Of a stretch of DNA of 64,000 bases, positions 1-64,000 are shown piece after piece (within the stretch, counting starts at the first letter, position 1; the number at the start of each line of letters is the position of its first letter). The position numbers and the translations under genes were made by a program. The DNA comes from Thermodesulfobacteriota bacterium (lineage in GTDB: Bacteria > Desulfobacterota_D > UBA1144 > Nemesobacterales > UBA2774). Where the stretch lies: contig OY729416.1 of assembly GCA_963422265.1 (NCBI GenBank), positions 320,001 to 384,000 on the forward strand. The letters run 5' to 3'. Below the pieces are notes generated by a model. The model was not told where the DNA came from. It did no database searches and saw nothing but the letters and a program-made list of their open reading frames with translations.

Positions 1-1110
1 GACTGGTGCAGTCACCATCACCGGCACGGCGACCCAGGGCCAGACACTGACCGCGGATACCAGCACGATCGTTGATCCAGACGGCCCGAGTAATCTGACG
101 TTCAGCTATCAATGGAAGCGAGGTGGGACTGACATCAGCGGCGGCGCCAGTAGCACCTACGTTCTGACACAGGCGGACGTCGGGGCGGCAATCACCGTCA
201 CTGTGAGCTGGACTGACGCTGGTGGGGCATCGGAATCTCTTACCTCTGCTGCTACAGCAAGTGTAGCGAACGTAAACGACTTGCCGACTGGTGCGGTAAC
301 CATTACGGGGACGGCAACCCAGGGGCAGACACTGACCGCGGATACCAGCACGATTGTTGACCCAGACGGTCCGAGTAATCTGACGTTCAGCTATCAATGG
401 AAGCGGGGTGGGACTGACATCAGCGGGGCGACCAGTAGCACCTACATTCTGACACAGGCGGACGTCGGTTCTGTGATCACAGTAGTAGTGAGTTGGACGG
501 ACGCTGGTGGGACATCGGAATCCCTCACCTCTGCTGCTACAGCAAGTGTAGCGAACGTAAACGACTTGCCGACTGGTGCGGTAACCATTACGGGGACGGC
601 AACCCAGGGGCAGACGCTTACAGCGGATACCGGCACGATCGTTGATCCAGACGGTCCGAGCAGTCTGACGTTCAGCTATCAATGGAAGCGAGGCGGGACT
701 GATATCAACGGGGCGACCAGTAGCACCTACATTATGACACAGGCGGACGTCGGTTCTGTGATCACAGTAGTAGTGAGTTGGACGGACAGCGGTAGTACAG
801 TGGAATCTCTGACCTCTGCTGCTACAGCAAGTGTAGCGAACGTAAACGACTCGCCGACTGGTGCGGTAACCATTACGGGGACGGCGACCCAGGGCCAGAC
901 ACTGACCGCGGATACCGGCACGATTGTTGACCCAGACGGTCCGAGTAATCTGACGTTCAGCTATCAATGGAAGCGAGGCGGGACTGACATCAGCGGCGCC
1001 ACTACTAGCACCTACGTTCTGACACAGGCGGACGTAGGTTCTGTGATCACAGTAGTAGTGAGTTGGACGGACGCTGGTGGGGCATCGGAATCTCTTACCT
1101 CGACTGCCAC
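1..1110 (+). repeat. Tandem 285-bp coding repeat, about 4 copies (more likely upstream)
   Basis: The unit start gactggtgc recurs at 1, 286, 571 and 856, giving an exact 285-nt period. Copies are near-identical, and the last one diverges near 1105. Confidence 0.95.
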
Positions 1111-3298
1111 TGCGAAGGTGATTAACATCAGCGGTGCTGACTCTGGCACGATTATTGATGTAGTAGAGGACGGTGGTCGCAGCATCATCACGGCAACGGT
1201 TGACGAGACGGCTGTGAAGCTGACGCTGCCATCTGGACACGGCGTGACGGAGATTGAGTTTTCACCGGCGGCGCCCACTGTTACTGAGCCGTCGGGCGTG
1301 AGCTTTGGGGGTAAACCGTCTTACGTGGATATAGATCTGGACGTGGAGCTCTCGTCATCATCAAGTGCCATCGTCTGTCTGGAGGAGCCCGAAGAGCTGT
1401 CAGGTAATCTATCGGTATATCATCTTGCCGATGTAGAAGGTGCGGGGTGGAGGAAGCTGCCGTCGCCTGCATCGGTGCCCAGCGGTTATGTATGCGGTAA
1501 AACGAGTAGTTTTTCTACTTTTGTATTGGGTTCGCCAAAGCCGACTTTCGGTTCAGAATCCATTGGGGACTATGTCTGGACGGTTGGTGTGGAAGTTGTT
1601 GATGTTGTTCTACCTGAGGCTACTGGTGGTGACGGTGTTATTACCTACAGTCTGAGACCGTCTCTACCATTGGATCTTAAGTTTAATGATGATTCTCCTC
1701 GCGCTATCACTGGCAAGCCGACTGAGGCGTTAGCTAAGACGAAGTTCACCTACAAGGCTGAGGACGTAGATGGCGATACAAGTGAGTTGTCATTTAGCAT
1801 AACGGTTCGTGCAGCCGAGGAAAAGGAGCGAGCGCGTGTTCTTTCTGTAGTGTTAGCTTCTTTTGGACGGGCAGCTGCAACCGGAGCGGTGGACGTAATA
1901 GGTGAACGTTTTGTTTCTTCTTCTTCTCTGGCAGGTAGTCCTAAATTGACATTGGGTGGTGTTTCTATGACATCGTTTGACACTCGTTCTGTGGCAGGAG
2001 CTGTGGATGGGGTGTTGGGTCTGAGTGGTGGTTCAGATATTGAATTGTTGGAGGGTTTAGATCGAGAGCCTGTTGAGTTACGGCGTGTTTCTGGGAGGGA
2101 TTTGTTTGCGCAGAGCGAATTTTCTATTCCTTTGAGTAGTAGTGGTGATATGGGAGGAGTGATGCGAGGTTGGACGTTATGGGGCAGTGGTGCGGGTAGT
2201 GGATTTTCTGGTAGTAATTTGGATGGAGATATAGATACAGAGGGTGAGTTGTATACGGGCTACATGGGATTGGACTATAGGTTTGGTAATAGGGGTTTGG
2301 CGGGAGTAGCGATATCTCGTAGTGTTGGAGAGGTGGACTATGAGGTGGATGGTAGCTTTCATCTTATGGGTGGAGAGACAGGTAGTATCCGAGGGGAGGT
2401 AGATTTGGAGTTGACGAGCGTTCTTCCATATGCGCACTACACTATTCGTCCTGGTCTTAGTATATGGGGTTTGTTTGGAGCGGGTATAGGCGATATTGAG
2501 TTGGAGGATGGGGCAGGAGAAGTAGAGGCGGACGTAAATATGCTGATGGTAGCGTTGGGAGTGCGTCAGGAGTTGGCTAGATGGGGAGATATAGATTTTG
2601 GGTTAAAGAGTGATGGTTTTGCAGTGCAGTTAAAGACAGAGGGGGTGGAAGGTCTTTCTGGTGTTAGTGGAGTAGCGCGTCGTTTGCGATTAGGTTTAGA
2701 GATGAGCCGTGACGTGTATGTGACAGGAGATTCTTTGTTGCTACCAAGTGTGGAGATAGGGGGGCGATGGGACGGCGGAGATGCGGATAGTGGAGTAGGT
2801 ATGGAGGTAGGCGGAGGTATAGAGTATGTTCATAGAGGTTTGGGTTTGAGCGTGGAGGTTCGAGGGAGGTATTTGTTGTTTCATGAGGAGTCTGAGTTTG
2901 AGGATTGGGGAGGTAGTTTTTCATTGCGGATGGGTGATGGAGTTCGGGGGCGTGGATTGTGGTTGAAGTTTGAGCCTGAGTGGGGTGAGGTAGCGAGTGG
3001 AGTAGAGCGAATGTGGCGAGGTGAGGTTGATAGTGGGTTAGGAGTAGGGAAGCGGGGTTTATCTCCTGGGCGTGTGAAGTTTGACGTTGGATATGGTATG
3101 GAGACGCGAGGTAGTGGGTGGCTTGTAACGCCGTATAGTGGCGTATCTATTATGAGGGAGGGGGAGCGCGAGTATAGGTTGGGTGGCAAGGTAGGTGTAG
3201 GGGAGTGGATGGATATAAGTTTGGAGGGGGAGCGTCGAGAGGTTTCTAATGGAGTTGTGGATCACGGAATACTATTATGGTGGAAGCTGTTATTGTAG
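2..3298 (+). CDS. Large repeat adhesin / autotransporter-like outer-membrane protein, 5'-truncated by the window (Ig-like repeats, a further Ig-like domain, C-terminal beta-barrel)
   Basis: The frame of ORF 203..3298 is already open at nt 2 (TGAVTITGTATQG...). It has four ~95-aa repeats (TGAVTITG..TLTADT..DPDG..FSYQW..GAT..TY.LT.ADVG) and a putative Ig (He_PIG-like) segment (LPEATGGDG..YSL..P). After a helical linker comes a Gly/aromatic-rich amphipathic beta-strand region (WTLWGSG, GYMGLDY, LLPSVEIGGRWDGG). Confidence 0.8.
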   Translation, partial: TGAVTITGTATQGQTLTADTSTIVDPDGPSNLTFSYQWKRGGTDISGGASSTYVLTQADVGAAITVTVSWTDAGGASESLTSAATASVANVNDLPTGAVTITGTATQGQTLTADTSTIVDPDGPSNLTFSYQWKRGGTDISGATSSTYILTQADVGSVITVVVSWTDAGGTSESLTSAATASVANVNDLPTGAVTITGTATQGQTLTADTGTIVDPDGPSSLTFSYQWKRGGTDINGATSSTYIMTQADVGSVITVVVSWTDSGSTVESLTSAATASVANVNDSPTGAVTITGTATQGQTLTADTGTIVDPDGPSNLTFSYQWKRGGTDISGATTSTYVLTQADVGSVITVVVSWTDAGGASESLTSTATAKVINISGADSGTIIDVVEDGGRSIITATVDETAVKLTLPSGHGVTEIEFSPAAPTVTEPSGVSFGGKPSYVDIDLDVELSSSSSAIVCLEEPEELSGNLSVYHLADVEGAGWRKLPSPASVPSGYVCGKTSSFSTFVLGSPKPTFGSESIGDYVWTVGVEVVDVVLPEATGGDGVITYSLRPSLPLDLKFNDDSPRAITGKPTEALAKTKFTYKAEDVDGDTSELSFSITVRAAEEKERARVLSVVLASFGRAAATGAVDVIGERFVSSSSLAGSPKLTLGGVSMTSFDTRSVAGAVDGVLGLSGGSDIELLEGLDREPVELRRVSGRDLFAQSEFSIPLSSSGDMGGVMRGWTLWGSGAGSGFSGSNLDGDIDTEGELYTGYMGLDYRFGNRGLAGVAISRSVGEVDYEVDGSFHLMGGETGSIRGEVDLELTSVLPYAHYTIRPGLSIWGLFGAGIGDIELEDGAGEVEADVNMLMVALGVRQELARWGDIDFGLKSDGFAVQLKTEGVEGLSGVSGVARRLRLGLEMSRDVYVTGDSLLLPSVEIGGRWDGGDADSGVGMEVGGGIEYVHRGLGLSVEVRGRYLLFHEESEFEDWGGSFSLRMGDGVRGRGLWLKFEPEWGEVASGVERMWRGEVDSGLGVGKRGLSPGRVKFDVGYGMETRGSGWLVTPYSGVSIMREGEREYRLGGKVGVGEWMDISLEGERREVSNGVVDHGILLWWKLLL

Positions 3299-3313
3299 AA
3301 AGAATAAAGATTA

Positions 3314-3348
3314 AATCCCCCCCCCTTCCCTTTACAAAAGGGGGGATT
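3314..3348 (+). terminator. GC-rich hairpin downstream of the adhesin (terminator or REP-like element)
   Basis: aatcccccc...ggggggatt inverted repeat with an inner cccttt-aca-aaaggg palindrome, starting 16 nt after the stop codon. Confidence 0.5.
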
Positions 3349-3722
3349 GTATAGGGAATGAACTCTCGTCCCCCGATGCTCTATCTGGATTCCTAGTCGA
3401 GCTGGTAATGATGGGCAAGTTGGTAATGACGGGTTGTTAAAAGCTGTTAGAACTAGCTATTCTCTTTCATTTTCCATCTTTTTTCTGTTACTTTCTCGGC
3501 ACTTTTCTTTAACTTTTCTATTCATTTTCTATCCTTTTTATCTCTTTTCTTTAACGTGGTAAGCACGTCTCTATGAGGCATGTCCTCATAATAATTTAAG
3601 CTCTCTTGGGTGGCAAATATGACGTCGCTAATTGAGGCCTAATTAAGGCGGCAGACGCTTTCCTTTCAACTCCCACTAGGTTAAACTTGCTTATCAATAG
3701 GATATAAAAATTGAGGAGGTAA

Positions 3723-4490
3723 ATGGAGATGAGGCTTACAGGCAAGATCGCCTTGATCACGGGTGGGGGTGAAGGCATAGGCAGGGCTACGGCTCTGTTA
3801 TTTTCCGAGTCGGGGGTGGATGTTGGTATAATGGGTAGAACCGAGTCTAAACTTGATGGTGTAGTGCAGGAAGCCCAGGGTCCGGGGGAAATTACGGCTT
3901 ATCAGGGAGACGTTTCGGTTGAGGGAGACGTAAAGAGGGTAGTCAATAGCTTTTATGATAAACACGGAAAGATAGACATACTTTTTAATAATGCGGGAAT
4001 TCTCGAAGGTGGGACGGTAGTTACGACTTCCGTGGATACGTGGGATCGGACAATGAATATAAATGTAAAGGGAATATTTCTGATGAGTAAACACGTTCTA
4101 CCTCTTATGGTAAAGCACGGCGGGGGCGCTGTCATAAATAATTCTTCCGTTCTGGGAATGGTAGGAATGGAAGGATGTGTAGCTTATAATGCCTCTAAAG
4201 GGGCAGTGAGGCAGATAACGAGAAGTATGGCGATTGATCACGCTGGTGATAATATACGCGTGAATTCAGTTTGTCCGGGGTATATCAAGACCAAGATGGA
4301 TCCAGAGTTTATGGGCAATCCTCCTGATGCTGAAGAGCAGCTTGACAAGATCGCTGCGGATATGATTCCCTTGGTTAGAAGAGCGGAAGCCGTTGAAGTG
4401 GGTCACGCCGTGTTATATCTGGCAAGTGACGAGGCAAGATACGTAACGGGTTCCGATTTGGTCATTGATGGAGGATGGACAGCCGTCTAA
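3723..4490 (+). CDS. Short-chain dehydrogenase/reductase (classical SDR)
   Basis: TGGGEGIG, NNAG, YNASK catalytic motif and a VIDGG end; GAGG RBS. Confidence 0.92.
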   Translation: MEMRLTGKIALITGGGEGIGRATALLFSESGVDVGIMGRTESKLDGVVQEAQGPGEITAYQGDVSVEGDVKRVVNSFYDKHGKIDILFNNAGILEGGTVVTTSVDTWDRTMNINVKGIFLMSKHVLPLMVKHGGGAVINNSSVLGMVGMEGCVAYNASKGAVRQITRSMAIDHAGDNIRVNSVCPGYIKTKMDPEFMGNPPDAEEQLDKIAADMIPLVRRAEAVEVGHAVLYLASDEARYVTGSDLVIDGGWTAV

Positions 4491-4592
4491 ATTTCGTTGC
4501 TACTCAACTGATGTTCGCGTAGAAATTACGTAAGCGCATCCTCAACTCCGATTGGGGAACGATGACGGAATTAGGTGTAATCTTAACTTTGC

Positions 4593-5660
4593 CTATAGTT
4601 TCTCAACGGTATCAAGTACCTTCTCGGCAATTTTCGTAAAAGACTTAGCTGCTGTGCTCTCGGGATAAGACTCTACTATTGGCACTCCCGAATCTCCGCC
4701 CTTTCTGATCTTTGGGTCTATAGGTATCTCGCCTAGGAACGGCACGCCGAATTTTTCAGCCATTTTTCTCCCTCCGCCTCTACCAAAGATATCTATCGGC
4801 TCACCCCCACCGGCGTTTTCAAGGTAGCTCATGTTTTCTACTATACCGATTATGGGAACGTTTAATTTTCTGAACATCTGCACGCCACGCTTAACGTCTA
4901 TAAGCGCTACGTCTTGAGGAGTGGTTATGATTAACCCCCCGCTTATAGGCACGGTTTGCGCTAGGGACAGTTGGGCGTCACCCGTTCCAGGAGGAAGGTC
5001 TATTACAAGGTGCTCCGTATCGCCCCACCTAACGTCTTCTATAAACTGCTTAATCGCCCCGTGAACCATAGGACCACGCCATATTACCGTTTCATCTTCA
5101 TTGATCAGGAAGCCGATTGACATAAGTTTAAGGCCGAATTTGGAGAGCGGTATTATTTTGTTGTCTTCGGTTGCTCTGGGTCTTTCTTTTACACCTAGCA
5201 TTATAGGCGTGCTCGGACCCCAGATGTCCGCGTCCATAAGTCCTACTCTATCTCTCATCTGAGCAAGCGCTACGGCTACGTTCACCGCGACGGTGGATTT
5301 GCCCACCCCGCCTTTGCCGCTCGCAACAGCAATGTAGTATTTAACGTCCGGCAGCTTCCCCGCTTGTGGCTTGGCTTGCCCACGTTCCCGTCCTTGTACA
5401 GGAGGGCTTTTAGGTTGTCTTGCCGATATGTGAATTGCTACATCGGAAACCCCCGATATGCTCGTAACGACGGATCTTATGGATTTCTCAATCTCAGTCC
5501 CAATACGTTTATCAGACTTCGGTAGCACAAGAGACAACTCTACTTTATTGCCTTGTATGTTTATATCTTTTACGATACCAAACGATACGATGTCTCTTGT
5601 AAATCCGGGATATTTTACGTTTTTAAGGACTCTGCGGATTTCGTCAACGTTAAGCTCCAT
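4593..5660 (-). CDS. apbC: Mrp/ApbC (NBP35 family) Fe-S cluster carrier ATPase with N-terminal DUF59 domain
   Basis: Deviant Walker A SGKGGVGKST, DADIWGPS, WRGPM, DLPPGTGD and ENMS motifs. Confidence 0.9.
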   Translation of the reverse strand: MELNVDEIRRVLKNVKYPGFTRDIVSFGIVKDINIQGNKVELSLVLPKSDKRIGTEIEKSIRSVVTSISGVSDVAIHISARQPKSPPVQGRERGQAKPQAGKLPDVKYYIAVASGKGGVGKSTVAVNVAVALAQMRDRVGLMDADIWGPSTPIMLGVKERPRATEDNKIIPLSKFGLKLMSIGFLINEDETVIWRGPMVHGAIKQFIEDVRWGDTEHLVIDLPPGTGDAQLSLAQTVPISGGLIITTPQDVALIDVKRGVQMFRKLNVPIIGIVENMSYLENAGGGEPIDIFGRGGGRKMAEKFGVPFLGEIPIDPKIRKGGDSGVPIVESYPESTAAKSFTKIAEKVLDTVEKL

Positions 5661-5681
5661 TATATTCTTGTTGCGCTCCTT

Positions 5682-6092
5682 TTAAGCTATGCCCAGCTTT
5701 TGTTTAGCTTCCTCTGTCATCATGTCAGGATTCCAAGGTGGATCCCATACTACTTCAACGAGCACGTTCTTGGCTCCCGCTTCCTTTATCGCCTCTTCGG
5801 CCTGACTGGCTATCATAGCCCCCATACCACATCCCGGGGTAGTCAAGGTCATTTTAAGGTTGACGTTCTTACCCGAAGAGATAGCTACGTTATAGATAAG
5901 CCCTAAGTCAACTATACTTACAGGGATCTCTGGATCATATACTTTCCCAAGCGCTTCATATACGCGGTTCTCAGTTAATGGATGCTGGGTCTCGCTTTTT
6001 TCAGGCTTTTCAAACTTCTTAAAGGTTACGCCCTTTTCCGAAGGGACCGCAGGCGGGTCTTTCTTTATACTTATTATTTTCCTCATTCCCAT
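5682..6092 (-). CDS. DUF59/SufT-like metal-sulfur cluster assembly factor
   Basis: DPEIPVSIVDLGLIY, TLTTPGC and WDPPW motifs. The ATG at 6092 has a GGAGG RBS (the ORF track starts at TTG 6098). Confidence 0.88.
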   Translation of the reverse strand: MGMRKIISIKKDPPAVPSEKGVTFKKFEKPEKSETQHPLTENRVYEALGKVYDPEIPVSIVDLGLIYNVAISSGKNVNLKMTLTTPGCGMGAMIASQAEEAIKEAGAKNVLVEVVWDPPWNPDMMTEEAKQKLGIA

Positions 6093-6202
6093 TTTCAATA
6101 CCCTCCTATTCCTAAAATATCATATCACTTCTAAGGTTACCTGCTTTATCTAAAGATAGTTAGCTCCATGCGTTAGATATAATACATGTCTAATTATATG
6201 TT

Positions 6203-7402
6203 ATGCTACATAAAATGGAACTGCTAAAATTACGTGATTCAGAGCAGGTCAAACTTTTATCAAACGTTCAGTTTCTCTACGAATTACACCTTGCATCCTT
6301 AGAATTATCGTCTTTTTGTTCCCAATGGGAATTTCTTTCCGACTTCCGTTCTTTTGCAGTCAAAGATCCTGAGATTGATAATATCCTCACGCGTTCTGCT
6401 TACATATCAGGAGCGAACGGGGTTTCCTCTGACTATGCGAAGCTCACGAATTACAATATAACGCGATCTTTCAATCAATATATAACGCACTGGTTTTATC
6501 CATACAAAGGTAAATACCATCCTCAGATGGTTCGCTCTCTTGCAAATATAATAGGATTGAAATCGGGAGATACTCTGCTTGATCCCTTTATAGGGAGTGG
6601 TACAACTGCACTAGAAGGGGCTTTGCTCAATTTGAGAGTAGTAGGGTTTGATATATCCCCCTTATGCGTCTTAATTAGCAAAGTCAAAACCAATGCCGTT
6701 CATCATCTCCCCGAAATTAGTCAATACTATCCTAATGACCTTGAGAAAGGTAGCCGTATAAGAATGGGCGATATGGTTGAGTGTATGAGTGACCACGTCA
6801 AGAGTTTTGGTTTGTTAGCAAAGATGATTGCAACCAGTGATAACGCCAGGCGTAATCGTGATTTTACCGAAATGCTTATTCATAATGAGAATAAAATGAT
6901 TAAAAGCATACAGCTAATGAAAAACGCCTGTGCAGAAATACAAATTTCGCCAACACTGGCGGACATAAGGATAGGAGATGCTCGTTGCTTGCCTTTACCT
7001 GATAATAGCGTGGATGGAATAATAACCTCTCCACCTTACTCGTTAGCCCTGGACTATGTTGCTAATGATTCTCATTCACTAGAAGCACTTGGATATGACT
7101 TGAGTACAATCAGGGAGAATTTTATAGGTGTTAGAGGCAAAGGAAAGAAGCGAATTGAATTTTATGAGCGGGATATGCTCCGTGCTTACAGTGAGATGGG
7201 TAGGGTGTTAAAACCATCGGGCAAAGCTGTCATCGTCATCGGTGATGCTACCGTTAATGGAAATAAGGTACATACAACGGAAAAGTGTATTGAGACCTTT
7301 GCTAAACTCGGATTCAAGCTCATTCATACTGTGGATAAGCTAATTTATGGTCTATACAATGTAATGCAAAGAGAGTTTATACTTATTTTTGAAAGATATT
7401 AG
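6203..7402 (+). CDS. Amino-DNA methyltransferase, probably N4-cytosine, alpha-type motif order
   Basis: Motif I DPFIGSGTT precedes motif IV TSPPY; HWFYPYKGKYHP segment; adjacent to a PD-(D/E)xK nuclease gene. Confidence 0.85.
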   Translation: MLHKMELLKLRDSEQVKLLSNVQFLYELHLASLELSSFCSQWEFLSDFRSFAVKDPEIDNILTRSAYISGANGVSSDYAKLTNYNITRSFNQYITHWFYPYKGKYHPQMVRSLANIIGLKSGDTLLDPFIGSGTTALEGALLNLRVVGFDISPLCVLISKVKTNAVHHLPEISQYYPNDLEKGSRIRMGDMVECMSDHVKSFGLLAKMIATSDNARRNRDFTEMLIHNENKMIKSIQLMKNACAEIQISPTLADIRIGDARCLPLPDNSVDGIITSPPYSLALDYVANDSHSLEALGYDLSTIRENFIGVRGKGKKRIEFYERDMLRAYSEMGRVLKPSGKAVIVIGDATVNGNKVHTTEKCIETFAKLGFKLIHTVDKLIYGLYNVMQREFILIFERY

Positions 7403-7411
7403 GGATTACCG

Positions 7412-8100
7412 ATGAAGCGAGAGCAAATAGAAGGAAAGCAACTTGAGCAGCTTAAAGAAGCGGCAAAGATTTTTATAAAACCGATGGAAAAGCTTCCTTT
7501 TCCTGTTGTGATAGAGGCGATGACTGGTTACCAACTGATTCCGTACATTGAAGAAGATGACAAAGGATTAATAGATGCCCTTTCCAAATGTTGTATCAAG
7601 ACAGTGGACGATTCTGAAAGACACCCGATAACTGCCAATCGTCCAAATGATGTTAAGCACTCAAGTAGAAAAGATGATTCAAAAAAATCTAAATGCCGGT
7701 GGGATCACTTCTGAGAAACCAAAATCGCAAGTGAAGGGATCCGCTTTCCCGCAAGGCTATCCTGATTTGTTACTTTGGGAGGGGGTGAGGCCAACCTACT
7801 TAGAAGTAAAGGTCTCTAGGGTGGAAAATATTTCTAGGGGTTCTGCGAGAAATTTTTTCTATCAGCCAACGCGGAATTCAAAAATTGCGTATAGTGCTAG
7901 ACATATTTTATGCGGCTTTTCAATCTCTGAACAAAGCGAGAAAAAATGGGTATTAAAGAGATGGAAAATTACGGACTTATGGTTTCTCAGGGTTAAGCTC
8001 AAACCTGAATACAATGCAGACAATCTTGGCAGACAATCTTGAAATTTATAGACAGGAAGCAATTATATTGGAAGGGGACGGGAAGAAAATTACGAGTTGA
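7412..8100 (+). pseudogene. Type II restriction endonuclease (PD-(D/E)xK) with two frameshifts
   Basis: GYPDL...YLEVK catalytic motif. One extra base near 7655 splits ORFs 7412..7714 and 7647..8042. A 13-bp tandem duplication gcagacaatcttg (8016-8028/8029-8041) truncates the C-terminus, which otherwise reads NADNLEIYRQEAIILEGDGKKITS* to 8100. Confidence 0.75.
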
Positions 8101-8329
8101 TTTTGATAAATGCTTATATGAGGTATCACCCGACATGGTGCTAGGTTCCATAAGATACTATTCAGAGGGCAAAAGTCATTTATTAAAAATGTCTGATTAG
8201 ACCATGTTGGGCAAGAACGTCATATAATTCCCAAATTACACCTGCATCCTTGAAACGACAACGCCTTAGAGTATATTTACACCCCGAATGTCTCTAATGA
8301 TTTATTTTCCTTTGAGGAATGCATCTTAA

Positions 8330-9847
8330 ATGGATTTGCTTTTAAGTGGTAACCTGTCGTTAATAATTTTCTTTCCCCTAGTGGGAATACCACTCATTAT
8401 TTTTGTCTCTTATTTATACAATAACGATGAAGAGTCCATAAAGAGAAGCGCTTTGGTAGTAACTCTTATTGAGTTCTTATTGTCAATCCCTCTATTTACG
8501 GCTTTTGAAACGGGGGATGCTGATATGCAGTTTGTAACCAAAATCCCGTGGATTGAAAGTCTTGGCGTCAGCTACCACGTCGGCGTTGACGGTATCAGCC
8601 TTCTATTAGTTCTTCTTACGACCTTTATTATGCCCATTACTATCCTGAGTTCATGGCGGGCTATCAATAAGGGTATGCGTGAATTCTTGATACTTACGCT
8701 ATTACTTGAGTCAGCCCTGATAGGCACATTCGCGGCGCTGGATATGATCCTGTTTTTCGTATTTTGGGAAGCCGTGCTTATACCGATGTACTTTATAATA
8801 GGTATATGGGGTACTGAGCGGAGAGTTTACGCCGCAATCAAGTTTTTTATCTATACGGCGTTCGGAAGCGCCCTTATGCTCATAGCTATTTTTTACCTTT
8901 TCTTCGCTCACTTAAATCAGTTCGGCTTCTCTTCAATGAACGTGCTTGATTTTTATAGAGTGTCTCTCCCCTATTACGGCGTAATTAGCCCGCAGGGGCT
9001 AGCGTTTCTAGCGTTTTTACTCGCTTTCGCGATCAAGGTGCCAATGTTTCCATTTCATACTTGGCTTCCTGACGCGCACGTTGAAGCCCCCACGGCTGGA
9101 AGCGTAATACTCGCAGCCGTGCTTCTTAAGATGGGAACCTACGGTTTTTTAAGGTTCTTGCTGCCATTTTTTCCTGAGGCGACGGTAGCTTATCTACCCC
9201 TTCTCCTCACTATTGCGATAGTGGGGATAATCTATGGTGCTATGGTCGCGTTTGCTCAGAAGGACCTTAAAAAGCTAGTGGCTTACTCTAGCGTGAGTCA
9301 CCTAGGTATGGTTATGCTTGGGATTCTTGTTCTTAACTTTCATGGTATTCAGGGTGGAATTTATCATATGGTAAATCACGGGCTTTCTACGGGCGCGCTC
9401 TTTTTAATGGTTGGAATGATTTACGAAAGGCGACACACTAAGAAAATCGCTGATTTTGGGGGTATTGCTAAAGTAATGCCGATATTCGCAGCGTTTTTCA
9501 TGCTTGCTACGCTTTCATCCATAGGACTTCCCCTCTTAAATGGCTTTGTAGGTGAGTTCCTGATACTTCTTGGGGCATTTGAGTTTAACTACGTGTGCGC
9601 CATACTAGGCGCAACCGGCGTGGTGCTAGGAGCGGTTTACATGCTCTGGGCATATCAAAAGGTTATGTTTGGATCTCTATCTAGTCCAGCTAATAAAGTT
9701 CTTATGGATGTAAATATAAGGGAAATTTTGGTTCTTCTTCCGCTTGCCGTTATGATGTTTGTAATGGGGGTTTATCCTGCACCGTTTCTATCTAGGATTG
9801 AGCCTTCGGTTCGGGCTTTGTTGGATAGTAAACTATTACTCTATTGA
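8330..9847 (+). CDS. nuoM: NADH-quinone oxidoreductase subunit M (antiporter-like), stand-alone copy
   Basis: Polytopic membrane protein with FFVFWE, AIKVPMFPFHTWLPDAHVEAPT, LLKMGTYG and AYSSVSH motifs. Confidence 0.9.
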   Translation: MDLLLSGNLSLIIFFPLVGIPLIIFVSYLYNNDEESIKRSALVVTLIEFLLSIPLFTAFETGDADMQFVTKIPWIESLGVSYHVGVDGISLLLVLLTTFIMPITILSSWRAINKGMREFLILTLLLESALIGTFAALDMILFFVFWEAVLIPMYFIIGIWGTERRVYAAIKFFIYTAFGSALMLIAIFYLFFAHLNQFGFSSMNVLDFYRVSLPYYGVISPQGLAFLAFLLAFAIKVPMFPFHTWLPDAHVEAPTAGSVILAAVLLKMGTYGFLRFLLPFFPEATVAYLPLLLTIAIVGIIYGAMVAFAQKDLKKLVAYSSVSHLGMVMLGILVLNFHGIQGGIYHMVNHGLSTGALFLMVGMIYERRHTKKIADFGGIAKVMPIFAAFFMLATLSSIGLPLLNGFVGEFLILLGAFEFNYVCAILGATGVVLGAVYMLWAYQKVMFGSLSSPANKVLMDVNIREILVLLPLAVMMFVMGVYPAPFLSRIEPSVRALLDSKLLLY

Positions 9848-9892
9848 TTCCACTGATTCCACAGTTGCGGAAATGGTGTTTGGATACTGTAA

Positions 9893-10315
9893 ATGGCGTC
9901 AAGAAAACTTCTTACTAAAAAGATGGAATTCTCGGCTTCGCACAGCTACTGGCGTCCTGAATGGAACGAGGAGAGAAATAAAGATATGTTTGGCAAGTTC
10001 GCGAGTCCCCATGGACACGGACACAACTACAGCCTTGAAGTTACAGTAGAGGGGGAGATTGATACGGAGACAGGCATGATAGTTAACCTGTATGACCTAA
10101 AAACATTAATGAAAGAGGTGTTAATTGACTTTGACCATAAGCACTTGAATAAGGATAATCCGAGATTCGAGAAACTAATTCCTACTACTGAAAACGTGGC
10201 TAAGGTGCTGTGGGAGATTTTTCAGGAAAAACTTTCCGACAATGGACAGTGTAGTCTTTACAGGATAAGGCTTTACGAGACACCGGACCTATACGTTGAT
10301 TACTGGAGGAGCTAA
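9893..10315 (+). CDS. 6-pyruvoyl-/6-carboxy-tetrahydropterin synthase family protein (T-fold), copy 1, lacking the active-site Cys
   Basis: FSASH, HGHGHNY, DHKHLN, PTTEN and LYET motifs. KFASPHGHGH occupies the position where copy 2 has CSNPNGHGH. Confidence 0.85.
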   Translation: MASRKLLTKKMEFSASHSYWRPEWNEERNKDMFGKFASPHGHGHNYSLEVTVEGEIDTETGMIVNLYDLKTLMKEVLIDFDHKHLNKDNPRFEKLIPTTENVAKVLWEIFQEKLSDNGQCSLYRIRLYETPDLYVDYWRS

Positions 10316-10317
10316 CC

Positions 10318-10749
10318 TTGAGGGAAGTCATTTGCGTTACGAAGAGGTACCGTTTTTCAGCCGCGCATAGGCTATACGTTAAGGGGTTTTCTGATGAAGA
10401 GAACGCAAGGATTTTTGACGCTTGCTCTAATCCAAACGGGCACGGGCACGATTACTACCTAGAGTGTAGAATATCGGGAGATATAAACCCGGAGACGGGT
10501 ATGCTAATGAATCCTGAGGAGCTTGACCGTATAGTAGATCCGGTGATCGGGGAACTCGACAACAAACGACTTGATGTGGAGGTGGCATATTTTAGGGAGT
10601 ATCAGCCAACGGGCGAGAACATTTTAAGATATTTATGGGAGCGGTTGCGCGGGCAGCTTGGAGATAGGCAGATTCATTTGAGGCTTAGTGAGACGTCTAG
10701 TAGTTATTTTGAATATTTTGAGGAGAGTAATTATCCCTATGAGTGTTAA
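10318..10749 (+). CDS. 6-pyruvoyl-/6-carboxy-tetrahydropterin synthase family protein, copy 2
   Basis: FSAAH, CSNPNGHGHDY, PTGEN and LSET motifs; TTG start with GGAGG RBS. Confidence 0.85.
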   Translation: MREVICVTKRYRFSAAHRLYVKGFSDEENARIFDACSNPNGHGHDYYLECRISGDINPETGMLMNPEELDRIVDPVIGELDNKRLDVEVAYFREYQPTGENILRYLWERLRGQLGDRQIHLRLSETSSSYFEYFEESNYPYEC

Positions 10750-11302
10750 GAAAGCCATCAGGCAAATTCTAGTTGATATAGGTGAAGATCCAAACAGGGA
10801 AGGGCTAAAGGACACGCCGGATAGGATGTCTAGGATGTTCAAAGAACTCACGTGGGGCTACGACGCTTCCCCCCAAGACATTATAAATGAGGCTTTGTTC
10901 AACATAGATTTTGACGAGATGGTTGTGGTTAAAGACATAGAATTCTATAGCCTTTGCGAACACCACATGCTTCCTTTTTTCGGGACGTGCAACGTGGCTT
11001 ATATTCCTAACGGAAAGATAATTGGGCTTAGTAAAATCCCGCGAATCGTAGAAGTCTTTTCAAGAAGGCTTCAGGTTCAGGAAAGGATGACAACGCAGAT
11101 CGCCGACTTTATAGATAACGCTCTTGATCCCATTGGGGTCGCCGTAGTAGCCGAAGCCCGGCACCTGTGCATGGCTATGAGGGGAATAATGAAAGCTGAC
11201 GCGAGTATGCTGACAAGCTCAATGAGGGGGGCTTTTAAGACCGATAAGAAAACCAGAGGTGAGTTCCTTAGTTTTCTAGGTAAGCGTTACCATAATACTT
11301 AA
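10739..11302 (+). CDS. folE: GTP cyclohydrolase I
   Basis: SLCEHHMLPF, GLSKIPR, RRLQVQER and HLCMAMRG motifs. The ATG at 10739 follows AGGAG. Confidence 0.95.
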   Translation: MSVKKAIRQILVDIGEDPNREGLKDTPDRMSRMFKELTWGYDASPQDIINEALFNIDFDEMVVVKDIEFYSLCEHHMLPFFGTCNVAYIPNGKIIGLSKIPRIVEVFSRRLQVQERMTTQIADFIDNALDPIGVAVVAEARHLCMAMRGIMKADASMLTSSMRGAFKTDKKTRGEFLSFLGKRYHNT

Positions 11303-11481
11303 ATCTTTGTTGTTTTCTATACAGGTTATATTTTTCAGCTCAGCCACCCTGAACTTATGTTATCTGCGTCCATCTTTGTCTTTAGGCATCGCCCATAGGC
11401 TTTCTACTATAGAAATAGCTTGTAGATAGTATATAATTCACGTGTTGAATTTATAGTTGGAACCGAAAGAGGAATGGTTCT

Positions 11482-12804
11482 ATGTTGCAAGTAGTCGTCG
11501 TCGGGTTAAGTTACAGGACGGCGCCAGTAGAATTGAGAGAGCGTTTTAGCGTTGCTCAGGACGAGCTTGAATCAAAGCTTGTCAACCTGAGCGATGAGGG
11601 CAAAGTTGAAGAGTGCTTGATACTTTCTACCTGCAACAGGATAGAGGTGTACGCAGTATCCAAGGACGTATATTCCTCCGTTGAAGAAATTAACGGTTTT
11701 CTCGCAGAATCCGCTGGGGTTCCTACGAAGAGCTTGTCTCAGTGCGTGTATGTGTCGGTCGGAGGTATGGCTGTGAAGCATTTATATAGGGTCGCATCCG
11801 GTATAGATTCCATGGTCATTGGGGAACCACAAATATTGGGGCAGGTAAAGCAAGCCTATAAAACCTCTGTCCTGAGGGGGACTGCGGGGCTTATTCTTAA
11901 CAGGCTCTGCCATTCTGCGTTCTTCGTGGCAAAAAAAGTGCGTTCCGAGACTGGTATAGGTTCAAGGGCAGTTTCAGTGAGTTATGTTGCGGTAGAACTG
12001 GCGAAGAGAATCTTTGACGACTTGTCTAAAAGAGCCGTTATGCTTATAGGTTCGGGTGACATGGCTGAACTTGCGGCGAAAAATCTTCTTAGATCGGGTG
12101 TGGGCGAGTTGTTGATAGCGAGTAGAAATTTTGATCACTCGTCTTCGCTGTCTCGTAAGCTCAACGGCAAGCCAATTAAGTATGACGAGCGTCTTTATTT
12201 CTTAAAGGATGTAGATATAGTGATCACGGCTACGGGCTCTCCAGATTTCATTATCAAGCCCAGTCACGTTCGGCAGGCGCTCAAGTTAAGAAGAAACGAG
12301 CCTATATTTATGATAGATATAGCCGTCCCTCGGAATATAGATCCCAGGGTAGAGGAGCTTTCTGATATCTATTTATACGATATAGATGACTTAAAAAACG
12401 TTCTGGATAAGAACGTAAAGACAAGGCGTGCAGACGCTGAGAAGGCTGAGGAGATCGTGTCTGACGCGGAAAAAGCCTTTGGAGCGTGGATCAATAGTCT
12501 CAAGGTCGTCCCAACTATTATAGATCTTAAAAATAGATTTGAGTCTATCAAAAAAACTGAGGTTGAACGGACGCTTGTAAAACTAGGCAGTTTTACCGAT
12601 AGGGATAAAGATGCCGTTAATCTCATGGCTTCCAGAATCATAGATAAAATCCTACATAACCCTCTGACCAATCTGAAAAAAGAGGCTTCTACCTCTTTAG
12701 GAGCCTTATACGTAGATTCAGTGAAAAGGCTATTTGAGCTTGAGAGCAAAATTCTCGTGGTTGAGGAAGAGGAAGATGAATTGGCCATTCAGAATTGGAA
12801 CTAG
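11482..12804 (+). CDS. hemA: Glutamyl-tRNA reductase
   Basis: LSTCNRIE, GIDSMVIGEPQILGQVK and DIAVPRNID motifs. Confidence 0.96.
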   Translation: MLQVVVVGLSYRTAPVELRERFSVAQDELESKLVNLSDEGKVEECLILSTCNRIEVYAVSKDVYSSVEEINGFLAESAGVPTKSLSQCVYVSVGGMAVKHLYRVASGIDSMVIGEPQILGQVKQAYKTSVLRGTAGLILNRLCHSAFFVAKKVRSETGIGSRAVSVSYVAVELAKRIFDDLSKRAVMLIGSGDMAELAAKNLLRSGVGELLIASRNFDHSSSLSRKLNGKPIKYDERLYFLKDVDIVITATGSPDFIIKPSHVRQALKLRRNEPIFMIDIAVPRNIDPRVEELSDIYLYDIDDLKNVLDKNVKTRRADAEKAEEIVSDAEKAFGAWINSLKVVPTIIDLKNRFESIKKTEVERTLVKLGSFTDRDKDAVNLMASRIIDKILHNPLTNLKKEASTSLGALYVDSVKRLFELESKILVVEEEEDELAIQNWN

Positions 12805-13702
12805 AGGGAGCAGTCTAGCTTTATGGCAGGCTAGTTTCATAGAGCATTTACTATTAAAAGAATTTCCAAACCTTAAATCCGAAATAATAGCCATAAAAAC
12901 GACAGGCGATAAAATGAGCGCCTCTCCTCTTTCAAAGATTGGGGGGAAAGGCGTTTTTGTTAAAGAGATAGAAGAAGCTCTTATTTCTAAGAGTATAGAT
13001 ATAGCTGTTCATAGTATGAAGGACTTGCCTACTTTACTTCCGACGAACCTCGCGATCGGTGGTGTGGCTAAAAGGTATGAGCCAAGGGACGCGTTGATTT
13101 CAGCGAACGGGTTTAAGCTTGCCGAACTCCCTCAGGGGGCGAGGGTAGGTACGGGAAGTTTAAGGCGTGCCTCACAATTGATTTATAGCTTTCCCGGGCT
13201 CAGGATTGTTCCTATAAGGGGTAACGTGGATACCAGAATCAGAAGGTTGAAAGAATCTGGTGAGTTTGACGCGATAATTCTGGCGATGGCGGGTCTTGAA
13301 CGTATGGGGTTGAGTAGTGAGGCGAGCGAAGTAGTATCGGCAGATTTGCTTTTACCTGCACCTGGACAGGGGGCGATCGCCGTTGAATGCAGAAAAGGGG
13401 ATGAGCGGGTTTTTGAGATGCTTTTACGAATTAGCCACGAGGAGACTAGAATTGAGGTAGCGGCTGAGAGGGCTTTCCTTAGAGAGCTTTCGGCAGATTG
13501 CAACGTTCCAGTGGGAGCTTACGCTTCAATTGATAAGGATTCGTTAAGTATTACAGGGCTAGTTGCCTCTCCTGATGGTAAGGAGATTATTAGAAAAGAA
13601 AAAAGGGGTTCTAGGGAAGAAGCTGAGGCTCTCGGTCAGGGGTTAGCGGGGCTTATATTAAGTGACGGTGGAGATAAGATACTAGCGAAACTTAGATTGT
13701 AA
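12776..13702 (+). CDS. hemC: Porphobilinogen deaminase
   Basis: IGTRGSSLALWQA, GKGVFVKE, VHSMKDLP, GTGSLRR, RGNVDTR and the DCNVP cofactor Cys; probable start ATG 12776. Confidence 0.96.
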   Translation: MNWPFRIGTRGSSLALWQASFIEHLLLKEFPNLKSEIIAIKTTGDKMSASPLSKIGGKGVFVKEIEEALISKSIDIAVHSMKDLPTLLPTNLAIGGVAKRYEPRDALISANGFKLAELPQGARVGTGSLRRASQLIYSFPGLRIVPIRGNVDTRIRRLKESGEFDAIILAMAGLERMGLSSEASEVVSADLLLPAPGQGAIAVECRKGDERVFEMLLRISHEETRIEVAAERAFLRELSADCNVPVGAYASIDKDSLSITGLVASPDGKEIIRKEKRGSREEAEALGQGLAGLILSDGGDKILAKLRL

Positions 13703-13744
13703 TAGTCTCTCCATCTGTTATTATCTGTATAAGGGAGATGTTGG

Positions 13745-14596
13745 ATGTATTCTCAAAATCCTTCGGAGGTCTGTTTTTCTTTTCTGGACGTTGAGACGAC
13801 TGGACTCGATCCTTATTCGGGCGATAAAATCTGTGAAATAGCGATACTGAAAACGATAGATGAAAAGGTTATAGACGATTACGTTACGCTTGTTAATCCC
13901 GGGAAATCCATTTCTACAGGGGCGAGTGCAGTTAATGGTATAACTGATGATATGATTAGAGGAGCACCGTTCTTTAGAGATATTGCCGAGGACGTTGTAT
14001 CTTTTCTAAACAACACCGTGATTGTCGCTCATAATGCGAAGTTTGATATGCACTTTTTAAGTATGGAGCTAGGCGCACTTAGGCTTTCCTCGCCTGAATT
14101 TCACGTTATAGATACCCTGCGAATAGCAAGAAGATATTACAAGTTTTATAGTAATAGCCTCGGACAGATAGCACGGTGTATAGGGCTTCCCGCTCGTTAT
14201 GAACATCGTGCGCTTGCGGACGTGCAGACTACCAAGAAAGTTTTTGAATACTTTCTCATGGATTTAGGTAAAAGAAGAGGAATAAGGTTAAACAAGTTAA
14301 AAGACGTGCTAAAGTTACAAGGGGTGGACTTTGAGTCTCAAGAGGAACCAAACAGGCTAGCAATTCCCCCCGAGATAACGATTCCCTCTGAGATAGAGAA
14401 TGCTCTTAGGACTAAGGGTAAACTCCAAATCACGTATGTTTCGGCTTGTGAAGAAAAGACTACGAGAGTGATAGAACCCCTTGGTATAAGCGTGGATATG
14501 GAGAATGTTTGCCTACACGCCTTTTGTCCTCTGAGAAAGAAGAAACGCACTTTCAGGCTAGACAGAATATTGGAAATTAAGCCCTTAAGCGCATAG
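13745..14596 (+). CDS. DEDDh (DnaQ-like) 3'-5' exonuclease fused to a C-terminal WYL domain
   Basis: Exo I DVETTG, Exo II HNAKFD and Exo III HRALAD; C-terminal WYL pattern ITY..TTRVIEP..LHAFC..R...RTFRLDRI. Confidence 0.85.
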   Translation: MYSQNPSEVCFSFLDVETTGLDPYSGDKICEIAILKTIDEKVIDDYVTLVNPGKSISTGASAVNGITDDMIRGAPFFRDIAEDVVSFLNNTVIVAHNAKFDMHFLSMELGALRLSSPEFHVIDTLRIARRYYKFYSNSLGQIARCIGLPARYEHRALADVQTTKKVFEYFLMDLGKRRGIRLNKLKDVLKLQGVDFESQEEPNRLAIPPEITIPSEIENALRTKGKLQITYVSACEEKTTRVIEPLGISVDMENVCLHAFCPLRKKKRTFRLDRILEIKPLSA

Positions 14597-14647
14597 TGGC
14601 TTGAGATACTGCATCTATTCTGAGTATCGAGATAAATACGGAAAGAC

Positions 14648-14676
14648 TTGACAGTAATTATTATTTCTAATAATAT
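14648..14676 (+). promoter_or_regulatory. Sigma70-type promoter of tRNA-fMet
   Basis: TTGACA (14648), a 17-nt spacer, then TAATAT (14671), 17 nt upstream of the tRNA. Confidence 0.65.
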
Positions 14677-14693
14677 ATATTTTCCTATTCAGA

Positions 14694-14770
<77 letters not shown>

Positions 14771-14815
14771 ATACTATCAGTATTATTCCTCTTTTTGGAT
14801 TAAAGGAGGGTATGA

Positions 14816-16483
14816 TTGAACGCTGCTGTTTTAGCCGTCTTCGTAATTATTTTATATTTCCTAGGTTACCGCTACTATTCTAAGTTCATTGCTACAAAGG
14901 TTTTTCAACTTTCGGATGATGAGGTTACCCCAGCCCACAAAGTAAACGACGGGGTTGACTTTGTCCCTACTAATAAACACGTGCTATTCGGACACCATTT
15001 TGCGTCCATTGCTGGGGCAGCACCGATAATAGGTCCCGCAATCGCCGTATTCTGGGGGTGGCTTCCCGCCATAGTCTGGGTTGTTTTGGGCACCATTTTT
15101 ATGGGAGCGGTGCACGATTTCAGTACCCTCGTAATATCTGCAAGAAAAGGAGGAGGATCAATAGGAAGCCTTGCCGGAACTTTAGTAAACCACAGGGCTA
15201 GGACTCTCTTTTTACTAATCGTATATTTTCTGGTTTTTTTTGTTATAGCAGTATTCGCTTATGCAATAGCGTCTTTGTTTGTTAGCTTTCCCACCAGCGT
15301 TTTGCCTGTTAATTTCCAGATTTTAGTAGCTGTTATCATCGGTTTTTTATTTCATAAAAGAGGGATGCCTATTTTGTATCCGTCAATCTTTGCGCTGATA
15401 AGTCTCTACATTATGATATGGGTAGGCGCTAGACTACCTATTGAAATACCATCTTTAATGGGAAGTCAGGTTGTAACTTGGTTATTACTTCTTATGGTTT
15501 ACTCGTTTATAGCTTCGGTACTTCCCGTATGGACGTTGCTTCAGCCACGGGACTATATAAATGGTCATCAACTTTTTTTAGGCCTCGGACTTTTGCTTGT
15601 AGGTCTTCTGGTAGCGCAGCCCGAAATGCAGGCTCCTGCTTTTAATAGGAATGCTGAAGGGGGGATTCCTATTTTTCCATTCATATTCGTCACTATAGCG
15701 TGCGGGGCTATAAGTGGCTTCCACGGGCTTGTATCTAGTGGCACTACTTCAAAGCAGCTTAACCGTATTGGTGATTCAAGGATAATAGGTTACGGTGGGA
15801 TGTTAGGTGAGGGGACGCTTGCGATGATAGCGACGCTTGCCGTTGCGGCTGGCATCGCCAAAGGGGATTGGCTCAATCACTATAAAAGCTGGGAAATCGC
15901 CGCTAAAGGTGGCATCAGTAATTTTGTAGAAGGCGCGTCTACTTTCTTGCGCGCTCTAAGCTTGCCAGAGACTTTTTCTCAAACCCTAATGAGCGTTATA
16001 GTCATAAGCTTTGCTGCAACCTCGCTTGACACAGCGACCCGAATTCAAAGATTGATATTGGGAGAGCTTGGAACCGCATACAAGATAGAGCCCCTTAAAA
16101 ACCGCTACGTCGGTTCTCTGCTTGCGGTTGTTCCTGCTCTGATACTTGCTCTGATGGCTCAGGCTCCTGGCAAAGGGCTGGGGTCAGGTGGTTTTTTACT
16201 ATGGCCACTTTTTGGCGCTACTAACCAATTAGTGGCTGGGCTCTCCTTAATGGTAGTAACGATTTATCTCTGGAGATCTGGACGCTCAGTTCTCTATACT
16301 CTAATACCTATGGTTTTTCTAGTACTAGTGACTGTAGCTTCTATGGTTTGGAACTTTAAGGCTTTCTCAAATACCCCCCTTTTGCTAGTTCTATCCGCTA
16401 TTGTGCTCGCTCTTTCCCTCTGGATCGTGCTGGAAGCATTTTTGGTTTATAAAGAACAGAGAAACCAGTTTACAGACCCGTAA
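14816..16483 (+). CDS. cstA: Carbon starvation protein A family transporter
   Basis: FGHHFASIAGAAPIIGP, LLQPRDYIN, TIACGAISGFH and WPLFGATNQL motifs. Confidence 0.92.
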   Translation: MNAAVLAVFVIILYFLGYRYYSKFIATKVFQLSDDEVTPAHKVNDGVDFVPTNKHVLFGHHFASIAGAAPIIGPAIAVFWGWLPAIVWVVLGTIFMGAVHDFSTLVISARKGGGSIGSLAGTLVNHRARTLFLLIVYFLVFFVIAVFAYAIASLFVSFPTSVLPVNFQILVAVIIGFLFHKRGMPILYPSIFALISLYIMIWVGARLPIEIPSLMGSQVVTWLLLLMVYSFIASVLPVWTLLQPRDYINGHQLFLGLGLLLVGLLVAQPEMQAPAFNRNAEGGIPIFPFIFVTIACGAISGFHGLVSSGTTSKQLNRIGDSRIIGYGGMLGEGTLAMIATLAVAAGIAKGDWLNHYKSWEIAAKGGISNFVEGASTFLRALSLPETFSQTLMSVIVISFAATSLDTATRIQRLILGELGTAYKIEPLKNRYVGSLLAVVPALILALMAQAPGKGLGSGGFLLWPLFGATNQLVAGLSLMVVTIYLWRSGRSVLYTLIPMVFLVLVTVASMVWNFKAFSNTPLLLVLSAIVLALSLWIVLEAFLVYKEQRNQFTDP

Positions 16484-16607
16484 GAACAAAGCTAGGTTGA
16501 TTTGTCAGTAAGTCGTAGGTCTTTCCTTTCAGTGGCTACGAGCCTTACTTTAGCAGACTCAAGATACCAAGTTGACCCCAATGTGGAGTCTTGCTATCAT
16601 TTTCTAA

Positions 16608-17678
16608 ATGCGCACCGGATATGCCCAGCTTTCACTTCACGGGGGAAAAGCTCCCAAGTGGCTCTTTAACCGTATGATTAGACTCTCAAGAGAGATTGTT
16701 TGCCATATAGTGTCTGAATACGGTGCGAATGAAGTTCTCGTCCGTCTTTCAGATCCGCACTGGTTTCAGGCTTTGGGGTGCGTTTTAGGTTTTGACTGGC
16801 ATTCAAGCGGCGTCACTACGACCACGTGCGGAGCTATAAAGGAGGGCATAAAAGGACTTGAGGAAGAACTCGGTCTATTCGCGGCGGGTGGTAAGGGTAA
16901 AGCATCGCGCAGGACGCCCGATGAAATAGCCCAGGCCTCTGATAAGTTGTCCAGCAAGTCAGATAACCTTGTGTATGCAAGCAGTTTATCCGCTAAAGTT
17001 GATAGCTCAGCCGTTCAGGACGGTTATCAACTCTATCATCATAGCTTCTTTTTTTCGAGCAGTGGCGAGTGGTGCGTTGTTCAGCAGGGTTTTAACGATG
17101 CCGCTCGGTCGGCAAGAAGATACCATTGGCTCAGCAGTAGGCTGGACAGCTTCGTCAATGAGCCTCACGCTGCTATATGCAGCAATTATCGATCAAAGAC
17201 CCTTGACCTTGTATCCCAAGAGAGTTTGGAAACCAGAAAGGCAGTTACGGAGATTGCACGGCAGCCTGATAAGGGGGTGCTCAAGGACGTTGGGCATTTA
17301 CCAGAGCTTATAATGCCAAGCTATCACGGGATTAACTTAACTGACATTAACCCCAAGTATCTTAATAAGGTTTTGTTAAAGACTTACGAGAAAAAGCCAG
17401 AGAATTTTGAAGGGCTTCTTAGCATAAATGGGGTTGGACCCAAGACGCTTCGCGCGCTTACTCTTACATCAGAGCTTATATACGGTACGAAAGCAAGCGT
17501 TAATGACCCTGCAAGATTTTCATTCGCTCATGGTGGCAAGGACGGTACTCCTTTCCCCGTAAATAGGGAAACTTACGAGATTAGCATATCAGTGCTTCAC
17601 GATGCCCTTAGAAGAGCTAAAATAGGCAGAAGTGAAAGGCTTGGAGCAATAAGAAGGTTGTCCAAACTGCAAGTATGA
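16608..17678 (+). CDS. DUF763 family protein
   Basis: LHGGKAP.WL, DWHSSGVTT, QDGYQLYHH, HhH-like GVGPKT and FAHGGKDG motifs. Confidence 0.8.
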   Translation: MRTGYAQLSLHGGKAPKWLFNRMIRLSREIVCHIVSEYGANEVLVRLSDPHWFQALGCVLGFDWHSSGVTTTTCGAIKEGIKGLEEELGLFAAGGKGKASRRTPDEIAQASDKLSSKSDNLVYASSLSAKVDSSAVQDGYQLYHHSFFFSSSGEWCVVQQGFNDAARSARRYHWLSSRLDSFVNEPHAAICSNYRSKTLDLVSQESLETRKAVTEIARQPDKGVLKDVGHLPELIMPSYHGINLTDINPKYLNKVLLKTYEKKPENFEGLLSINGVGPKTLRALTLTSELIYGTKASVNDPARFSFAHGGKDGTPFPVNRETYEISISVLHDALRRAKIGRSERLGAIRRLSKLQV

Positions 17679-17879
17679 TCTTGTTTTTATTATATAAGAA
17701 GGAAAGCCGAACTTGAAAGAATACTCCCTAGCCTTCCTTCACAAAAAAAAGGGGGGGGAACATCTCATCAATCACTAAGTTTTTCAAAGTGGTTGGGGAG
17801 GGTGTTTATCCATCTCTTAAATGTCCTTCGAAGTGAGTTTAGCCTCTTCTATACTCGTCCCATAATATATAACGTTGGC

Positions 17880-18875
17880 TTACTCTAGTTTACTAAAAAC
17901 TTCGTTTATAGATGATGCGACGGAGTTGTGAAGAGTGCCGTTTGTTGCTAAGATCCCCGTATTGTTAAAGAGCGTCCTTCCTAAGGAAAAGTCCAAATCC
18001 TTGCCAAAAATGTCAGTTACCTTTCCCCCGGCTTCTTTAACTATTATACTACCTGCCGCATGATCCCAAATTTTCTCCTCGTAGTCTTTCTTTGTAGGCA
18101 GCCTGAGGTATATGGAAGCGTCCCCCCTTGCAATAACCGCGTATTTACATTGACTGTCAATTCTTATAAATTCTCTCTCAACTCCAAGCATTTTGGCAAT
18201 CCTTTCCGAGTCGCCGTGTGACGAGTGCTCTGATTCTACAGATTCACAAAAAAGGGCATCCTTTGCGTTGTTAGTAAAAGATACTCTGACCTTGGTCGCA
18301 TTACCTCCGTCAAGAAGTTCTAGTATAGAGCCTTGTCCTTTTACCGCGCTTATGACGCAGCCCCTTATGCTATTAGGATCGTGCACGTCCAGAGGTAGGC
18401 TAGGACATCCTAACACGCCTAAGACGACCTCTCCGTTTTCTATAAGGGCTAGTGCGACTGCATATTGGTCACCCCTCAAGAAACCTTTCGTTCCGTCTAT
18501 TGGGTCAAGCGTCCAGAACCTCCCCCCTGTCCCTCCGCAGTGGTTACCACTATCTATTAGTTCCAGCATCTCTTCCTCGTCGATATCCGGCGTCACTGCG
18601 TTTACGTGTCTCAGTATTTCCGCTCTTAGTATTTTAGCTTTTTCCGTTCTTAGCTCTGACGAGTCTTCTTCTCCTACGATAGGGTCTCTCGAGAAAGTCT
18701 TTTTAAGCTCGTGGCAAATCACGGCTTGCGCTCCAAAATCGGCAATCGTAACGGGGGAGTTATCCTTCTTTGTAATGATGTCTTGAGACTCCCTTTCCGA
18801 TTGAAAGTCAATACAAATGCGACATGCTTTAATTACGGCGCCAATTGCCACTCTCCGCTCTACGTTGTATAGCAT
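17880..18875 (-). CDS. 3'(2'),5'-bisphosphate nucleotidase, HAL2/SAL1-like (inositol monophosphatase superfamily)
   Basis: SPVTIADF, GEED, DPIDGTKGFLRG.QYAVALAL, DSQCKY and EKIWDHAAG motifs. Confidence 0.9.
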   Translation of the reverse strand: MLYNVERRVAIGAVIKACRICIDFQSERESQDIITKKDNSPVTIADFGAQAVICHELKKTFSRDPIVGEEDSSELRTEKAKILRAEILRHVNAVTPDIDEEEMLELIDSGNHCGGTGGRFWTLDPIDGTKGFLRGDQYAVALALIENGEVVLGVLGCPSLPLDVHDPNSIRGCVISAVKGQGSILELLDGGNATKVRVSFTNNAKDALFCESVESEHSSHGDSERIAKMLGVEREFIRIDSQCKYAVIARGDASIYLRLPTKKDYEEKIWDHAAGSIIVKEAGGKVTDIFGKDLDFSLGRTLFNNTGILATNGTLHNSVASSINEVFSKLE

Positions 18876-18907
18876 TTGATTCTCCTATGACTGTTAACTT
18901 ACGGCTC

Positions 18908-21900
18908 TTATTTGACTTTGGCTTTATATATCCACTGCGAGGCGCGTGTTTTCGCGTCTAAAACAAGACTGAACACGGAAGGAACCAAAATTAGAGTGAA
19001 CATGGTCGATACGATGAGACCGCCTACGACAACGCTTCCAAGCCCCCTGTAGAACTCCGATCCCGATCCCGGCAGTAGTATTAGGGGGATCATGCCAAAC
19101 ACGCTTGTAGTAGTACTCATGAATATGGGCCTTATACGTGTTTTTACCGACTCACTTATGGCTTCTTCGTATCCTACTCCATGCTCTTTTACGTTGTTAA
19201 GAGCCTGATGAACTATAAGAATTGCATTATTAACGACGATCCCTATTAATATGATGAACCCAAGCATGGTTAGCACATTGAGCGGCATGTATGTGAAGAG
19301 GTTCAGTATAAGAAGTCCCAAGAATCCACCGAACGAAGCCAGTGGCACGCTGAGCATAATGACAAAGGGGTAAACAAAGCTTTCAAACAAAGATGCCATC
19401 AGGAGGAATGCGATCATAGCCGCCAGTAGAAAATTCCATTGAAGCGCCTGTCTAGTTACAGTGAGATCATCGGCTGACCCTGTGAGAATTGCGTTGTATG
19501 CCCTGCCTAAGTCCCCCTTTTCTCTGAGCGGGATCAGTATTTCATCGTTTATTAGCTCTATTGCACTTTCAAGTGCCATTTGCTCAGGGGGCACAACTGA
19601 GATAGCTATAGTTCTTTGACGCTCGTAGTGGTTTATCTGCTCGGGTCCGGTCGTAAAAATTACATCGGCTACCGAGCCTAGACTTACCATCTTGCCACTT
19701 TCCGTATTTATGACAAGGTCTTTAATCTCGTCCGTGCTGCTTGAGTACTTATCTTCTCCCCTTAGAGTAAGGTCTATCTCGTCGCCATCAATCTGGTAAT
19801 TGCTTACTATCGTGCCATCTACAAGGACGTTCAGCAAAAAACCTAGCTCTTCATTTGTTATACCTAAATCAGCCGCGCGCTTTCCTTTAAGCTTTAGCTG
19901 CACCTCGGGATTGCCTAGATCGAGACTTGGGATCGGGCGAACCTGAGCCTCTGGTATTTTCTGCATAGCGGTAAAGAATACGTTTTGGGCAATCCCCACG
20001 AGCTTTCCAAGCTCAGGTCCCGTTATCTGGACGTTTATGGCTCTTCCCTCACCTATCCCTCTTTGAAATATGCTTGACTGGGATACAATTGCTATCATAC
20101 CCGGTATTTTACTAAGAGAACTCTGCATTACCGGTATTATCTCGCGTATTCTATCGGGCTCTTTTACCCGCGCCCCCATGAAAGCTTGACGTCCTGTCGC
20201 TACGTAAAAGAAGTTTTTAATCGGGGGTCCGTCGAGCCTTGCGGCTTCATCCGAACCGACTTCTGCTTCCCAATACTGCCGCAGATCTTCTTCTATTCCC
20301 TTGCCGATATTGGTAAATTCTTCAACGTTGTATCCCGGCGGCGGTATTAGTATTCCAAATACCAAATTCCTGTTGCCTTCAGGCAGATATTCCGCTTTGG
20401 GTATCATTACTAAACTCAAGATAATTGCCCCAAAGGTAAAACCGCACACCACAGCTATCTTGGTGAGCGTATTCGAGAGTATGTGGCTTACTAGGCTTGA
20501 AATGCTATTCGCTAGCGCTTCTGCTTTCTGGGTTAAGCCCCATAGGTTTGAGAAGTTCCAGCCCGGTCTCCTTGTAGCTACGTTAAGGATCTTAGCTGAG
20601 ATAGAGGGTATTACAGTTATAGAGACTATGAGACTTAATACTACGGATACGCTGATGGCGATTGCAATGTCACGGAAAAGTTGTCCTGCCTGATCTTTTA
20701 CGAATATCACTGGAATGAACACTGCGGCAGTGGTTAGCGTGCTAGCGAGTACCGCTCCCCATACCTCAGTTGTGCCATCATAAGCCGCTTGAACTCGCGA
20801 TTTACCCATCTGCATGTGTCGGTAAACGTTCTCAAGCACGACAATTGAGTTATCTATTATCATTCCGACGGCAAATGCCATACCGGCTAAGCTGATCACG
20901 TTTATTGTTCTTCCGAGAAAAGCCATCATTACAAACGTTCCGATTATGCTTATCGGTATAGCGATAGCTACGGTAAGGGTGCTGCTTGCGCTTCTTAAGA
21001 ATAGAAGGAGGACGGCTATGGCTAACAGCCCGCCTATAATAATGTTCTGCTGAACTAGGTCAATTGCATTTATTATGTAGCCTGTTTCCTCATAGACGTT
21101 AAATAGGGTGAGATTTCTTTCTTTCAATTCTCCTTCATTGAGTTCTTTCATCGCTTGCATGATGCTTGACATGACTTCAATTGTATTTGCCCCGCTTTCC
21201 TTCACGACGTTTACCGCGATTGAAGGCTCACCGTTCTGTCTTACTGCATGCTCAGGGTCTTTATAGCCTAGCCTTACGCGGGCTACATCGCCTACGTAAA
21301 CCGGGGAGCCGTTTCTGTTGGCAATAACGACCTTTTCAATATCTTTGGGTGATTGATATTCACCAACGGTCCTTACTATGTAACGTCTCTTACCCTCGTC
21401 GAACTTTCCAGCGCTGTAGTTATCGTTCTCGGCGTTGATTGCATGCGCCATTTGCTGAATGGTGATTCTTCTCGAAGCGAGCGCGTTCGAATCTACGATG
21501 ACCTGCATTTCACGCTCATAACCGCCATAAACATTGGAAGAGCCGACCCCAGAAACGCGCTCGAATCTAGGTTTAATAAAATCCTCGGCAAAGTCGCGAA
21601 ACTGATAAATGTCAATATCCTGCTGCTCTTTATCGGGTTTTAGAATGAACCATGCCATAGCGCTTGACGTAACGTCCGTGCTGCTTATAACTGGCTGATC
21701 TACTTCATTAGGATATTCTTTTACCTGATTGAGTTTGTTTGAAACGTCAACAATAGCGGCGTCTATATCAGTCCCAAGCTCAAATTCCATCACGATTTTG
21801 CCGCTTGAGTCCATGCTCTCGCTTGTCATTTCTATGAGTCCGCGGGCGGTCTTGAGCTCCTCTTCCTGCTCACGCACTATCTCCGTCTCAACTTCCTGTG

Positions 21901-22066
21901 GGCTCGCTCCCGTCCAGACAGTGCCTACGGTTATGCGTGGCTTTTCTACGTCAGGGGTAAGCTGCACAGGGATTTTGAATAGAGAGATCAACCCGAATAG
22001 AACTATAAATATTACTCCAACGGCGACGCTGACGGGTCTTTTAATAGACCTTTCTACTAATTTCAT
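18908..22066 (-). CDS. RND efflux permease (AcrB/AcrD/AcrF family)
   Basis: 1052 aa with GMIIDNSIVVLEN, GIVVNNAIL and RIRPIFMST; two large periplasmic loops. Confidence 0.93.
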   Translation of the reverse strand: MKLVERSIKRPVSVAVGVIFIVLFGLISLFKIPVQLTPDVEKPRITVGTVWTGASPQEVETEIVREQEEELKTARGLIEMTSESMDSSGKIVMEFELGTDIDAAIVDVSNKLNQVKEYPNEVDQPVISSTDVTSSAMAWFILKPDKEQQDIDIYQFRDFAEDFIKPRFERVSGVGSSNVYGGYEREMQVIVDSNALASRRITIQQMAHAINAENDNYSAGKFDEGKRRYIVRTVGEYQSPKDIEKVVIANRNGSPVYVGDVARVRLGYKDPEHAVRQNGEPSIAVNVVKESGANTIEVMSSIMQAMKELNEGELKERNLTLFNVYEETGYIINAIDLVQQNIIIGGLLAIAVLLLFLRSASSTLTVAIAIPISIIGTFVMMAFLGRTINVISLAGMAFAVGMIIDNSIVVLENVYRHMQMGKSRVQAAYDGTTEVWGAVLASTLTTAAVFIPVIFVKDQAGQLFRDIAIAISVSVVLSLIVSITVIPSISAKILNVATRRPGWNFSNLWGLTQKAEALANSISSLVSHILSNTLTKIAVVCGFTFGAIILSLVMIPKAEYLPEGNRNLVFGILIPPPGYNVEEFTNIGKGIEEDLRQYWEAEVGSDEAARLDGPPIKNFFYVATGRQAFMGARVKEPDRIREIIPVMQSSLSKIPGMIAIVSQSSIFQRGIGEGRAINVQITGPELGKLVGIAQNVFFTAMQKIPEAQVRPIPSLDLGNPEVQLKLKGKRAADLGITNEELGFLLNVLVDGTIVSNYQIDGDEIDLTLRGEDKYSSSTDEIKDLVINTESGKMVSLGSVADVIFTTGPEQINHYERQRTIAISVVPPEQMALESAIELINDEILIPLREKGDLGRAYNAILTGSADDLTVTRQALQWNFLLAAMIAFLLMASLFESFVYPFVIMLSVPLASFGGFLGLLILNLFTYMPLNVLTMLGFIILIGIVVNNAILIVHQALNNVKEHGVGYEEAISESVKTRIRPIFMSTTTSVFGMIPLILLPGSGSEFYRGLGSVVVGGLIVSTMFTLILVPSVFSLVLDAKTRASQWIYKAKVK

Positions 22067-22088
22067 CTATGAGTTTTCCACCTACAAA

Positions 22089-23189
22089 TTAGTTGGCTTT
22101 ATCTTGCGTTTCATGCTTTTCATTTAAGATTTTTACAGGCTGGTTGGGCATGAGCCTTTCATTACCTCTGATGACGACAAGCTGTCCGGCTTTGATGTTT
22201 CCTATCACTTGAATCTGTTCCTCAAGTTCTATTCCGGTCGTAACTGGAATGGGTTGAGCAATTCCATCGTTTACCACGTAGATGAAATTAGCGTTATTCC
22301 GCGGCACTATAGCGTCTTTATGCACCATCATAGCGGTGAGTGGTTTTCCGATAGAGAAAGACACGCGTGCCACCATGCCGCTTTTTACGATGCTGTTCTT
22401 GTTATCAACATTGATTTTTACGGGAAAAGTTCTTGATTCTCCGTCTGCTTGGGGCACAAGAGAGGTAAATGTACCTTCAATACTCACTTTGGGAAGGGCA
22501 TCAAATCTAATCAACGCTTTATCACGTCTCTTTATCTTGTTTACGTAGCGTTCAGGCAAGTTTACATTAATCTCTACCATTTCAATATCGATCAGTTCAA
22601 TGATGGGACCTCCTTCTTGCACCCATTCACCCACCTCAACGTATTCTCTAGTTACGTATCCATTAAAGGGGGCTTTTATGCTTGACTTGTCAAGTGCGTA
22701 TTCATAGTTTTCAATCTGAGCCTGATGCTGTTCAACACGGGCATCCCACGAGTCCTTTTCCGATTTGGCATCTTGTAAGCGTTGTATTGACGCTACCCCT
22801 TTGTCTTGGAGTTGCTGAATACGTATCAGGTTCTTTTCTGCTAGCTGATAACGTGCTTGTGCCTCTTTTTTACTTGCTCTGGCTGCGTTCAGATTTATTT
22901 CTATAGTATGCTTGACAAGTTTAGCGATTACGTCTCCTTTGCTTACATAATCGCCTTCTTGCACGAGCATGCTCTTGACTAATCCCTCTATTGCGCTTGC
23001 AACTACGCTCCTTTTCCTGGGCTCGACTGAGCCTACGAGCGTAACTGGTTTTTGAACCTTTCGTTCCTCAACCTTATCCACCAAAACTGGCGCTGGTGGT
23101 GGCGTTTGAGCTGAAGAGCTTACGTTGGTAATCAATAGAATTAACAATAGCGTTATAAACGCATAAGGGACGCTTCTTGGTGGTTTCAT
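22089..23189 (-). CDS. RND periplasmic adaptor (membrane fusion protein)
   Basis: N-terminal hydrophobic anchor, lipoyl-like halves (VQEGDYV, IKAPFNG), coiled coil, SRTFPV, GMVA. Confidence 0.92.
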   Translation of the reverse strand: MKPPRSVPYAFITLLLILLITNVSSSAQTPPPAPVLVDKVEERKVQKPVTLVGSVEPRKRSVVASAIEGLVKSMLVQEGDYVSKGDVIAKLVKHTIEINLNAARASKKEAQARYQLAEKNLIRIQQLQDKGVASIQRLQDAKSEKDSWDARVEQHQAQIENYEYALDKSSIKAPFNGYVTREYVEVGEWVQEGGPIIELIDIEMVEINVNLPERYVNKIKRRDKALIRFDALPKVSIEGTFTSLVPQADGESRTFPVKINVDNKNSIVKSGMVARVSFSIGKPLTAMMVHKDAIVPRNNANFIYVVNDGIAQPIPVTTGIELEEQIQVIGNIKAGQLVVIRGNERLMPNQPVKILNEKHETQDKAN

Positions 23190-23351
23190 ACTTCTCCTTG
23201 TGTAGAATTGGAATTTGTTCTGTTTAGGATAAATTCAATTTTTGATTGATCAAATTTTCTGCTATTTGATTTTTACTCTATACATGCTGTATATTATTTG
23301 TTAACATCTAGAATATAGGATAAGTAAAAATTCTAAGGAGGTGCTGCTTAG

Positions 23352-23663
23352 ATGTCAATCTTAAGTAGATTGTTTTTGTTGTTAATAGCTGGAGTATTTG
23401 TATTAGGACTGAGTGCGTGTCCCCCGACGACGCCTGATGAGCCGGCTGGCGGTTCTGAAGTTGTAGAGGAAGCTCCTGCTGAGGCTACAGAGGAAGCTCC
23501 TGCTGAGGCTACAGAGGAAGCTCCTGCCGAGGCTACAGAGGAAGCTCCTGCCGAGGCTACAGAGGAAGCTCCTGCCGAGGCTACAGAGGAAGCTCCTGCC
23601 GAGGCTACAGAGGAAGCTCCTGCCGAGGCTACAGAGGAAGCTCCTGCCGAGGGTGTAAAGTAA
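23352..23663 (+). CDS. Small acidic lipoprotein made of EEAPAEAT repeats
   Basis: AAGGAGG RBS; signal peptide ending in lipobox LSAC; 7 full repeats plus 1 partial. Confidence 0.85.
   Translation: MSILSRLFLLLIAGVFVLGLSACPPTTPDEPAGGSEVVEEAPAEATEEAPAEATEEAPAEATEEAPAEATEEAPAEATEEAPAEATEEAPAEATEEAPAEGVK
23466..23651 (+). repeat. 24-bp coding tandem repeat (VNTR), about 7.75 copies
   Basis: Contiguous copies of gaggaagctcctgcYgaggctaca with no spacers. The first two have gct and the rest gcc at the variable site. Confidence 0.97.
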
Positions 23664-23742
23664 AGCTCTGAGTATTAGCATTAGGGACTTTATATATTTC
23701 TTAGTTATTGGGCGCATAAGTCAATTTTCATAAGTATCGCCT

Positions 23743-23788
23743 AGCCCCTTTTATTTCCTTTCTTAAAAGGAGGGTTATAAAAGGGGCT
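23743..23788. terminator. Nested hairpin downstream of the lipoprotein gene
   Basis: Perfect 12-bp stem agccccttttat/ataaaaggggct enclosing cctttcttaaaagg. Confidence 0.6.
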
Positions 23789-24009
23789 GTTGTATTTCAG
23801 ATGAGTTAAGCACGGCGTTTATTACGACGTAGTAGGGTGTTATTCCATTCCGCTTATACCTTTCCCGCTATTGAAGCCTCGCCGTTCTGTTCTATAGCGT
23901 GTTCAGGGTCTAATTTTTCCCATTCGGATGTGTCATCATGCTTTTGAACAGCTTGCCATGATTAGGGACTTGCAAGCGTAAAAGCTTATGGGCGGGAATG
24001 ACAGATGGT

Positions 24010-24101
24010 GTAGGGGCGACCCTTGTGGTCGCCCTTAGGTGTGGTTGTGATGTGGGTACCCATGCATGTCCCTAACTTGATTGGGGAAGGGTTACCCCTA
24101 C
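24010..24101. repeat. GTAG-type REP pair in inverted orientation (REPIN-like)
   Basis: GTAGGGGCGACC-cttgt-GGTCGCCCTT at 24010-24036, and an inverted partial copy whose reverse complement is GTAGGGGTAACCCTT at 24087-24101 (13/15 identical). Confidence 0.6.
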
Positions 24102-24418
24102 AACAAGGGGCTGCTGCTTGAACCTACCCTCAACCTACTACAAATACGAACTGCGGGGACTAGCACTAACAAAAATAGAAGAGCAAGAGCTAAAAACCCA
24201 GCACCTTCACCCTTTCCTTCTACACTAATAAGAGAGAATCCCCTGCCTCCTCCGCAATTTTCAGAATCACATCCCTCACAGTCTCTCCCTTCATTCTCCT
24301 CTATACTCGTATTCATGTCTTCTATGTTGACAGAAGCGAAGCGAGATAGTTAGATTCCGCTTCGTTTCTAAGGTCTAAGTCTTGCGTAAGTAACCTTGCA
24401 AAGATAAAATACCGCTCT

Positions 24419-24640
24419 ATGAAGTCGTTTGAAGAGTCCCTAGACGAACTCAAGAAGATTGTGGACAAACTCGAGAGTGGAAATCTACCGCTTGAAGATT
24501 CAATTAAGCTTTTTCAGCAAGGCGCGAAGCTCATCTCCTATTCTCATAAAGAATTAAATGAGGTCGAGAAAAGTGTGCAGATTTTGATGGAAGGAAAAGA
24601 TGGCGAGGTAGAAGCTCTAGATTTTGATCCCCAAGACTAG
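24419..24640 (+). CDS. xseB: Exodeoxyribonuclease VII small subunit
   Basis: SFEESLDEL..IV.KLESG.LPLE.SI.LF..G pattern; lies upstream of ispA. Confidence 0.93.
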   Translation: MKSFEESLDELKKIVDKLESGNLPLEDSIKLFQQGAKLISYSHKELNEVEKSVQILMEGKDGEVEALDFDPQD

Positions 24641-24645
24641 ACGTT

Positions 24646-25536
24646 ATGGAATTTGATATTCAAGCCTATCTCTCTTCTAAAAAAAGACTTGTAGATTTAA
24701 GGCTAAAATCTTTGCTTAGGGATTCAAAAGTTCCTCGAACAAAACTTGAAGAATCAATAAGATATAGCGCACTCGCAGGTGGAAAGCGGCTTAGGCCTAT
24801 ACTGTTAATCGCCGCGTGCGAGACTGTAGGGGGAAGAGAAGAAGAGGTGCTGCAGATAGCTTGCGCTATAGAGATGATTCACACTTACTCACTAATTCAC
24901 GACGATCTCCCTTCGATGGATAATGACTCTTTACGTAGAGGGGTTGCTGCAAACCACGTCGTATTTGGCGAGGCGATTGCCATACTCGCAGGCGATGCTC
25001 TACTTACGGACGCTTTTAAGATAATTGTTAGAGAAGGTAGGGCAAGTGGTATAGCGGCCTCTCTCATTTGTGATTTAATATTGGATATATCTTCCGCTGC
25101 GGGTTCGGAAGGAATGATACTGGGACAAGCGATGGATCTCTCGCTTGAAGGGAATGATGATCTTAACATTAGGGAAATTGAGGAGATGCACTCGTTTAAG
25201 ACTGGTGCTATGATTACGGTTTCCGTCGTCGCAGGGGCTAGGATAGGAGGGGCTAGCGGGGAAGAGCTGGTTATGCTAAGGTCTTATGCTATGAATATTG
25301 GTCTCGCTTATCAAATTGTAGATGATATGCTTGATATTGGGGATGGAAGAAGGACGGGTAAAGACAGGGGGGCTGGAGGCGAGGGATTGACTTATACTGA
25401 GCTTTTCGGCGTTGAAAAATCTAGGCAAAGGGTCTTAGAACTTACAGAGTGCGCGCTGGAGGCAATAAAAGGTCTTGGTGATAAGGCGCTCATTCTGAGG
25501 GGAATAGCGCTCTACCTTGGAGGGAGGCAATATTAA
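24646..25536 (+). CDS. ispA: Farnesyl/geranylgeranyl diphosphate synthase
   Basis: GGKRLRP, SLIHDDLPSMD..RRG, KTGA and YQIVDDMLD motifs. Confidence 0.92.
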   Translation: MEFDIQAYLSSKKRLVDLRLKSLLRDSKVPRTKLEESIRYSALAGGKRLRPILLIAACETVGGREEEVLQIACAIEMIHTYSLIHDDLPSMDNDSLRRGVAANHVVFGEAIAILAGDALLTDAFKIIVREGRASGIAASLICDLILDISSAAGSEGMILGQAMDLSLEGNDDLNIREIEEMHSFKTGAMITVSVVAGARIGGASGEELVMLRSYAMNIGLAYQIVDDMLDIGDGRRTGKDRGAGGEGLTYTELFGVEKSRQRVLELTECALEAIKGLGDKALILRGIALYLGGRQY

Positions 25537-26284
25537 GGGCGGTGTATCTAGCAAGAGAAAGAGGATTGACGTGCTTCTAGTCGATTTGGATTTAGCTCCT
25601 ACTAGGTCGCGTGCTCGGTCGCTTATAATGGAAGGCGTTGTTTTTGTGGATGGTATGCGGTTAGACAAGGCGGGCGCGGTTGTTAAAGAAAATTCGGATA
25701 TTTCAATTAGAGAGTCTTCACAAAAATACGTGAGCAGGGGTGGTTTTAAGCTCGAGTCCGCGCTTTCAGGGTTTGGCGTTGACGTAGATGGCATGACTGC
25801 GCTTGACATAGGTGCTTCTACTGGAGGTTTTACAGACTGTCTTTTACAAAAGGGGGCTTCTAAGATATATGCGGTTGACGTTGGTTATGGTCAGCTTGAT
25901 TGGAAGCTGAGGAACGATGAGCGTGTGGTTGTAATGGAGAGAGTTAATGCTCGTTACATTAAGCCAGAAGATATAGCCGAGCTTGTTGACGTATTAGTAA
26001 TTGACGTGTCTTTCATATCTGTTACCAAAATTCTCCCGCCAGCCGTCCAGATTCTAAAACCGGGCGGGGTATTAGTTGCCCTTGTTAAGCCTCAGTTTGA
26101 GGTTGGAAAAGGTGAAGTAGGAAAGGGTGGCATTGTGAAAGATGAAAGAAAGCATAAGAGGGTTGTTGAGGAGATTACGGAGTTTACGCTGGGCTTGGGT
26201 TTTAGACTGAAGGGCGTGATTACCTCTCCCTTGTTAGGATCCCGTGGAAATAAAGAGTTTTTGTTGATCATGGTTAGCGACTGA
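25517..26284 (+). CDS. tlyA: TlyA family rRNA 2'-O-methyltransferase
   Basis: S4 domain, YVSRGG.KL, DIGASTGGFTD, DVSFIS, LVKPQFE and GN.EF motifs; start codon uncertain. Confidence 0.93.
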   Translation: MEGGNIKGGVSSKRKRIDVLLVDLDLAPTRSRARSLIMEGVVFVDGMRLDKAGAVVKENSDISIRESSQKYVSRGGFKLESALSGFGVDVDGMTALDIGASTGGFTDCLLQKGASKIYAVDVGYGQLDWKLRNDERVVVMERVNARYIKPEDIAELVDVLVIDVSFISVTKILPPAVQILKPGGVLVALVKPQFEVGKGEVGKGGIVKDERKHKRVVEEITEFTLGLGFRLKGVITSPLLGSRGNKEFLLIMVSD

Positions 26285-26433
26285 TTTTTTGTTGGGCAAG
26301 GGTGTAGGTTAACCTATACATTTTCAAGGAATAATTAGCTAATTGTTAAATTATAATGTATAATAACTCTGTGTATATTTTAGATGGCTAGTCTCTTTGA
26401 GGAGACAGCCGCTTGGGTTTATAGGTAGAAGCT

Positions 26434-26706
26434 ATGAAAGCAGTTTATAAACATAAGCGTTTAGGCATAGAGTTTCGTATAGTCGGTCTTCTTTTTGAGG
26501 ACGATAGGTACGAGGTGTACCATGCTCGCAATAAGAAGTATGATAGGGACCTTATTCTTCACTTTCCAAAGCGAGAGGGAGGGAGAAAGTTCAACGTTCC
26601 AAAAGTCGATTTTGAGAGGTTTGTAGCCGTAGGTTCGGCTAATACTAAACCTAAAGAGGTTAATCTGCCATGGGAGAGTAAGCCTGATAAGTTAAGGGGC
26701 CACTAG
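26434..26706 (+). CDS. Hypothetical protein (90 aa, basic)
   Basis: Only ORF in the gap; AGGT upstream and TATAAT-like elements near 26352. No motif recognised. Confidence 0.55.
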   Translation: MKAVYKHKRLGIEFRIVGLLFEDDRYEVYHARNKKYDRDLILHFPKREGGRKFNVPKVDFERFVAVGSANTKPKEVNLPWESKPDKLRGH

Positions 26707-26774
26707 CAGCATGGGACGGTGCATGTAATCCCTTTGTCCTTCTTATAGCCTGGTATTTGTTGATACAGCCCATT

Positions 26775-27479
26775 TCATATCAGCTCCTTTGTGGCTATAT
26801 ATCCGTTGATTAGAAGGGACTTTGAGAATAGGCGGATTTTCCTAAACCCCGTGTTTTCTAACAGCTGAATAGTTTCTTCGTGAGTTATAATGGGAAGGGC
26901 TTCCTTAATGTATTTTATTCTTTTGCGAACCTCTTCCTTGTCTCTTCCCTCAAGCTGGAACGATTCAAATGCGTATAGTAAGGTTTTGAACTCGTCTGAA
27001 TTTTTGTCACCGGTAATGTCGGCGAGTATAAATCTCGCCCCAGGTTTTAGCCTAAGCCATATTTCGTTGAGAAAGTCGTTCTTATCCTTAATCTCTATAA
27101 AGTGCATTACAAGCAAGGATGTCGCTGCATCGAAAGATTCCTGAAACAGGTCTCCTACAGCTCCGTGAACTAATTTAATTCTGTGCTGAAGCCAGAGCTT
27201 AGCTACTTTATGCTTAGCTATTTTAACCATCTCTTCCGCTATATCTAAACCGGTTATTCTCCAGCCTGGATTGTGCGAAGCATAGTTGATGGCTTCATTG
27301 CCCGTCCCAGCGCCTACTACAAGAACGCGAGCCTGCGGAGGTAAAAGAAAGTTTAGCAGGTGGAGAGCCGTGTCGTGCAGCGCCCCGTATCCCGGAATTA
27401 TTTTACCTACGTCCCGATCATAAAAAACTGCCCTTTCGTTAAAACGCCTTATGGGATCAAATTTTTCAGACATAAACAT
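26775..27479 (-). CDS. Class I SAM-dependent methyltransferase (CmoA-like)
   Basis: IIPGY, VLVVGAGTG, FDAATSLLVMHF and LKPGA motifs. Confidence 0.85.
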   Translation of the reverse strand: MFMSEKFDPIRRFNERAVFYDRDVGKIIPGYGALHDTALHLLNFLLPPQARVLVVGAGTGNEAINYASHNPGWRITGLDIAEEMVKIAKHKVAKLWLQHRIKLVHGAVGDLFQESFDAATSLLVMHFIEIKDKNDFLNEIWLRLKPGARFILADITGDKNSDEFKTLLYAFESFQLEGRDKEEVRKRIKYIKEALPIITHEETIQLLENTGFRKIRLFSKSLLINGYIATKELI

Positions 27480-27608
27480 CTAGTTTAATTTGTTTATACT
27501 CATAAGTGAAGAGATATGCCTTGAGCTGTGTTTGGGCACGGAAGTATTTAACACAGTCATATTGTGCATAGATCAGGAATTTCTGTTACAATTTATATGG
27601 GGCTAATT

Positions 27609-28016
27609 ATGATTGCAACGCGAAGAGATATTGAAAGCAGAGACGACATAGAAACGTTGATGAAAGGGTTTTATGATCGGATGATACGTGATAACGTAAT
27701 TGGCTTTATTTTTACTCACTACGCTAAGCTTGATCTTGAGAGTCATCTTCCTATCGTAGCTGATTTCTGGGAGACGGTGTTGTTTCAGAAGTCGGTTTAC
27801 AAAAGGGGCCCTAAGGCTATGGAAGTTCACCTAGATCTGAACAAGACGGTTGCTCTTAGGAAGCAGCATTTCATTCGCTGGCTGTATATATTTCACAACA
27901 CTGTTGACGAATTTTTTGAAGGCGTTACAGCAGAGAAAGCAAAGGAAAGGTCTAGCTCCATTGCTAAGCTAATGCAGGACAGGATAGGAGCGCTGCCCGA
28001 CTGCGCTGAGATGTAG
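27609..28016 (+). CDS. Group III truncated hemoglobin (trHbP)
   Basis: DI..R.DI..L...FY, D.VIG.IF, HLP...DFW, EVH and HF.RWL..F motifs; probable start ATG 27609. Confidence 0.88.
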   Translation: MIATRRDIESRDDIETLMKGFYDRMIRDNVIGFIFTHYAKLDLESHLPIVADFWETVLFQKSVYKRGPKAMEVHLDLNKTVALRKQHFIRWLYIFHNTVDEFFEGVTAEKAKERSSSIAKLMQDRIGALPDCAEM

Positions 28017-28060
28017 TTCTTTGCCCTATTTGATTAACGATAAGGGGAGAAAGTAGTCGT

Positions 28061-28678
28061 TTACTTCTTTCTCGTATATTTGATTTCCATTGCGCGAAAT
28101 TCTTTTCCATCATGGCTTGAGTTAAAGAACTCATATAGGTAGTTGTCCCCATCTACAATTTTAGTTACTCTACGAAATGATTTCTTGCCCTCCACTGGGC
28201 ACGTATAGGTTCCATTCTCAATCATTGTTTTCGTTTTTTTATCGTAACTCCCTGTTGCGGTCATAACTCCCGTTCCCATATTATCAATCCATACGTTCGT
28301 ATATTGCTTGGAAAAGTTGTTGTAGCCTATTATTGCCATGCCTTCAAAGGGGGTTCCCATAGAGGTACCATTGACGTTCATTTCAACGAATCTTCCGCCC
28401 ATTATCCATTTTGCATCGCTGGTTCCATTTGATACCTCGGGAGGGGAGTCCGGCTTCATCCACCAGCTAACCGTGTAGTTCCAGCTTCCTATAAAGTAGC
28501 CAAGCTCTTTATGCGCTTCACCTGGGGTTGCGTAAGCTTGCCATTTAGCCATAAGCTCTTGCTGTGTCGGGTTTAGATTTGGGGCATTTTCTTTTTTCTG
28601 TTGACTAGGACTAGGGCTGTTACAGGCATACATGCAGATTACCACGACTAAAACCATTAGGATCGAAAATTTTCTCAT
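28061..28678 (-). CDS. DUF1579-like exported lipoprotein
   Basis: Signal peptide ending MYAC; TPG..H..L..F.GSW, GGRF, PFEG..I.GY.N and W.DNMGTG motifs; GGAGG RBS before ATG 28678. Confidence 0.75.
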   Translation of the reverse strand: MRKFSILMVLVVVICMYACNSPSPSQQKKENAPNLNPTQQELMAKWQAYATPGEAHKELGYFIGSWNYTVSWWMKPDSPPEVSNGTSDAKWIMGGRFVEMNVNGTSMGTPFEGMAIIGYNNFSKQYTNVWIDNMGTGVMTATGSYDKKTKTMIENGTYTCPVEGKKSFRRVTKIVDGDNYLYEFFNSSHDGKEFRAMEIKYTRKK

Positions 28679-28795
28679 TTTATTTCCTCCTACTTTATTG
28701 TGCATTGTGTAGATTAGTCTACAACTGGCTAGGGTGCAAGCTCAGCTGATAATTTAATATGATTATTAGCTATGGTCTGGCTTAGTAGCGCTTAT

Positions 28796-28823
28796 TTGAC
28801 AAAAAGCTAGTTCTCTGGATAAT
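28796..28823 (+). promoter_or_regulatory. Sigma70-type promoter of rpsT
   Basis: TTGACA at 28796 and (TG)GATAAT about 16 nt later. Confidence 0.5.
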
Positions 28824-28857
28824 ATTTTATTTATCTTCCAGAGAGGAGTTTTAGTGC

Positions 28858-29127
28858 ATGGCGTCAAGAATTAAATCAGGAATTAAAAAACACCGCCAGA
28901 GCTTGAAGAAGAGGGCTAGAAACACCGCCGTAAAGTCAGAGCTTAAAACCCAGCTCAAAAAATTTGTCAGCGCTTTATCAAATGGAGACGTCGAGTTTGT
29001 TCAAAACACGTTAAGAGAAACTCAGGCTAAACTCAAGAAAGCAGGATCGAAAAGCGTTATAAGTAAAAAGACTGCGGCTAGAAAGGTTTCAAGACTTTCT
29101 AAGTTGGTGTCTCGCTCATTCAATTAG
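28858..29127 (+). CDS. rpsT: 30S ribosomal protein S20
   Basis: IKS.IK..RQ..K.R.RN...KS..KT and K..AARK.SRL patterns; convergent with holA as is common. Confidence 0.92.
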   Translation: MASRIKSGIKKHRQSLKKRARNTAVKSELKTQLKKFVSALSNGDVEFVQNTLRETQAKLKKAGSKSVISKKTAARKVSRLSKLVSRSFN

Positions 29128-30130
29128 GTTTTTTTACACATAGATCAAGCGTCAGCTTTGTTAGAGTGAAGTTGCGGGCTATATAGCTTGTCTTGAGCTT
29201 CTTGTCGCACTCGCCTAAGATGCTCATAATGCGCGTTATATCATCGTAGGAAAACTTTTTCTGATCCTCGCTTATATAATAAAAAGCACCTGGAGACATT
29301 TTTAGCTCTCTTAATATTTGGGTTCTAGGAGCTTTCTTCTCGATTAACTCTTTTGCCCTCCACATCAGCCTGAAACGCCATGTGATCCTGCTTAAAATAG
29401 ATAGAGGTTCCTCGCCTTTTGCCTCTAGATCAGCAAGCACCTTGTGGGCGGTGCTTTTATCTCTTTTAGAGATCGCGTTAATAAGTGCAAAAACGTCTTG
29501 GAATTTATTTTTATTTGTGAGTTCAAGGATCGTCTTACCGTCAATTTCCTCACCCTCGCTTTTGTAGGTGGAAAGTTTAATAAGCTCGTTGTTTATTTCC
29601 TGCAGATTGTCTCCGACTAGGGATATGAGCGTCTCTGCCCCGTCTCTAGTGAGGCGGAAGCCCATTTTGCGAGCTTCTTCAATTGCTATTGAAGCCGCGT
29701 TCTTCCCTTTCAAAGAGAAAGTATAACTCAAGGTGTGCGCTTTGTTCTTAATTTTAGGATTCTTGCCGTCAGAGAACATAAGCACAAGGCAAGTGCTAGG
29801 TGAGGGAGAAGCTATGTATTCATCAATAATAGCTATTTCTTGTGATGGAAGCCTATCGGCATTTTTTACTACTAAAACTTTTTTGTCCGAAAACATGGAG
29901 TAAGTACTTGCGTTCCCGACAATTTCGTTACCTGAGGCAGAGTCTCCATAGAGTATGAATAAGTTCGTATCATCGGATTTACCTAGCAATTTAGTTCTTA
30001 GTTTGCTAAGAGCCTGCTCCATTAGATAAATTTGGTCCCCAGTGAATATATATACAGGGACTAATTCGCCTGCTTCTATCTCATTTAAAAAATCGTCAAA
30101 TCCCGCTTTTGAAGAAGCTCTTTTGCTCAT
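29120..30130 (-). CDS. holA: DNA polymerase III delta subunit
   Basis: PVYIFTGD.YL, MFSDKKVLVV, NELIKL, VFALINA and D.KLKT motifs; adjacent to rpsT. Confidence 0.85.
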   Translation of the reverse strand: MSKRASSKAGFDDFLNEIEAGELVPVYIFTGDQIYLMEQALSKLRTKLLGKSDDTNLFILYGDSASGNEIVGNASTYSMFSDKKVLVVKNADRLPSQEIAIIDEYIASPSPSTCLVLMFSDGKNPKIKNKAHTLSYTFSLKGKNAASIAIEEARKMGFRLTRDGAETLISLVGDNLQEINNELIKLSTYKSEGEEIDGKTILELTNKNKFQDVFALINAISKRDKSTAHKVLADLEAKGEEPLSILSRITWRFRLMWRAKELIEKKAPRTQILRELKMSPGAFYYISEDQKKFSYDDITRIMSILGECDKKLKTSYIARNFTLTKLTLDLCVKKPN

Positions 30131-30215
30131 AGCTATTTCGTGAAATTATATCCTAGCCAACTTGAACTAGCGAGCGGAGTGGAAAGACCTCCTAGCTTTG
30201 TTTAGAATAACTTAA

Positions 30216-30944
30216 ATGAGTTGTAAGAGCGAGAAGTTAGTAAAATATGGTTACATTGGAAGAAAGAACTACAGTGAAGCACTTTCGCTTCAGCGATGTC
30301 TTCACGATTGGCTTGTTGAGTCGGATACGGTGCAGAGTGGATATTTACTTTTACTTGAGCATAATCCGGTTATAACTAACGGTAGGTTTGGAAACATTAA
30401 TAACCTCAAGCTCTCAATGCACGAAATTGAGAAAAAGGGAGTGCGCGTTTACGGCACAAGCCGGGGTGGCGATCTTACTTATCACGGTCCAGGACAACTC
30501 GTCGCTTATCCAATTATTAGTCTAAGAAAGCTCGGGCTAGGGGTTAAATCCTACGTGTCATCGCTCGAAGAAGTAGTGATTAAAGTATTAAATGAATATG
30601 GTATAGATGGCAAGAGGCGAGAAGGGTTTCCAGGGGTCTGGACTAGGGGGGCTAAGATCGCCTCAGTAGGAATTTCCATAGAAAGGGGCGTAACTATGCA
30701 CGGCGCGGCACTTAACGTTAATACCGATCTTTCATATTTTTCACTTATGGCTCCTTGTGGAATTTCGGACGTCAGCGTTACTTCAATGGAGGCAATACTT
30801 GGCTCGCCGCAGGATATGGAAATTATCGCTCAATCTTTCGCCAAATGCTTTAGAAGGGAACTAGGCGTCAAATTAGACCCATCCTTTGACTCTCAAGAAC
30901 CTTTTGCGGATCTTCACGACGTTACCCATAGTTCCTTACTCTAA
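30216..30944 (+). CDS. lipB: Octanoyltransferase
   Basis: [36 protein letters not shown] and PCG motifs. Confidence 0.94.
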
Positions 30945-31361
30945 ACCGTTGTAAATCTCAATTGCATTGAAGAAATAATTTATCTCAAAGTCCGCTGATT
31001 CAGGAGAGTCTGAGCCATGAACCGTATTTTCCTCTATATTCGTCGCAAATTCTTTCCTTATGGTGCCGCTTGCCGCTTCTTCAGGATTAGTAGCTCCCAT
31101 TATATTTCTTACTTTGGAAATAGCTTTTTCCCCTTCTAAGACCATAACCACCACGGGACCTCTTGACATAAAGTCGGTAAGATCTCCATAAAATGGTTTT
31201 TCCTTGTGAGCTATGTAGAACCCCTCGGCGTCTTCTTTCGTAAGCTTTAGCATTTTTATAGCGATTACTTTAATCCTGTTCTTCTCAAATCTCGATATTA
31301 TCTCACCTATAACGTTTTTTTCCGTTCCGTCAGGTTTTACAATCGACAGCGTGCGCTCCAT
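30936..31361 (-). CDS. ndk: Nucleoside diphosphate kinase
   Basis: [15 protein letters not shown] and N.VHGSDS motifs. Confidence 0.97.
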
Positions 31362-31542
31362 GTTTGCTTCTCCCTATACTTGGTTTAGATGATTTTTGCT
31401 CGTTATTTTTTCCTTACTTTTCATTTTGTCAAATTGTAAACAACTTGGAAAACTGCGAATTCGCCCTGTATTAATCTTGACAACTATTAAATGTTGACAA
31501 TATAGTGGGTTAGTGCACACTCATAATTTGCCAGAAGGGAAT

Positions 31543-32037
31543 ATGAGTCACCTTAATTTTTCTTATTTAAATTCCGAATTTGGAGAGATATATATCGTAG
31601 CAAGGACCTACGGAGCTTCTAAAGTAATTTTTGGACGAGATAGGTTCAAGGAATTTCAGAACGGCATGGAAGGGACGCGAATTATAGAGGGTGGTGGAAT
31701 CGCTGAAGAATTGTGCCAAGAAATCGGACTTTATCTTGAAGGCAGACTTTCAAAATTCAAAACCAAGCTACAGATTGTGCAGGGGACGCCGTTTCAAAGG
31801 GCTGTGTGGAAAAAACTCATCGGTATCCCATATGGTTGCTTGATTACTTATAAAGGAATGGCAAGGCAGTTAGGAAGACCCAATGCGGCAAGGGCGGTAG
31901 GGAACGCCATAGGGGCGAATCCCCTACCAATAGTTGTGCCATGCCATAGGGTGTTGGGTTCTAAAGGTATAGGTGGTTATTCTTGTGGGATTCATGTAAA
32001 GGAACGTCTCCTAAGACTTGAAGGGTCAATAGCTTAA
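31543..32037 (+). CDS. ogt: Methylated-DNA-protein-cysteine methyltransferase
   Basis: GTPFQ..VW, ARAVG.A and active-site PCHRV. An upstream TTGACA(31477)-18-TATAGT(31501) looks like a promoter. Confidence 0.93.
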   Translation: MSHLNFSYLNSEFGEIYIVARTYGASKVIFGRDRFKEFQNGMEGTRIIEGGGIAEELCQEIGLYLEGRLSKFKTKLQIVQGTPFQRAVWKKLIGIPYGCLITYKGMARQLGRPNAARAVGNAIGANPLPIVVPCHRVLGSKGIGGYSCGIHVKERLLRLEGSIA

Positions 32038-32038
32038 A

Positions 32039-32491
32039 GTGAAAAAGGGGATTGCTAACCTTATAGCAACTTTCTTTTACGTAGGATTATCCCCTTATGT
32101 GCCAGGGACTCTCGGCACTCTTGCAGCGATACCGCTTTTCTACTTACTTTCCTTCACACCTGTATATGTATACTTAGCATTCACCATATTGATAATACTA
32201 ATTTCAATCTGGGCATCTAGTATAAGTGAGAGTATTTACGGAAAAACCGACCCGAGGCAAATTGTAACTGACGAAGTGTGTGGCTATCTTGTGACGATGA
32301 GTTTCGTTCAACCTACGTTGACTAACATGTTGGTGGGTTTCCTGTTTTTTAGAATATTTGATATTGTAAAACCTCCTCCGGCTAAGCAAGCCGAGCGTTT
32401 GCATGGTGGCTTAGGGGTTGTCTTGGACGACGTGGCAGCCGGGATATATGCAAATATAGTTATTCACCTCATGCTGAAATACGCGTTTTAG
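32039..32491 (+). CDS. pgpA: Phosphatidylglycerophosphatase A
   Basis: PGTLGTL, DP..IV.DEV.G, FRIFDI.KP and GG.GVVLDD motifs. Confidence 0.93.
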   Translation: MKKGIANLIATFFYVGLSPYVPGTLGTLAAIPLFYLLSFTPVYVYLAFTILIILISIWASSISESIYGKTDPRQIVTDEVCGYLVTMSFVQPTLTNMLVGFLFFRIFDIVKPPPAKQAERLHGGLGVVLDDVAAGIYANIVIHLMLKYAF

Positions 32492-32553
32492 TGATTCTAA
32501 TTTGGGAGGATTGCGTTATCGTTATATTCCTTGGTGATGAAGGACGTTGAGAA

Positions 32554-33795
32554 ATGAAGATTGAAATTATAACCACGGGTGATGAGCTTATGAGTGGCCT
32601 TACCCAGGACAGTAATTTTCGCTGGGCGGCTGAGGTATTTTTTAGCCTCGAATTTAACGTGGAGTATCATACAACCGTTGGGGATTTAAGAGGGGCGATA
32701 CTGAGCGCATTTAGAACCGCGGAGACTAGGGCGGACGTCGTTATAGTTACCGGTGGGCTTGGTCCCACGCCAGATGACCTGACGGTTGAGCTCGCTGCTG
32801 AATACTTCGGCGCGTCCCTAGAATTTAACCAGGCTGTGTTTAAAACTTTGGAAGAAAGACTTATGAAGAGGGGGCGGACCGTTAATAAATCAAATAAAAA
32901 ACAGGCCTATCTTCCCTCCGGTTCCGTTGTATTAAAAAATCATTGGGGTACTGCACCCGGCTTTAATTATGAGCGAGACGGAACCCTTTTTTACTTTCTT
33001 CCTGGGGTTCCTATAGAGTTTCAGTCTATGATGAGGGAATACGTTCTTCCAGACTTGGGAAGGCGCTATTGTAGAAGAGTCAAACGTTGCGCTAAATTGA
33101 TTAAGACTTTTGGGCTTCCGGAATCAGAGCTTGCAGAGATGCTAAAAGGTATTGAGCGTGAAGGGATCAGGCTCGGATATAGGTCTCATTTTCCAGAGGT
33201 TCACCTACGCGTCTCTGCCTCGTCTAGTAATGCGTCAGGTGCTCAAGAGCTTATGTCTGAGTTCGTTGACGAAATTCTGATGAGGTTAGGCGACAGCGTT
33301 TTTACGACTGAAGGAGAGTTGATAGAAGAGGTTGTTGGAAGGCTTCTTTGTGAAAACAACTTTACCCTAGCAACGGCAGAGTCCTGCACCGGTGGACTTC
33401 TCTCTCACAGGATAACCAACGTGCCGGGTAGCTCTTCTTACTTCTTGGAAAGTATAGTATCTTATAGTAATGAGTCTAAGAGTAGGGTACTCAAGGTTCC
33501 CGTGGAACTAATAGACTTGCATGGGGCGGTCAGCGCGCCAGTTGTAGAGGCAATGGCAGCGGGGGTGAGAAAACTATCCGGTGCCGATTTAGGAGTAGGT
33601 ATTTCAGGGATTGCCGGCCCTGACGGAGGAACTGTTGAAAAACCAGTTGGGACCGTGTTTATAGGTATGGACAGTGAGATCGGTCAAGCAGTTTCTCATG
33701 AGTATCTATTCCACGGAGACCGTGAGCGAATCAAGTTAATTACCGTAGAGACAGCCCTTAATTTAATTCGCAAAAATTTAATAATTAGAGTATAA
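32554..33795 (+). CDS. cinA: Competence/damage-inducible protein CinA (MoCF domain plus NMN deamidase)
   Basis: GDEL.SG, GGLGPT.DD.T, GTAPG, LPGVP, AESCTGG and GIAGPDG motifs. Confidence 0.94.
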
Positions 33796-33811
33796 TTACA
33801 GCAATAATATA

Positions 33812-34849
33812 ATGGTAGAAACAAAAATGACAGAAGCAAAAGAAGAAAGCTCTAAAGAAAAAACGATAGATGTAGCAATCTCATCTATTGAAAAGCAGTT
33901 CGGAAAGGGTTCCATTATGAGGCTTGGAGCGGACTCTCCCTTGCCTCAGCTCTCGGTAATCCCTTCAGGGTCTATAGGTCTCGATATAGCGTTGGGCGTA
34001 GGGGGTTTTCCTAAAGGTAGAATTGTTGAAATCTACGGTCCCGAGTCTTCAGGTAAAACCACTCTTGCTCTACACGTAATAGCTGAGGCTCATAAGAAGG
34101 GTGGCATTGCTGCCTTTGTTGACGCCGAGCACGCTCTTGATCCTAGCTATGCTCAGAGGTTGGGGGTAAAGATAGATGACTTGCTTATATCACAGCCTGA
34201 CTTTGGCGAGCAGGCTCTTGAAATAGTTGATACTTTGGTAAGAAGTGGTGCCGTCGACGTTATTGTCCTTGACTCAGTGGCGGCTTTGGTGCCACGGGCT
34301 GAGATAGAAGGTGAGATGGGCGATGCCCACGTAGGACTTCAGGCGAGGTTAATGTCACAGGCGCTCAGAAAACTCACCGCGACGGTTGGTAGGTCAAACA
34401 CGTTGGTTATATTTGTTAATCAGACGAGGATGAAGATTGGGACGCTTCCTTATATGAATCCGGAGACAACTAGTGGTGGTACCGCTCTTAGGTTTTATTC
34501 CTCAGTCAGAATAGACGTGCGTAGGCTAGGTTCAATTAAAAATGGTGAAGAAGTTGCTGGAAACAGGGTTAGGGCAAGGGTAGTAAAGAATAAAGTTGCG
34601 CCTCCCTTTAGGGATGCTGAGTTTGACGTAATGTTTGGTCATGGGATTTCACAGACTGGCGAGATGATAGATTTAGGGACAAAGCTCAAGGTAGTCAAAA
34701 AGAGTGGGGCGTGGTACTCCTATGAGAATGAGAGACTCGGACAAGGACGTGAAAACGCTAGAACGTTTCTTCAGAACAATTCTGAAGTAAGAGAGCGTCT
34801 AAAAAGTGAAATTTTACTTAACCTTAAATCTACGAAAGGGAAGAAATGA
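33812..34849 (+). CDS. recA: Recombinase A
   Basis: [33 protein letters not shown] and KNKVAPPF motifs. Confidence 0.99.
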
Positions 34850-34955
34850 GAAGGTAGATAGCAAACAAAGCTACGACAAGTAGCATTTTCCTTTGTAAAC
34901 AGGCCTGTCGTCGCGCGATAATTCTTCCTGCCAACTTTGTATTAATAGTTATGAA

Positions 34956-35651
34956 ATGAGGATATTAGGAATAGAGACATCGACGTATTCAGGAAGCGTT
35001 GCAGTAATAGACAAAGAACAAATAAAGGGTGAATACTATTTCAGCATAGGTCCTTCCCATGCCGAGAAGCTCGTTCCTTCTGTCAATTGGCTATTGAATG
35101 ATATAGGAGTTGAAAAAACCCAGCTAGATGGAGTTGCCGTGTCGGTCGGTCCCGGTTCATTCACGTCCCTTAGAGTAGGGGTTTCTGTAGCCAAGGGCAT
35201 ATCTTACTCTTTGGGTATTCCCGTTGCGGGGTTTTCTTCTCTTGAGGTGCTGGCTATGAATGCACCTTTCTTTCAATGCAACGTATGCCCGGTGATTGAC
35301 GCTAAGAGAGGAGAGGTTTTCTGCGCTCTTTTCAATTCGCGTGCTGGGAAGCTAGAAAGAGCAACTCCAGATTTAATTTGTAACATTAAAAATTTGACAG
35401 AATTTATCAATACGAAGACAGCGTTTGTTGGCGAGGGAGCTTTACTTTATAGAGATTTTCTGGAAGATAGTTTAGGGGATTGTAGAATATATGATTCATT
35501 GAATTTGAATTTTCCCAGGGCTTCAATGCTTTGCGTATTGGCAACTCACAAATTTCGGAGTGGATACGAGGGCGATCCATATAAACTCATGCCAAACTAT
35601 ATAAGGCAATCTAACGCAGAAATTCAAAAAAGGAGAAGTCTGAATGGATAG
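34956..35651 (+). CDS. tsaB: tRNA threonylcarbamoyladenosine biosynthesis protein TsaB
   Basis: ILGIETST, GPGSFT.LR, IDAKRGE and P.YIR motifs. Confidence 0.93.
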   Translation: MRILGIETSTYSGSVAVIDKEQIKGEYYFSIGPSHAEKLVPSVNWLLNDIGVEKTQLDGVAVSVGPGSFTSLRVGVSVAKGISYSLGIPVAGFSSLEVLAMNAPFFQCNVCPVIDAKRGEVFCALFNSRAGKLERATPDLICNIKNLTEFINTKTAFVGEGALLYRDFLEDSLGDCRIYDSLNLNFPRASMLCVLATHKFRSGYEGDPYKLMPNYIRQSNAEIQKRRSLNG

Positions 35652-35856
35652 AGAAGAAAAGATTGGCAATTTGCTTGTGGGTGACGAGGAGTTCAAGAAA
35701 ATATACTACGAGCACAGGGAGCTTGACGAGGTTATAAGAAATTTGGAAGTCAAGGGATCTTTGACCTTAAATGATGAACTAGAGGTTAAAAAGTTAAAAA
35801 AAATAAAGCTTTCGCTCAAAGATAGATTGGAAGCTAAGCTAAGTGGAGGCAGGTAA
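35644..35856 (+). CDS. DUF465 (YdcH-like) coiled-coil protein
   Basis: EF...Y.EH.ELD..I and LKK.KL.LKD patterns. Confidence 0.8.
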   Translation: MDREEKIGNLLVGDEEFKKIYYEHRELDEVIRNLEVKGSLTLNDELEVKKLKKIKLSLKDRLEAKLSGGR

Positions 35857-35901
35857 TTTGCTTGCACCTAAAGTTCACGAACCTTATGGGGGTGCTTTAT
35901 A

Positions 35902-37605
35902 ATGGCGAGAATGATTGGCGCGGCGATGTTTTTTGAAACTCTTTTAGATCAGGGTATTGATGTTGTATTCGGTCTTCCTGGTGGTTACGTGCTTAAGGTG
36001 TACGATGTGATGCCACAATATACTGATAGAATAAAGCATGTTCTCGCCAGGCACGAGCAGGGAGCTACTCACATGGCGGATGGATACGCCAGAGCATCAG
36101 GTAAACCGGGCGTGGTGCTTTGCACGTCAGGACCTGCAGCGACAAACACGGTAACAGGTATTGCCACCGCTCAAATGGATTCTTCTCCTATAGTTGTTTT
36201 CACCGGTCAGGTGCCGCTTCCCTATTTGGGTAGCGACGCGTTTCAAGAAGCAGACCATATCGGAATAACGCGTCCATGTACAAAACATAATTATTTGGTA
36301 AGAAAGTCAAAAGATCTTCCGCGGGTAATGAAAGAGGCATTTCATATTGCCGGAACGGGCAGGCCTAGCCCAGTGCTTGTTGACATGCCAAAGGACGTTA
36401 TACTGGAGGAAGATGAACTTGTAATTCCTGATGAGATAAATTTGCGTGGCTATAAACCTCCTACCAAGGGTGATCCTAAACAGGTTAAGAAAGCGGCGGA
36501 AATGATTCTTGAAGCTAAACGTCCCCTTATTTTCGGTGGGGGGGGGCTAATATGGTCAGGGGCATCTGAAGAGCTTAAAGAATTTGCTCACCGTCTTGAA
36601 ATTCCAGTTACATCGACTCTCATGGGTTTAGGGGCATATCCGGCTAACGACCCGCTTTTTATACATATGCTTGGTATGCACGGTTCTTATGCGGCGAACA
36701 TGGCGGTTCACGATAGCGATCTTGTAATCTCCATAGGGGCGAGGTTTGATGATAGGGCTACTGGTGGCAACTTTGAAAAGTTTGCTCCAAAAGCGAAGAT
36801 TATTCATATTGATATAGATCCGGCTACGATTGATAAGAACATTGTTGTTCACTGCCCAATTGTGGGCGATGCTAAACAAGTAATTAGGCAATTATTAGAC
36901 GTTATTCCCTCGACAATTGATAAAGACAGAAAACCATGGCTTGCCCAGATTGAGGAATGGGATCGGCAGCAGCCAATGAGTTATAACCAGAACGGAGATA
37001 AAATTTTAACGACTTTTGTAATAGATACCCTTAATAGAATTACCGATGACGACGCTATTATTGTAAGCGACGTCGGACAGCACCAGATGTGGGTCGCTCA
37101 GTTTTACAAATTCAACTATCCCAGAACTCATATTACTTCGGGGGGGCTTGGAACTATGGGGTTTGGTTTTCCTGCTGCAATGGGAGCTAAATTCGCAAAG
37201 CCTGACAAACAAGTAGTTTGCGTATGTGGGGATGGAAGTTTCCAAATGAATATGCAGGAGCTTGCGACGGCGGTTGAAAACCGTATGGATATAAAAATCT
37301 TGCTCCTTAACAACAGACATCACGGAATGGTTAGGCAGTGGCAGACTATGTTCTTTAATAGTAATTATTCAGCTTCTTATTTTGAGGTTCTTCCCGATTT
37401 TGTTATGCTAGCTAAATCATTTGGAGCCAAAGGACTGAGGGCTGAGAGACCAGAAGAGCTTGAAGCTACGCTAAGGGAAGGGCTTTCCACTGAAGGGGTA
37501 GTGCTCATGGAGGTTTTAGTTGATTGCGAAGAGCTTGTTTATCCCATGATAGCTCCGGGCGGCGCGATGAACGAGATGATACTCGGAGCTGCGGACATGG
37601 CGTAA
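35902..37605 (+). CDS. ilvB: Acetolactate synthase large subunit
   Basis: RHEQGA.H.ADGYAR, TSGP, DAFQE, MLGMHG, DVGQHQMW, ThDP-binding GDGSFQMN and GMVRQWQ motifs. Confidence 0.96.
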   Translation: MARMIGAAMFFETLLDQGIDVVFGLPGGYVLKVYDVMPQYTDRIKHVLARHEQGATHMADGYARASGKPGVVLCTSGPAATNTVTGIATAQMDSSPIVVFTGQVPLPYLGSDAFQEADHIGITRPCTKHNYLVRKSKDLPRVMKEAFHIAGTGRPSPVLVDMPKDVILEEDELVIPDEINLRGYKPPTKGDPKQVKKAAEMILEAKRPLIFGGGGLIWSGASEELKEFAHRLEIPVTSTLMGLGAYPANDPLFIHMLGMHGSYAANMAVHDSDLVISIGARFDDRATGGNFEKFAPKAKIIHIDIDPATIDKNIVVHCPIVGDAKQVIRQLLDVIPSTIDKDRKPWLAQIEEWDRQQPMSYNQNGDKILTTFVIDTLNRITDDDAIIVSDVGQHQMWVAQFYKFNYPRTHITSGGLGTMGFGFPAAMGAKFAKPDKQVVCVCGDGSFQMNMQELATAVENRMDIKILLLNNRHHGMVRQWQTMFFNSNYSASYFEVLPDFVMLAKSFGAKGLRAERPEELEATLREGLSTEGVVLMEVLVDCEELVYPMIAPGGAMNEMILGAADMA

Positions 37606-37711
37606 CTGGATAAGTTAAGTTCGGCAAGTGGGATCAGTTTTTAATACCAAGTTTATTTCCCCACTTAATAAAGTTGGGCGTTAACCGATGAATTGTGGAG
37701 GCATATAATAA

Positions 37712-39241
<1,530 letters not shown>

Positions 39242-39242
<1 letters not shown>

Positions 39243-39931
39243 TGCGTGAGAGAGGACGGAGTCCTGTAGCTTCTGAAGGCTTTATCTTTATATGTATCTT
39301 TGCTTTCTTAGCGTGGTTTTCGGCTATTCTGGGTTTTACAATCTTTTCTTGTGCTTTTGCCCTACTTTGCGTTCTAAATATTTTTTTCTTTCGTGACCCC
39401 GAGAGAGACGTCCCTCAGGATAAAGATTCTTTAGTCTCACCTGCCGATGGAAGAGTCATACTTATTAAAGATGCTTACGAGAAAGATTTTCTTCACGCTA
39501 AGTTATTAAAGGTGAGCATATCCCTTGCGCTCTATGATTGTCACGTTAACAGAGCACCTATGGATGGTAGGGTACTCAGCACAAAATATACGCCCGGGAG
39601 CTTCAATATCGCAAATATGCCTGAGTGGTTCTACTTCGGGAATATCAAAAAAGCTTCGGAGAATAACGAGAGGCTCTCCACGTTAATTGAAGGTAAGAAT
39701 GGGGAAAACTTAGTAATATCTCAGGTAGCGGGCTTTCTAGCTAGGAGAATAGTCTCTTATGCTGAAGGCGGAGCAGAATTAAAAAAAGGTGAGAGATACG
39801 GTATTATTAAGTTTGGTTCGCGCGTGGATGTTTACCTACCCGTAGAATACGTTATAGAGGTAGAAGTAGGTAGCAGGGTAAAAGCGGGTGAAACAGTGAT
39901 AGCTAGGCTTAAAGAGCATAAATATGACTAG
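39242..39931 (+). CDS. psd: Phosphatidylserine decarboxylase proenzyme
   Basis: FFRDPER, SPADG, HVNRAP, NER and self-cleavage site FGSRVD. Confidence 0.93.
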
Positions 39932-40733
39932 GAGACGATCTAAGCGTGAAAAGGTAATACCTTTTATCCCTAACGTATTCACTACGGGTAATTTGTTATT
40001 TGGATTACTGTCAGTAGTAACCTCAATGCACATTCTTGCTGCGAGCTCTTCGGGAGGGGCGTCTTCCGAGTGGCTTTTTAAGAAATACTGGTGGGCTTCC
40101 GTATTTATTGTAGTGGCAGCCTTTTTCGATACTATGGATGGAACGCTCGCAAGGTTATTTAAACATGAAAGCAGATTCGGTCTTTCTTATGACTCGCTTT
40201 CAGACCTTGTCTCATTTGGCGTGGCTCCCGTCGTCCTTATATACGTATGGGTTTTGATGGAAGCTGAGAAGCTCGGTCTGATGGTACTTCTTATCTACGC
40301 GGTATGCACTGCCCTCAGGCTTGCGCGCTTCAACGTTCAATCTGGCAGCGTTGAAAAGCATGAGTTTTCTGGACTTCCGAGTCCGTGGGCGGCGGGTCTT
40401 ATGATTTCTCCTGTGATGCTACTTAGCGAGCTTCAGATATTTCCCGATGAAAGAATGATGTGGTTTTATCTTTTTGAAGCTCCTTTTATAGGTCTTCTTA
40501 TGGTGAGTAGCGTAAAGTATGTGAAGTTTCCAAAGGTCGATATGGGAACGCCTTTTAACGCCCTCGTTCTGGTGGCGATATCTTTTGCAACTGTAGCAAC
40601 TAACCCCGAGATAGTTTTTATTTCCGTCGTGTATATATATGCTATAGGTGGATTAGCGGTTTATATATACAACTATACAAGGGGCAAAACGAAAATATCA
40701 GATGGAGTAGAGACTACAGAAGGTGGTAGCTAG
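39924..40733 (+). CDS. pssA: CDP-diacylglycerol--serine O-phosphatidyltransferase
   Basis: PN.FT.GNL, D..DG..AR...S.FG..YDSLSD.VSFGVAP, RLARFN and F.GLP.P motifs. Confidence 0.93.
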   Translation: MTRRRSKREKVIPFIPNVFTTGNLLFGLLSVVTSMHILAASSSGGASSEWLFKKYWWASVFIVVAAFFDTMDGTLARLFKHESRFGLSYDSLSDLVSFGVAPVVLIYVWVLMEAEKLGLMVLLIYAVCTALRLARFNVQSGSVEKHEFSGLPSPWAAGLMISPVMLLSELQIFPDERMMWFYLFEAPFIGLLMVSSVKYVKFPKVDMGTPFNALVLVAISFATVATNPEIVFISVVYIYAIGGLAVYIYNYTRGKTKISDGVETTEGGS

Positions 40734-42273
40734 CTGGTGCTGGGCGTATTATATCTGCTATCAAATTGTTGCTGAGCTCTATGGCTGCGTTCTCATCGGA
40801 TTTGGCTATTTCAATAACCCTGTGGACTTCACCATCATCTATAAGATCAAGTTGTTTCTGGCTCGGGCACATACATTCATTGAGGTCACCGGGTTCGAAT
40901 TTATCCAAACCTGACCCATAACTCCGTTTGTTCGTTTTAGCTATAGACTGGCCGATGTCACTAATTAAATACATAAACAATTTATCAATATATTGCTCAC
41001 CAAACATATTAGGGTAAAAGGAATGATAACATGAGAAGTTAATTACCGTTGTCATGTTTCTAATAACTTTTAATCTCCCTCTATTAAAAACGCCTACAAG
41101 TATTGGCGCCGGTTTTCTGTACTCAATACTGTACCAAGGTTCTCTGCTCTTAGTCAGGTATCTTTTATGAAATCCTTTTTCTTCTCCTAGCTCTATATAA
41201 GACATTACGCCTTTTCTGTTGTGCTCTTGCACGTCAAGACAATACACGGGTTTATTATCATTTGATAAGATGTCAAAGTCTTCCTCGGTGAAGACTATTT
41301 TTTTAACTTGAGCACTTTTCGTGATGCACTTAGAAATGTTCTTCTGTGTAAGATCATATTCTCTGATAGATGGCAATGTAAGTGAAAAAAACTCGTTTGC
41401 ACCAGTTGCTAATCCTCTCTTAAATGAACCGTATAGTGAGAATCTACAGAACTCGTCCGGAATATGCTGACCTTTGTACAGTGCCGTTATAATCGGGGTC
41501 CATTTTTTATCAAATGGTAAAGCTGAACGAACTAACCTATGGTCGTAGTTTTGTTCTATATTCATCTCAGCGTTTAACCTATCATTGCTATCGATCAAGG
41601 TTATTTTTATAGACTCTTCTTTCTTGCTATTTTCACAAAGCAGAATACAAACCGTAGTCGTGGCATCAGGAAATACCTCTTCCTCGTTGCCGAAGATAAT
41701 GATTTGCTTCAAAAGATTGTTGTTAAGTAGGCTTTTCTTGATTTCCTTACCATATCCCGTATTAAAGAACTCAAAAGGCATGATAAAAGCTAGGCGACCG
41801 TTCTCTTTCAGCTCTTGAAGTGCTTTTACAAGAAATACTGACGAAATATTTGAGTATCCAACGAGCTTTTTTCCAATCTTGCCTTCAATTTTTGCTAAGA
41901 TATTATGCCTGTTAAGAAATTTCTGGAATCTCATATATGGCGGATTACATATAATCGCATCAAATTTCCCATTATCTGCTTCTAAGTAGTCATTATTTAT
42001 AATGTTGAGGTTGTTTGAGGACATGTATTCTGAAAAAGATAGGATGTTCTCGTCGATTTCATAAGCGGTGTATTTTATCTTCGTTGGATTAATTGTCTTT
42101 GATATAGCTTCATAAAATATGCCTAAGCCAAATGAGGGGTCCAGAATGGATGTAGGTCTTATCTTGCAAACCCAAGATGCCATAGCCCTGGCAATAGGGG
42201 CCGGTGTAAAAAATTGACCAAATTCCTTCCTATAATCGATGGGTGTAGCCGATATATATTCTGCTTCACGCAT
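40714..42273 (-). CDS. N6-adenine DNA methyltransferase (gamma type), cognate to the AccI-like REase
   Basis: GQFFTP, motif I DPSFGLG, motif IV NPPY, RGLATGANEFF; overlaps the 3' end of the REase. Confidence 0.88.
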   Translation of the reverse strand: MREAEYISATPIDYRKEFGQFFTPAPIARAMASWVCKIRPTSILDPSFGLGIFYEAISKTINPTKIKYTAYEIDENILSFSEYMSSNNLNIINNDYLEADNGKFDAIICNPPYMRFQKFLNRHNILAKIEGKIGKKLVGYSNISSVFLVKALQELKENGRLAFIMPFEFFNTGYGKEIKKSLLNNNLLKQIIIFGNEEEVFPDATTTVCILLCENSKKEESIKITLIDSNDRLNAEMNIEQNYDHRLVRSALPFDKKWTPIITALYKGQHIPDEFCRFSLYGSFKRGLATGANEFFSLTLPSIREYDLTQKNISKCITKSAQVKKIVFTEEDFDILSNDNKPVYCLDVQEHNRKGVMSYIELGEEKGFHKRYLTKSREPWYSIEYRKPAPILVGVFNRGRLKVIRNMTTVINFSCYHSFYPNMFGEQYIDKLFMYLISDIGQSIAKTNKRSYGSGLDKFEPGDLNECMCPSQKQLDLIDDGEVHRVIEIAKSDENAAIELSNNLIADIIRPAPASYHLL

Positions 42274-43324
42274 TTACAATATCTCTCATGAATACTTCTT
42301 CATCTAAATACCCTTTTCCACCTTCAAAAGTTACGTAGAACAGCAATCGTCCGCGATCTAGTTCCTTCATTGATGATGCGTGCTCTGGCATATCAATTTT
42401 ACCGAGAACCTCTTTACCAATTTTCACATTGACTTTTATCGTGGTTTTGCCCTGATTTTTTACGTCTCGCTCAATAGAAAAATTTGTTTCTTCATTGTTA
42501 TCATCAGAAACTAATTCTAAGATATTCTTAAAAGAGATTATATATGCTTTATCAAAGAATACCTGCAGGTAGAAATGTCTAACGTTATAAGTTTGAATCC
42601 ATCGGTTAACCAAGGCGATGTCTTCTAGTTTTGGCGTAATGCTAAGGTAGTCACGTTTGTGTAGCGTCTTTATGTTTGCTTTTAATTTTCTTAACTCCTC
42701 TTTCAATTCTCTGAGTTGTTGTGTCAGCGACCATGAAGGCAGTCTAAAATCAATATCTCTGAACGTTTGTTCAGTGGCGCCTAATAGCATCTCATAAATT
42801 GCCCCACTCTTTCTTTTAAGAATTTGTCCAAATTCACTATTAAGGATATTGCCTTGTATTTCTTTACATTTGGTTAAAGCTGACTCCTGTCTGTTTTGCA
42901 TAAATGAGGCATATTTTTCTACAAGAAAAGAGCTAGACCGCACTTCTAATGCGGCTACTGCACGTCTGACTTTCTTATCGTTTTCTATATCAACTTGTTT
43001 ACTTGGAAAATCATTGACTCTGAAAATTAATAGATCAGGTCTTTTTCCAATGGTGTTTAGCTCTTTCTGATACCTAGAATAAAACTCTGCAAATCCCTTG
43101 TCACCTGCTGCTATGGATTCTGCCCTGCCATACTTGACAGAGAAATAATCGGTAGAGTTTTCATTTATAGCTTTATGGATTATATTCTCCGCCCAATCGC
43201 CTTGTTCTTTATTAGTAAGAAATTCAGAGCTAGCCATAGTAGGTGGGCGGTCTTTCATCTCGATCTCGGTATCTATCTCGAGAGGAGACTCTACAATTAG
43301 TTCTTGAATCTTATCCTTGTACAT
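42266..43324 (-). CDS. AccI-family type II restriction endonuclease
   Basis: ASSEFLTNKEQGDWAE, GKRPDLLIF, EVRSS.FL, KRDYLSITPK.ED, QVFFDK and DRGRLLFYVTF blocks match my recollection of R.AccI (GTMKAC). Not verified by search. Confidence 0.82.
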   Translation of the reverse strand: MYKDKIQELIVESPLEIDTEIEMKDRPPTMASSEFLTNKEQGDWAENIIHKAINENSTDYFSVKYGRAESIAAGDKGFAEFYSRYQKELNTIGKRPDLLIFRVNDFPSKQVDIENDKKVRRAVAALEVRSSSFLVEKYASFMQNRQESALTKCKEIQGNILNSEFGQILKRKSGAIYEMLLGATEQTFRDIDFRLPSWSLTQQLRELKEELRKLKANIKTLHKRDYLSITPKLEDIALVNRWIQTYNVRHFYLQVFFDKAYIISFKNILELVSDDNNEETNFSIERDVKNQGKTTIKVNVKIGKEVLGKIDMPEHASSMKELDRGRLLFYVTFEGGKGYLDEEVFMRDIVNA

Positions 43325-43341
43325 ACGTTTTTTTGCTTACC

Positions 43342-43549
43342 CTATGGCTTCTTTTCATACATAGTCAACCCGACGCGCTGTATATGATCAATCCGCTGAT
43401 ATCCCGCAATATGGATAGGTCAATATCGGAGCCATTTTTATAGGCGCCTTTGGCATGGGAGTCATATAAAACTGCTTTTTCCACTTGTGGGTAACAGGAA
43501 ATACTGAGCGTATTTTTTGAATAGCATGTTTTGGTAAACCGTATTTCAT
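43342..43549 (-). pseudogene. Minimal nucleotidyltransferase (MNT antitoxin) remnant
   Basis: Manual translation: MKYGLPKHAIQKIRSV(frameshift)..YPQVEKAVLYDSHAKGAYKNGSDIDLSI..(deletion)..IDHIQRVGLTMYEKKP*. The GSRAKG motif is degraded and SDIDL retained. Confidence 0.7.
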
Positions 43550-43972
43550 GCCGATTTCTCCTGCTTCAGTCTCTCTAGTTCGGTTTGCAACGCCTGGAAT
43601 CCTATAAAGTATCTGTCAAGAATTGCCGTAATAAACTGGGAAGCGGTAGCTTCATTATTAGGTGTGCGAGGTCAGGTTGCGGCTTTGGATCATATCCATC
43701 TATTCTTCACCATTTTCAATCAAGCCCGCCTTGAAAGCGGCCCGCGTCGTGTCCCTTGACCCTTATAGATTCTGCACGCCGCTCTCTCCAAGAAAGTCTT
43801 TCAAGGTGCTCCATGCTAACTCATGCGTATATTCAAAACCTTGTATCAAACTCTGTGCTTTCAGCTTTAAGGGTTGGTGGTGCTTCCCTAGTTTTACTGC
43901 CTCTTTCAGTTGGGAAAAAACCTTATGTAAATGGTTTGACCTTTGAATCCGGCGGATGTCTTGGCTACTCAT
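43546..43972 (-). pseudogene. HEPN (HI0074-like nucleotidyltransferase substrate-binding) toxin remnant
   Basis: LIQGFEYTHELAW.TLKDFL..VQNL*GSRDTTRAAFKAGLIENGEE*MDMIQSRNLTSHT(frameshift)YNE..; RX4H motif RNLTSH, two in-frame stops, one frameshift; ATGA overlap with the MNT gene. Confidence 0.75.
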
Positions 43973-44199
43973 AATAGAACTCTATTTCTTAGATGGATAC
44001 GACAGATTCGAACAGTATCGATCAGTATTATAAAAAGAAAGTTCACCAGCGTCAAAGGAGATGGCTTGTTAGGATAACGCGTTAGGAATTCCTAAACGGT
44101 ATTAACACCACGGTATTGTATGTTACAATATCACCTATTATAAAATTATACGCTGAAATTGTTTCAGTAGACTTTGTCTCCTAAGCAAGCAAATGTCTT

Positions 44200-47178
44200 A
44201 TGAATTTTGGTCCTGTCCCTAACTTCTATCGGCAAACAATCAGTCCAATGTGTGCTAGAGGTGCTAATGTCACGGGGCTAGGCTTCATGCTGTCCGCTTT
44301 TTTGATAGTATGTTGTGGTATGATGCTACCTTCTTGCAGTAAACACGTCCTTAGTCCAAGCTGGGGAGAGGAGAAAAAAAGTATGAGTAATAGAAACGCT
44401 TCCCCTGCTTCTGCTGGGGGCGGGTTCTCAGCTCAGATTGAGGGAGAGATGCCTGTTCTAACTACTCCACGAGGGGACAACTTGGAGAGTGGTATGAAAA
44501 AAGAAGCATGTTATGAGAGAAACCGAGAAAACTGTATAGAAAAGTATAGACTTGATAACGGGCTTACAGTAATACTCGAGGAGAACCATTCCTCTCCTGT
44601 GGTAGCCGTAAACGTCTGGGTGAAAACTGGGAGCGCGTGTGAGAATGAAGGAGAATATGGACTTGCTCACGTGCACGAACACATGCTATTTAAGGGCACT
44701 ACAAAGAGAGATGTAGGTGAGATCGCAAAGGTGATAGAAAGTAGCGGTGGGGACATTAACGCCTTTACCTCTTTTGATGAGACCGTTTACTACGTCGTGA
44801 TAGCAAGCAGGTTCCTAGACACTGCCCTTGACGTGCTTGCAGATGCTATCCAGAATTCTACGTTCAATCCTCAAGAGCTTAAGAAAGAGCTGGAAGTAGT
44901 GCTCGAAGAGATAAGAAGGGGCAAAGACTCACCCGGCAGGAACCTAAGTGAAAAGATGTTCCGGGTGGCTTTCGAGAAGCACCCTTATGGAAGGAGCGTT
45001 ATAGGAAGCGTTGATAGCGTAAGGAGTTTTTCCCGTCAAAGCGTCACGGATTTTTATAAGAAATGGTATTCTCCGAACAACATAGTTCTCATAGTTGTAG
45101 GGGACTTTAACGCTGAGAAGATCAAGCCTAAAATAGATGAGCTTTACGGAGGATTCCCGTCAAAAAAGCTCCCCGAGTGCGTGATTGAGAACGAACCGGA
45201 ACAGAGGGAGATGAGGGCTTTTATAATTGATAAACCCATTCAGGAGTGTTATTTCTCAATAGCTTACCATATTCCAAACGCCACAGGTGAAGATACTCCG
45301 GCACTTGACGTTCTTTCCTATGTGCTAGGAGGCAGCGAGAGTTCAAGATTATATAGAAATATTAAGGAAGAAAAAGGGCTTGTAAATAGCATTTACGCTT
45401 ATAGCTATACGCCTAAGCATGAAGGGATTTTTGTCATAGGAGGGACGGTAGATACTGACAAGGCTAAAGAAGCTCTGGCTGAGATTATAAAAGAGATTAG
45501 CCGCTTTAAGTATGAACCAGTAGATAACGATGAGCTTTCCCGAGTAAAGGTCAATATAGAAACCGACGCTATTTATACTAAACAGACTATGCAGGGTCAG
45601 GCGCAGAAGCTTGGTTTTTACGAGGTTAAGACCGGCGATTTCAGATATGAGGATGAATATTTGGACAGGGTCAATAGGACGAGCAGAGATGACGTGATTC
45701 TAGTTGCCAGAAAGTATTTTAACGATGACAATCTCACTGCAGGCTTCCTTTTCCCATCCACTCAAATTACTATGACCGAAGATGAGATCAAGACTGTTGC
45801 AAAGGCTTCCGCTAAGGAGGTGGAAATCGCCCATCGGACGACGAAAGAGCGTAAGACGGAAAAACTCGTGGAAAAAGATCTTATGGACGAGACAATTCTC
45901 TACCCGGATACGTTAAGTGGAGAAAGCGCGGGGGATTATGCTAGAAAGCACGTGCTTGATAATGGGATAACGGTTCTGATTAAGAAGAACAGTTCGGTCC
46001 CTCTGTTTGCGGCGAGGGCTGCATTTTTAGGTGGGGTGAGATATGAGACTGTATCTACTAATGGGTTATCAAATTTCGTGTCTGAAATGCTGACAAGAGG
46101 CACGAAAAAAAGGAGTACAGAGGAGATAGCGCGCCAGATAGAATCTTTAGCGGGTGAGGTAGAGGGTTTTTCAGGCAGGAATAGCTTCGGAGTGACCGTT
46201 GAGTCCCTAAGCAAAAACTTTGACGAAGCATTTGAAATATTCGCCGACGTGTTGCTCAATCCATCGTTTGACGAAGATGAGATAAAGCGCGCTAGAAGGG
46301 AAATTTTGGCTGAAATAAACAGGCAGGGCGATAATCTCCCTAGCACCACCGTAAACCTTTTTTTGCGCGCTTTGTTCAGTAAACATCCTTATGGATTAAA
46401 CCCGCTCGGCAGTATAGAGACAGTAAGCAAGTTTAATGAAAATGACTTGAAAATATTTTATCAAAGCCATGCGCGACCTGAAGACATGGTTATTTCAGTC
46501 GTTGGAGACGTTGATGAAGATTATATGTTGGATGCGGTTAAAAAACAGTTTGGAAGTTTCAAAAGGGTGGATAAACCTGCCCCAAAACTTAATCCAGAGG
46601 TGCCTCCTTCCAAAATTACAAAAAGGGTAGAGAACAAAAAGGACAAAGCGCAGACGCATATAGTAATGGGATTCCTCGCCCCCTCACTTAGGGATGATGA
46701 CTACTATGTTTTTGAATTGCTCAACACCGTCTTGTCAGGGCAGGGTGGGAGACTTTTTCTTGAACTAAGGGATCGTAAAAGCCTCGCTTACACCGTAACT
46801 TCGTTTTATACGCCTGGGCTTGAGCCTGGATTCTTCGGTTTGTATATTGGGACTGCTCCCCATAAGGAGCAAGAGGCGACCTTAGGAATGAAGGAACAGT
46901 TGGCGTCCTTGCTAAAACAAGGAATAACCGATGATGAGTTAAAAAGAGCTCAGAATTATTTGGTGGGAGACTTTGAAATTGGCCTCCAGCGAAATTCTTC
47001 TCAGGCGGCTAAAATTGGCTTTGATGAGTTATACGGCTTAGGATGGGAGGAATATAAGAAATATCCTGAAAAGATATATGCCGTTACCAAAGAAGACGTG
47101 TTAAGAGCAGCGAGGAAGTATATCAATCTCGACACTTATACGCTTGCAATAGTAAAACCCGAAAGCTTGTCTCAATAA
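44200..47178 (+). CDS. M16 family zinc metallopeptidase (pitrilysin/PqqL-like, two fused halves)
   Basis: Inverted zincin motif HVHEH.LFKGT, NAFTSFDET and SSRLY; the second half lacks HxxEH. Start uncertain (44200, 44287 with a possible LPSC lipobox, or 44494 with a GGAG RBS). Confidence 0.9.
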   Translation: MNFGPVPNFYRQTISPMCARGANVTGLGFMLSAFLIVCCGMMLPSCSKHVLSPSWGEEKKSMSNRNASPASAGGGFSAQIEGEMPVLTTPRGDNLESGMKKEACYERNRENCIEKYRLDNGLTVILEENHSSPVVAVNVWVKTGSACENEGEYGLAHVHEHMLFKGTTKRDVGEIAKVIESSGGDINAFTSFDETVYYVVIASRFLDTALDVLADAIQNSTFNPQELKKELEVVLEEIRRGKDSPGRNLSEKMFRVAFEKHPYGRSVIGSVDSVRSFSRQSVTDFYKKWYSPNNIVLIVVGDFNAEKIKPKIDELYGGFPSKKLPECVIENEPEQREMRAFIIDKPIQECYFSIAYHIPNATGEDTPALDVLSYVLGGSESSRLYRNIKEEKGLVNSIYAYSYTPKHEGIFVIGGTVDTDKAKEALAEIIKEISRFKYEPVDNDELSRVKVNIETDAIYTKQTMQGQAQKLGFYEVKTGDFRYEDEYLDRVNRTSRDDVILVARKYFNDDNLTAGFLFPSTQITMTEDEIKTVAKASAKEVEIAHRTTKERKTEKLVEKDLMDETILYPDTLSGESAGDYARKHVLDNGITVLIKKNSSVPLFAARAAFLGGVRYETVSTNGLSNFVSEMLTRGTKKRSTEEIARQIESLAGEVEGFSGRNSFGVTVESLSKNFDEAFEIFADVLLNPSFDEDEIKRARREILAEINRQGDNLPSTTVNLFLRALFSKHPYGLNPLGSIETVSKFNENDLKIFYQSHARPEDMVISVVGDVDEDYMLDAVKKQFGSFKRVDKPAPKLNPEVPPSKITKRVENKKDKAQTHIVMGFLAPSLRDDDYYVFELLNTVLSGQGGRLFLELRDRKSLAYTVTSFYTPGLEPGFFGLYIGTAPHKEQEATLGMKEQLASLLKQGITDDELKRAQNYLVGDFEIGLQRNSSQAAKIGFDELYGLGWEEYKKYPEKIYAVTKEDVLRAARKYINLDTYTLAIVKPESLSQ

Positions 47179-47233
47179 AAGTATATACTCGTGAAAACGG
47201 GTAAGGGCAAGAGGTTTGGTTCTCTCGGTATTA

Positions 47234-48088
47234 TCACCAACGCTTCCCATAAAGCTTTTCGGCATTATTCCAAAATATATCTTCCTTTAACTTTTCCGAT
47301 ATATCGGCGCCTTCTATTTTCCAGTATTCCGAGGCGAAATCGCTCCAGGGAATGTCCGAACCAAAAAGGAACCTGTCGCCTCCTATTCCTCTTTCCTCAA
47401 TTTCCTTGAGCAACCAGGTTGAACCAAACCCGACTGCCCACGACGAGTCGGTATAGACTTGATAGCCCTCTTGAACCAAGTCAAAGAATTTAGGCACGAA
47501 TTTTATATGGCCGCTAACCCCGCCACCCATGTGAACGACGTGTATTTTAACCTGTTTTCCGTATTCCTTAATTAGAGCCAGAGCGTTGTCAATATCAGAG
47601 CCCCCGCCTGGGCTTGTATGTATATGTAGAGGCATATCGTTATTGGCTGCTGTATCCAGAATCTTCTTCCATAGCTTAGAAGACTCATCATCCCACTGAG
47701 CAGGGTCAAAGGTGCCTCCGAGAAGACAAGTAGTTTTTAATCCAACTAAGCCTTTTTCACCAACCAACTTTAGCGCCTCTTCTGTGCGCTCCTTATCTTT
47801 AGGTAGTGCTGAAACCCAGATTAACCCTAGAAGGCGATCGGTGGATTGAACACTTTCCCCAACTAACGGATTCAACGTAAATGGTTGAGCAGAATCGGGG
47901 TAGCCGTAATTAGACATGATTAACGCGCGTTCTACTCCGTGATCATCCATTCCCTTAACGTAGTCGTCAGTTTTGTCGTAGTCTGTTGTAGGTTTGACCG
48001 CTTGAGGAAGACCATAATACGCAAAACCGGGCACGGGACCTATGTGGCTGTGATTGTCAAAAACCTTCTTTCTTTTTACAGTATTCAT
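47234..48088 (-). CDS. Amidohydrolase superfamily (TIM-barrel, Amidohydro_2-like) metalloenzyme
   Basis: Metal ligands DNHSH, HIHT, HVVHMGG and FGSD.PW; ends IFWNNA..LY; AGGAGG RBS. Confidence 0.85.
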   Translation of the reverse strand: MNTVKRKKVFDNHSHIGPVPGFAYYGLPQAVKPTTDYDKTDDYVKGMDDHGVERALIMSNYGYPDSAQPFTLNPLVGESVQSTDRLLGLIWVSALPKDKERTEEALKLVGEKGLVGLKTTCLLGGTFDPAQWDDESSKLWKKILDTAANNDMPLHIHTSPGGGSDIDNALALIKEYGKQVKIHVVHMGGGVSGHIKFVPKFFDLVQEGYQVYTDSSWAVGFGSTWLLKEIEERGIGGDRFLFGSDIPWSDFASEYWKIEGADISEKLKEDIFWNNAEKLYGKRW

Positions 48089-48111
48089 CTGATGATCCTC
48101 CTTTGGTTTTT

Positions 48112-48489
48112 TTAATGCGTCCCGATAGTTTCTCCAACTCGTTTACGCATAGATTTTTCAATAGATGTAGCTGTTTCTCCTTCATCAAGGCGCGCAGCCA
48201 CTTCCTTAAAGTCATCTCCATATCCCCCACGCGACTTTTGGCTAGCTTTTTTCATAACGTTCGCTAGGGACTTTGAATCTTCTAGACCTGGGCTATTTTT
48301 TGATGCCTCAGGAGTTTGTGAGGCAACTTTCCTGTGCATAACGGACACGTTGGAGAACACTCTCTCAAGTCTATCTCTACTACCGCATTCAGGGCAACTC
48401 GATTGTAGCTCGTTTGCTTCTGAAAGGCTAAAAAAGAATATCTCAACGTCTTTATTACACTCTAAACAGTGGTATTCATATATAGGCAT
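48112..48489 (-). CDS. FmdB-family zinc-ribbon protein
   Basis: MPIYEYHC..C...CPECG...LER..S pattern. Confidence 0.85.
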   Translation of the reverse strand: MPIYEYHCLECNKDVEIFFFSLSEANELQSSCPECGSRDRLERVFSNVSVMHRKVASQTPEASKNSPGLEDSKSLANVMKKASQKSRGGYGDDFKEVAARLDEGETATSIEKSMRKRVGETIGTH

Positions 48490-48519
48490 TTAGTTTTTCT
48501 TATAGTTTATATTTTTATA

Positions 48520-48548
48520 ATTGTAGGAAATATTATCTTTATAGTCAA
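48520..48548 (-). promoter_or_regulatory. Sigma70 promoter for the fmdB-amidohydrolase operon
   Basis: On the minus strand: TTGACT (48548-48543), a 17-nt spacer, then TACAAT (48525-48520). Confidence 0.65.
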
Positions 48549-48709
48549 CCGTTAGTTTTGGGGCTTATATATTTCATAGCCAAATCTGCCCCCGCGTCAA
48601 CTTCTTATAAATATAAACTATCCTATACATGAACTTGATTGGGGGATGGGGAAACGATTTCTCCCTATACGTCAAATCTATATGAGTCCCTTGGTTTAAT
48701 TTACTAAAG

Positions 48710-48738
48710 TTGACAATCTATTCAATATAGTGAATATT
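48710..48738 (+). promoter_or_regulatory. Promoter with an overlapping palindromic operator upstream of the GNAT gene
   Basis: TTGACA at 48710 followed by the palindrome TATTCA-atatag-TGAATA (48719-48736); the -10 element is weak. Confidence 0.5.
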
Positions 48739-48744
48739 TTGTAA

Positions 48745-49209
48745 GTGATACCCATGGAAAAGTTTGTATTCAAAATAGTGGAGAATAAAAAGGATCTTGA
48801 AGCGTATTTTAAGTTGCGTCACAACGTATTTGTTAAGGAACAAGCGATTTTTGATGAAACCGACTTAGATGAATGCGATACAGAGCCTTTTCACAAAGCC
48901 GTGCACGTTGTAGCTTTGAAAGAGTCGGATGGTCAGATAGTGGGTGCCGTCAGGTGTTACAGGAAGGAAGGTACTACTTGGTTCGGGGGTCGCCTTAGCG
49001 CATCAAAAGGTTATCGGAATGGTAGGGTGGGAGTGGGGCTTATTAAGTTTGCGGTAAGCATAATGAAAAAAGAGAATTGCTCAAAATTTCTCGCTTACGT
49101 GCAGCCTCAAAACGTAAAGTTTTTCGTAAGATTAGGTTGGAAATCGATAGGAGAGCCCGAGATATATCACGGACTTTCTCATCAGCTTATGGAAGCCTGT
49201 TTAGATTAA
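48745..49209 (+). CDS. GNAT N-acetyltransferase, MSMEG_0567 N-terminal / Sll0786 (Nit1C) type
   Basis: LRH.VFV.EQ.IF..TD.DE.D, VGAVR, WFGGRL, F.A.VQ.QN..FF.RLGW and H.LM motifs; cluster context. Start GTG 48745 or ATG 48754. Confidence 0.82.
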   Translation: MIPMEKFVFKIVENKKDLEAYFKLRHNVFVKEQAIFDETDLDECDTEPFHKAVHVVALKESDGQIVGAVRCYRKEGTTWFGGRLSASKGYRNGRVGVGLIKFAVSIMKKENCSKFLAYVQPQNVKFFVRLGWKSIGEPEIYHGLSHQLMEACLD

Positions 49210-49223
49210 CCTAAAGGGTAGTA

Positions 49224-50186
49224 ATGAAGCAATTAATTAAGAGTCTGAAAAAATCTGATAGCTTAGTCCAGAAAGAAACTATTCAAAAAATCTGGAGCTA
49301 TTTCCCTCAAATCTCCGATATAGACGGAGGAGAAGTTCTTCTAGGGGATGATGCCGCCGCTATAGAATTTGGAAACAGTTACTTACTAATTGCAGGAGAG
49401 GGGGTTTATCCACCACTTCTAAAGTTGTCTCCCTACCTTGCGGGGCGTGTTTCGGTTCTTACAAACGTGAACGATATATATGCGATGGGTGGACGGCCTA
49501 TGGCTATTGTTGACGTGCTTATTTCCGATTGTGATGAAAACATGAAAGACGTTCTTAGCGGTATAAAGGAAAATGCAGCCCGCTACAGGGTGCCTGTAGT
49601 AGGGGGGCACGTATCGCAGGATTCTGGATGTTCCTCTCTTTCAGTTTTTATAATAGGTAAAGCTGAAAAGATACTATCAAGCTTTAACGCTCAAAAAGGG
49701 GATGACTTAGTTTTTGTATTTAATCCTAACGGCAAGTTTGTTTCTGGATTTAACTTCTGGGATTCCTCCAGCACCCTCGAAAGCAGCAAAGCGATTAAGG
49801 ATTTAGAGTTAATTGCGGAAGCTGCAGAGGAAGGCTTAGCAGACGCCGCTAAAGACGTAAGTATGAGTGGATTGATAGGCTCCCTCTTGATGATTCTTGA
49901 GAGCTCTCAAGTAGGAGCGGAAATCAACGTTGATACTATTTTGCGACCTTGCAACGTTCCGTTAGCCAAGTGGTTAGTAACGTTTCCTAGCTTTGGTTTC
50001 ATTTTCTCATTAAGACCCGAAAAGACATCGGTGTTTAAGGATAAGTTCAGCGCTTCATCTCTGAGTTGTGAGAGTATTGGAAGGGTCGTAAAGGAGAAGA
50101 GGGTTTATTTTATTAAGGGTGAAAGGGAAAAGGAGCTTTTTTGGAATATCGAGGAGACACCATTTATTGGGGTTAACCTGAGGTAG
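49224..50186 (+). CDS. AIR synthase (PurM/SelD/ThiL/HypE)-related protein, Sll0787 type
   Basis: LGDDAA, NVNDIYAMGGRP, PVVGGH, KDVSM.G..GS..M.LE.S and W...FPSFGF motifs. Confidence 0.85.
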   Translation: MKQLIKSLKKSDSLVQKETIQKIWSYFPQISDIDGGEVLLGDDAAAIEFGNSYLLIAGEGVYPPLLKLSPYLAGRVSVLTNVNDIYAMGGRPMAIVDVLISDCDENMKDVLSGIKENAARYRVPVVGGHVSQDSGCSSLSVFIIGKAEKILSSFNAQKGDDLVFVFNPNGKFVSGFNFWDSSSTLESSKAIKDLELIAEAAEEGLADAAKDVSMSGLIGSLLMILESSQVGAEINVDTILRPCNVPLAKWLVTFPSFGFIFSLRPEKTSVFKDKFSASSLSCESIGRVVKEKRVYFIKGEREKELFWNIEETPFIGVNLR

Positions 50187-50193
50187 GATAAGG

Positions 50194-50778
50194 ATGGAGA
50201 AGGAAGCCAATCAAATTGATCATATCGTTTCTAAACTCGGAGAAAAGATAAAGCTACTCCGTATTGAAAAGAGTTTATCTCTAAGGGATTTGTCTAGTAA
50301 ATCTGGAATCTCTGCTGCGGCTATACACAAGTTGGAGTCAAATGGTATGACTCCAACTATTACTACTATGATGAAAATAGCCGATGCGCTAGAAAGAAAC
50401 GTCAGTTATTTCATAGAGGAAGAAGGGAACAAGGACGTTGTATTTATTCCTGTGACTAAGCGAGAACCTATTCTGACTTTTAAGAAAGGGCTAGACTTAA
50501 AAGGTATTTCAGCGAAACAATACGGTGATTTTATTATGACGGCGGCTTACGCAACGGTAGAAGTAGGAGCGTCTAGCGGACGGACGCCGATGCAGCACCG
50601 AGGTGAGGAGTTGATCTATTGTCTTAGGGGCAAGATAGAGTTCAGTGTGCAGGATGAGGTCTATGTTTTAGATCCGGGGGACAGTATAAATTTCAGGACA
50701 AACTTAAAGCATAGGTGGAAAAATATCGGGGATAGGCAAGCAAAGTTAATATGGGTACTCGCAGTTCCGCCTTCGTGA
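50194..50778 (+). CDS. XRE-family HTH plus cupin transcriptional regulator (PuuR/SutR-like)
   Basis: LGEKIKLLR..K.LSL.DL...SGIS....KLE HTH; H.GEE...G...L.PGDSI.F....H.W.N cupin. Confidence 0.9.
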   Translation: MEKEANQIDHIVSKLGEKIKLLRIEKSLSLRDLSSKSGISAAAIHKLESNGMTPTITTMMKIADALERNVSYFIEEEGNKDVVFIPVTKREPILTFKKGLDLKGISAKQYGDFIMTAAYATVEVGASSGRTPMQHRGEELIYCLRGKIEFSVQDEVYVLDPGDSINFRTNLKHRWKNIGDRQAKLIWVLAVPPS

Positions 50779-50816
50779 GCGGCGTGTGAGCGAATGAAAG
50801 GGAGAATGCTCTAGAA

Positions 50817-52097
50817 TTGAACAAATCGAAACAAGAGTACATGGCAGACCTAATTAGAGACGCAAACGCACTCGCTATGAAGAATATATTATCTGCCGAG
50901 CCTGTGGTTGCAGATGTAGATACTGCACTTAACGTAATACCGGGAATGGATAGCAACGTGATACTTCATTCGGGACCGCCTATCAGTTGGCAGAGAATGT
51001 GTGACCCGATGAAAAGAGCAGTTAGGGGGGCTTTAATGTTTGAGGGGCTTGCGAGAGACGATCTTGAAGCGGAAAGGCTTATGAGATCAAATAAAATAAA
51101 GCTCTCTCCCAACCACCACTGTAATTCTGTTGGTCCCATGACGGGAGTCGTATCGGCTTCTATGCCCGTTATTATTACAAAGGACTTAACTCATGGGAAC
51201 AAGGCTTATTCTACGTTTAACGAAGGTGGAGGAAGGGCGTTGTGGTTTGGTGCTGTCGAAAAAGAGACAATAGAGAGACTTAGGTTTATCAGGGACGTCT
51301 TCGGTCCCGTCATGCAAAGGGTAATTAAGAAAATAGGGGATATACCTATATGGGGCATATTAGCACAGGGGATTCAGATGGGAGATGAATGTCACAATAG
51401 GCATACTGCATCTACCAACATATTTGTAAAAAGTATTATAGAGCCTCTTTTTTCTTTGAAAATCTCAACGGCTCGTGCTCTTCAAGTTTACAGGTTCATT
51501 GCAGGAAACAGCCATTTTTTTCTCAATATAACTATGACTGGATGCAAGCTCGCAATGGACTCGGCAAAAAATATACCTAATTCAACAATTGTAACGACGA
51601 TGTCACGAAATGGCACTGATTTTGGGATTAGGGTCAGTGGTCTTGGGGACAAGTGGTTTACTTATAGCGCCCCTTATTTACGTGACGCGCTCTACAATCC
51701 GGGCTACGACTATGAAGACGGCGCTCCAGATATAGGTGATAGCTCAATAATTGAGACAATGGGTCTTGGGGGATTCGTAATTGCTGCCGCACCTTCAATG
51801 GCTTCTTTTGCTGGAGGCGGATTTCAGGAAGCGGTTAATATAACAAGAGAAATGAGCCAGATAACGTCTTCTAAGAACCCTAAGTTTGGTATTACGTCAT
51901 TAAACTTTGACGGCGCTCCGACTGGCATAGACATTCGTAAAGTTGTTGAAACTGGGATATTGCCAAGTATAAATAGCGCCGTTGTTCATAAAAGCTCCGG
52001 GTCAGGGCAAATAGGTGCGGGGATAGTTCATGCTCCTTATGAGTGTTTTGTGAAAGCAGTTAAGGCATTTGGCGATAAATATAATCTGCACGCATGA
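50817..52097 (+). CDS. ylbE: DUF1116 (YlbE/YahG, AllG-like) carbamoyltransferase subunit
   Basis: ILHSGPPI.W..M..PM..A..GA..FEG, VGPM.G, NEG, MGDECHNR, HFFLN, SRNG..FG, PDIGDS.I.E..GLG and GQIGAG motifs. Confidence 0.85.
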   Translation: MNKSKQEYMADLIRDANALAMKNILSAEPVVADVDTALNVIPGMDSNVILHSGPPISWQRMCDPMKRAVRGALMFEGLARDDLEAERLMRSNKIKLSPNHHCNSVGPMTGVVSASMPVIITKDLTHGNKAYSTFNEGGGRALWFGAVEKETIERLRFIRDVFGPVMQRVIKKIGDIPIWGILAQGIQMGDECHNRHTASTNIFVKSIIEPLFSLKISTARALQVYRFIAGNSHFFLNITMTGCKLAMDSAKNIPNSTIVTTMSRNGTDFGIRVSGLGDKWFTYSAPYLRDALYNPGYDYEDGAPDIGDSSIIETMGLGGFVIAAAPSMASFAGGGFQEAVNITREMSQITSSKNPKFGITSLNFDGAPTGIDIRKVVETGILPSINSAVVHKSSGSGQIGAGIVHAPYECFVKAVKAFGDKYNLHA

Positions 52098-52139
52098 TAA
52101 ACGTAGGATTGGTTAAATGAAACGGACGGCAAGTGACAA

Positions 52140-53699
52140 ATGACAATAGTAAATACGGTTAAAAGAAATAATTATCAGGACTCAATGAAGCTCATGCAGA
52201 TTAGTCGGGAGCTTAAATCTATGTCTGGGGTTATAAGTGCGTCCGCGATAATGGCGACCGAGGCTAATTTGGCGATGTTAAAGGAGGCGGGCTTGATTGA
52301 AAATATCCCCGAGTTAGTTACGGCTAATGATTTAATTGTAGCCATTAAAGCTCAATCCGATGAGGTTGCGAAGGAAGCTATAAGTGAATTGGACTCCCTT
52401 ATAAAGCCTACTGGTTCAACTCTCTCATCGAACTTAGAATATAAGAATTTCGGTTTGGCTTTTAACTCGCTGATTGGGGCTAACCTCACGGTTATTTCCG
52501 TGCCTGGGGAATATGCAAAACTAGAGGTTGCTAAGGCGATTGATAGTGGGCTTCATACGTTTCTGTTCAGTGATAACCTAACGGTTGAGGAAGAGATAGA
52601 GCTGAAGCAAAGAGCTAGGGATAAAGGGCTCTTGGTTATGGGCCCTGGATGTGGAACAGCATTGATAGATGGTATTGGCATAGGATTTGCCAACTTTATC
52701 AATAAAGGCCCAATTGGCGTGATTGCCGCCTCTGGGACGGGGCTTCAAGAGATCACCTGCCTTATTAATAATTTTGGATCAGGCATCACTCACGGAATTG
52801 GAGTTGGGGGAAGGGATTTATCTGAGGAAGTAGGGGGAATTATGACCTTAGAAGCAATAAGGATGCTTAAAAACGATGATAATACAGAGGCACTTGTAAT
52901 TGTTTCTAAACCCCCATCTCGCAGAGTTGCAGATATGGTTGTGTCCGCGGTTAGGGATTCGGGAATGCCGTCCGTTGTTTGCTTTTTGGGCAGCGATCTG
53001 ACTACTCAAGATGGACATATTTATTTTACTTCCAACTTGGAGGATGCAGCCCTTAGCGTAGTCGGACTAACTACAAAGACTGATATGAAGCAAAACCTAA
53101 ACTTAGATAAAGAGTTGTGGGGGCGGGCGAAGGAAATGGTAGAGTCTTTTGATTCTAAGCAGAAGTATATAAGGGGGTTATATTCGGGGGGCACGCTTTG
53201 TTATGAAGCCCAACAAATACTTACTCCAATTCTAGGAACAATATATTCAAATGCCCCACTCAATAAAAAGCACAAACTTAAAGATTCAAGATTGAGCGTG
53301 CGAAACTCCTGTATAGACCTGGGAGAAGAGGAATTCACGATAGGGCGTCCACATCCGATGATAGACGCAGGTTTGAGGGTAGAGAGACTAATAACCGAGT
53401 CGAGTAAACCAGAAGTTGCGGTCATATTATTCGACGTGGTACTAGGCTACGTGGCGAGCTCTGACCCCGCTGGTGATTTGGTATTAGCAATTAGGGATGC
53501 TAGAAGTTTGGCGAGAAAAAGAGGGAAGAACATTGCATTTGTTTCTCACGTGTGTGGCACTGAAAATGATCCGCAGTGCCTACGAGAACAAGAACAAAAG
53601 TTAAAGGAAGAAGGAGTTCTTGTATTTCCGACCAACGCTCTTGCTGCAAGAATCGCCGGGTGGATTGTAAAAAGGGGTGAGGTGGACAAGTATGAATAA
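52140..53699 (+). CDS. fdrA: FdrA (AllF-like) acyl-CoA synthetase-fold protein lacking the short C-terminal domain
   Basis: YQDSM.LM, MATE.N, ISVPG.YA, FSDN, MGPGCGT, ASGTG.QE, GGRDL, GLYSGGTL.YEA, GRPHPMID and GTE.DPQ motifs. Confidence 0.88.
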   Translation: MTIVNTVKRNNYQDSMKLMQISRELKSMSGVISASAIMATEANLAMLKEAGLIENIPELVTANDLIVAIKAQSDEVAKEAISELDSLIKPTGSTLSSNLEYKNFGLAFNSLIGANLTVISVPGEYAKLEVAKAIDSGLHTFLFSDNLTVEEEIELKQRARDKGLLVMGPGCGTALIDGIGIGFANFINKGPIGVIAASGTGLQEITCLINNFGSGITHGIGVGGRDLSEEVGGIMTLEAIRMLKNDDNTEALVIVSKPPSRRVADMVVSAVRDSGMPSVVCFLGSDLTTQDGHIYFTSNLEDAALSVVGLTTKTDMKQNLNLDKELWGRAKEMVESFDSKQKYIRGLYSGGTLCYEAQQILTPILGTIYSNAPLNKKHKLKDSRLSVRNSCIDLGEEEFTIGRPHPMIDAGLRVERLITESSKPEVAVILFDVVLGYVASSDPAGDLVLAIRDARSLARKRGKNIAFVSHVCGTENDPQCLREQEQKLKEEGVLVFPTNALAARIAGWIVKRGEVDKYE

Positions 53700-54654
53700 A
53701 GTTAATGAAACCAACAAGAGAACCGCCATCGTCGCTTTCGGGGGTAACGCTCTTATGGGAAAGGATGGAAATAGCCCCTACGTTGAGCAGATGAGGAAGA
53801 CCGATGTTATGTGTAATAAGCTCCTAAGCCTTTTTAACATGGGTTATAGAGTATTGATTACCCATGGTAATGGACCTCAGGTCGGCAATTTCCTAATGCA
53901 GCAAGAGAATCTAGCTGCAAACGTTCCTCCTCTACCGCTTGACGCATGTAACGCCATGACCCAGGGGCAAATCGGTTATATGATTGAGCAAAGTCTCAGA
54001 AATACGTTCACAAGAAACAAGATAAACAAGCCAATAATCGTTTTGATAACACAGATTGTTGTTTCAGAAGATGACCCTGCTTTTAACGAGCCTACAAAGT
54101 TTATAGGACCGTTTTTTAATAGGCAGCAAAGTGAGAAGCTAAGTAGAGAAGAAGGATGGCTTATGAGAGAGGACTCGGGGCGTGGATACAGACGTATTGT
54201 AGCTTCCCCTAAGCCAATAGATATAATAGAAAAAGAAGAGATAATGGAAATGACAAATAGAGATTTTGTCGTCATAGCTTGTGGCGGGGGAGGAATTCCT
54301 GTGGTTCGTGATAAGAGAAATATGCTTAGGGGCGTGGCAGCTGTTATTGATAAGGATTTTGCTGCCGAAAAAATAGGTAGCTACATGAGAGCAGAAGTTC
54401 TCTTGCTCGTTACGCCCGTCGAGCAAGTGGCAATTAATTACGGGACTCCTAAGCAAAAAGATTTATCTAAAGTTACGCTTGAAGAAGCGGAGCACTATCT
54501 CTCAGAAGGGCATTTTGCCCTGGGAAGCATGGGACCTAAAATTGAAGCTGCTATACAATTTATTCGTTCAGGTGGGGATAAAGTAGTAATAACGTCTATT
54601 GACAATATAGAATCAGCAATAAACGGAGGAGCGGGAACGGAGATAACCCGATAA
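53692..54654 (+). CDS. arcC: Carbamate kinase
   Basis: AFGGNAL, THGNGPQVG, PTKFIGP, GYRRIV.SP.P, GGGGIPV, AVIDKD and GSMGPK motifs; probable ATG 53692 overlapping the fdrA stop. Confidence 0.94.
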   Translation: MNKVNETNKRTAIVAFGGNALMGKDGNSPYVEQMRKTDVMCNKLLSLFNMGYRVLITHGNGPQVGNFLMQQENLAANVPPLPLDACNAMTQGQIGYMIEQSLRNTFTRNKINKPIIVLITQIVVSEDDPAFNEPTKFIGPFFNRQQSEKLSREEGWLMREDSGRGYRRIVASPKPIDIIEKEEIMEMTNRDFVVIACGGGGIPVVRDKRNMLRGVAAVIDKDFAAEKIGSYMRAEVLLLVTPVEQVAINYGTPKQKDLSKVTLEEAEHYLSEGHFALGSMGPKIEAAIQFIRSGGDKVVITSIDNIESAINGGAGTEITR

Positions 54655-54680
54655 GCGTACGAGGATTTATGGGACGGATG

Positions 54681-54710
54681 TTCATCTCCTTATTTCGAAA
54701 TAGGAATGAA
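54681..54710. terminator. Hairpin between carbamate kinase and the DsrE-like gene
   Basis: Imperfect inverted repeat ttcat-ctcct-tatttc/gaaata-gga-atgaa. Confidence 0.4.
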
Positions 54711-54725
54711 GGAGTCTAAAAAAGA

Positions 54726-54759
54726 TTGAACTTACTCTCTGTTTATAATATAATGAACT
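54726..54759 (+). promoter_or_regulatory. Internal sigma70 promoter with an overlapping putative operator
   Basis: TTGAAC (54726), a 17-nt spacer, then TATAAT (54749). The overlapping ATAATATAATGAACT resembles AATATAGTGAAT at 48724. Confidence 0.65.
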
Positions 54760-54870
54760 AAAAGGGGTTTTTGATCTAAACGCTTGAAATGAAAAGTATA
54801 GAAGTTTTTAACGGCGGCGGTGTTTTTTTTGCAAATTAGCAAATAATATATAGATAGGAGGTATTGTGCT

Positions 54871-55362
54871 ATGGCGGTAGATAGAATAAAGGCCGATAGG
54901 CCAGAAGTAGGAAAACCTTTGGTTAACTACGAGGAAAAGCTTTTCCCCGATCATAAGGCGAGAGAGGGAGAGAAGGCGCTGTTCCTTGTGCACTCAGTTC
55001 CTTACGAAGGTTCAGTAGCAGGTATCAATATGCTAACTGCCATAAGGACGAAGAGAAAGGGATACGACACGAAGGTTCTTTTCTATGGACCTGCATCGGC
55101 GATACCTGTATATAGAGGTTGGCCGAACGTAGGAGACGACGGTTACGGAGCGGGTATTCAGCTTTATCCCAATCTTGTAAACAGGATGCTAGGTGAAGGT
55201 ATAACGGTTTATGCCTGCCGTTTTTCGGCGGCGGCTCTTCTAGGTATGAACGAGTCAAGCTTTATTGAGGGTGTAATACCTATTCACCCAACTGATATAT
55301 TAGATATTGTAATAGAGCATCATAGAGCGGGTGCATTGGTGTTTAATACTTGGACTATGTAA
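54871..55362 (+). CDS. DsrE-like MSMEG_0572/Sll0783 family protein (Nit1C)
   Basis: VNYEEKLFPD.KA..GEKAL...H.VP.EGS....N.L.A.R..RKG..T..L.YGP, GWP.VGD and VYACRF motifs; AGGAGG RBS. Confidence 0.88.
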   Translation: MAVDRIKADRPEVGKPLVNYEEKLFPDHKAREGEKALFLVHSVPYEGSVAGINMLTAIRTKRKGYDTKVLFYGPASAIPVYRGWPNVGDDGYGAGIQLYPNLVNRMLGEGITVYACRFSAAALLGMNESSFIEGVIPIHPTDILDIVIEHHRAGALVFNTWTM

Positions 55363-55478
55363 ATTTTAGCGCTCGTCTTTATCGATAACCTGCGGATAAG
55401 CTAAGCAACTTATGCTGAAGCACGATAATCCGTTCTTATTTATGGTTTGCGCATAAATAAACTCTGGGGGGGGGTAAG

Positions 55479-56609
55479 ATGGACTCAAGGACCCTTAAAG
55501 TAGAGTTGCAGAGTCGTGGTCTAAGGATTGCTGACACAAAAAACATTAGGAGAGGCGGGGCTGGTCCTACAGGTGGAATACATTTAAGGATTCTTCCCGA
55601 CAGCGAGGCGAATATTCCAGTTGTAGGAGACTTTGTTAATTCTTCTCCCTACTACTTGGATCAAATCAACGGTGAGCACTGGATATTCAAAGATGAAGTC
55701 GCTTTGGCTCAGGTAGAGCCTATGGGCAACGGCAAGTTCACTGAACACAAAACCTCAATGGGCGTGCCGATGCAGAAGGTTGGCATACTTCACTGTCCAA
55801 CCACCTTTGCCACTACGCTTCTTCAGACCTGTGATTTCTGGCAGGACGAGAGGAGATGCAAGTTTTGTGGTATAGAACTTACGTTGAGAGACAGAAGCAC
55901 GGTTGGATTTAAGAATGCAAGGAGCCTTGTTGAAACAATATCAATCGCTAAGGAATTGGACGGCATATCAAATATCGTATTTACTTCGGGAGTAGCACCG
56001 GATGAGGAGAAAGCTCTGAAAAAATACGCTGAGATATGCTCTGCGGTAAAAAAGGCAACCGAGCTACCAATTCAGTTACAGATTATTCCTCCGGATGACT
56101 TTGCATGGTTTAAGAGGCTAAAGGATTCCGGCGTAGATGCGCTTGGCATTCATATTGAGACCTTTGATCCGGAGGTCTTTGAAAAAATAACGCCCGGAAA
56201 GGCAGGTATAGGCTTTGACAGATATGTAGAGGCTTGGAAGGAAGCCGTTAAGGTATTCGGGAGATGGCAGGTGAGCACTTACGTCCTTGTGGGGATGGGT
56301 GAGAAGTTAGAAACGGTGATGGAGGGCGCGGAGCTGTGCGCTGAGATAGGGGTTTATCCATTTATTGTTCCTTTCAGGCCGGTAGCGGGCACTCCAATGG
56401 AGAATATGAAGCCCCCTAGCCCGGAGACTATGGACTACGTCTATACGGAGGCGGCAAAAGTGCTAGCTCAATATGAGCAGGCATCTAAGAGCAGCCTAGC
56501 AGGTTGCGTCAGTTGTGGTGAGTGCTCTGCGCTTCCTGATTTTGAGAGGGTAGCGGTTAAAAGTAACGTAAAATTCAGAAAGTTCACTAAACGGATGAAA
56601 TTAAGTTAA
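55479..56609 (+). CDS. Radical SAM enzyme, MSMEG_0568/Sll0785 (Nit1C) family
   Basis: ELQS.GLR, RRGGAGP, LH....ATT.LQTC(X8)CKFCGI, GIH.E.FD, VFG..QVSTY, GVYPF.VPF.P..GT and C-terminal AGC..CG.CS motifs. Confidence 0.9.
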   Translation: MDSRTLKVELQSRGLRIADTKNIRRGGAGPTGGIHLRILPDSEANIPVVGDFVNSSPYYLDQINGEHWIFKDEVALAQVEPMGNGKFTEHKTSMGVPMQKVGILHCPTTFATTLLQTCDFWQDERRCKFCGIELTLRDRSTVGFKNARSLVETISIAKELDGISNIVFTSGVAPDEEKALKKYAEICSAVKKATELPIQLQIIPPDDFAWFKRLKDSGVDALGIHIETFDPEVFEKITPGKAGIGFDRYVEAWKEAVKVFGRWQVSTYVLVGMGEKLETVMEGAELCAEIGVYPFIVPFRPVAGTPMENMKPPSPETMDYVYTEAAKVLAQYEQASKSSLAGCVSCGECSALPDFERVAVKSNVKFRKFTKRMKLS

Positions 56610-56639
56610 TTAAAAGTTTTTTAAGGGGTTAAAAGCTAT

Positions 56640-57971
56640 ATGGCTAAAGTGAAAATTGTTGTTATCGGGGGTGGTGCAGGTGGAATCTCTGCGGCATCTA
56701 CGTCTAAGGGTCTTCTACCTAACGCCTCGGTTACCTTGTTTACTGAATTTGAAGACGTTGCGTATAGTCCTTGCGGAATTCCTTTTGTTCTGGGTAAGGA
56801 AATACCTAGCTTTGAAAATCTCTTTCTTCAAACATCTGAGCATTATGCAAAGATTGGCATTGATCTTAAGCTCCAAACCAGGGTTACAGGGATAAATCTT
56901 GAAAATAGGACGGTAAGCGTAGGCTCTCAGACGTTTGAATGGGAAAAGCTCATAATAGCGACTGGGTTTGAATACGACGAGCCAGATATCCCTGGCATTC
57001 ATCTTAAAGGAGTTAAATATGTAAAGAATATTAGAAGAGCAATGGAGTTTGATAAAGAACTTGAAAATATGAAAAGGGCGATTGTCACGTGTGCGACCCC
57101 CCTTGGTATAGAAATGGCTGGAAACCTTGCGCACAGAGGGCTTGAGACTCATCTAGTTGACGAAGGAGCATGGCTTATGTCAGAGGTTGCTGACCCTGAT
57201 ATTATGGAGCCTGTTAAGGAATCCCTCGAGAAGATGGGTGTACAGATTCATTTCGGCACAAAGGTTCTTGAATTTCAAGGCTCTAGTGGAAAAGTCAATA
57301 GAGTTGTGACGAGCGAGGGTGAAATAGGTGCTGACGTAGTTGTGATCGCATCGCATAAAAAGCCGAATAACCGTCTGTCACGAGAAGCCGGGATAAGTCT
57401 GGGGGCAACCGGCGGTATAGTAGTTGACGATCACATGCGAACTTCAGTGGAGAATGTTTACGCGGCGGGTGACTGCACGGAGATTATTCACGGCGTAACG
57501 GAAATACCGATACAGGGGCTTTCGGGAAGTCATGCCTACTCACAGGGACGGGTTGCGGGTGCAAACGCCGCAGGACAGAACCGTTCATACGATCCAGTTT
57601 TTATTCCATGGGGCATGGTTGGAGGACAGGTTCAAATTGGTGGTGTATCAATGGGAGAGACGCTTCATAAAGCACTCGGAATACCTCATATCGTTGCCTA
57701 TTCAGTGGGAATATCAAGAGCAAGATATTACCCAGGGGTTACCAGGATACGGGTAAAGCTCATAGCTGACCCCAAGACTGGTCGCGTATTGGGTGCTCAG
57801 ATGGCTGGGGGAGAAGGGATTAAAGAAAGGGCTGACTTCTTAGCCTTTGTCATTAAGCGTGGAGTGACTATTGACGAGCTCGCTTGGATGGAGAACGTAT
57901 ATTCACCGCCTATAGGGGCGTTAATGGAACCAATTGCTTTGGCAGCCCAGGCGGGGCTAGGCAAGCTATGA
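56640..57971 (+). CDS. Flavoprotein disulfide reductase of NADH oxidase / CoA-(per)sulfide reductase type
   Basis: FAD-binding GGGAGG, redox Cys in YSPCG, IIATG, YAAGDC, GAQ and YSPP. The NAD(P)H-binding glycine motif is replaced by TCATPLGIE. Confidence 0.85.
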   Translation: MAKVKIVVIGGGAGGISAASTSKGLLPNASVTLFTEFEDVAYSPCGIPFVLGKEIPSFENLFLQTSEHYAKIGIDLKLQTRVTGINLENRTVSVGSQTFEWEKLIIATGFEYDEPDIPGIHLKGVKYVKNIRRAMEFDKELENMKRAIVTCATPLGIEMAGNLAHRGLETHLVDEGAWLMSEVADPDIMEPVKESLEKMGVQIHFGTKVLEFQGSSGKVNRVVTSEGEIGADVVVIASHKKPNNRLSREAGISLGATGGIVVDDHMRTSVENVYAAGDCTEIIHGVTEIPIQGLSGSHAYSQGRVAGANAAGQNRSYDPVFIPWGMVGGQVQIGGVSMGETLHKALGIPHIVAYSVGISRARYYPGVTRIRVKLIADPKTGRVLGAQMAGGEGIKERADFLAFVIKRGVTIDELAWMENVYSPPIGALMEPIALAAQAGLGKL

Positions 57972-58030
57972 TATTCATAATTGATAATCATATTCTGAAC
58001 TTTTATACTGCTGGCTTGTGGAGACCATAA

Positions 58031-58279
58031 ATGGCATTCGGGCAATGGTTGAGAGAGAGTGCTGAGAGATACCTGCTTCAGGCAGCTAGCGATGAAATGA
58101 TTTCTCAATATCCGGGATGCTGCGCCAAACCCTATAGAGATGGTCAATCTCAATCTTTTTTCTGGCGGAAGATATTTGTGCCCGCGTATTTGATAATTCC
58201 TTGGAGTCTCCGCAGGAGGCTGATTATCTACTCTTCATATTCAGGTAGGAAGCGTCCACAATGGAAAAAATATACTTAG
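58031..58279 (+). CDS. Small hypothetical protein within the cluster (82 aa, Trp/Arg-rich C-terminus)
   Basis: GGAG RBS; co-oriented and fills the gap between the oxidoreductase and DUF2877 genes. Confidence 0.65.
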   Translation: MAFGQWLRESAERYLLQAASDEMISQYPGCCAKPYRDGQSQSFFWRKIFVPAYLIIPWSLRRRLIIYSSYSGRKRPQWKKYT

Positions 58280-58301
58280 AGGGCTTGGCATCACACGTAG
58301 T

Positions 58302-59360
58302 TTGCCTAATTTACCGTATAGAATACTAGCGCGAGTTACTACGCTTCCCACTCAAATGAAAAGAGAAGATAAAAGGCGTTCCTATAATGTGCAGGCGGGG
58401 TTTATTGGATGTAAGGTTATTCCTGCGTTGCATAGGTCTTATAAGAATTTATGCGTTCATAGTATATTTAACCACGCTTTATATTTAAGTACTCAAGATC
58501 ACGTTTTAATCAAAGTGATAAAGGATAAAGATTATCTGAGCCCTACTTCTTTAGCGTTAAGAGGGGCCGGTGATTTCAGTTTTAACTTAGCCCAGGTGGA
58601 GCAAGGAACGGAAATCATATTTAACGAGAATGGACTTACCTCTAAAGGCAATCTTTTTACAATTGATTTTAAGGGGGCTTCTACCTACGACTCACCCCGG
58701 TTTTCTACAAAGTGCAAGAAATTGAGCGTAGAAGAAATCAGTTTAAACCTTAGAATTTTGCAGGATGTAAGCTATACGTGCCCGTCAAAAGAAGGACTAG
58801 TTCCTCTCTTAGAAAATGTTGAGTTATACGGACCTCTCGAAGTGTTTGCGCGAAAACAGAAGCCAACCTTATCCGAAAATTCCAGACCTTATATAGATAT
58901 GCTAATGTGGGGGCTATATGGGAGAGACGTCGGCATGGCAATGAGGGGTGCGGGAGCGATTATCGGACTCGGACCCGGGCTTACTCCTTCGTGTGATGAT
59001 TTCTTGACAGGTCTCATTCTAAGTCTCAATTTGGGAGGACCCGTTCTTTTTAGAAACGAGACGATTACAGTCGATTTCTTTAAGAGAGTATCCAAAGAAA
59101 TTTGTATGGTGGCTCGGAACAAAACAACTATCTATAGCCTGAACTCACTAAGAGAAGCGGTGATTGGGGAGGGAACTAACAATGCTGTCGAGCTTATTTA
59201 CGGCATCATTGCAGAGTGCCCTAAACGCGTGGCAGATTTGTCAAAGAGGCTAGTTAAGATGGGGGAGACTACTGGAGCCGATATGGCTGTTGGAATCTGC
59301 TATGGAATTAGGTTGTTGACTTCAATTATTGAACTCAGAGAATTAAATGAATACGCATAG
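58302..59360 (+). CDS. ylbF: DUF2877 (YlbF/YahE, AllH-like) carbamoyltransferase subunit
   Basis: VHSIF..A.Y, IIGLGPGLTPSCDDFL.G, TT..S...L and G.TTG.D...G motifs; start TTG 58302 or ATG 58356. Confidence 0.82.
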   Translation: MPNLPYRILARVTTLPTQMKREDKRRSYNVQAGFIGCKVIPALHRSYKNLCVHSIFNHALYLSTQDHVLIKVIKDKDYLSPTSLALRGAGDFSFNLAQVEQGTEIIFNENGLTSKGNLFTIDFKGASTYDSPRFSTKCKKLSVEEISLNLRILQDVSYTCPSKEGLVPLLENVELYGPLEVFARKQKPTLSENSRPYIDMLMWGLYGRDVGMAMRGAGAIIGLGPGLTPSCDDFLTGLILSLNLGGPVLFRNETITVDFFKRVSKEICMVARNKTTIYSLNSLREAVIGEGTNNAVELIYGIIAECPKRVADLSKRLVKMGETTGADMAVGICYGIRLLTSIIELRELNEYA

Positions 59361-60519
59361 AATAGCCCTCCTGACATATTCTACAAAACCTAGAGGTGGC
59401 GTTGCGCATACTTTGTCGCTTGCCAAAAGCCTTGCATCCCTTAGGCATAAAGTGGGTATTTATGCCCTTTCGTCAGGGGAGGATTTCTTCAAGCAGGTTG
59501 GCGTCCCCTATACGCTTATTCCATGTCCTAAAAGGAGTTATGAGAGCGTTGAAGAGAAGGTGAAAGACTATATAAACGTATATACGGAATATCTAGCTAA
59601 TAATGAAAAAATCTACGATATTTACCATGCAGAGGACTGCATTTCAGCAAATGCCCTTTTTAATTTGCGTGAAAGGGGAATCATTAAATTTTATGTGAGA
59701 ACAATTCATCATATAGACGATTTCACTTCAGAATCTCTCATAGATTGTCAACTGAATAGCATACTCAAGCCTGACTATTTAATAGTTGTCAGTAAGTTCT
59801 GGCAGCGTGTGCTCAGAGCTAAATACTCTTTAAGTTCTAACGTTATAAATAATGGGGTTGAAGTAGAGAAATTCAGGTGCAATGAGAAGGCGGGATCAAA
59901 AGAGATTGCTAAGGGAAAGTTCTCTGTTGAAGGTAAAAAAGTAATGTTGAGCATCGGGGGGATTGAACCTCGTAAGAATACTATTACCGCTCTTAGGGCT
60001 TTTAATATTGCCAGAGCCTATTTTAAGGCAAAAGGTGAGAAGCTCATATGGATTGTAGGTGGAGGTGAAACCCTTTTTGATTACAGGGGTTACCGTGAGG
60101 AATTTTACTTAGAAATTGATAAATTAAATCTGCTGTTGGATAGAGACGTTATTATACTTGGAAACGTGCCCGATAGCTCAATGCCTTTTCTATATGAAGC
60201 ATCAGACGTTTTTGTATTTCCCTCTCTTAAGGAAGGGTGGGGGCTCGTTGTCCAAGAAGCAATGGCGTCAGCAGTTCCTGTAATCGCTTCGGATATAGAG
60301 CCTATGACGGAGTATTTGAAGAATGGAGACAACTCAATTCTCATTGATCCTATGGACTATAAAACCCTAGCTAATGAAGTTATAAGAATTATTGAAAACA
60401 AGGAACTAAGAACAAGGATTATAAACAAGGGCAAGGAGACTGCTCAGGCGTATAGCTGGAAAAGCGCAGCTCTGAAACACTCCCGGTACTATTCGGATAT
60501 ACTATCATTTAATGTTTGA
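59347..60519 (+). CDS. GT4 glycosyltransferase, MSMEG_0565 family
   Basis: IALLTYSTKPRGGV.H.L.LA, HAEDCISANAL, RTIHH.DDF....L..CQ, GGIEPRKN, GGETLFDY and FPS.KEGWGLVV.EA motifs. Confidence 0.9.
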   Translation: MNTHRIALLTYSTKPRGGVAHTLSLAKSLASLRHKVGIYALSSGEDFFKQVGVPYTLIPCPKRSYESVEEKVKDYINVYTEYLANNEKIYDIYHAEDCISANALFNLRERGIIKFYVRTIHHIDDFTSESLIDCQLNSILKPDYLIVVSKFWQRVLRAKYSLSSNVINNGVEVEKFRCNEKAGSKEIAKGKFSVEGKKVMLSIGGIEPRKNTITALRAFNIARAYFKAKGEKLIWIVGGGETLFDYRGYREEFYLEIDKLNLLLDRDVIILGNVPDSSMPFLYEASDVFVFPSLKEGWGLVVQEAMASAVPVIASDIEPMTEYLKNGDNSILIDPMDYKTLANEVIRIIENKELRTRIINKGKETAQAYSWKSAALKHSRYYSDILSFNV

Positions 60520-60528
60520 AAGGGAATT

Positions 60529-60927
60529 ATGATAGAAGCAAAAGCCGTATGGAAGAAAAATTATCAGGTAGAGGTTAAGGCAAGACAATTTAATATAGAC
60601 GTTGACGAAGCACCTATGTTTCATGGGGATGATACTGGTATGATGCCTACAGAATTGTTTCTATCCTCGGTGGCTACGTGTTTTTGTCTTGCGCTTGTGT
60701 ACGTTGCTAGGAAACAGAACGTTGAGCTAAGTGATTTGAGAGTTAACGTAACCGGAGAGGTAAATACGAAAAACTGCACGTTTACCAGATTATTCATAAA
60801 AGTAGGGAGTTCTCTCGCTACTGAAGCATTGGAAGAGATGATAAGTGCCGCAAAGAAATACTGTTACGTTAGCAACACGGTCAATAGGTCTTGTCCCATA
60901 GAATATGATATGATAAGTGGCGTCTGA
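60529..60927 (+). CDS. OsmC/Ohr-family protein
   Basis: DE.P..HG.DTG.MPTEL.L.S.A.C and the second Cys in KKYC.VSNT. Confidence 0.85.
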   Translation: MIEAKAVWKKNYQVEVKARQFNIDVDEAPMFHGDDTGMMPTELFLSSVATCFCLALVYVARKQNVELSDLRVNVTGEVNTKNCTFTRLFIKVGSSLATEALEEMISAAKKYCYVSNTVNRSCPIEYDMISGV

Positions 60928-60949
60928 GCTTAAAGGAATGTGTGGTTTG

Positions 60950-61402
60950 ATGCGAAAGGTTATAATCAAATACGGCTACTTCCAGGATTCTCTAAGGCTA
61001 ATGCGCGTTTCAACAGTATTCAGACAAAGAAGCGGCGTAAAGAACGCGGTCGCAGTTATGGCAACGGAGAAAGCGAAACACGTGCTTGAAGACACGGGTC
61101 TTATAACGGATGAGGTTAGGGAGGCAAACGGCAGTGATTTGGTATTGGCGGTAGAGGCTAAATCCAATGAAATTGCCGAACGGGTGATAGGAGAAATGTT
61201 CAAGGAGATTTCAGCGGGTTTGCAAGCGAGCGAGGAAAATACACCTGACTTATTAAAAGATGGGCTCAGGGTTATAAACGTTGGTCTTGACGTGTTTAAG
61301 GATGCGCTTGAAGATCAAGGCGTGAAAACGGTGCACGTTAAGTGGGAAGTGCCAGCAAAGGGTGACGAAAAGATTATTGGTATTTTGAAGAAGATGTGTT
61401 AG
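60950..61402 (+). CDS. Mini-FdrA: FdrA N-terminal domain joined to the FdrA C-terminal domain
   Basis: The N-half YFQDSLRLM..S...MATE...DLVLAV aligns by eye with the first ~80 aa of 52140..53699. The C-half VINVGL..F...L..QG...VHV.W..PA.GD resembles the tail of full-length FdrA. Confidence 0.75.
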   Translation: MRKVIIKYGYFQDSLRLMRVSTVFRQRSGVKNAVAVMATEKAKHVLEDTGLITDEVREANGSDLVLAVEAKSNEIAERVIGEMFKEISAGLQASEENTPDLLKDGLRVINVGLDVFKDALEDQGVKTVHVKWEVPAKGDEKIIGILKKMC

Positions 61403-61438
61403 CTGCGAGTTGGAAGCAGCATAGTGTAGGTGTGTAAG

Positions 61439-62005
61439 ATGAGCATACGAAAACCTGAAAGACTAAAGGACGTGCTCTCAGACCCGCAAGGGCTCGCAAG
61501 GGCATTTTCAAGGCATACTTACGGTATGCTTGTATGGGTAGATTTGTTTGGCTATAAAATTCAATTTATTGAGGATGTTAGCCTCAGAGCCATTGTTACT
61601 AGAATAATCGCTGATAATGCTAAGCACGCGAAACTCTTTGCGAATAGGGCAAAGGAGATGGGGGAAACCCCCGAGGCTTATAATCCTCCTGAGATAGGTC
61701 AAAGAATCTATAATATACTTAGAAACTATGTTAACGTGTTTGATGATTTTGCTTACGCGTGGGGAGCGCTAATACATTTTTCAGCTTTGCTTGACTTGTA
61801 TAGTAGCGTTGCGGATCCCCGAAGCCGCGACGTTATCCTGCAAGTTCAAACTGACGTCATAGTGCATTTGGTGCATCTCGAACGATATTTTGCGGTGAAT
61901 GCTAACACGCAGGAAAAAAGGAAGCGGGTACAGGAGATAAAAGCGATAGTAGATAGCGCATATTCCGATAGAGAGGATGAGGAGATAAAATGGTATGCGT
62001 TGTAG
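61439..62005 (+). CDS. Ferritin-like four-helix-bundle protein with degenerate metal ligands
   Basis: All-helical; IIADNAKHA.LF..RA.E.G and VQTDVIVHL at the two positions expected for (D)ExxH. Fold inferred only. Confidence 0.55.
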   Translation: MSIRKPERLKDVLSDPQGLARAFSRHTYGMLVWVDLFGYKIQFIEDVSLRAIVTRIIADNAKHAKLFANRAKEMGETPEAYNPPEIGQRIYNILRNYVNVFDDFAYAWGALIHFSALLDLYSSVADPRSRDVILQVQTDVIVHLVHLERYFAVNANTQEKRKRVQEIKAIVDSAYSDREDEEIKWYAL

Positions 62006-62843
62006 CAAAATTCCGAGCTTTGAAGAGTTAAAAAAGCCTCTACGTTATCACGATCCAAAGTACTTTTATTTCAAACTTATTTCCTTTTTGTTAAGAGCCG
62101 TTGGAACTTTATCAGACGGGATCAGGGTCGGGTATGATTATGGTTTCGATTCAGGTGCCATAATGAACTACATATATGAAAATACACCTCACGGGCGACT
62201 TGGGATTGGAAAAAGCATTGATGCGACTTTTCTTAATCAGACGACTTGCAAGGCATTCAGGTCTATTAAGCAGATACAAAAGAACGTGATTTTAAAGTAC
62301 TTAAGTGAGAGGAATGATAGAAATACATTTATTGTAGATTTGGCTGCCGGCAACGCAGATTACATATATGACGTATTAGATGAAACTGTATCCGACGTAT
62401 CAGTTCTGCTTTGTGACATAAGTCGAGATACCCTTGCAGAAAGCAAAGCGATAGCAAGGAGACGAAACCTTGTTGATAAAATCCGTTATGAGGATGGAGA
62501 CACTCTTGATCCCGATAATCTGAGAGGCATTGAGCCTTTGCCTAACCTTGTTATTGAGGTTGGGCTTTTCGGTATCATCCATGATGATGAACGGATAAAG
62601 AAGCATATGCTTGATCTTAAAGAGATATTGAATCCGGATGCGTTTTTGTTTAACGTGCAGACATACAACGAGCAAATAGAGATCATAGCAAGAGCGCTTA
62701 AAAACCAGAAGGGAGAGCCTTGCGTCTGGCACCTACGCCCTGCCGAGCTTGTAATAAGTTGGGCGGAGGAAGCTGGCTTCAAAAATCCCGAAGTTACTAT
62801 GGATCCTTATAATATATATGCCGCTGTATTGATGAGAGCTTAA
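61995..62843 (+). CDS. Class I SAM-dependent methyltransferase (YnbC C-terminal-like)
   Basis: LSDGIR.G...GFDSG....YIY.N.P.G...IG..ID..FL, VDLAAG and GLF motifs. Confidence 0.75.
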   Translation: MRCSKIPSFEELKKPLRYHDPKYFYFKLISFLLRAVGTLSDGIRVGYDYGFDSGAIMNYIYENTPHGRLGIGKSIDATFLNQTTCKAFRSIKQIQKNVILKYLSERNDRNTFIVDLAAGNADYIYDVLDETVSDVSVLLCDISRDTLAESKAIARRRNLVDKIRYEDGDTLDPDNLRGIEPLPNLVIEVGLFGIIHDDERIKKHMLDLKEILNPDAFLFNVQTYNEQIEIIARALKNQKGEPCVWHLRPAELVISWAEEAGFKNPEVTMDPYNIYAAVLMRA

Positions 62844-62869
62844 ATCGGATCAGTTATAAAATACGGGTA

Positions 62870-64000
62870 ATGAAAAAAGAAAGATTCGTCCTAGATTGGC
62901 GATCCTCTAGTAAAAGTTCTCCATTCCTGAATGAGATTCTATCGGACAGACTTAAATCCGTTCTCGAGAGTCCTCACGGAATGTGGAACTATATGACCTA
63001 CCGCGACGCAATAGGTATGTTGGATTGCGATCCGGGAAATATATATAGGGAAGGTAGGATTGATTTGGATCCCACCGTCTGGGCTGACCTAGGATGGATG
63101 ATCTGCTATGTTGGTCCTCCCTCGAAAGCCGTTGAGGCTATGCGCGCCAATACGATTGAGGACAATATTAATCCTTACTCTCCTGATCTAATAAACCCAC
63201 TTAGGGATACTTCTGCTGAACTAAAATTTAAGCGGTGCAGGAGCAAGGATTTCGAAGTTATAGGATTAGAAGGCAGTCAGGCTGGAGTTTCTTATGTTCT
63301 ACAGTCCGTTATGAACCCGGGGGATGAAGTGATCATAACCGATCCGGGTTATTTTCATTTTGAATCATCAATTCTTATGGGGGGTGGGGTGCCAATTAGG
63401 ATTGTGCTAGATTCGAATAACGGTTTCAGACTAGAGCCCAATCAGGTAGAGGCTTGCATTACACCAAAAACGAAGGTGATTATCGTCTGTGATCCTTTGA
63501 ATCCATTCGGTTCCATCCAGACTAAAGAGGAGCTGCTTCAGATAATAGAAATCGCTAGAAAATACAACGTGATTATCATTGATGATATTACGCATAACAC
63601 CCAGCAAATAGATCCCAATTCCATGCACTATCCAATGACCTCTCTCTATAAAGAGACTAATATAGACAACGTGGTCTCAACCTTTAGCCTTTCACACGGT
63701 TACGGAATGGCTGGTGTAAGGATGGGGTTTCTCGCCGGTAATGCTGAACTAATGCGAGCGTGCCTTATAGCAAAAACCTCGCTAACTAGGCTTAATACCA
63801 ACCTTATAGCACAATACGGAGCTTTAGCCGCTCTTCAAGATAAAGATTACCTAATATACTCCCAGAACGTTATTAGGCGTAATTATAAAATAGTCAAGGA
63901 GATTATAAGGAATAACAAGGGGGTGTCCATACCCGTTGAGCCTCAGTATGGTTTCTCTATGGTTATTGACATCTCAGAAACTGGGGTATCCTCTCAAGAG
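62870..64000 (+). CDS. Fold-type I (class I/II aminotransferase-like) PLP/PMP enzyme with Lys-to-His at the cofactor site; 3'-truncated by the window and absent from the ORF track
   Basis: Manual translation is open from ATG 62870 to the window end: MKKERFVLDW...GSQAG...NPGDEVIITDPGY...VCDPLNPFG...IIIDDITH...STFSLSHGYGMAGVRMGF...AQYGALAAL...PQYGFS. Confidence 0.88.
   Translation, partial: MKKERFVLDWRSSSKSSPFLNEILSDRLKSVLESPHGMWNYMTYRDAIGMLDCDPGNIYREGRIDLDPTVWADLGWMICYVGPPSKAVEAMRANTIEDNINPYSPDLINPLRDTSAELKFKRCRSKDFEVIGLEGSQAGVSYVLQSVMNPGDEVIITDPGYFHFESSILMGGGVPIRIVLDSNNGFRLEPNQVEACITPKTKVIIVCDPLNPFGSIQTKEELLQIIEIARKYNVIIIDDITHNTQQIDPNSMHYPMTSLYKETNIDNVVSTFSLSHGYGMAGVRMGFLAGNAELMRACLIAKTSLTRLNTNLIAQYGALAALQDKDYLIYSQNVIRRNYKIVKEIIRNNKGVSIPVEPQYGFSMVIDISETGVSSQE

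What the first reader, a model, noticed from the sequence alone, without database searches (positions are those of the whole stretch)
62870..64000. Unannotated PLP-fold enzyme whose Schiff-base lysine is replaced by histidine
Seen: an ORF missing from the track. Its cofactor loop reads S-L-S-H-G-Y-G-M-A-G-V-R-M-G (CAC at 63695-63697, residue 276), where class I/II aminotransferases have S-x-S-K-x-x-G-x-x-G-x-R-x-G. The phosphate-binding Ser/Ser/Arg residues, the NP-x-G loop (DPLNPFG) and the pyridine-binding Asp region (DDITH) are retained. AAR to CAC needs two substitutions, so a single base-call error is unlikely. Established: His replaces Lys in the PMP-dependent deoxysugar dehydrases E1 (AscC) and ColD, which belong to a different (DegT-like) branch and perform C-O cleavage; E1 needs a flavin reductase partner. 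Inference: this may be an independently evolved lysine-free B6 enzyme doing elimination or redox chemistry, possibly with the cluster's flavoprotein and glycosyltransferase, or a non-catalytic ligand-binding protein.
Basis: partly seen in the sequence, partly recalled or inferred. Interest (0 to 1): 0.85.

Follow-up and report, generated by a model that had tools for sequence, protein, structure and literature searches.

The report
Histidine-for-lysine aminotransferase-fold enzyme family
A conserved bacterial protein shaped like an aminotransferase has histidine where the lysine that anchors vitamin B6 should be, always sits beside a methyltransferase gene, and probably uses the cofactor in an unusual, non-covalent way.

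Summary
The ORF starting at 62870 runs 255 nt past the window end and encodes a 461-aa class I/II aminotransferase-fold protein. His276 (CAC, 63695-63697) occupies the Schiff-base lysine position.

It is not an error. All 120 best database proteins have His. Contigs from three studies keep CAC.

The family has two clades. The His clade (127 sequences) keeps the pyridine-N Asp239. A Lys sister clade (92 sequences) has Asn there instead. No lysine is fixed only in the His clade.

A Methyltransf_20 gene lies directly upstream in 66 of 67 His-clade loci and in 0 of 35 Lys-clade loci. Across 120 genomes of the phylum, the 52 that hold the His gene all hold the methyltransferase. Of those 52, 48 also hold the radical-SAM marker of a nitrilase-less Nit1C/gpr-type cluster.

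Best reading (about 0.5): a working, lysine-free B6 enzyme that arose independently of ColD/E1. It would hold PMP/PLP non-covalently, with His276 as acid/base, and act on an alpha-keto or alpha-amino acid together with the methyltransferase. The chemistry is inferred, not shown.

This scan noted the same kind of protein before on other DNA (e1-3919050, e1-3399519, e1-2882268). My literature searches found no description of it.

The parts
62870..64000 (+). First 1131 nt of the 1386-nt gene for the 461-aa His-type aminotransferase-fold protein. The gene ends 255 nt beyond the window, at G000:C1:384255.
   Evidence: Pfam PF00155 scores 101.9 bits. AF2 model pLDDT 94.2.
63695..63697 (+). Codon CAC = His276, at the Schiff-base lysine position.
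   Evidence: His in 120 of 120 listed proteins. Unchanged in contigs of 3 studies.
63584..63586 (+). Codon GAT = Asp239, the equivalent of the pyridine-N aspartate.
   Evidence: Profile alignment to 1dju, 1gd9, 1j32 and 1bkg. Asp in 124 of 127 His-clade sequences, Asn in 92 of 92 Lys-clade sequences.
63593..63595 (+). Codon CAT = His242, at the position of the Tyr that contacts the cofactor O3' in ordinary aminotransferases.
   Evidence: Invariant, together with Thr241, in all 126 family sequences aligned.
63500..63502 (+). Codon AAT = Asn211 of the P-x-N-P-x-G loop.
   Evidence: Invariant in the 82-sequence alignment that includes ordinary aminotransferases.
63692..63694 (+). Codon TCA = Ser275, the phosphate-site serine that precedes His276.
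   Evidence: invariant in 126 of 126.
63719..63721 (+). Codon AGG = Arg284, the phosphate-binding arginine.
   Evidence: invariant.
63176..63178 (+). Codon TAC = Tyr103, the conserved Tyr of the N-P-Y motif. By recalled analogy with AspAT Tyr70 it would be a phosphate contact from the partner subunit.
   Evidence: invariant in the family; at least 90% in the wider alignment.
61995..62843 (+). Methyltransf_20 (PF12147) class I SAM-methyltransferase, the obligate upstream partner gene.
   Evidence: Pfam 167.5 bits. Directly upstream in 66 of 67 His-clade loci and 0 of 35 Lys-clade loci. Same 52 genomes as the His gene.
61430..62005 (+). 191-aa protein with no Pfam or NCBIfam hit; weakly ferritin-like.
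   Evidence: A profile of 26 homologues hits bacterioferritin 1nf4 at E 6.9e-4. Conserved neighbour.
60917..61402 (+). 161-aa protein resembling the N-terminus of FdrA.
   Evidence: NCBIfam NF004760, 76.1 bits, below cut-off. Conserved neighbour.
60529..60927 (+). OsmC-like protein.
   Evidence: Pfam PF02566, 72 bits.
59347..60519 (+). MSMEG_0565-family GT4 glycosyltransferase.
   Evidence: TIGR04047, 371.9 bits against a cut-off of 259.85.
58302..59360 (+). AllH-like protein.
   Evidence: Pfam PF11392, 69.2 bits.
56640..57971 (+). Pyridine-nucleotide-disulfide oxidoreductase, CoA-disulfide-reductase-like.
   Evidence: PF07992, 168.3 bits. TIGR03385 scores 283.9 bits, below its cut-off of 578.8.
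55479..56609 (+). MSMEG_0568-family radical SAM protein.
   Evidence: TIGR04043, 342.6 bits against a cut-off of 303.7.
54871..55362 (+). MSMEG_0572/Sll0783-family protein.
   Evidence: TIGR04044, 173 bits against a cut-off of 109.85.
48745..54654 (+). Upstream part of the same-strand run: GNAT, AIR-synthase-related protein, HTH-cupin regulator, AllG-like, FdrA-like CoA-ligase-fold protein and an amino-acid (carbamate) kinase-family protein.
   Evidence: Pfam hits.

Best explanation
The gene encodes a working vitamin-B6 enzyme of the aspartate-aminotransferase (class I-gamma) fold that has lost the Schiff-base lysine. The cofactor would be held only by the retained non-covalent contacts: Asn211, Asp239, His242, Ser273/Ser275, Arg284 and Tyr103. 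Its resting form would be PMP, or free-aldehyde PLP, rather than an internal aldimine. His276 would act as the acid/base that moves protons between C4' and C-alpha. This is the role histidine plays in ColD/E1/SpnQ and in the engineered AspAT K258H. The retained alpha-carboxylate arginine (Arg405) points to an alpha-keto or alpha-amino acid substrate. The enzyme works as a unit with the Methyltransf_20 methyltransferase encoded directly upstream. Both serve the nitrilase-less Nit1C/gpr-type pathway, together with a LysA-like decarboxylase paralogue and, in most genomes, a CysK/CBS-like paralogue. Two chemistries are open. I favour PMP-ketimine chemistry with changed reaction specificity, that is ColD-like elimination or rearrangement on a keto acid (about 0.3). 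The alternative is a histidine-mediated amino shuttle for a keto acid that the methyltransferase methylates (about 0.2). Shown: the residue, its conservation, the retained site, the fold, and the gene pairing and co-occurrence. Inferred: cofactor binding, substrate class and every catalytic step.
For: 1. His is fixed. All 120 listed proteins at 62-72% identity have it, as do 127 of 127 full-length His-clade sequences. The gene is intact, with no internal stops, in 52 of 120 genomes of the phylum. CAC is unchanged in contigs of 3 studies, and 7 of 10 strain differences are synonymous.
2. The cofactor and substrate site is kept. N211, S275, R284, R405, Y103, T241 and H242 are invariant in the 126 family sequences. 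D239 is Asp in 124 of 127 His-clade sequences. Profile alignment places D239, H242 and H276 on the Asp, Tyr and Lys of solved aminotransferases.
3. The sister Lys clade has Asn239 in 92 of 92 sequences. The His clade has therefore specifically kept the electron-sink Asp, which a mere binding protein would not need.
4. Eleven positions are fixed differently in the two clades. They include 239, 273, 276, 307 and 309. By sequence context these lie around the active site, although I could not measure this on the model. This pattern looks like a remodelled site rather than decay.
5. The model is confident (pLDDT 94.2) and matches class I-gamma aminotransferases at TM 0.82-0.88 normalised by target length.
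6. The methyltransferase is an obligate partner. It is directly upstream in 66 of 67 His loci and 0 of 35 Lys loci. The same 52 genomes hold both genes. One MT::AT fused gene product exists (P0156).
7. Precedent: histidine acts as acid/base on PMP in ColD/E1/SpnQ (PMC8987622, passages of sections 26-27).
Against: No biochemical datum exists for any family member. Cofactor binding is inferred from conserved residues only. I had no coordinates, so no distances to the cofactor site could be measured. The invariant Tyr-to-His242 change, and in the sister clade Asp-to-Asn, show that the whole family departs from the canonical site, so analogy with AspAT may mislead. No E3-like reductase, E1-type iron-sulfur motif or sugar-nucleotide genes are nearby, so the ColD/E1 analogy covers one residue only. 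The structural neighbours of the methyltransferase do not discriminate its substrate class (TM about 0.5 for many small-molecule methyltransferases). Pseudoenzymes can also be highly conserved.
Confidence: 0.5

Rival explanations
1. Non-catalytic protein. The aminotransferase fold would be kept as a ligand- or cofactor-binding subunit, sensor or scaffold (a pseudoenzyme) that serves the methyltransferase or the pathway.
For: The catalytic Lys is lost, and the Tyr at O3' is also replaced. The gene is strictly paired with one other gene, as expected for a subunit. No activity is known.
Against: Every other cofactor- and substrate-binding residue is invariant, His276 itself is invariant (127 of 127), and the clade kept Asp239 while its sister clade replaced it. 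Natural and engineered His-for-Lys fold-type-I enzymes are active (title of Malashkevich 1995, seen only as a reference entry).
Confidence: 0.2
2. An enzyme that no longer uses vitamin B6. The old cofactor pocket would be re-purposed for another ligand, for example a SAM-derived or keto-acid ligand handed over by the methyltransferase.
For: Two of the canonical ring contacts are changed (Lys to His, Tyr to His). The family has long, highly conserved N- and C-terminal extensions absent from ordinary aminotransferases.
Against: The phosphate-binding Ser/Ser/Arg and Tyr103, the O3' Asn211 and the pyridine-N Asp239 are all retained. This set is specific for a pyridoxal/pyridoxamine phosphate.
Confidence: 0.12
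3. An ordinary transaminase in which a different lysine reaches the cofactor and forms a normal internal aldimine.
Against: The same three lysines are equally conserved in the Lys clade (92, 92 and 90 of 92), which has its own Schiff-base Lys. They are therefore not substitutes. No lysine is fixed only in the His clade, and none of the 38 positions invariant across the 126 family sequences is a lysine.
Confidence: 0.03
4. A private mutation, sequencing or assembly error, or a decaying pseudogene.
For: None found.
Against: His is present in 120 of 120 listed proteins. It is present in all 77 relatives that my script classed as His forms by this very residue, among the 126 fetched genome and metagenome loci. 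CAC is present in contigs of 3 studies at depths of 17-42. No matched copy in the 52 genomes has an internal stop.
Confidence: 0.01

Closest known systems
Class I-gamma (subgroup Ib) aspartate / aromatic / prephenate aminotransferases, e.g. PDB 1j32, 1dju/1gd9, 1bjw, 6f5v
   Same: Same Pfam family (PF00155) and same fold (TM 0.82-0.88 normalised by target length). Same P-x-N-P-x-G loop, pyridine-N Asp, phosphate Ser/Arg and alpha-carboxylate Arg.
   Different: Only 20-31% identity. His276 replaces the Schiff-base Lys and His242 replaces the O3' Tyr. The protein has an ~80-residue conserved N-terminal extension and a ~35-residue C-terminal extension. It scores far below every NCBIfam equivalog cut-off (best 150.7 bits against a cut-off of 351).
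ColD, E1 (AscC/DdhC/RfbH) and SpnQ: PMP-dependent nucleotide-sugar 3-dehydratases (DegT/DnrJ/EryC1 family)
   Same: Fold type I. The catalytic Lys is naturally replaced by His, which acts as acid/base on PMP (PMC8987622, passages of sections 26-27).
   Different: A different family: PF01041 gives only a partial 33.5-bit hit against 101.9 bits for PF00155. There are no nucleotide-sugar genes, no E3-type reductase and no recognised E1 iron-sulfur motif nearby. The retained alpha-carboxylate Arg points to an amino or keto acid, not a sugar nucleotide. The Lys-to-His change is therefore convergent.
Engineered aspartate aminotransferase K258H
   Same: The same substitution in the same superfamily branch. 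The paper title states that the mutant keeps catalytic activity. I saw the paper only as reference 50 in PMC8405696 (Malashkevich et al., Biochemistry 1995).
   Different: It is a laboratory mutant of a normal transaminase. Here the His is natural, fixed and accompanied by further fixed changes (H242 and positions 273, 307, 309).
Uncharacterised Lys/Asn-Asn sister clade of the same family (e.g. proteins named from Pararhizobium polonicum, Ensifer soli, Oscillochloridaceae)
   Same: 40-50% identity. Same N- and C-terminal extensions and the same invariant T-H motif.
   Different: It keeps Lys276 but has Asn at 238-239 in 92 of 92 sequences. It never has the methyltransferase upstream (0 of 35). 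It lies next to GntR/FCD regulators (14 of the 50 loci clustered) and catabolic-type genes.
Alpha-keto-acid C-methyltransferase plus aminotransferase pairs of beta-methyl amino-acid pathways (SgvM, MppJ; the pairing is recalled from the literature, not from a call)
   Same: A SAM-methyltransferase and an aminotransferase-fold gene act as a unit. SgvM (8rxf, 8fts) and MppJ (4kic) are among the structural neighbours of the partner methyltransferase.
   Different: The similarity is weak (TM about 0.5; E-values close to those of O- and N-methyltransferases). The partner aminotransferases in those pathways have the normal lysine. No product is known here.

Membership tests
Class I/II aminotransferases (Pfam PF00155, fold type I) | Sequence match above the family threshold | tested here: met
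   101.9 bits against a cut-off of 19.7, residues 84-369. It is the lowest-scoring of the 9 strong PF00155 matches in the genome (111.5 bits against 174-246 for the others).
Class I/II aminotransferases (Pfam PF00155, fold type I) | Aminotransferase fold (large and small domains) | tested here: met
   AF2 model pLDDT 94.2. Best PDB matches are 6f5v, 1j32, 1gd9 and 1bjw, at E about 1e-26 to 1e-24 and TM 0.82-0.88 normalised by target length.
Class I/II aminotransferases (Pfam PF00155, fold type I) | Schiff-base lysine in S-x-S-K | tested here: not met
   His276 occupies this position. It is fixed in the clade.
Class I/II aminotransferases (Pfam PF00155, fold type I) | Aspartate that binds the pyridine nitrogen | tested here: met
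   Asp239 aligns with it in four solved enzymes and is Asp in 124 of 127 His-clade sequences. A single-sequence alignment shifted it to Asp238. The profile alignment and the conservation pattern favour 239.
Class I/II aminotransferases (Pfam PF00155, fold type I) | Tyrosine that contacts cofactor O3' (D-x-x-Y) | tested here: not met
   His242 occupies this position and is invariant in 126 of 126 family sequences.
Class I/II aminotransferases (Pfam PF00155, fold type I) | Phosphate-binding Ser/Arg, O3' Asn and alpha-carboxylate Arg | tested here: met
   S275, R284, N211 and R405 are invariant.
Class I/II aminotransferases (Pfam PF00155, fold type I) | Transaminase activity with an internal aldimine | not testable with these tools
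   Needs purified protein.
ColD/E1/SpnQ PMP-dependent 3-dehydratases (DegT/DnrJ/EryC1, PF01041) | Membership of the DegT family | tested here: not met
   PF01041 hits only residues 148-242 at 33.5 bits, whereas PF00155 hits at 101.9 bits. No ColD or E1 chain is among the Foldseek rows shown, down to rank 50.
ColD/E1/SpnQ PMP-dependent 3-dehydratases (DegT/DnrJ/EryC1, PF01041) | Histidine in place of the catalytic lysine | tested here: met
   The family feature itself is cited from PMC8987622.
ColD/E1/SpnQ PMP-dependent 3-dehydratases (DegT/DnrJ/EryC1, PF01041) | Nucleotide-sugar pathway context (4,6-dehydratase, nucleotidyltransferase, E3 reductase) | tested here: not met
   None is among the 28 neighbouring ORFs scanned.
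ColD/E1/SpnQ PMP-dependent 3-dehydratases (DegT/DnrJ/EryC1, PF01041) | [2Fe-2S] cysteine motif (E1 and SpnQ only) | tested here: inconclusive
   Cys79, Cys207 and Cys298 are conserved in the His clade; Cys79 and Cys298 are specific to it. Their positions in space could not be measured.
ColD/E1/SpnQ PMP-dependent 3-dehydratases (DegT/DnrJ/EryC1, PF01041) | PMP as the resting cofactor | not testable with these tools
   Needs a spectrum of purified protein.
Nit1C / gpr-type gene cluster (MSMEG_0565-0572, sll0783-0787) | Signature genes over the curated cut-off in the same strand run | tested here: met
   TIGR04047 scores 371.9 (cut-off 259.85), TIGR04043 scores 342.6 (cut-off 303.7) and TIGR04044 scores 173 (cut-off 109.85), all within 8 kb upstream.
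Nit1C / gpr-type gene cluster (MSMEG_0565-0572, sll0783-0787) | Nit1C nitrilase (TIGR04048) | tested here: not met
   The best match in the whole genome scores 219.5 bits against a cut-off of 502.6 and lies elsewhere. This is a nitrilase-less variant.
Nit1C / gpr-type gene cluster (MSMEG_0565-0572, sll0783-0787) | Co-inheritance of the His gene with the cluster | tested here: met
   Of 120 genomes, 48 hold both, 66 hold neither, 4 hold only the His gene and 2 hold only the radical-SAM marker. All 6 discordant genomes are 59-90% complete. Related genomes are not independent samples.

The most novel reading that the evidence does not exclude
The His clade would be a second, independently evolved family of natural lysine-free vitamin-B6 enzymes, this time inside the aspartate-aminotransferase lineage. 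A coupled active-site switch (Lys276+Asn239 versus His276+Asp239, on a shared Tyr-to-His242 background) would separate two new reaction types. The His form, working with its dedicated methyltransferase, would make or tailor the still-unknown small molecule of the nitrilase-less Nit1C/gpr-type pathway. The mycobacterial relative of that pathway confers peroxide resistance.
Probability: 0.4. Interest if true: 0.8.

Novelty: new variant of a known kind. Interest (0 to 1): 0.66.

Why it matters
Loss of the Schiff-base lysine is normally read as loss of function in B6 enzymes. The only studied natural exceptions known to me are the sugar 3-dehydratases ColD/E1/SpnQ. A second, convergent histidine family in the amino-acid aminotransferase lineage, with a sister clade that made the complementary Asp-to-Asn change, would be a natural experiment on how the Lys/Asp pair sets reaction specificity. 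Databases currently label all these proteins as ordinary aminotransferases, which misleads metabolic reconstructions of Dadabacteria-like and other genomes. The gene also gives a new, testable handle on the chemistry of the Nit1C/gpr cluster, which has been unexplained since 2005: an obligate methyltransferase plus B6-fold pair.

Tried and rejected
1. Complex prediction of the His protein with the methyltransferase gave 'no answer' (score 0.00, mark 0.32). It counts neither for nor against binding.
2. Search for longer fused forms (808-2305 aa) found none at E <= 1e-30. The only fusion seen is the 393-aa fragment P0156, which could be a gene-calling read-through.
3. Expression: no RNA holder was listed among the sequencing runs. 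Run X7 covers only part of the gene and not codon 276.
4. Plasmid collection searched with a Lys-clade protein: no match.
5. The methyltransferase has no sequence match in the PDB. Its Foldseek neighbours are too evenly spread to name a substrate class. Atlas look-ups gave only generic names.
6. The outgroup-rooted quick tree placed the Lys clade inside a grade of His forms, which would imply Lys to His and back to Lys. I rejected that reading. A tree with all 29 His rows held together has a log-likelihood 3.63 higher, with p-AU 0.654 (one search did not finish), and the outgroup branch is very long.
7. The first regex counts left some sequences unclassified or mis-hit a second 'TH' site (labels '?', 'AE', 'PH'). 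Inspection showed these are Lys forms with T-K or S-K-S variants. The counts I use come from the refined pattern.
8. The script reported the methyltransferase upstream in 63 of 67 loci. In three of the four misses (L006, L103, L117) the gene is in fact immediately upstream in the gene orders, so the figure is 66 of 67. L098 truly lacks it.
9. Literature searches: 'Methyltransf_20'/'PF12147' gave 0 papers. 'catalytic lysine' + 'replaced by histidine' + 'PMP-dependent' + aminotransferase gave 0. 'lacks/lack/lacking the catalytic lysine' + pyridoxal gave 1 irrelevant paper. 'PMP-dependent' gave 7 papers, none on this family.
10. I could not obtain coordinates of the models, so no distances from any Lys or Cys to the cofactor pocket were measured.
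The supplement of PMC6039565 might hold gene-by-gene annotation of the gpr cluster that I did not see.
Full report
OBSERVATION. The ORF at 62870 (+) is open to the end of the window. The window is G000:C1:320001-384000 of a single-contig genome of 1,783,595 bases. In that genome the ORF continues for another 255 nt and encodes 461 aa. Codon 276 is CAC at 63695-63697, within S-L-S-H-G-Y-G-M-A-G-V-R-M-G. DPLNPFG is at residues 208-214 and DDITH at 238-242. Pfam places the protein in Aminotran_1_2 (PF00155) at 101.9 bits; the DegT family gives only a partial 33.5-bit hit. Every NCBIfam equivalog is far below its cut-off (best 150.7 bits against 351). HMMER alignments to solved aminotransferases put His276 exactly on the Schiff-base lysine. 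I could not check whether the gene is missing from an annotation track.

NOT AN ERROR OR A PRIVATE MUTATION. A search of 5.8 billion proteins found 1093 hits at E <= 0.001 among 8000 scored candidates. The 120 listed (the query plus 119 others at 62-72% identity, where named from Dadabacteria, Thermodesulfobacteriota or 'Deltaproteobacteria' MAGs) all have S-x-S-H-G-Y-G. Contigs from three different studies cover the whole stretch at depths of 17-42 and show no difference at 63695-63697. The most divergent of them carries 11 differences, of which 10 are listed; 7 of those 10 are synonymous. Across 120 species-level genomes of the same phylum, 52 hold the gene. That is 39 of the 94 high-quality genomes and 18 of 32 genera. 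No match has an internal stop.

FAMILY STRUCTURE. An exhaustive phmmer search of 1.84 billion cluster representatives shows a sharp boundary. Only 39 proteins reach E <= 1e-30, and ordinary aminotransferases at about 30% identity begin at roughly E 1e-37. Family members share an ~80-residue N-terminal extension and a C-terminal helical extension that ordinary aminotransferases lack.

A profile search added named members from Pararhizobium polonicum, Ensifer soli and an Oscillochloridaceae MAG. Among 219 full-length members, 127 have His276 and 92 have Lys276. The two states are coupled to the residue that aligns with the pyridine-N aspartate. Position 239 is Asp in 124 of 127 His forms and Asn in 92 of 92 Lys forms. 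The first single-sequence alignment paired Asp238 with that aspartate. The profile alignment to 1dju, 1gd9, 1j32 and 1bkg, the 82-sequence MAFFT alignment and the conservation pattern all favour Asp239. On that alignment His242 stands at the position of the tyrosine that contacts O3'. Thr241-His242 is invariant in all 126 sequences, in Lys and His forms alike.

Eleven positions are fixed differently (at least 95% each) in the two clades: 36, 39, 42, 104, 138, 239, 273, 276, 307, 309 and 451. None of the 38 family-invariant positions is a lysine. The lysines conserved in the His clade (119, 202, 302) are equally conserved in the Lys clade.

A quick IQ-TREE with six ordinary aminotransferases as outgroup recovers the Lys clade as one group (SH-aLRT 99). 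The tree in which all 29 His rows form one clade is at least as good (log-likelihood 3.63 higher, p-AU 0.654). One Lys-to-His change is enough. The direction rests on the outgroup having Lys.

STRUCTURE. AlphaFold2 with an 82-row alignment gives pLDDT 94.2 and pTM 0.93. Foldseek finds class I-gamma enzymes first: prephenate aminotransferase 6f5v, then AspAT 1j32, 1gd9 and 1bjw. E-values are about 1e-26 to 1e-24, TM normalised by target length is 0.82-0.88, and identity is 19-25%. No ColD or E1 chain is among the rows shown (to rank 50). I had no access to coordinates, so statements about the pocket rest on alignment to solved enzymes and on recalled AspAT residue roles (Tyr70, Asn194, Asp222, Tyr225, Lys258, Arg266, Arg386).

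GENOMIC CONTEXT. The gene directly upstream (61995-62843) is a Methyltransf_20 (PF12147) class I SAM-methyltransferase. I fetched 126 related loci, 46 from genomes and 80 from metagenomes; 77 carry His forms and 49 carry Lys forms. Of the 67 His loci with at least 900 bp upstream, 66 have this methyltransferase immediately upstream. The script counted 63, but L006, L103 and L117 have it in the gene orders, and only L098 lacks it. None of the 35 comparable Lys loci has it.

In the phylum survey the methyltransferase is in 53 of 120 genomes: exactly the 52 that hold the His gene, plus G069, where it is a fragment at a contig end. One database protein (P0156, a 393-aa fragment) fuses the methyltransferase to the N-terminus of the aminotransferase-fold protein. 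No longer fusions were found.

Downstream, outside the window, lie a CysK/CBS-like PALP enzyme and a LysA-like Orn/DAP decarboxylase. Of the 50 His loci with at least 2.4 kb downstream, the PALP gene follows in 31, the decarboxylase lies within 1.3 kb in 42, and neither is present in 6. Both are paralogues. The genome has a true lysA (523.6 bits) and a true cysK/M (395.2 bits) elsewhere, and eight higher-scoring PF00155 aminotransferases.

Upstream on the same strand are the following genes:
- a weakly ferritin-like 191-aa protein (profile hit to bacterioferritin 1nf4, E 6.9e-4);
- an FdrA-N-like 161-aa protein and an OsmC protein;
- an MSMEG_0565-family glycosyltransferase and an AllH-like protein;
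- a CoA-disulfide-reductase-like flavoprotein;
- an MSMEG_0568-family radical SAM protein and an MSMEG_0572/Sll0783-family protein, over their curated cut-offs like the glycosyltransferase;
- further up, carbamate-kinase-family, FdrA-like, AllG-like, HTH-cupin, AIR-synthase-related and GNAT genes.

This is a Nit1C/gpr-type cluster without its nitrilase. The best nitrilase_sll0784 match in the genome scores 219.5 bits against a cut-off of 502.6 and lies elsewhere.

The radical-SAM marker is in 50 of 120 genomes. Forty-eight genomes hold both it and the His gene, 66 hold neither, 4 hold only the His gene and 2 hold only the marker. All six discordant genomes are 59-90% complete. In some genomes the two are unlinked: 84 kb apart in G010, and on different contigs in G001, G013 and G015. 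In L026 the methyltransferase/His pair stands among unrelated genes. The minimal unit is therefore the methyltransferase plus the His protein, and it is co-inherited with the cluster. Related genomes are not independent samples, so these counts are descriptive.

A more distant His form (L098, 55% identity) lacks the methyltransferase. It sits with a luciferase-like monooxygenase, a LysA-like decarboxylase, OsmC domains and a MetY-like Cys/Met-metabolism PLP enzyme. The decarboxylase, OsmC and a sulfur-amino-acid-type PLP enzyme thus recur in a second context.

Lys forms lie in different, variable neighbourhoods. A divergent GntR/FCD regulator is present in 14 of the 50 loci clustered, along with DAO-type and OYE-type flavoenzymes, an SDR, a thiolase and an enoyl-CoA hydratase. 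This looks catabolic.

HOW IT MOST LIKELY WORKS. Shown:
- the fold;
- the fixed His276;
- the retained Asn211, Asp239, Ser275, Arg284, Tyr103 and Arg405;
- the fixed His242;
- the obligate pairing with the methyltransferase;
- the co-inheritance with the cluster.

Established knowledge: in ColD, E1 and SpnQ a histidine replaces the catalytic lysine and acts as base and acid on PMP. It abstracts the C4' proton of the PMP-ketosugar Schiff base and drives C3-OH elimination. E1 H220K turns to a single-turnover transamination (PMC8987622, passages in sections 26-27). AspAT K258H keeps catalytic activity (title only, seen as a reference entry).

Inference: the protein binds PMP/PLP without a covalent link, uses His276 as the proton shuttle, and acts on an alpha-keto or alpha-amino acid, as the retained Arg405 suggests. 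The His clade kept the electron-sink Asp while its sister clade replaced it, which argues for carbanionic B6 chemistry rather than passive binding.

I favour PMP-ketimine chemistry with altered specificity, that is elimination or rearrangement on a keto acid (about 0.3). My reason is that every natural precedent for Lys-to-His is such a switch away from plain transamination. The alternative is a histidine-mediated amino shuttle around a keto acid methylated by the partner (about 0.2). It is suggested by the methyltransferase model, whose characterised structural neighbours include the alpha-keto-acid C-methyltransferases SgvM and MppJ (pLDDT 90.3; Foldseek). It is also suggested by recalled methyltransferase/aminotransferase pairs of beta-methyl amino-acid pathways. 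Those structural matches are weak (TM about 0.5) and sit among many O- and N-methyltransferases.

The recurring OsmC, disulfide-reductase-like flavoprotein and CysK/MetY-like enzymes hint at a redox-active, possibly sulfur-containing product. So does the reported role of the M. smegmatis gpr cluster (MSMEG_0565-0572) in GlnR-dependent peroxide resistance (PMC6039565, abstract and passages). This is speculation.

COMPARISON WITH THE KNOWN. The protein is a member of PF00155 by sequence and fold, but it fails two defining catalytic features (the Lys and the O3' Tyr). It works like ColD/E1 in one respect only, His for Lys, and is not a member of their family. The cluster is a variant of Nit1C/gpr.

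My literature searches found no description of this family or of PF12147 proteins. The searched library omits most subscription journals, so this is not proof of absence.

Earlier notes of this scan describe the same kind of protein in other genomes (e1-3919050, e1-3399519, e1-2882268), and the nitrilase-less cluster in Dadabacteria-like and actinobacterial genomes (e1-4594539, e1-3919049). The divergent His form P0122 shares words with the last of these. I treated these notes as leads. My own data confirm the conservation and the cluster link within one phylum. The multi-phylum claim was not tested here.

VERDICT. The feature is real, conserved and under selection. It is a new variant of a known kind (natural His-for-Lys B6 enzymes) in a different lineage, with an unknown reaction. 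The general mechanism carries a confidence of about 0.5. A non-catalytic role (0.2) and a non-B6 role (0.12) remain open.

Noticed in passing
loci L049-L094, L102, L104, L116; proteins P0121, P0273-P0365: A sister clade keeps the Schiff-base Lys but has Asn-Asn where the pyridine-N Asp should be (92 of 92). It occurs in named Rhizobiaceae and a Chloroflexota MAG, next to GntR/FCD regulators and catabolic-type genes. An Asp-less fold-type-I enzyme is itself unusual.
   Followed up: partly
window 48745-60519: A nitrilase-less Nit1C/gpr-type cluster (MSMEG_0565, 0568 and 0572 families over cut-off) is joined to AllG/FdrA/AllH-like and carbamate-kinase-family genes. No Nit1C nitrilase over cut-off exists anywhere in the genome.
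   Followed up: partly
window 61430-62005: A 191-aa protein with no family hit. Its profile weakly matches bacterioferritin and aldehyde decarbonylase. It has two invariant D-x-x-x-H pairs (D62/H66, D142/H146), so it may be an atypical di-metal site.
   Followed up: partly
window 63104-63106, 63488-63490, 63761-63763 (Cys79, Cys207, Cys298): Cys79 and Cys298 are conserved in the His clade (122 and 124 of 127) but are Asn/Ser and Ala in the Lys clade. Cys207 is conserved in both. Whether they cluster in space, as a metal or iron-sulfur site like that of E1, could not be measured.
   Followed up: no
L098:3900-14334: A divergent His form (55% identity) has no methyltransferase. It sits with a luciferase-like monooxygenase, a LysA-like decarboxylase, three OsmC-domain proteins, a COX1-like protein and a MetY-like PLP enzyme.
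   Followed up: partly
proteins P0156, P0125, P0231: P0156 fuses Methyltransf_20 to the N-terminus of the aminotransferase-fold protein (a fragment). P0125, a Lys form, carries a ~290-aa C-terminal extension with no Pfam hit. P0231 has a 485-aa N-terminal part with no Pfam hit.
   Followed up: no
L002:255-1202 and L002:1232-2464 (just beyond the window end): The CysK/CBS-like and LysA-like genes after the His gene are extra paralogues. The housekeeping cysK/M and lysA lie elsewhere in the genome. The CysK-like protein scores almost equally for CBS, cysteate synthase and CysK models, all below cut-off.
   Followed up: partly
window 61995-62843 (model m575032a25304): The closest solved structure to the methyltransferase is 3ocj, an uncharacterised Bordetella parapertussis protein. 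PF12147 also 'rings' over cut-off in the E. coli control genome; I did not identify which gene.
   Followed up: no
L026:8251-9092: Where the methyltransferase/His pair stands alone, two small ORFs (129 and 130 aa, no Pfam hit) precede it.
   Followed up: no
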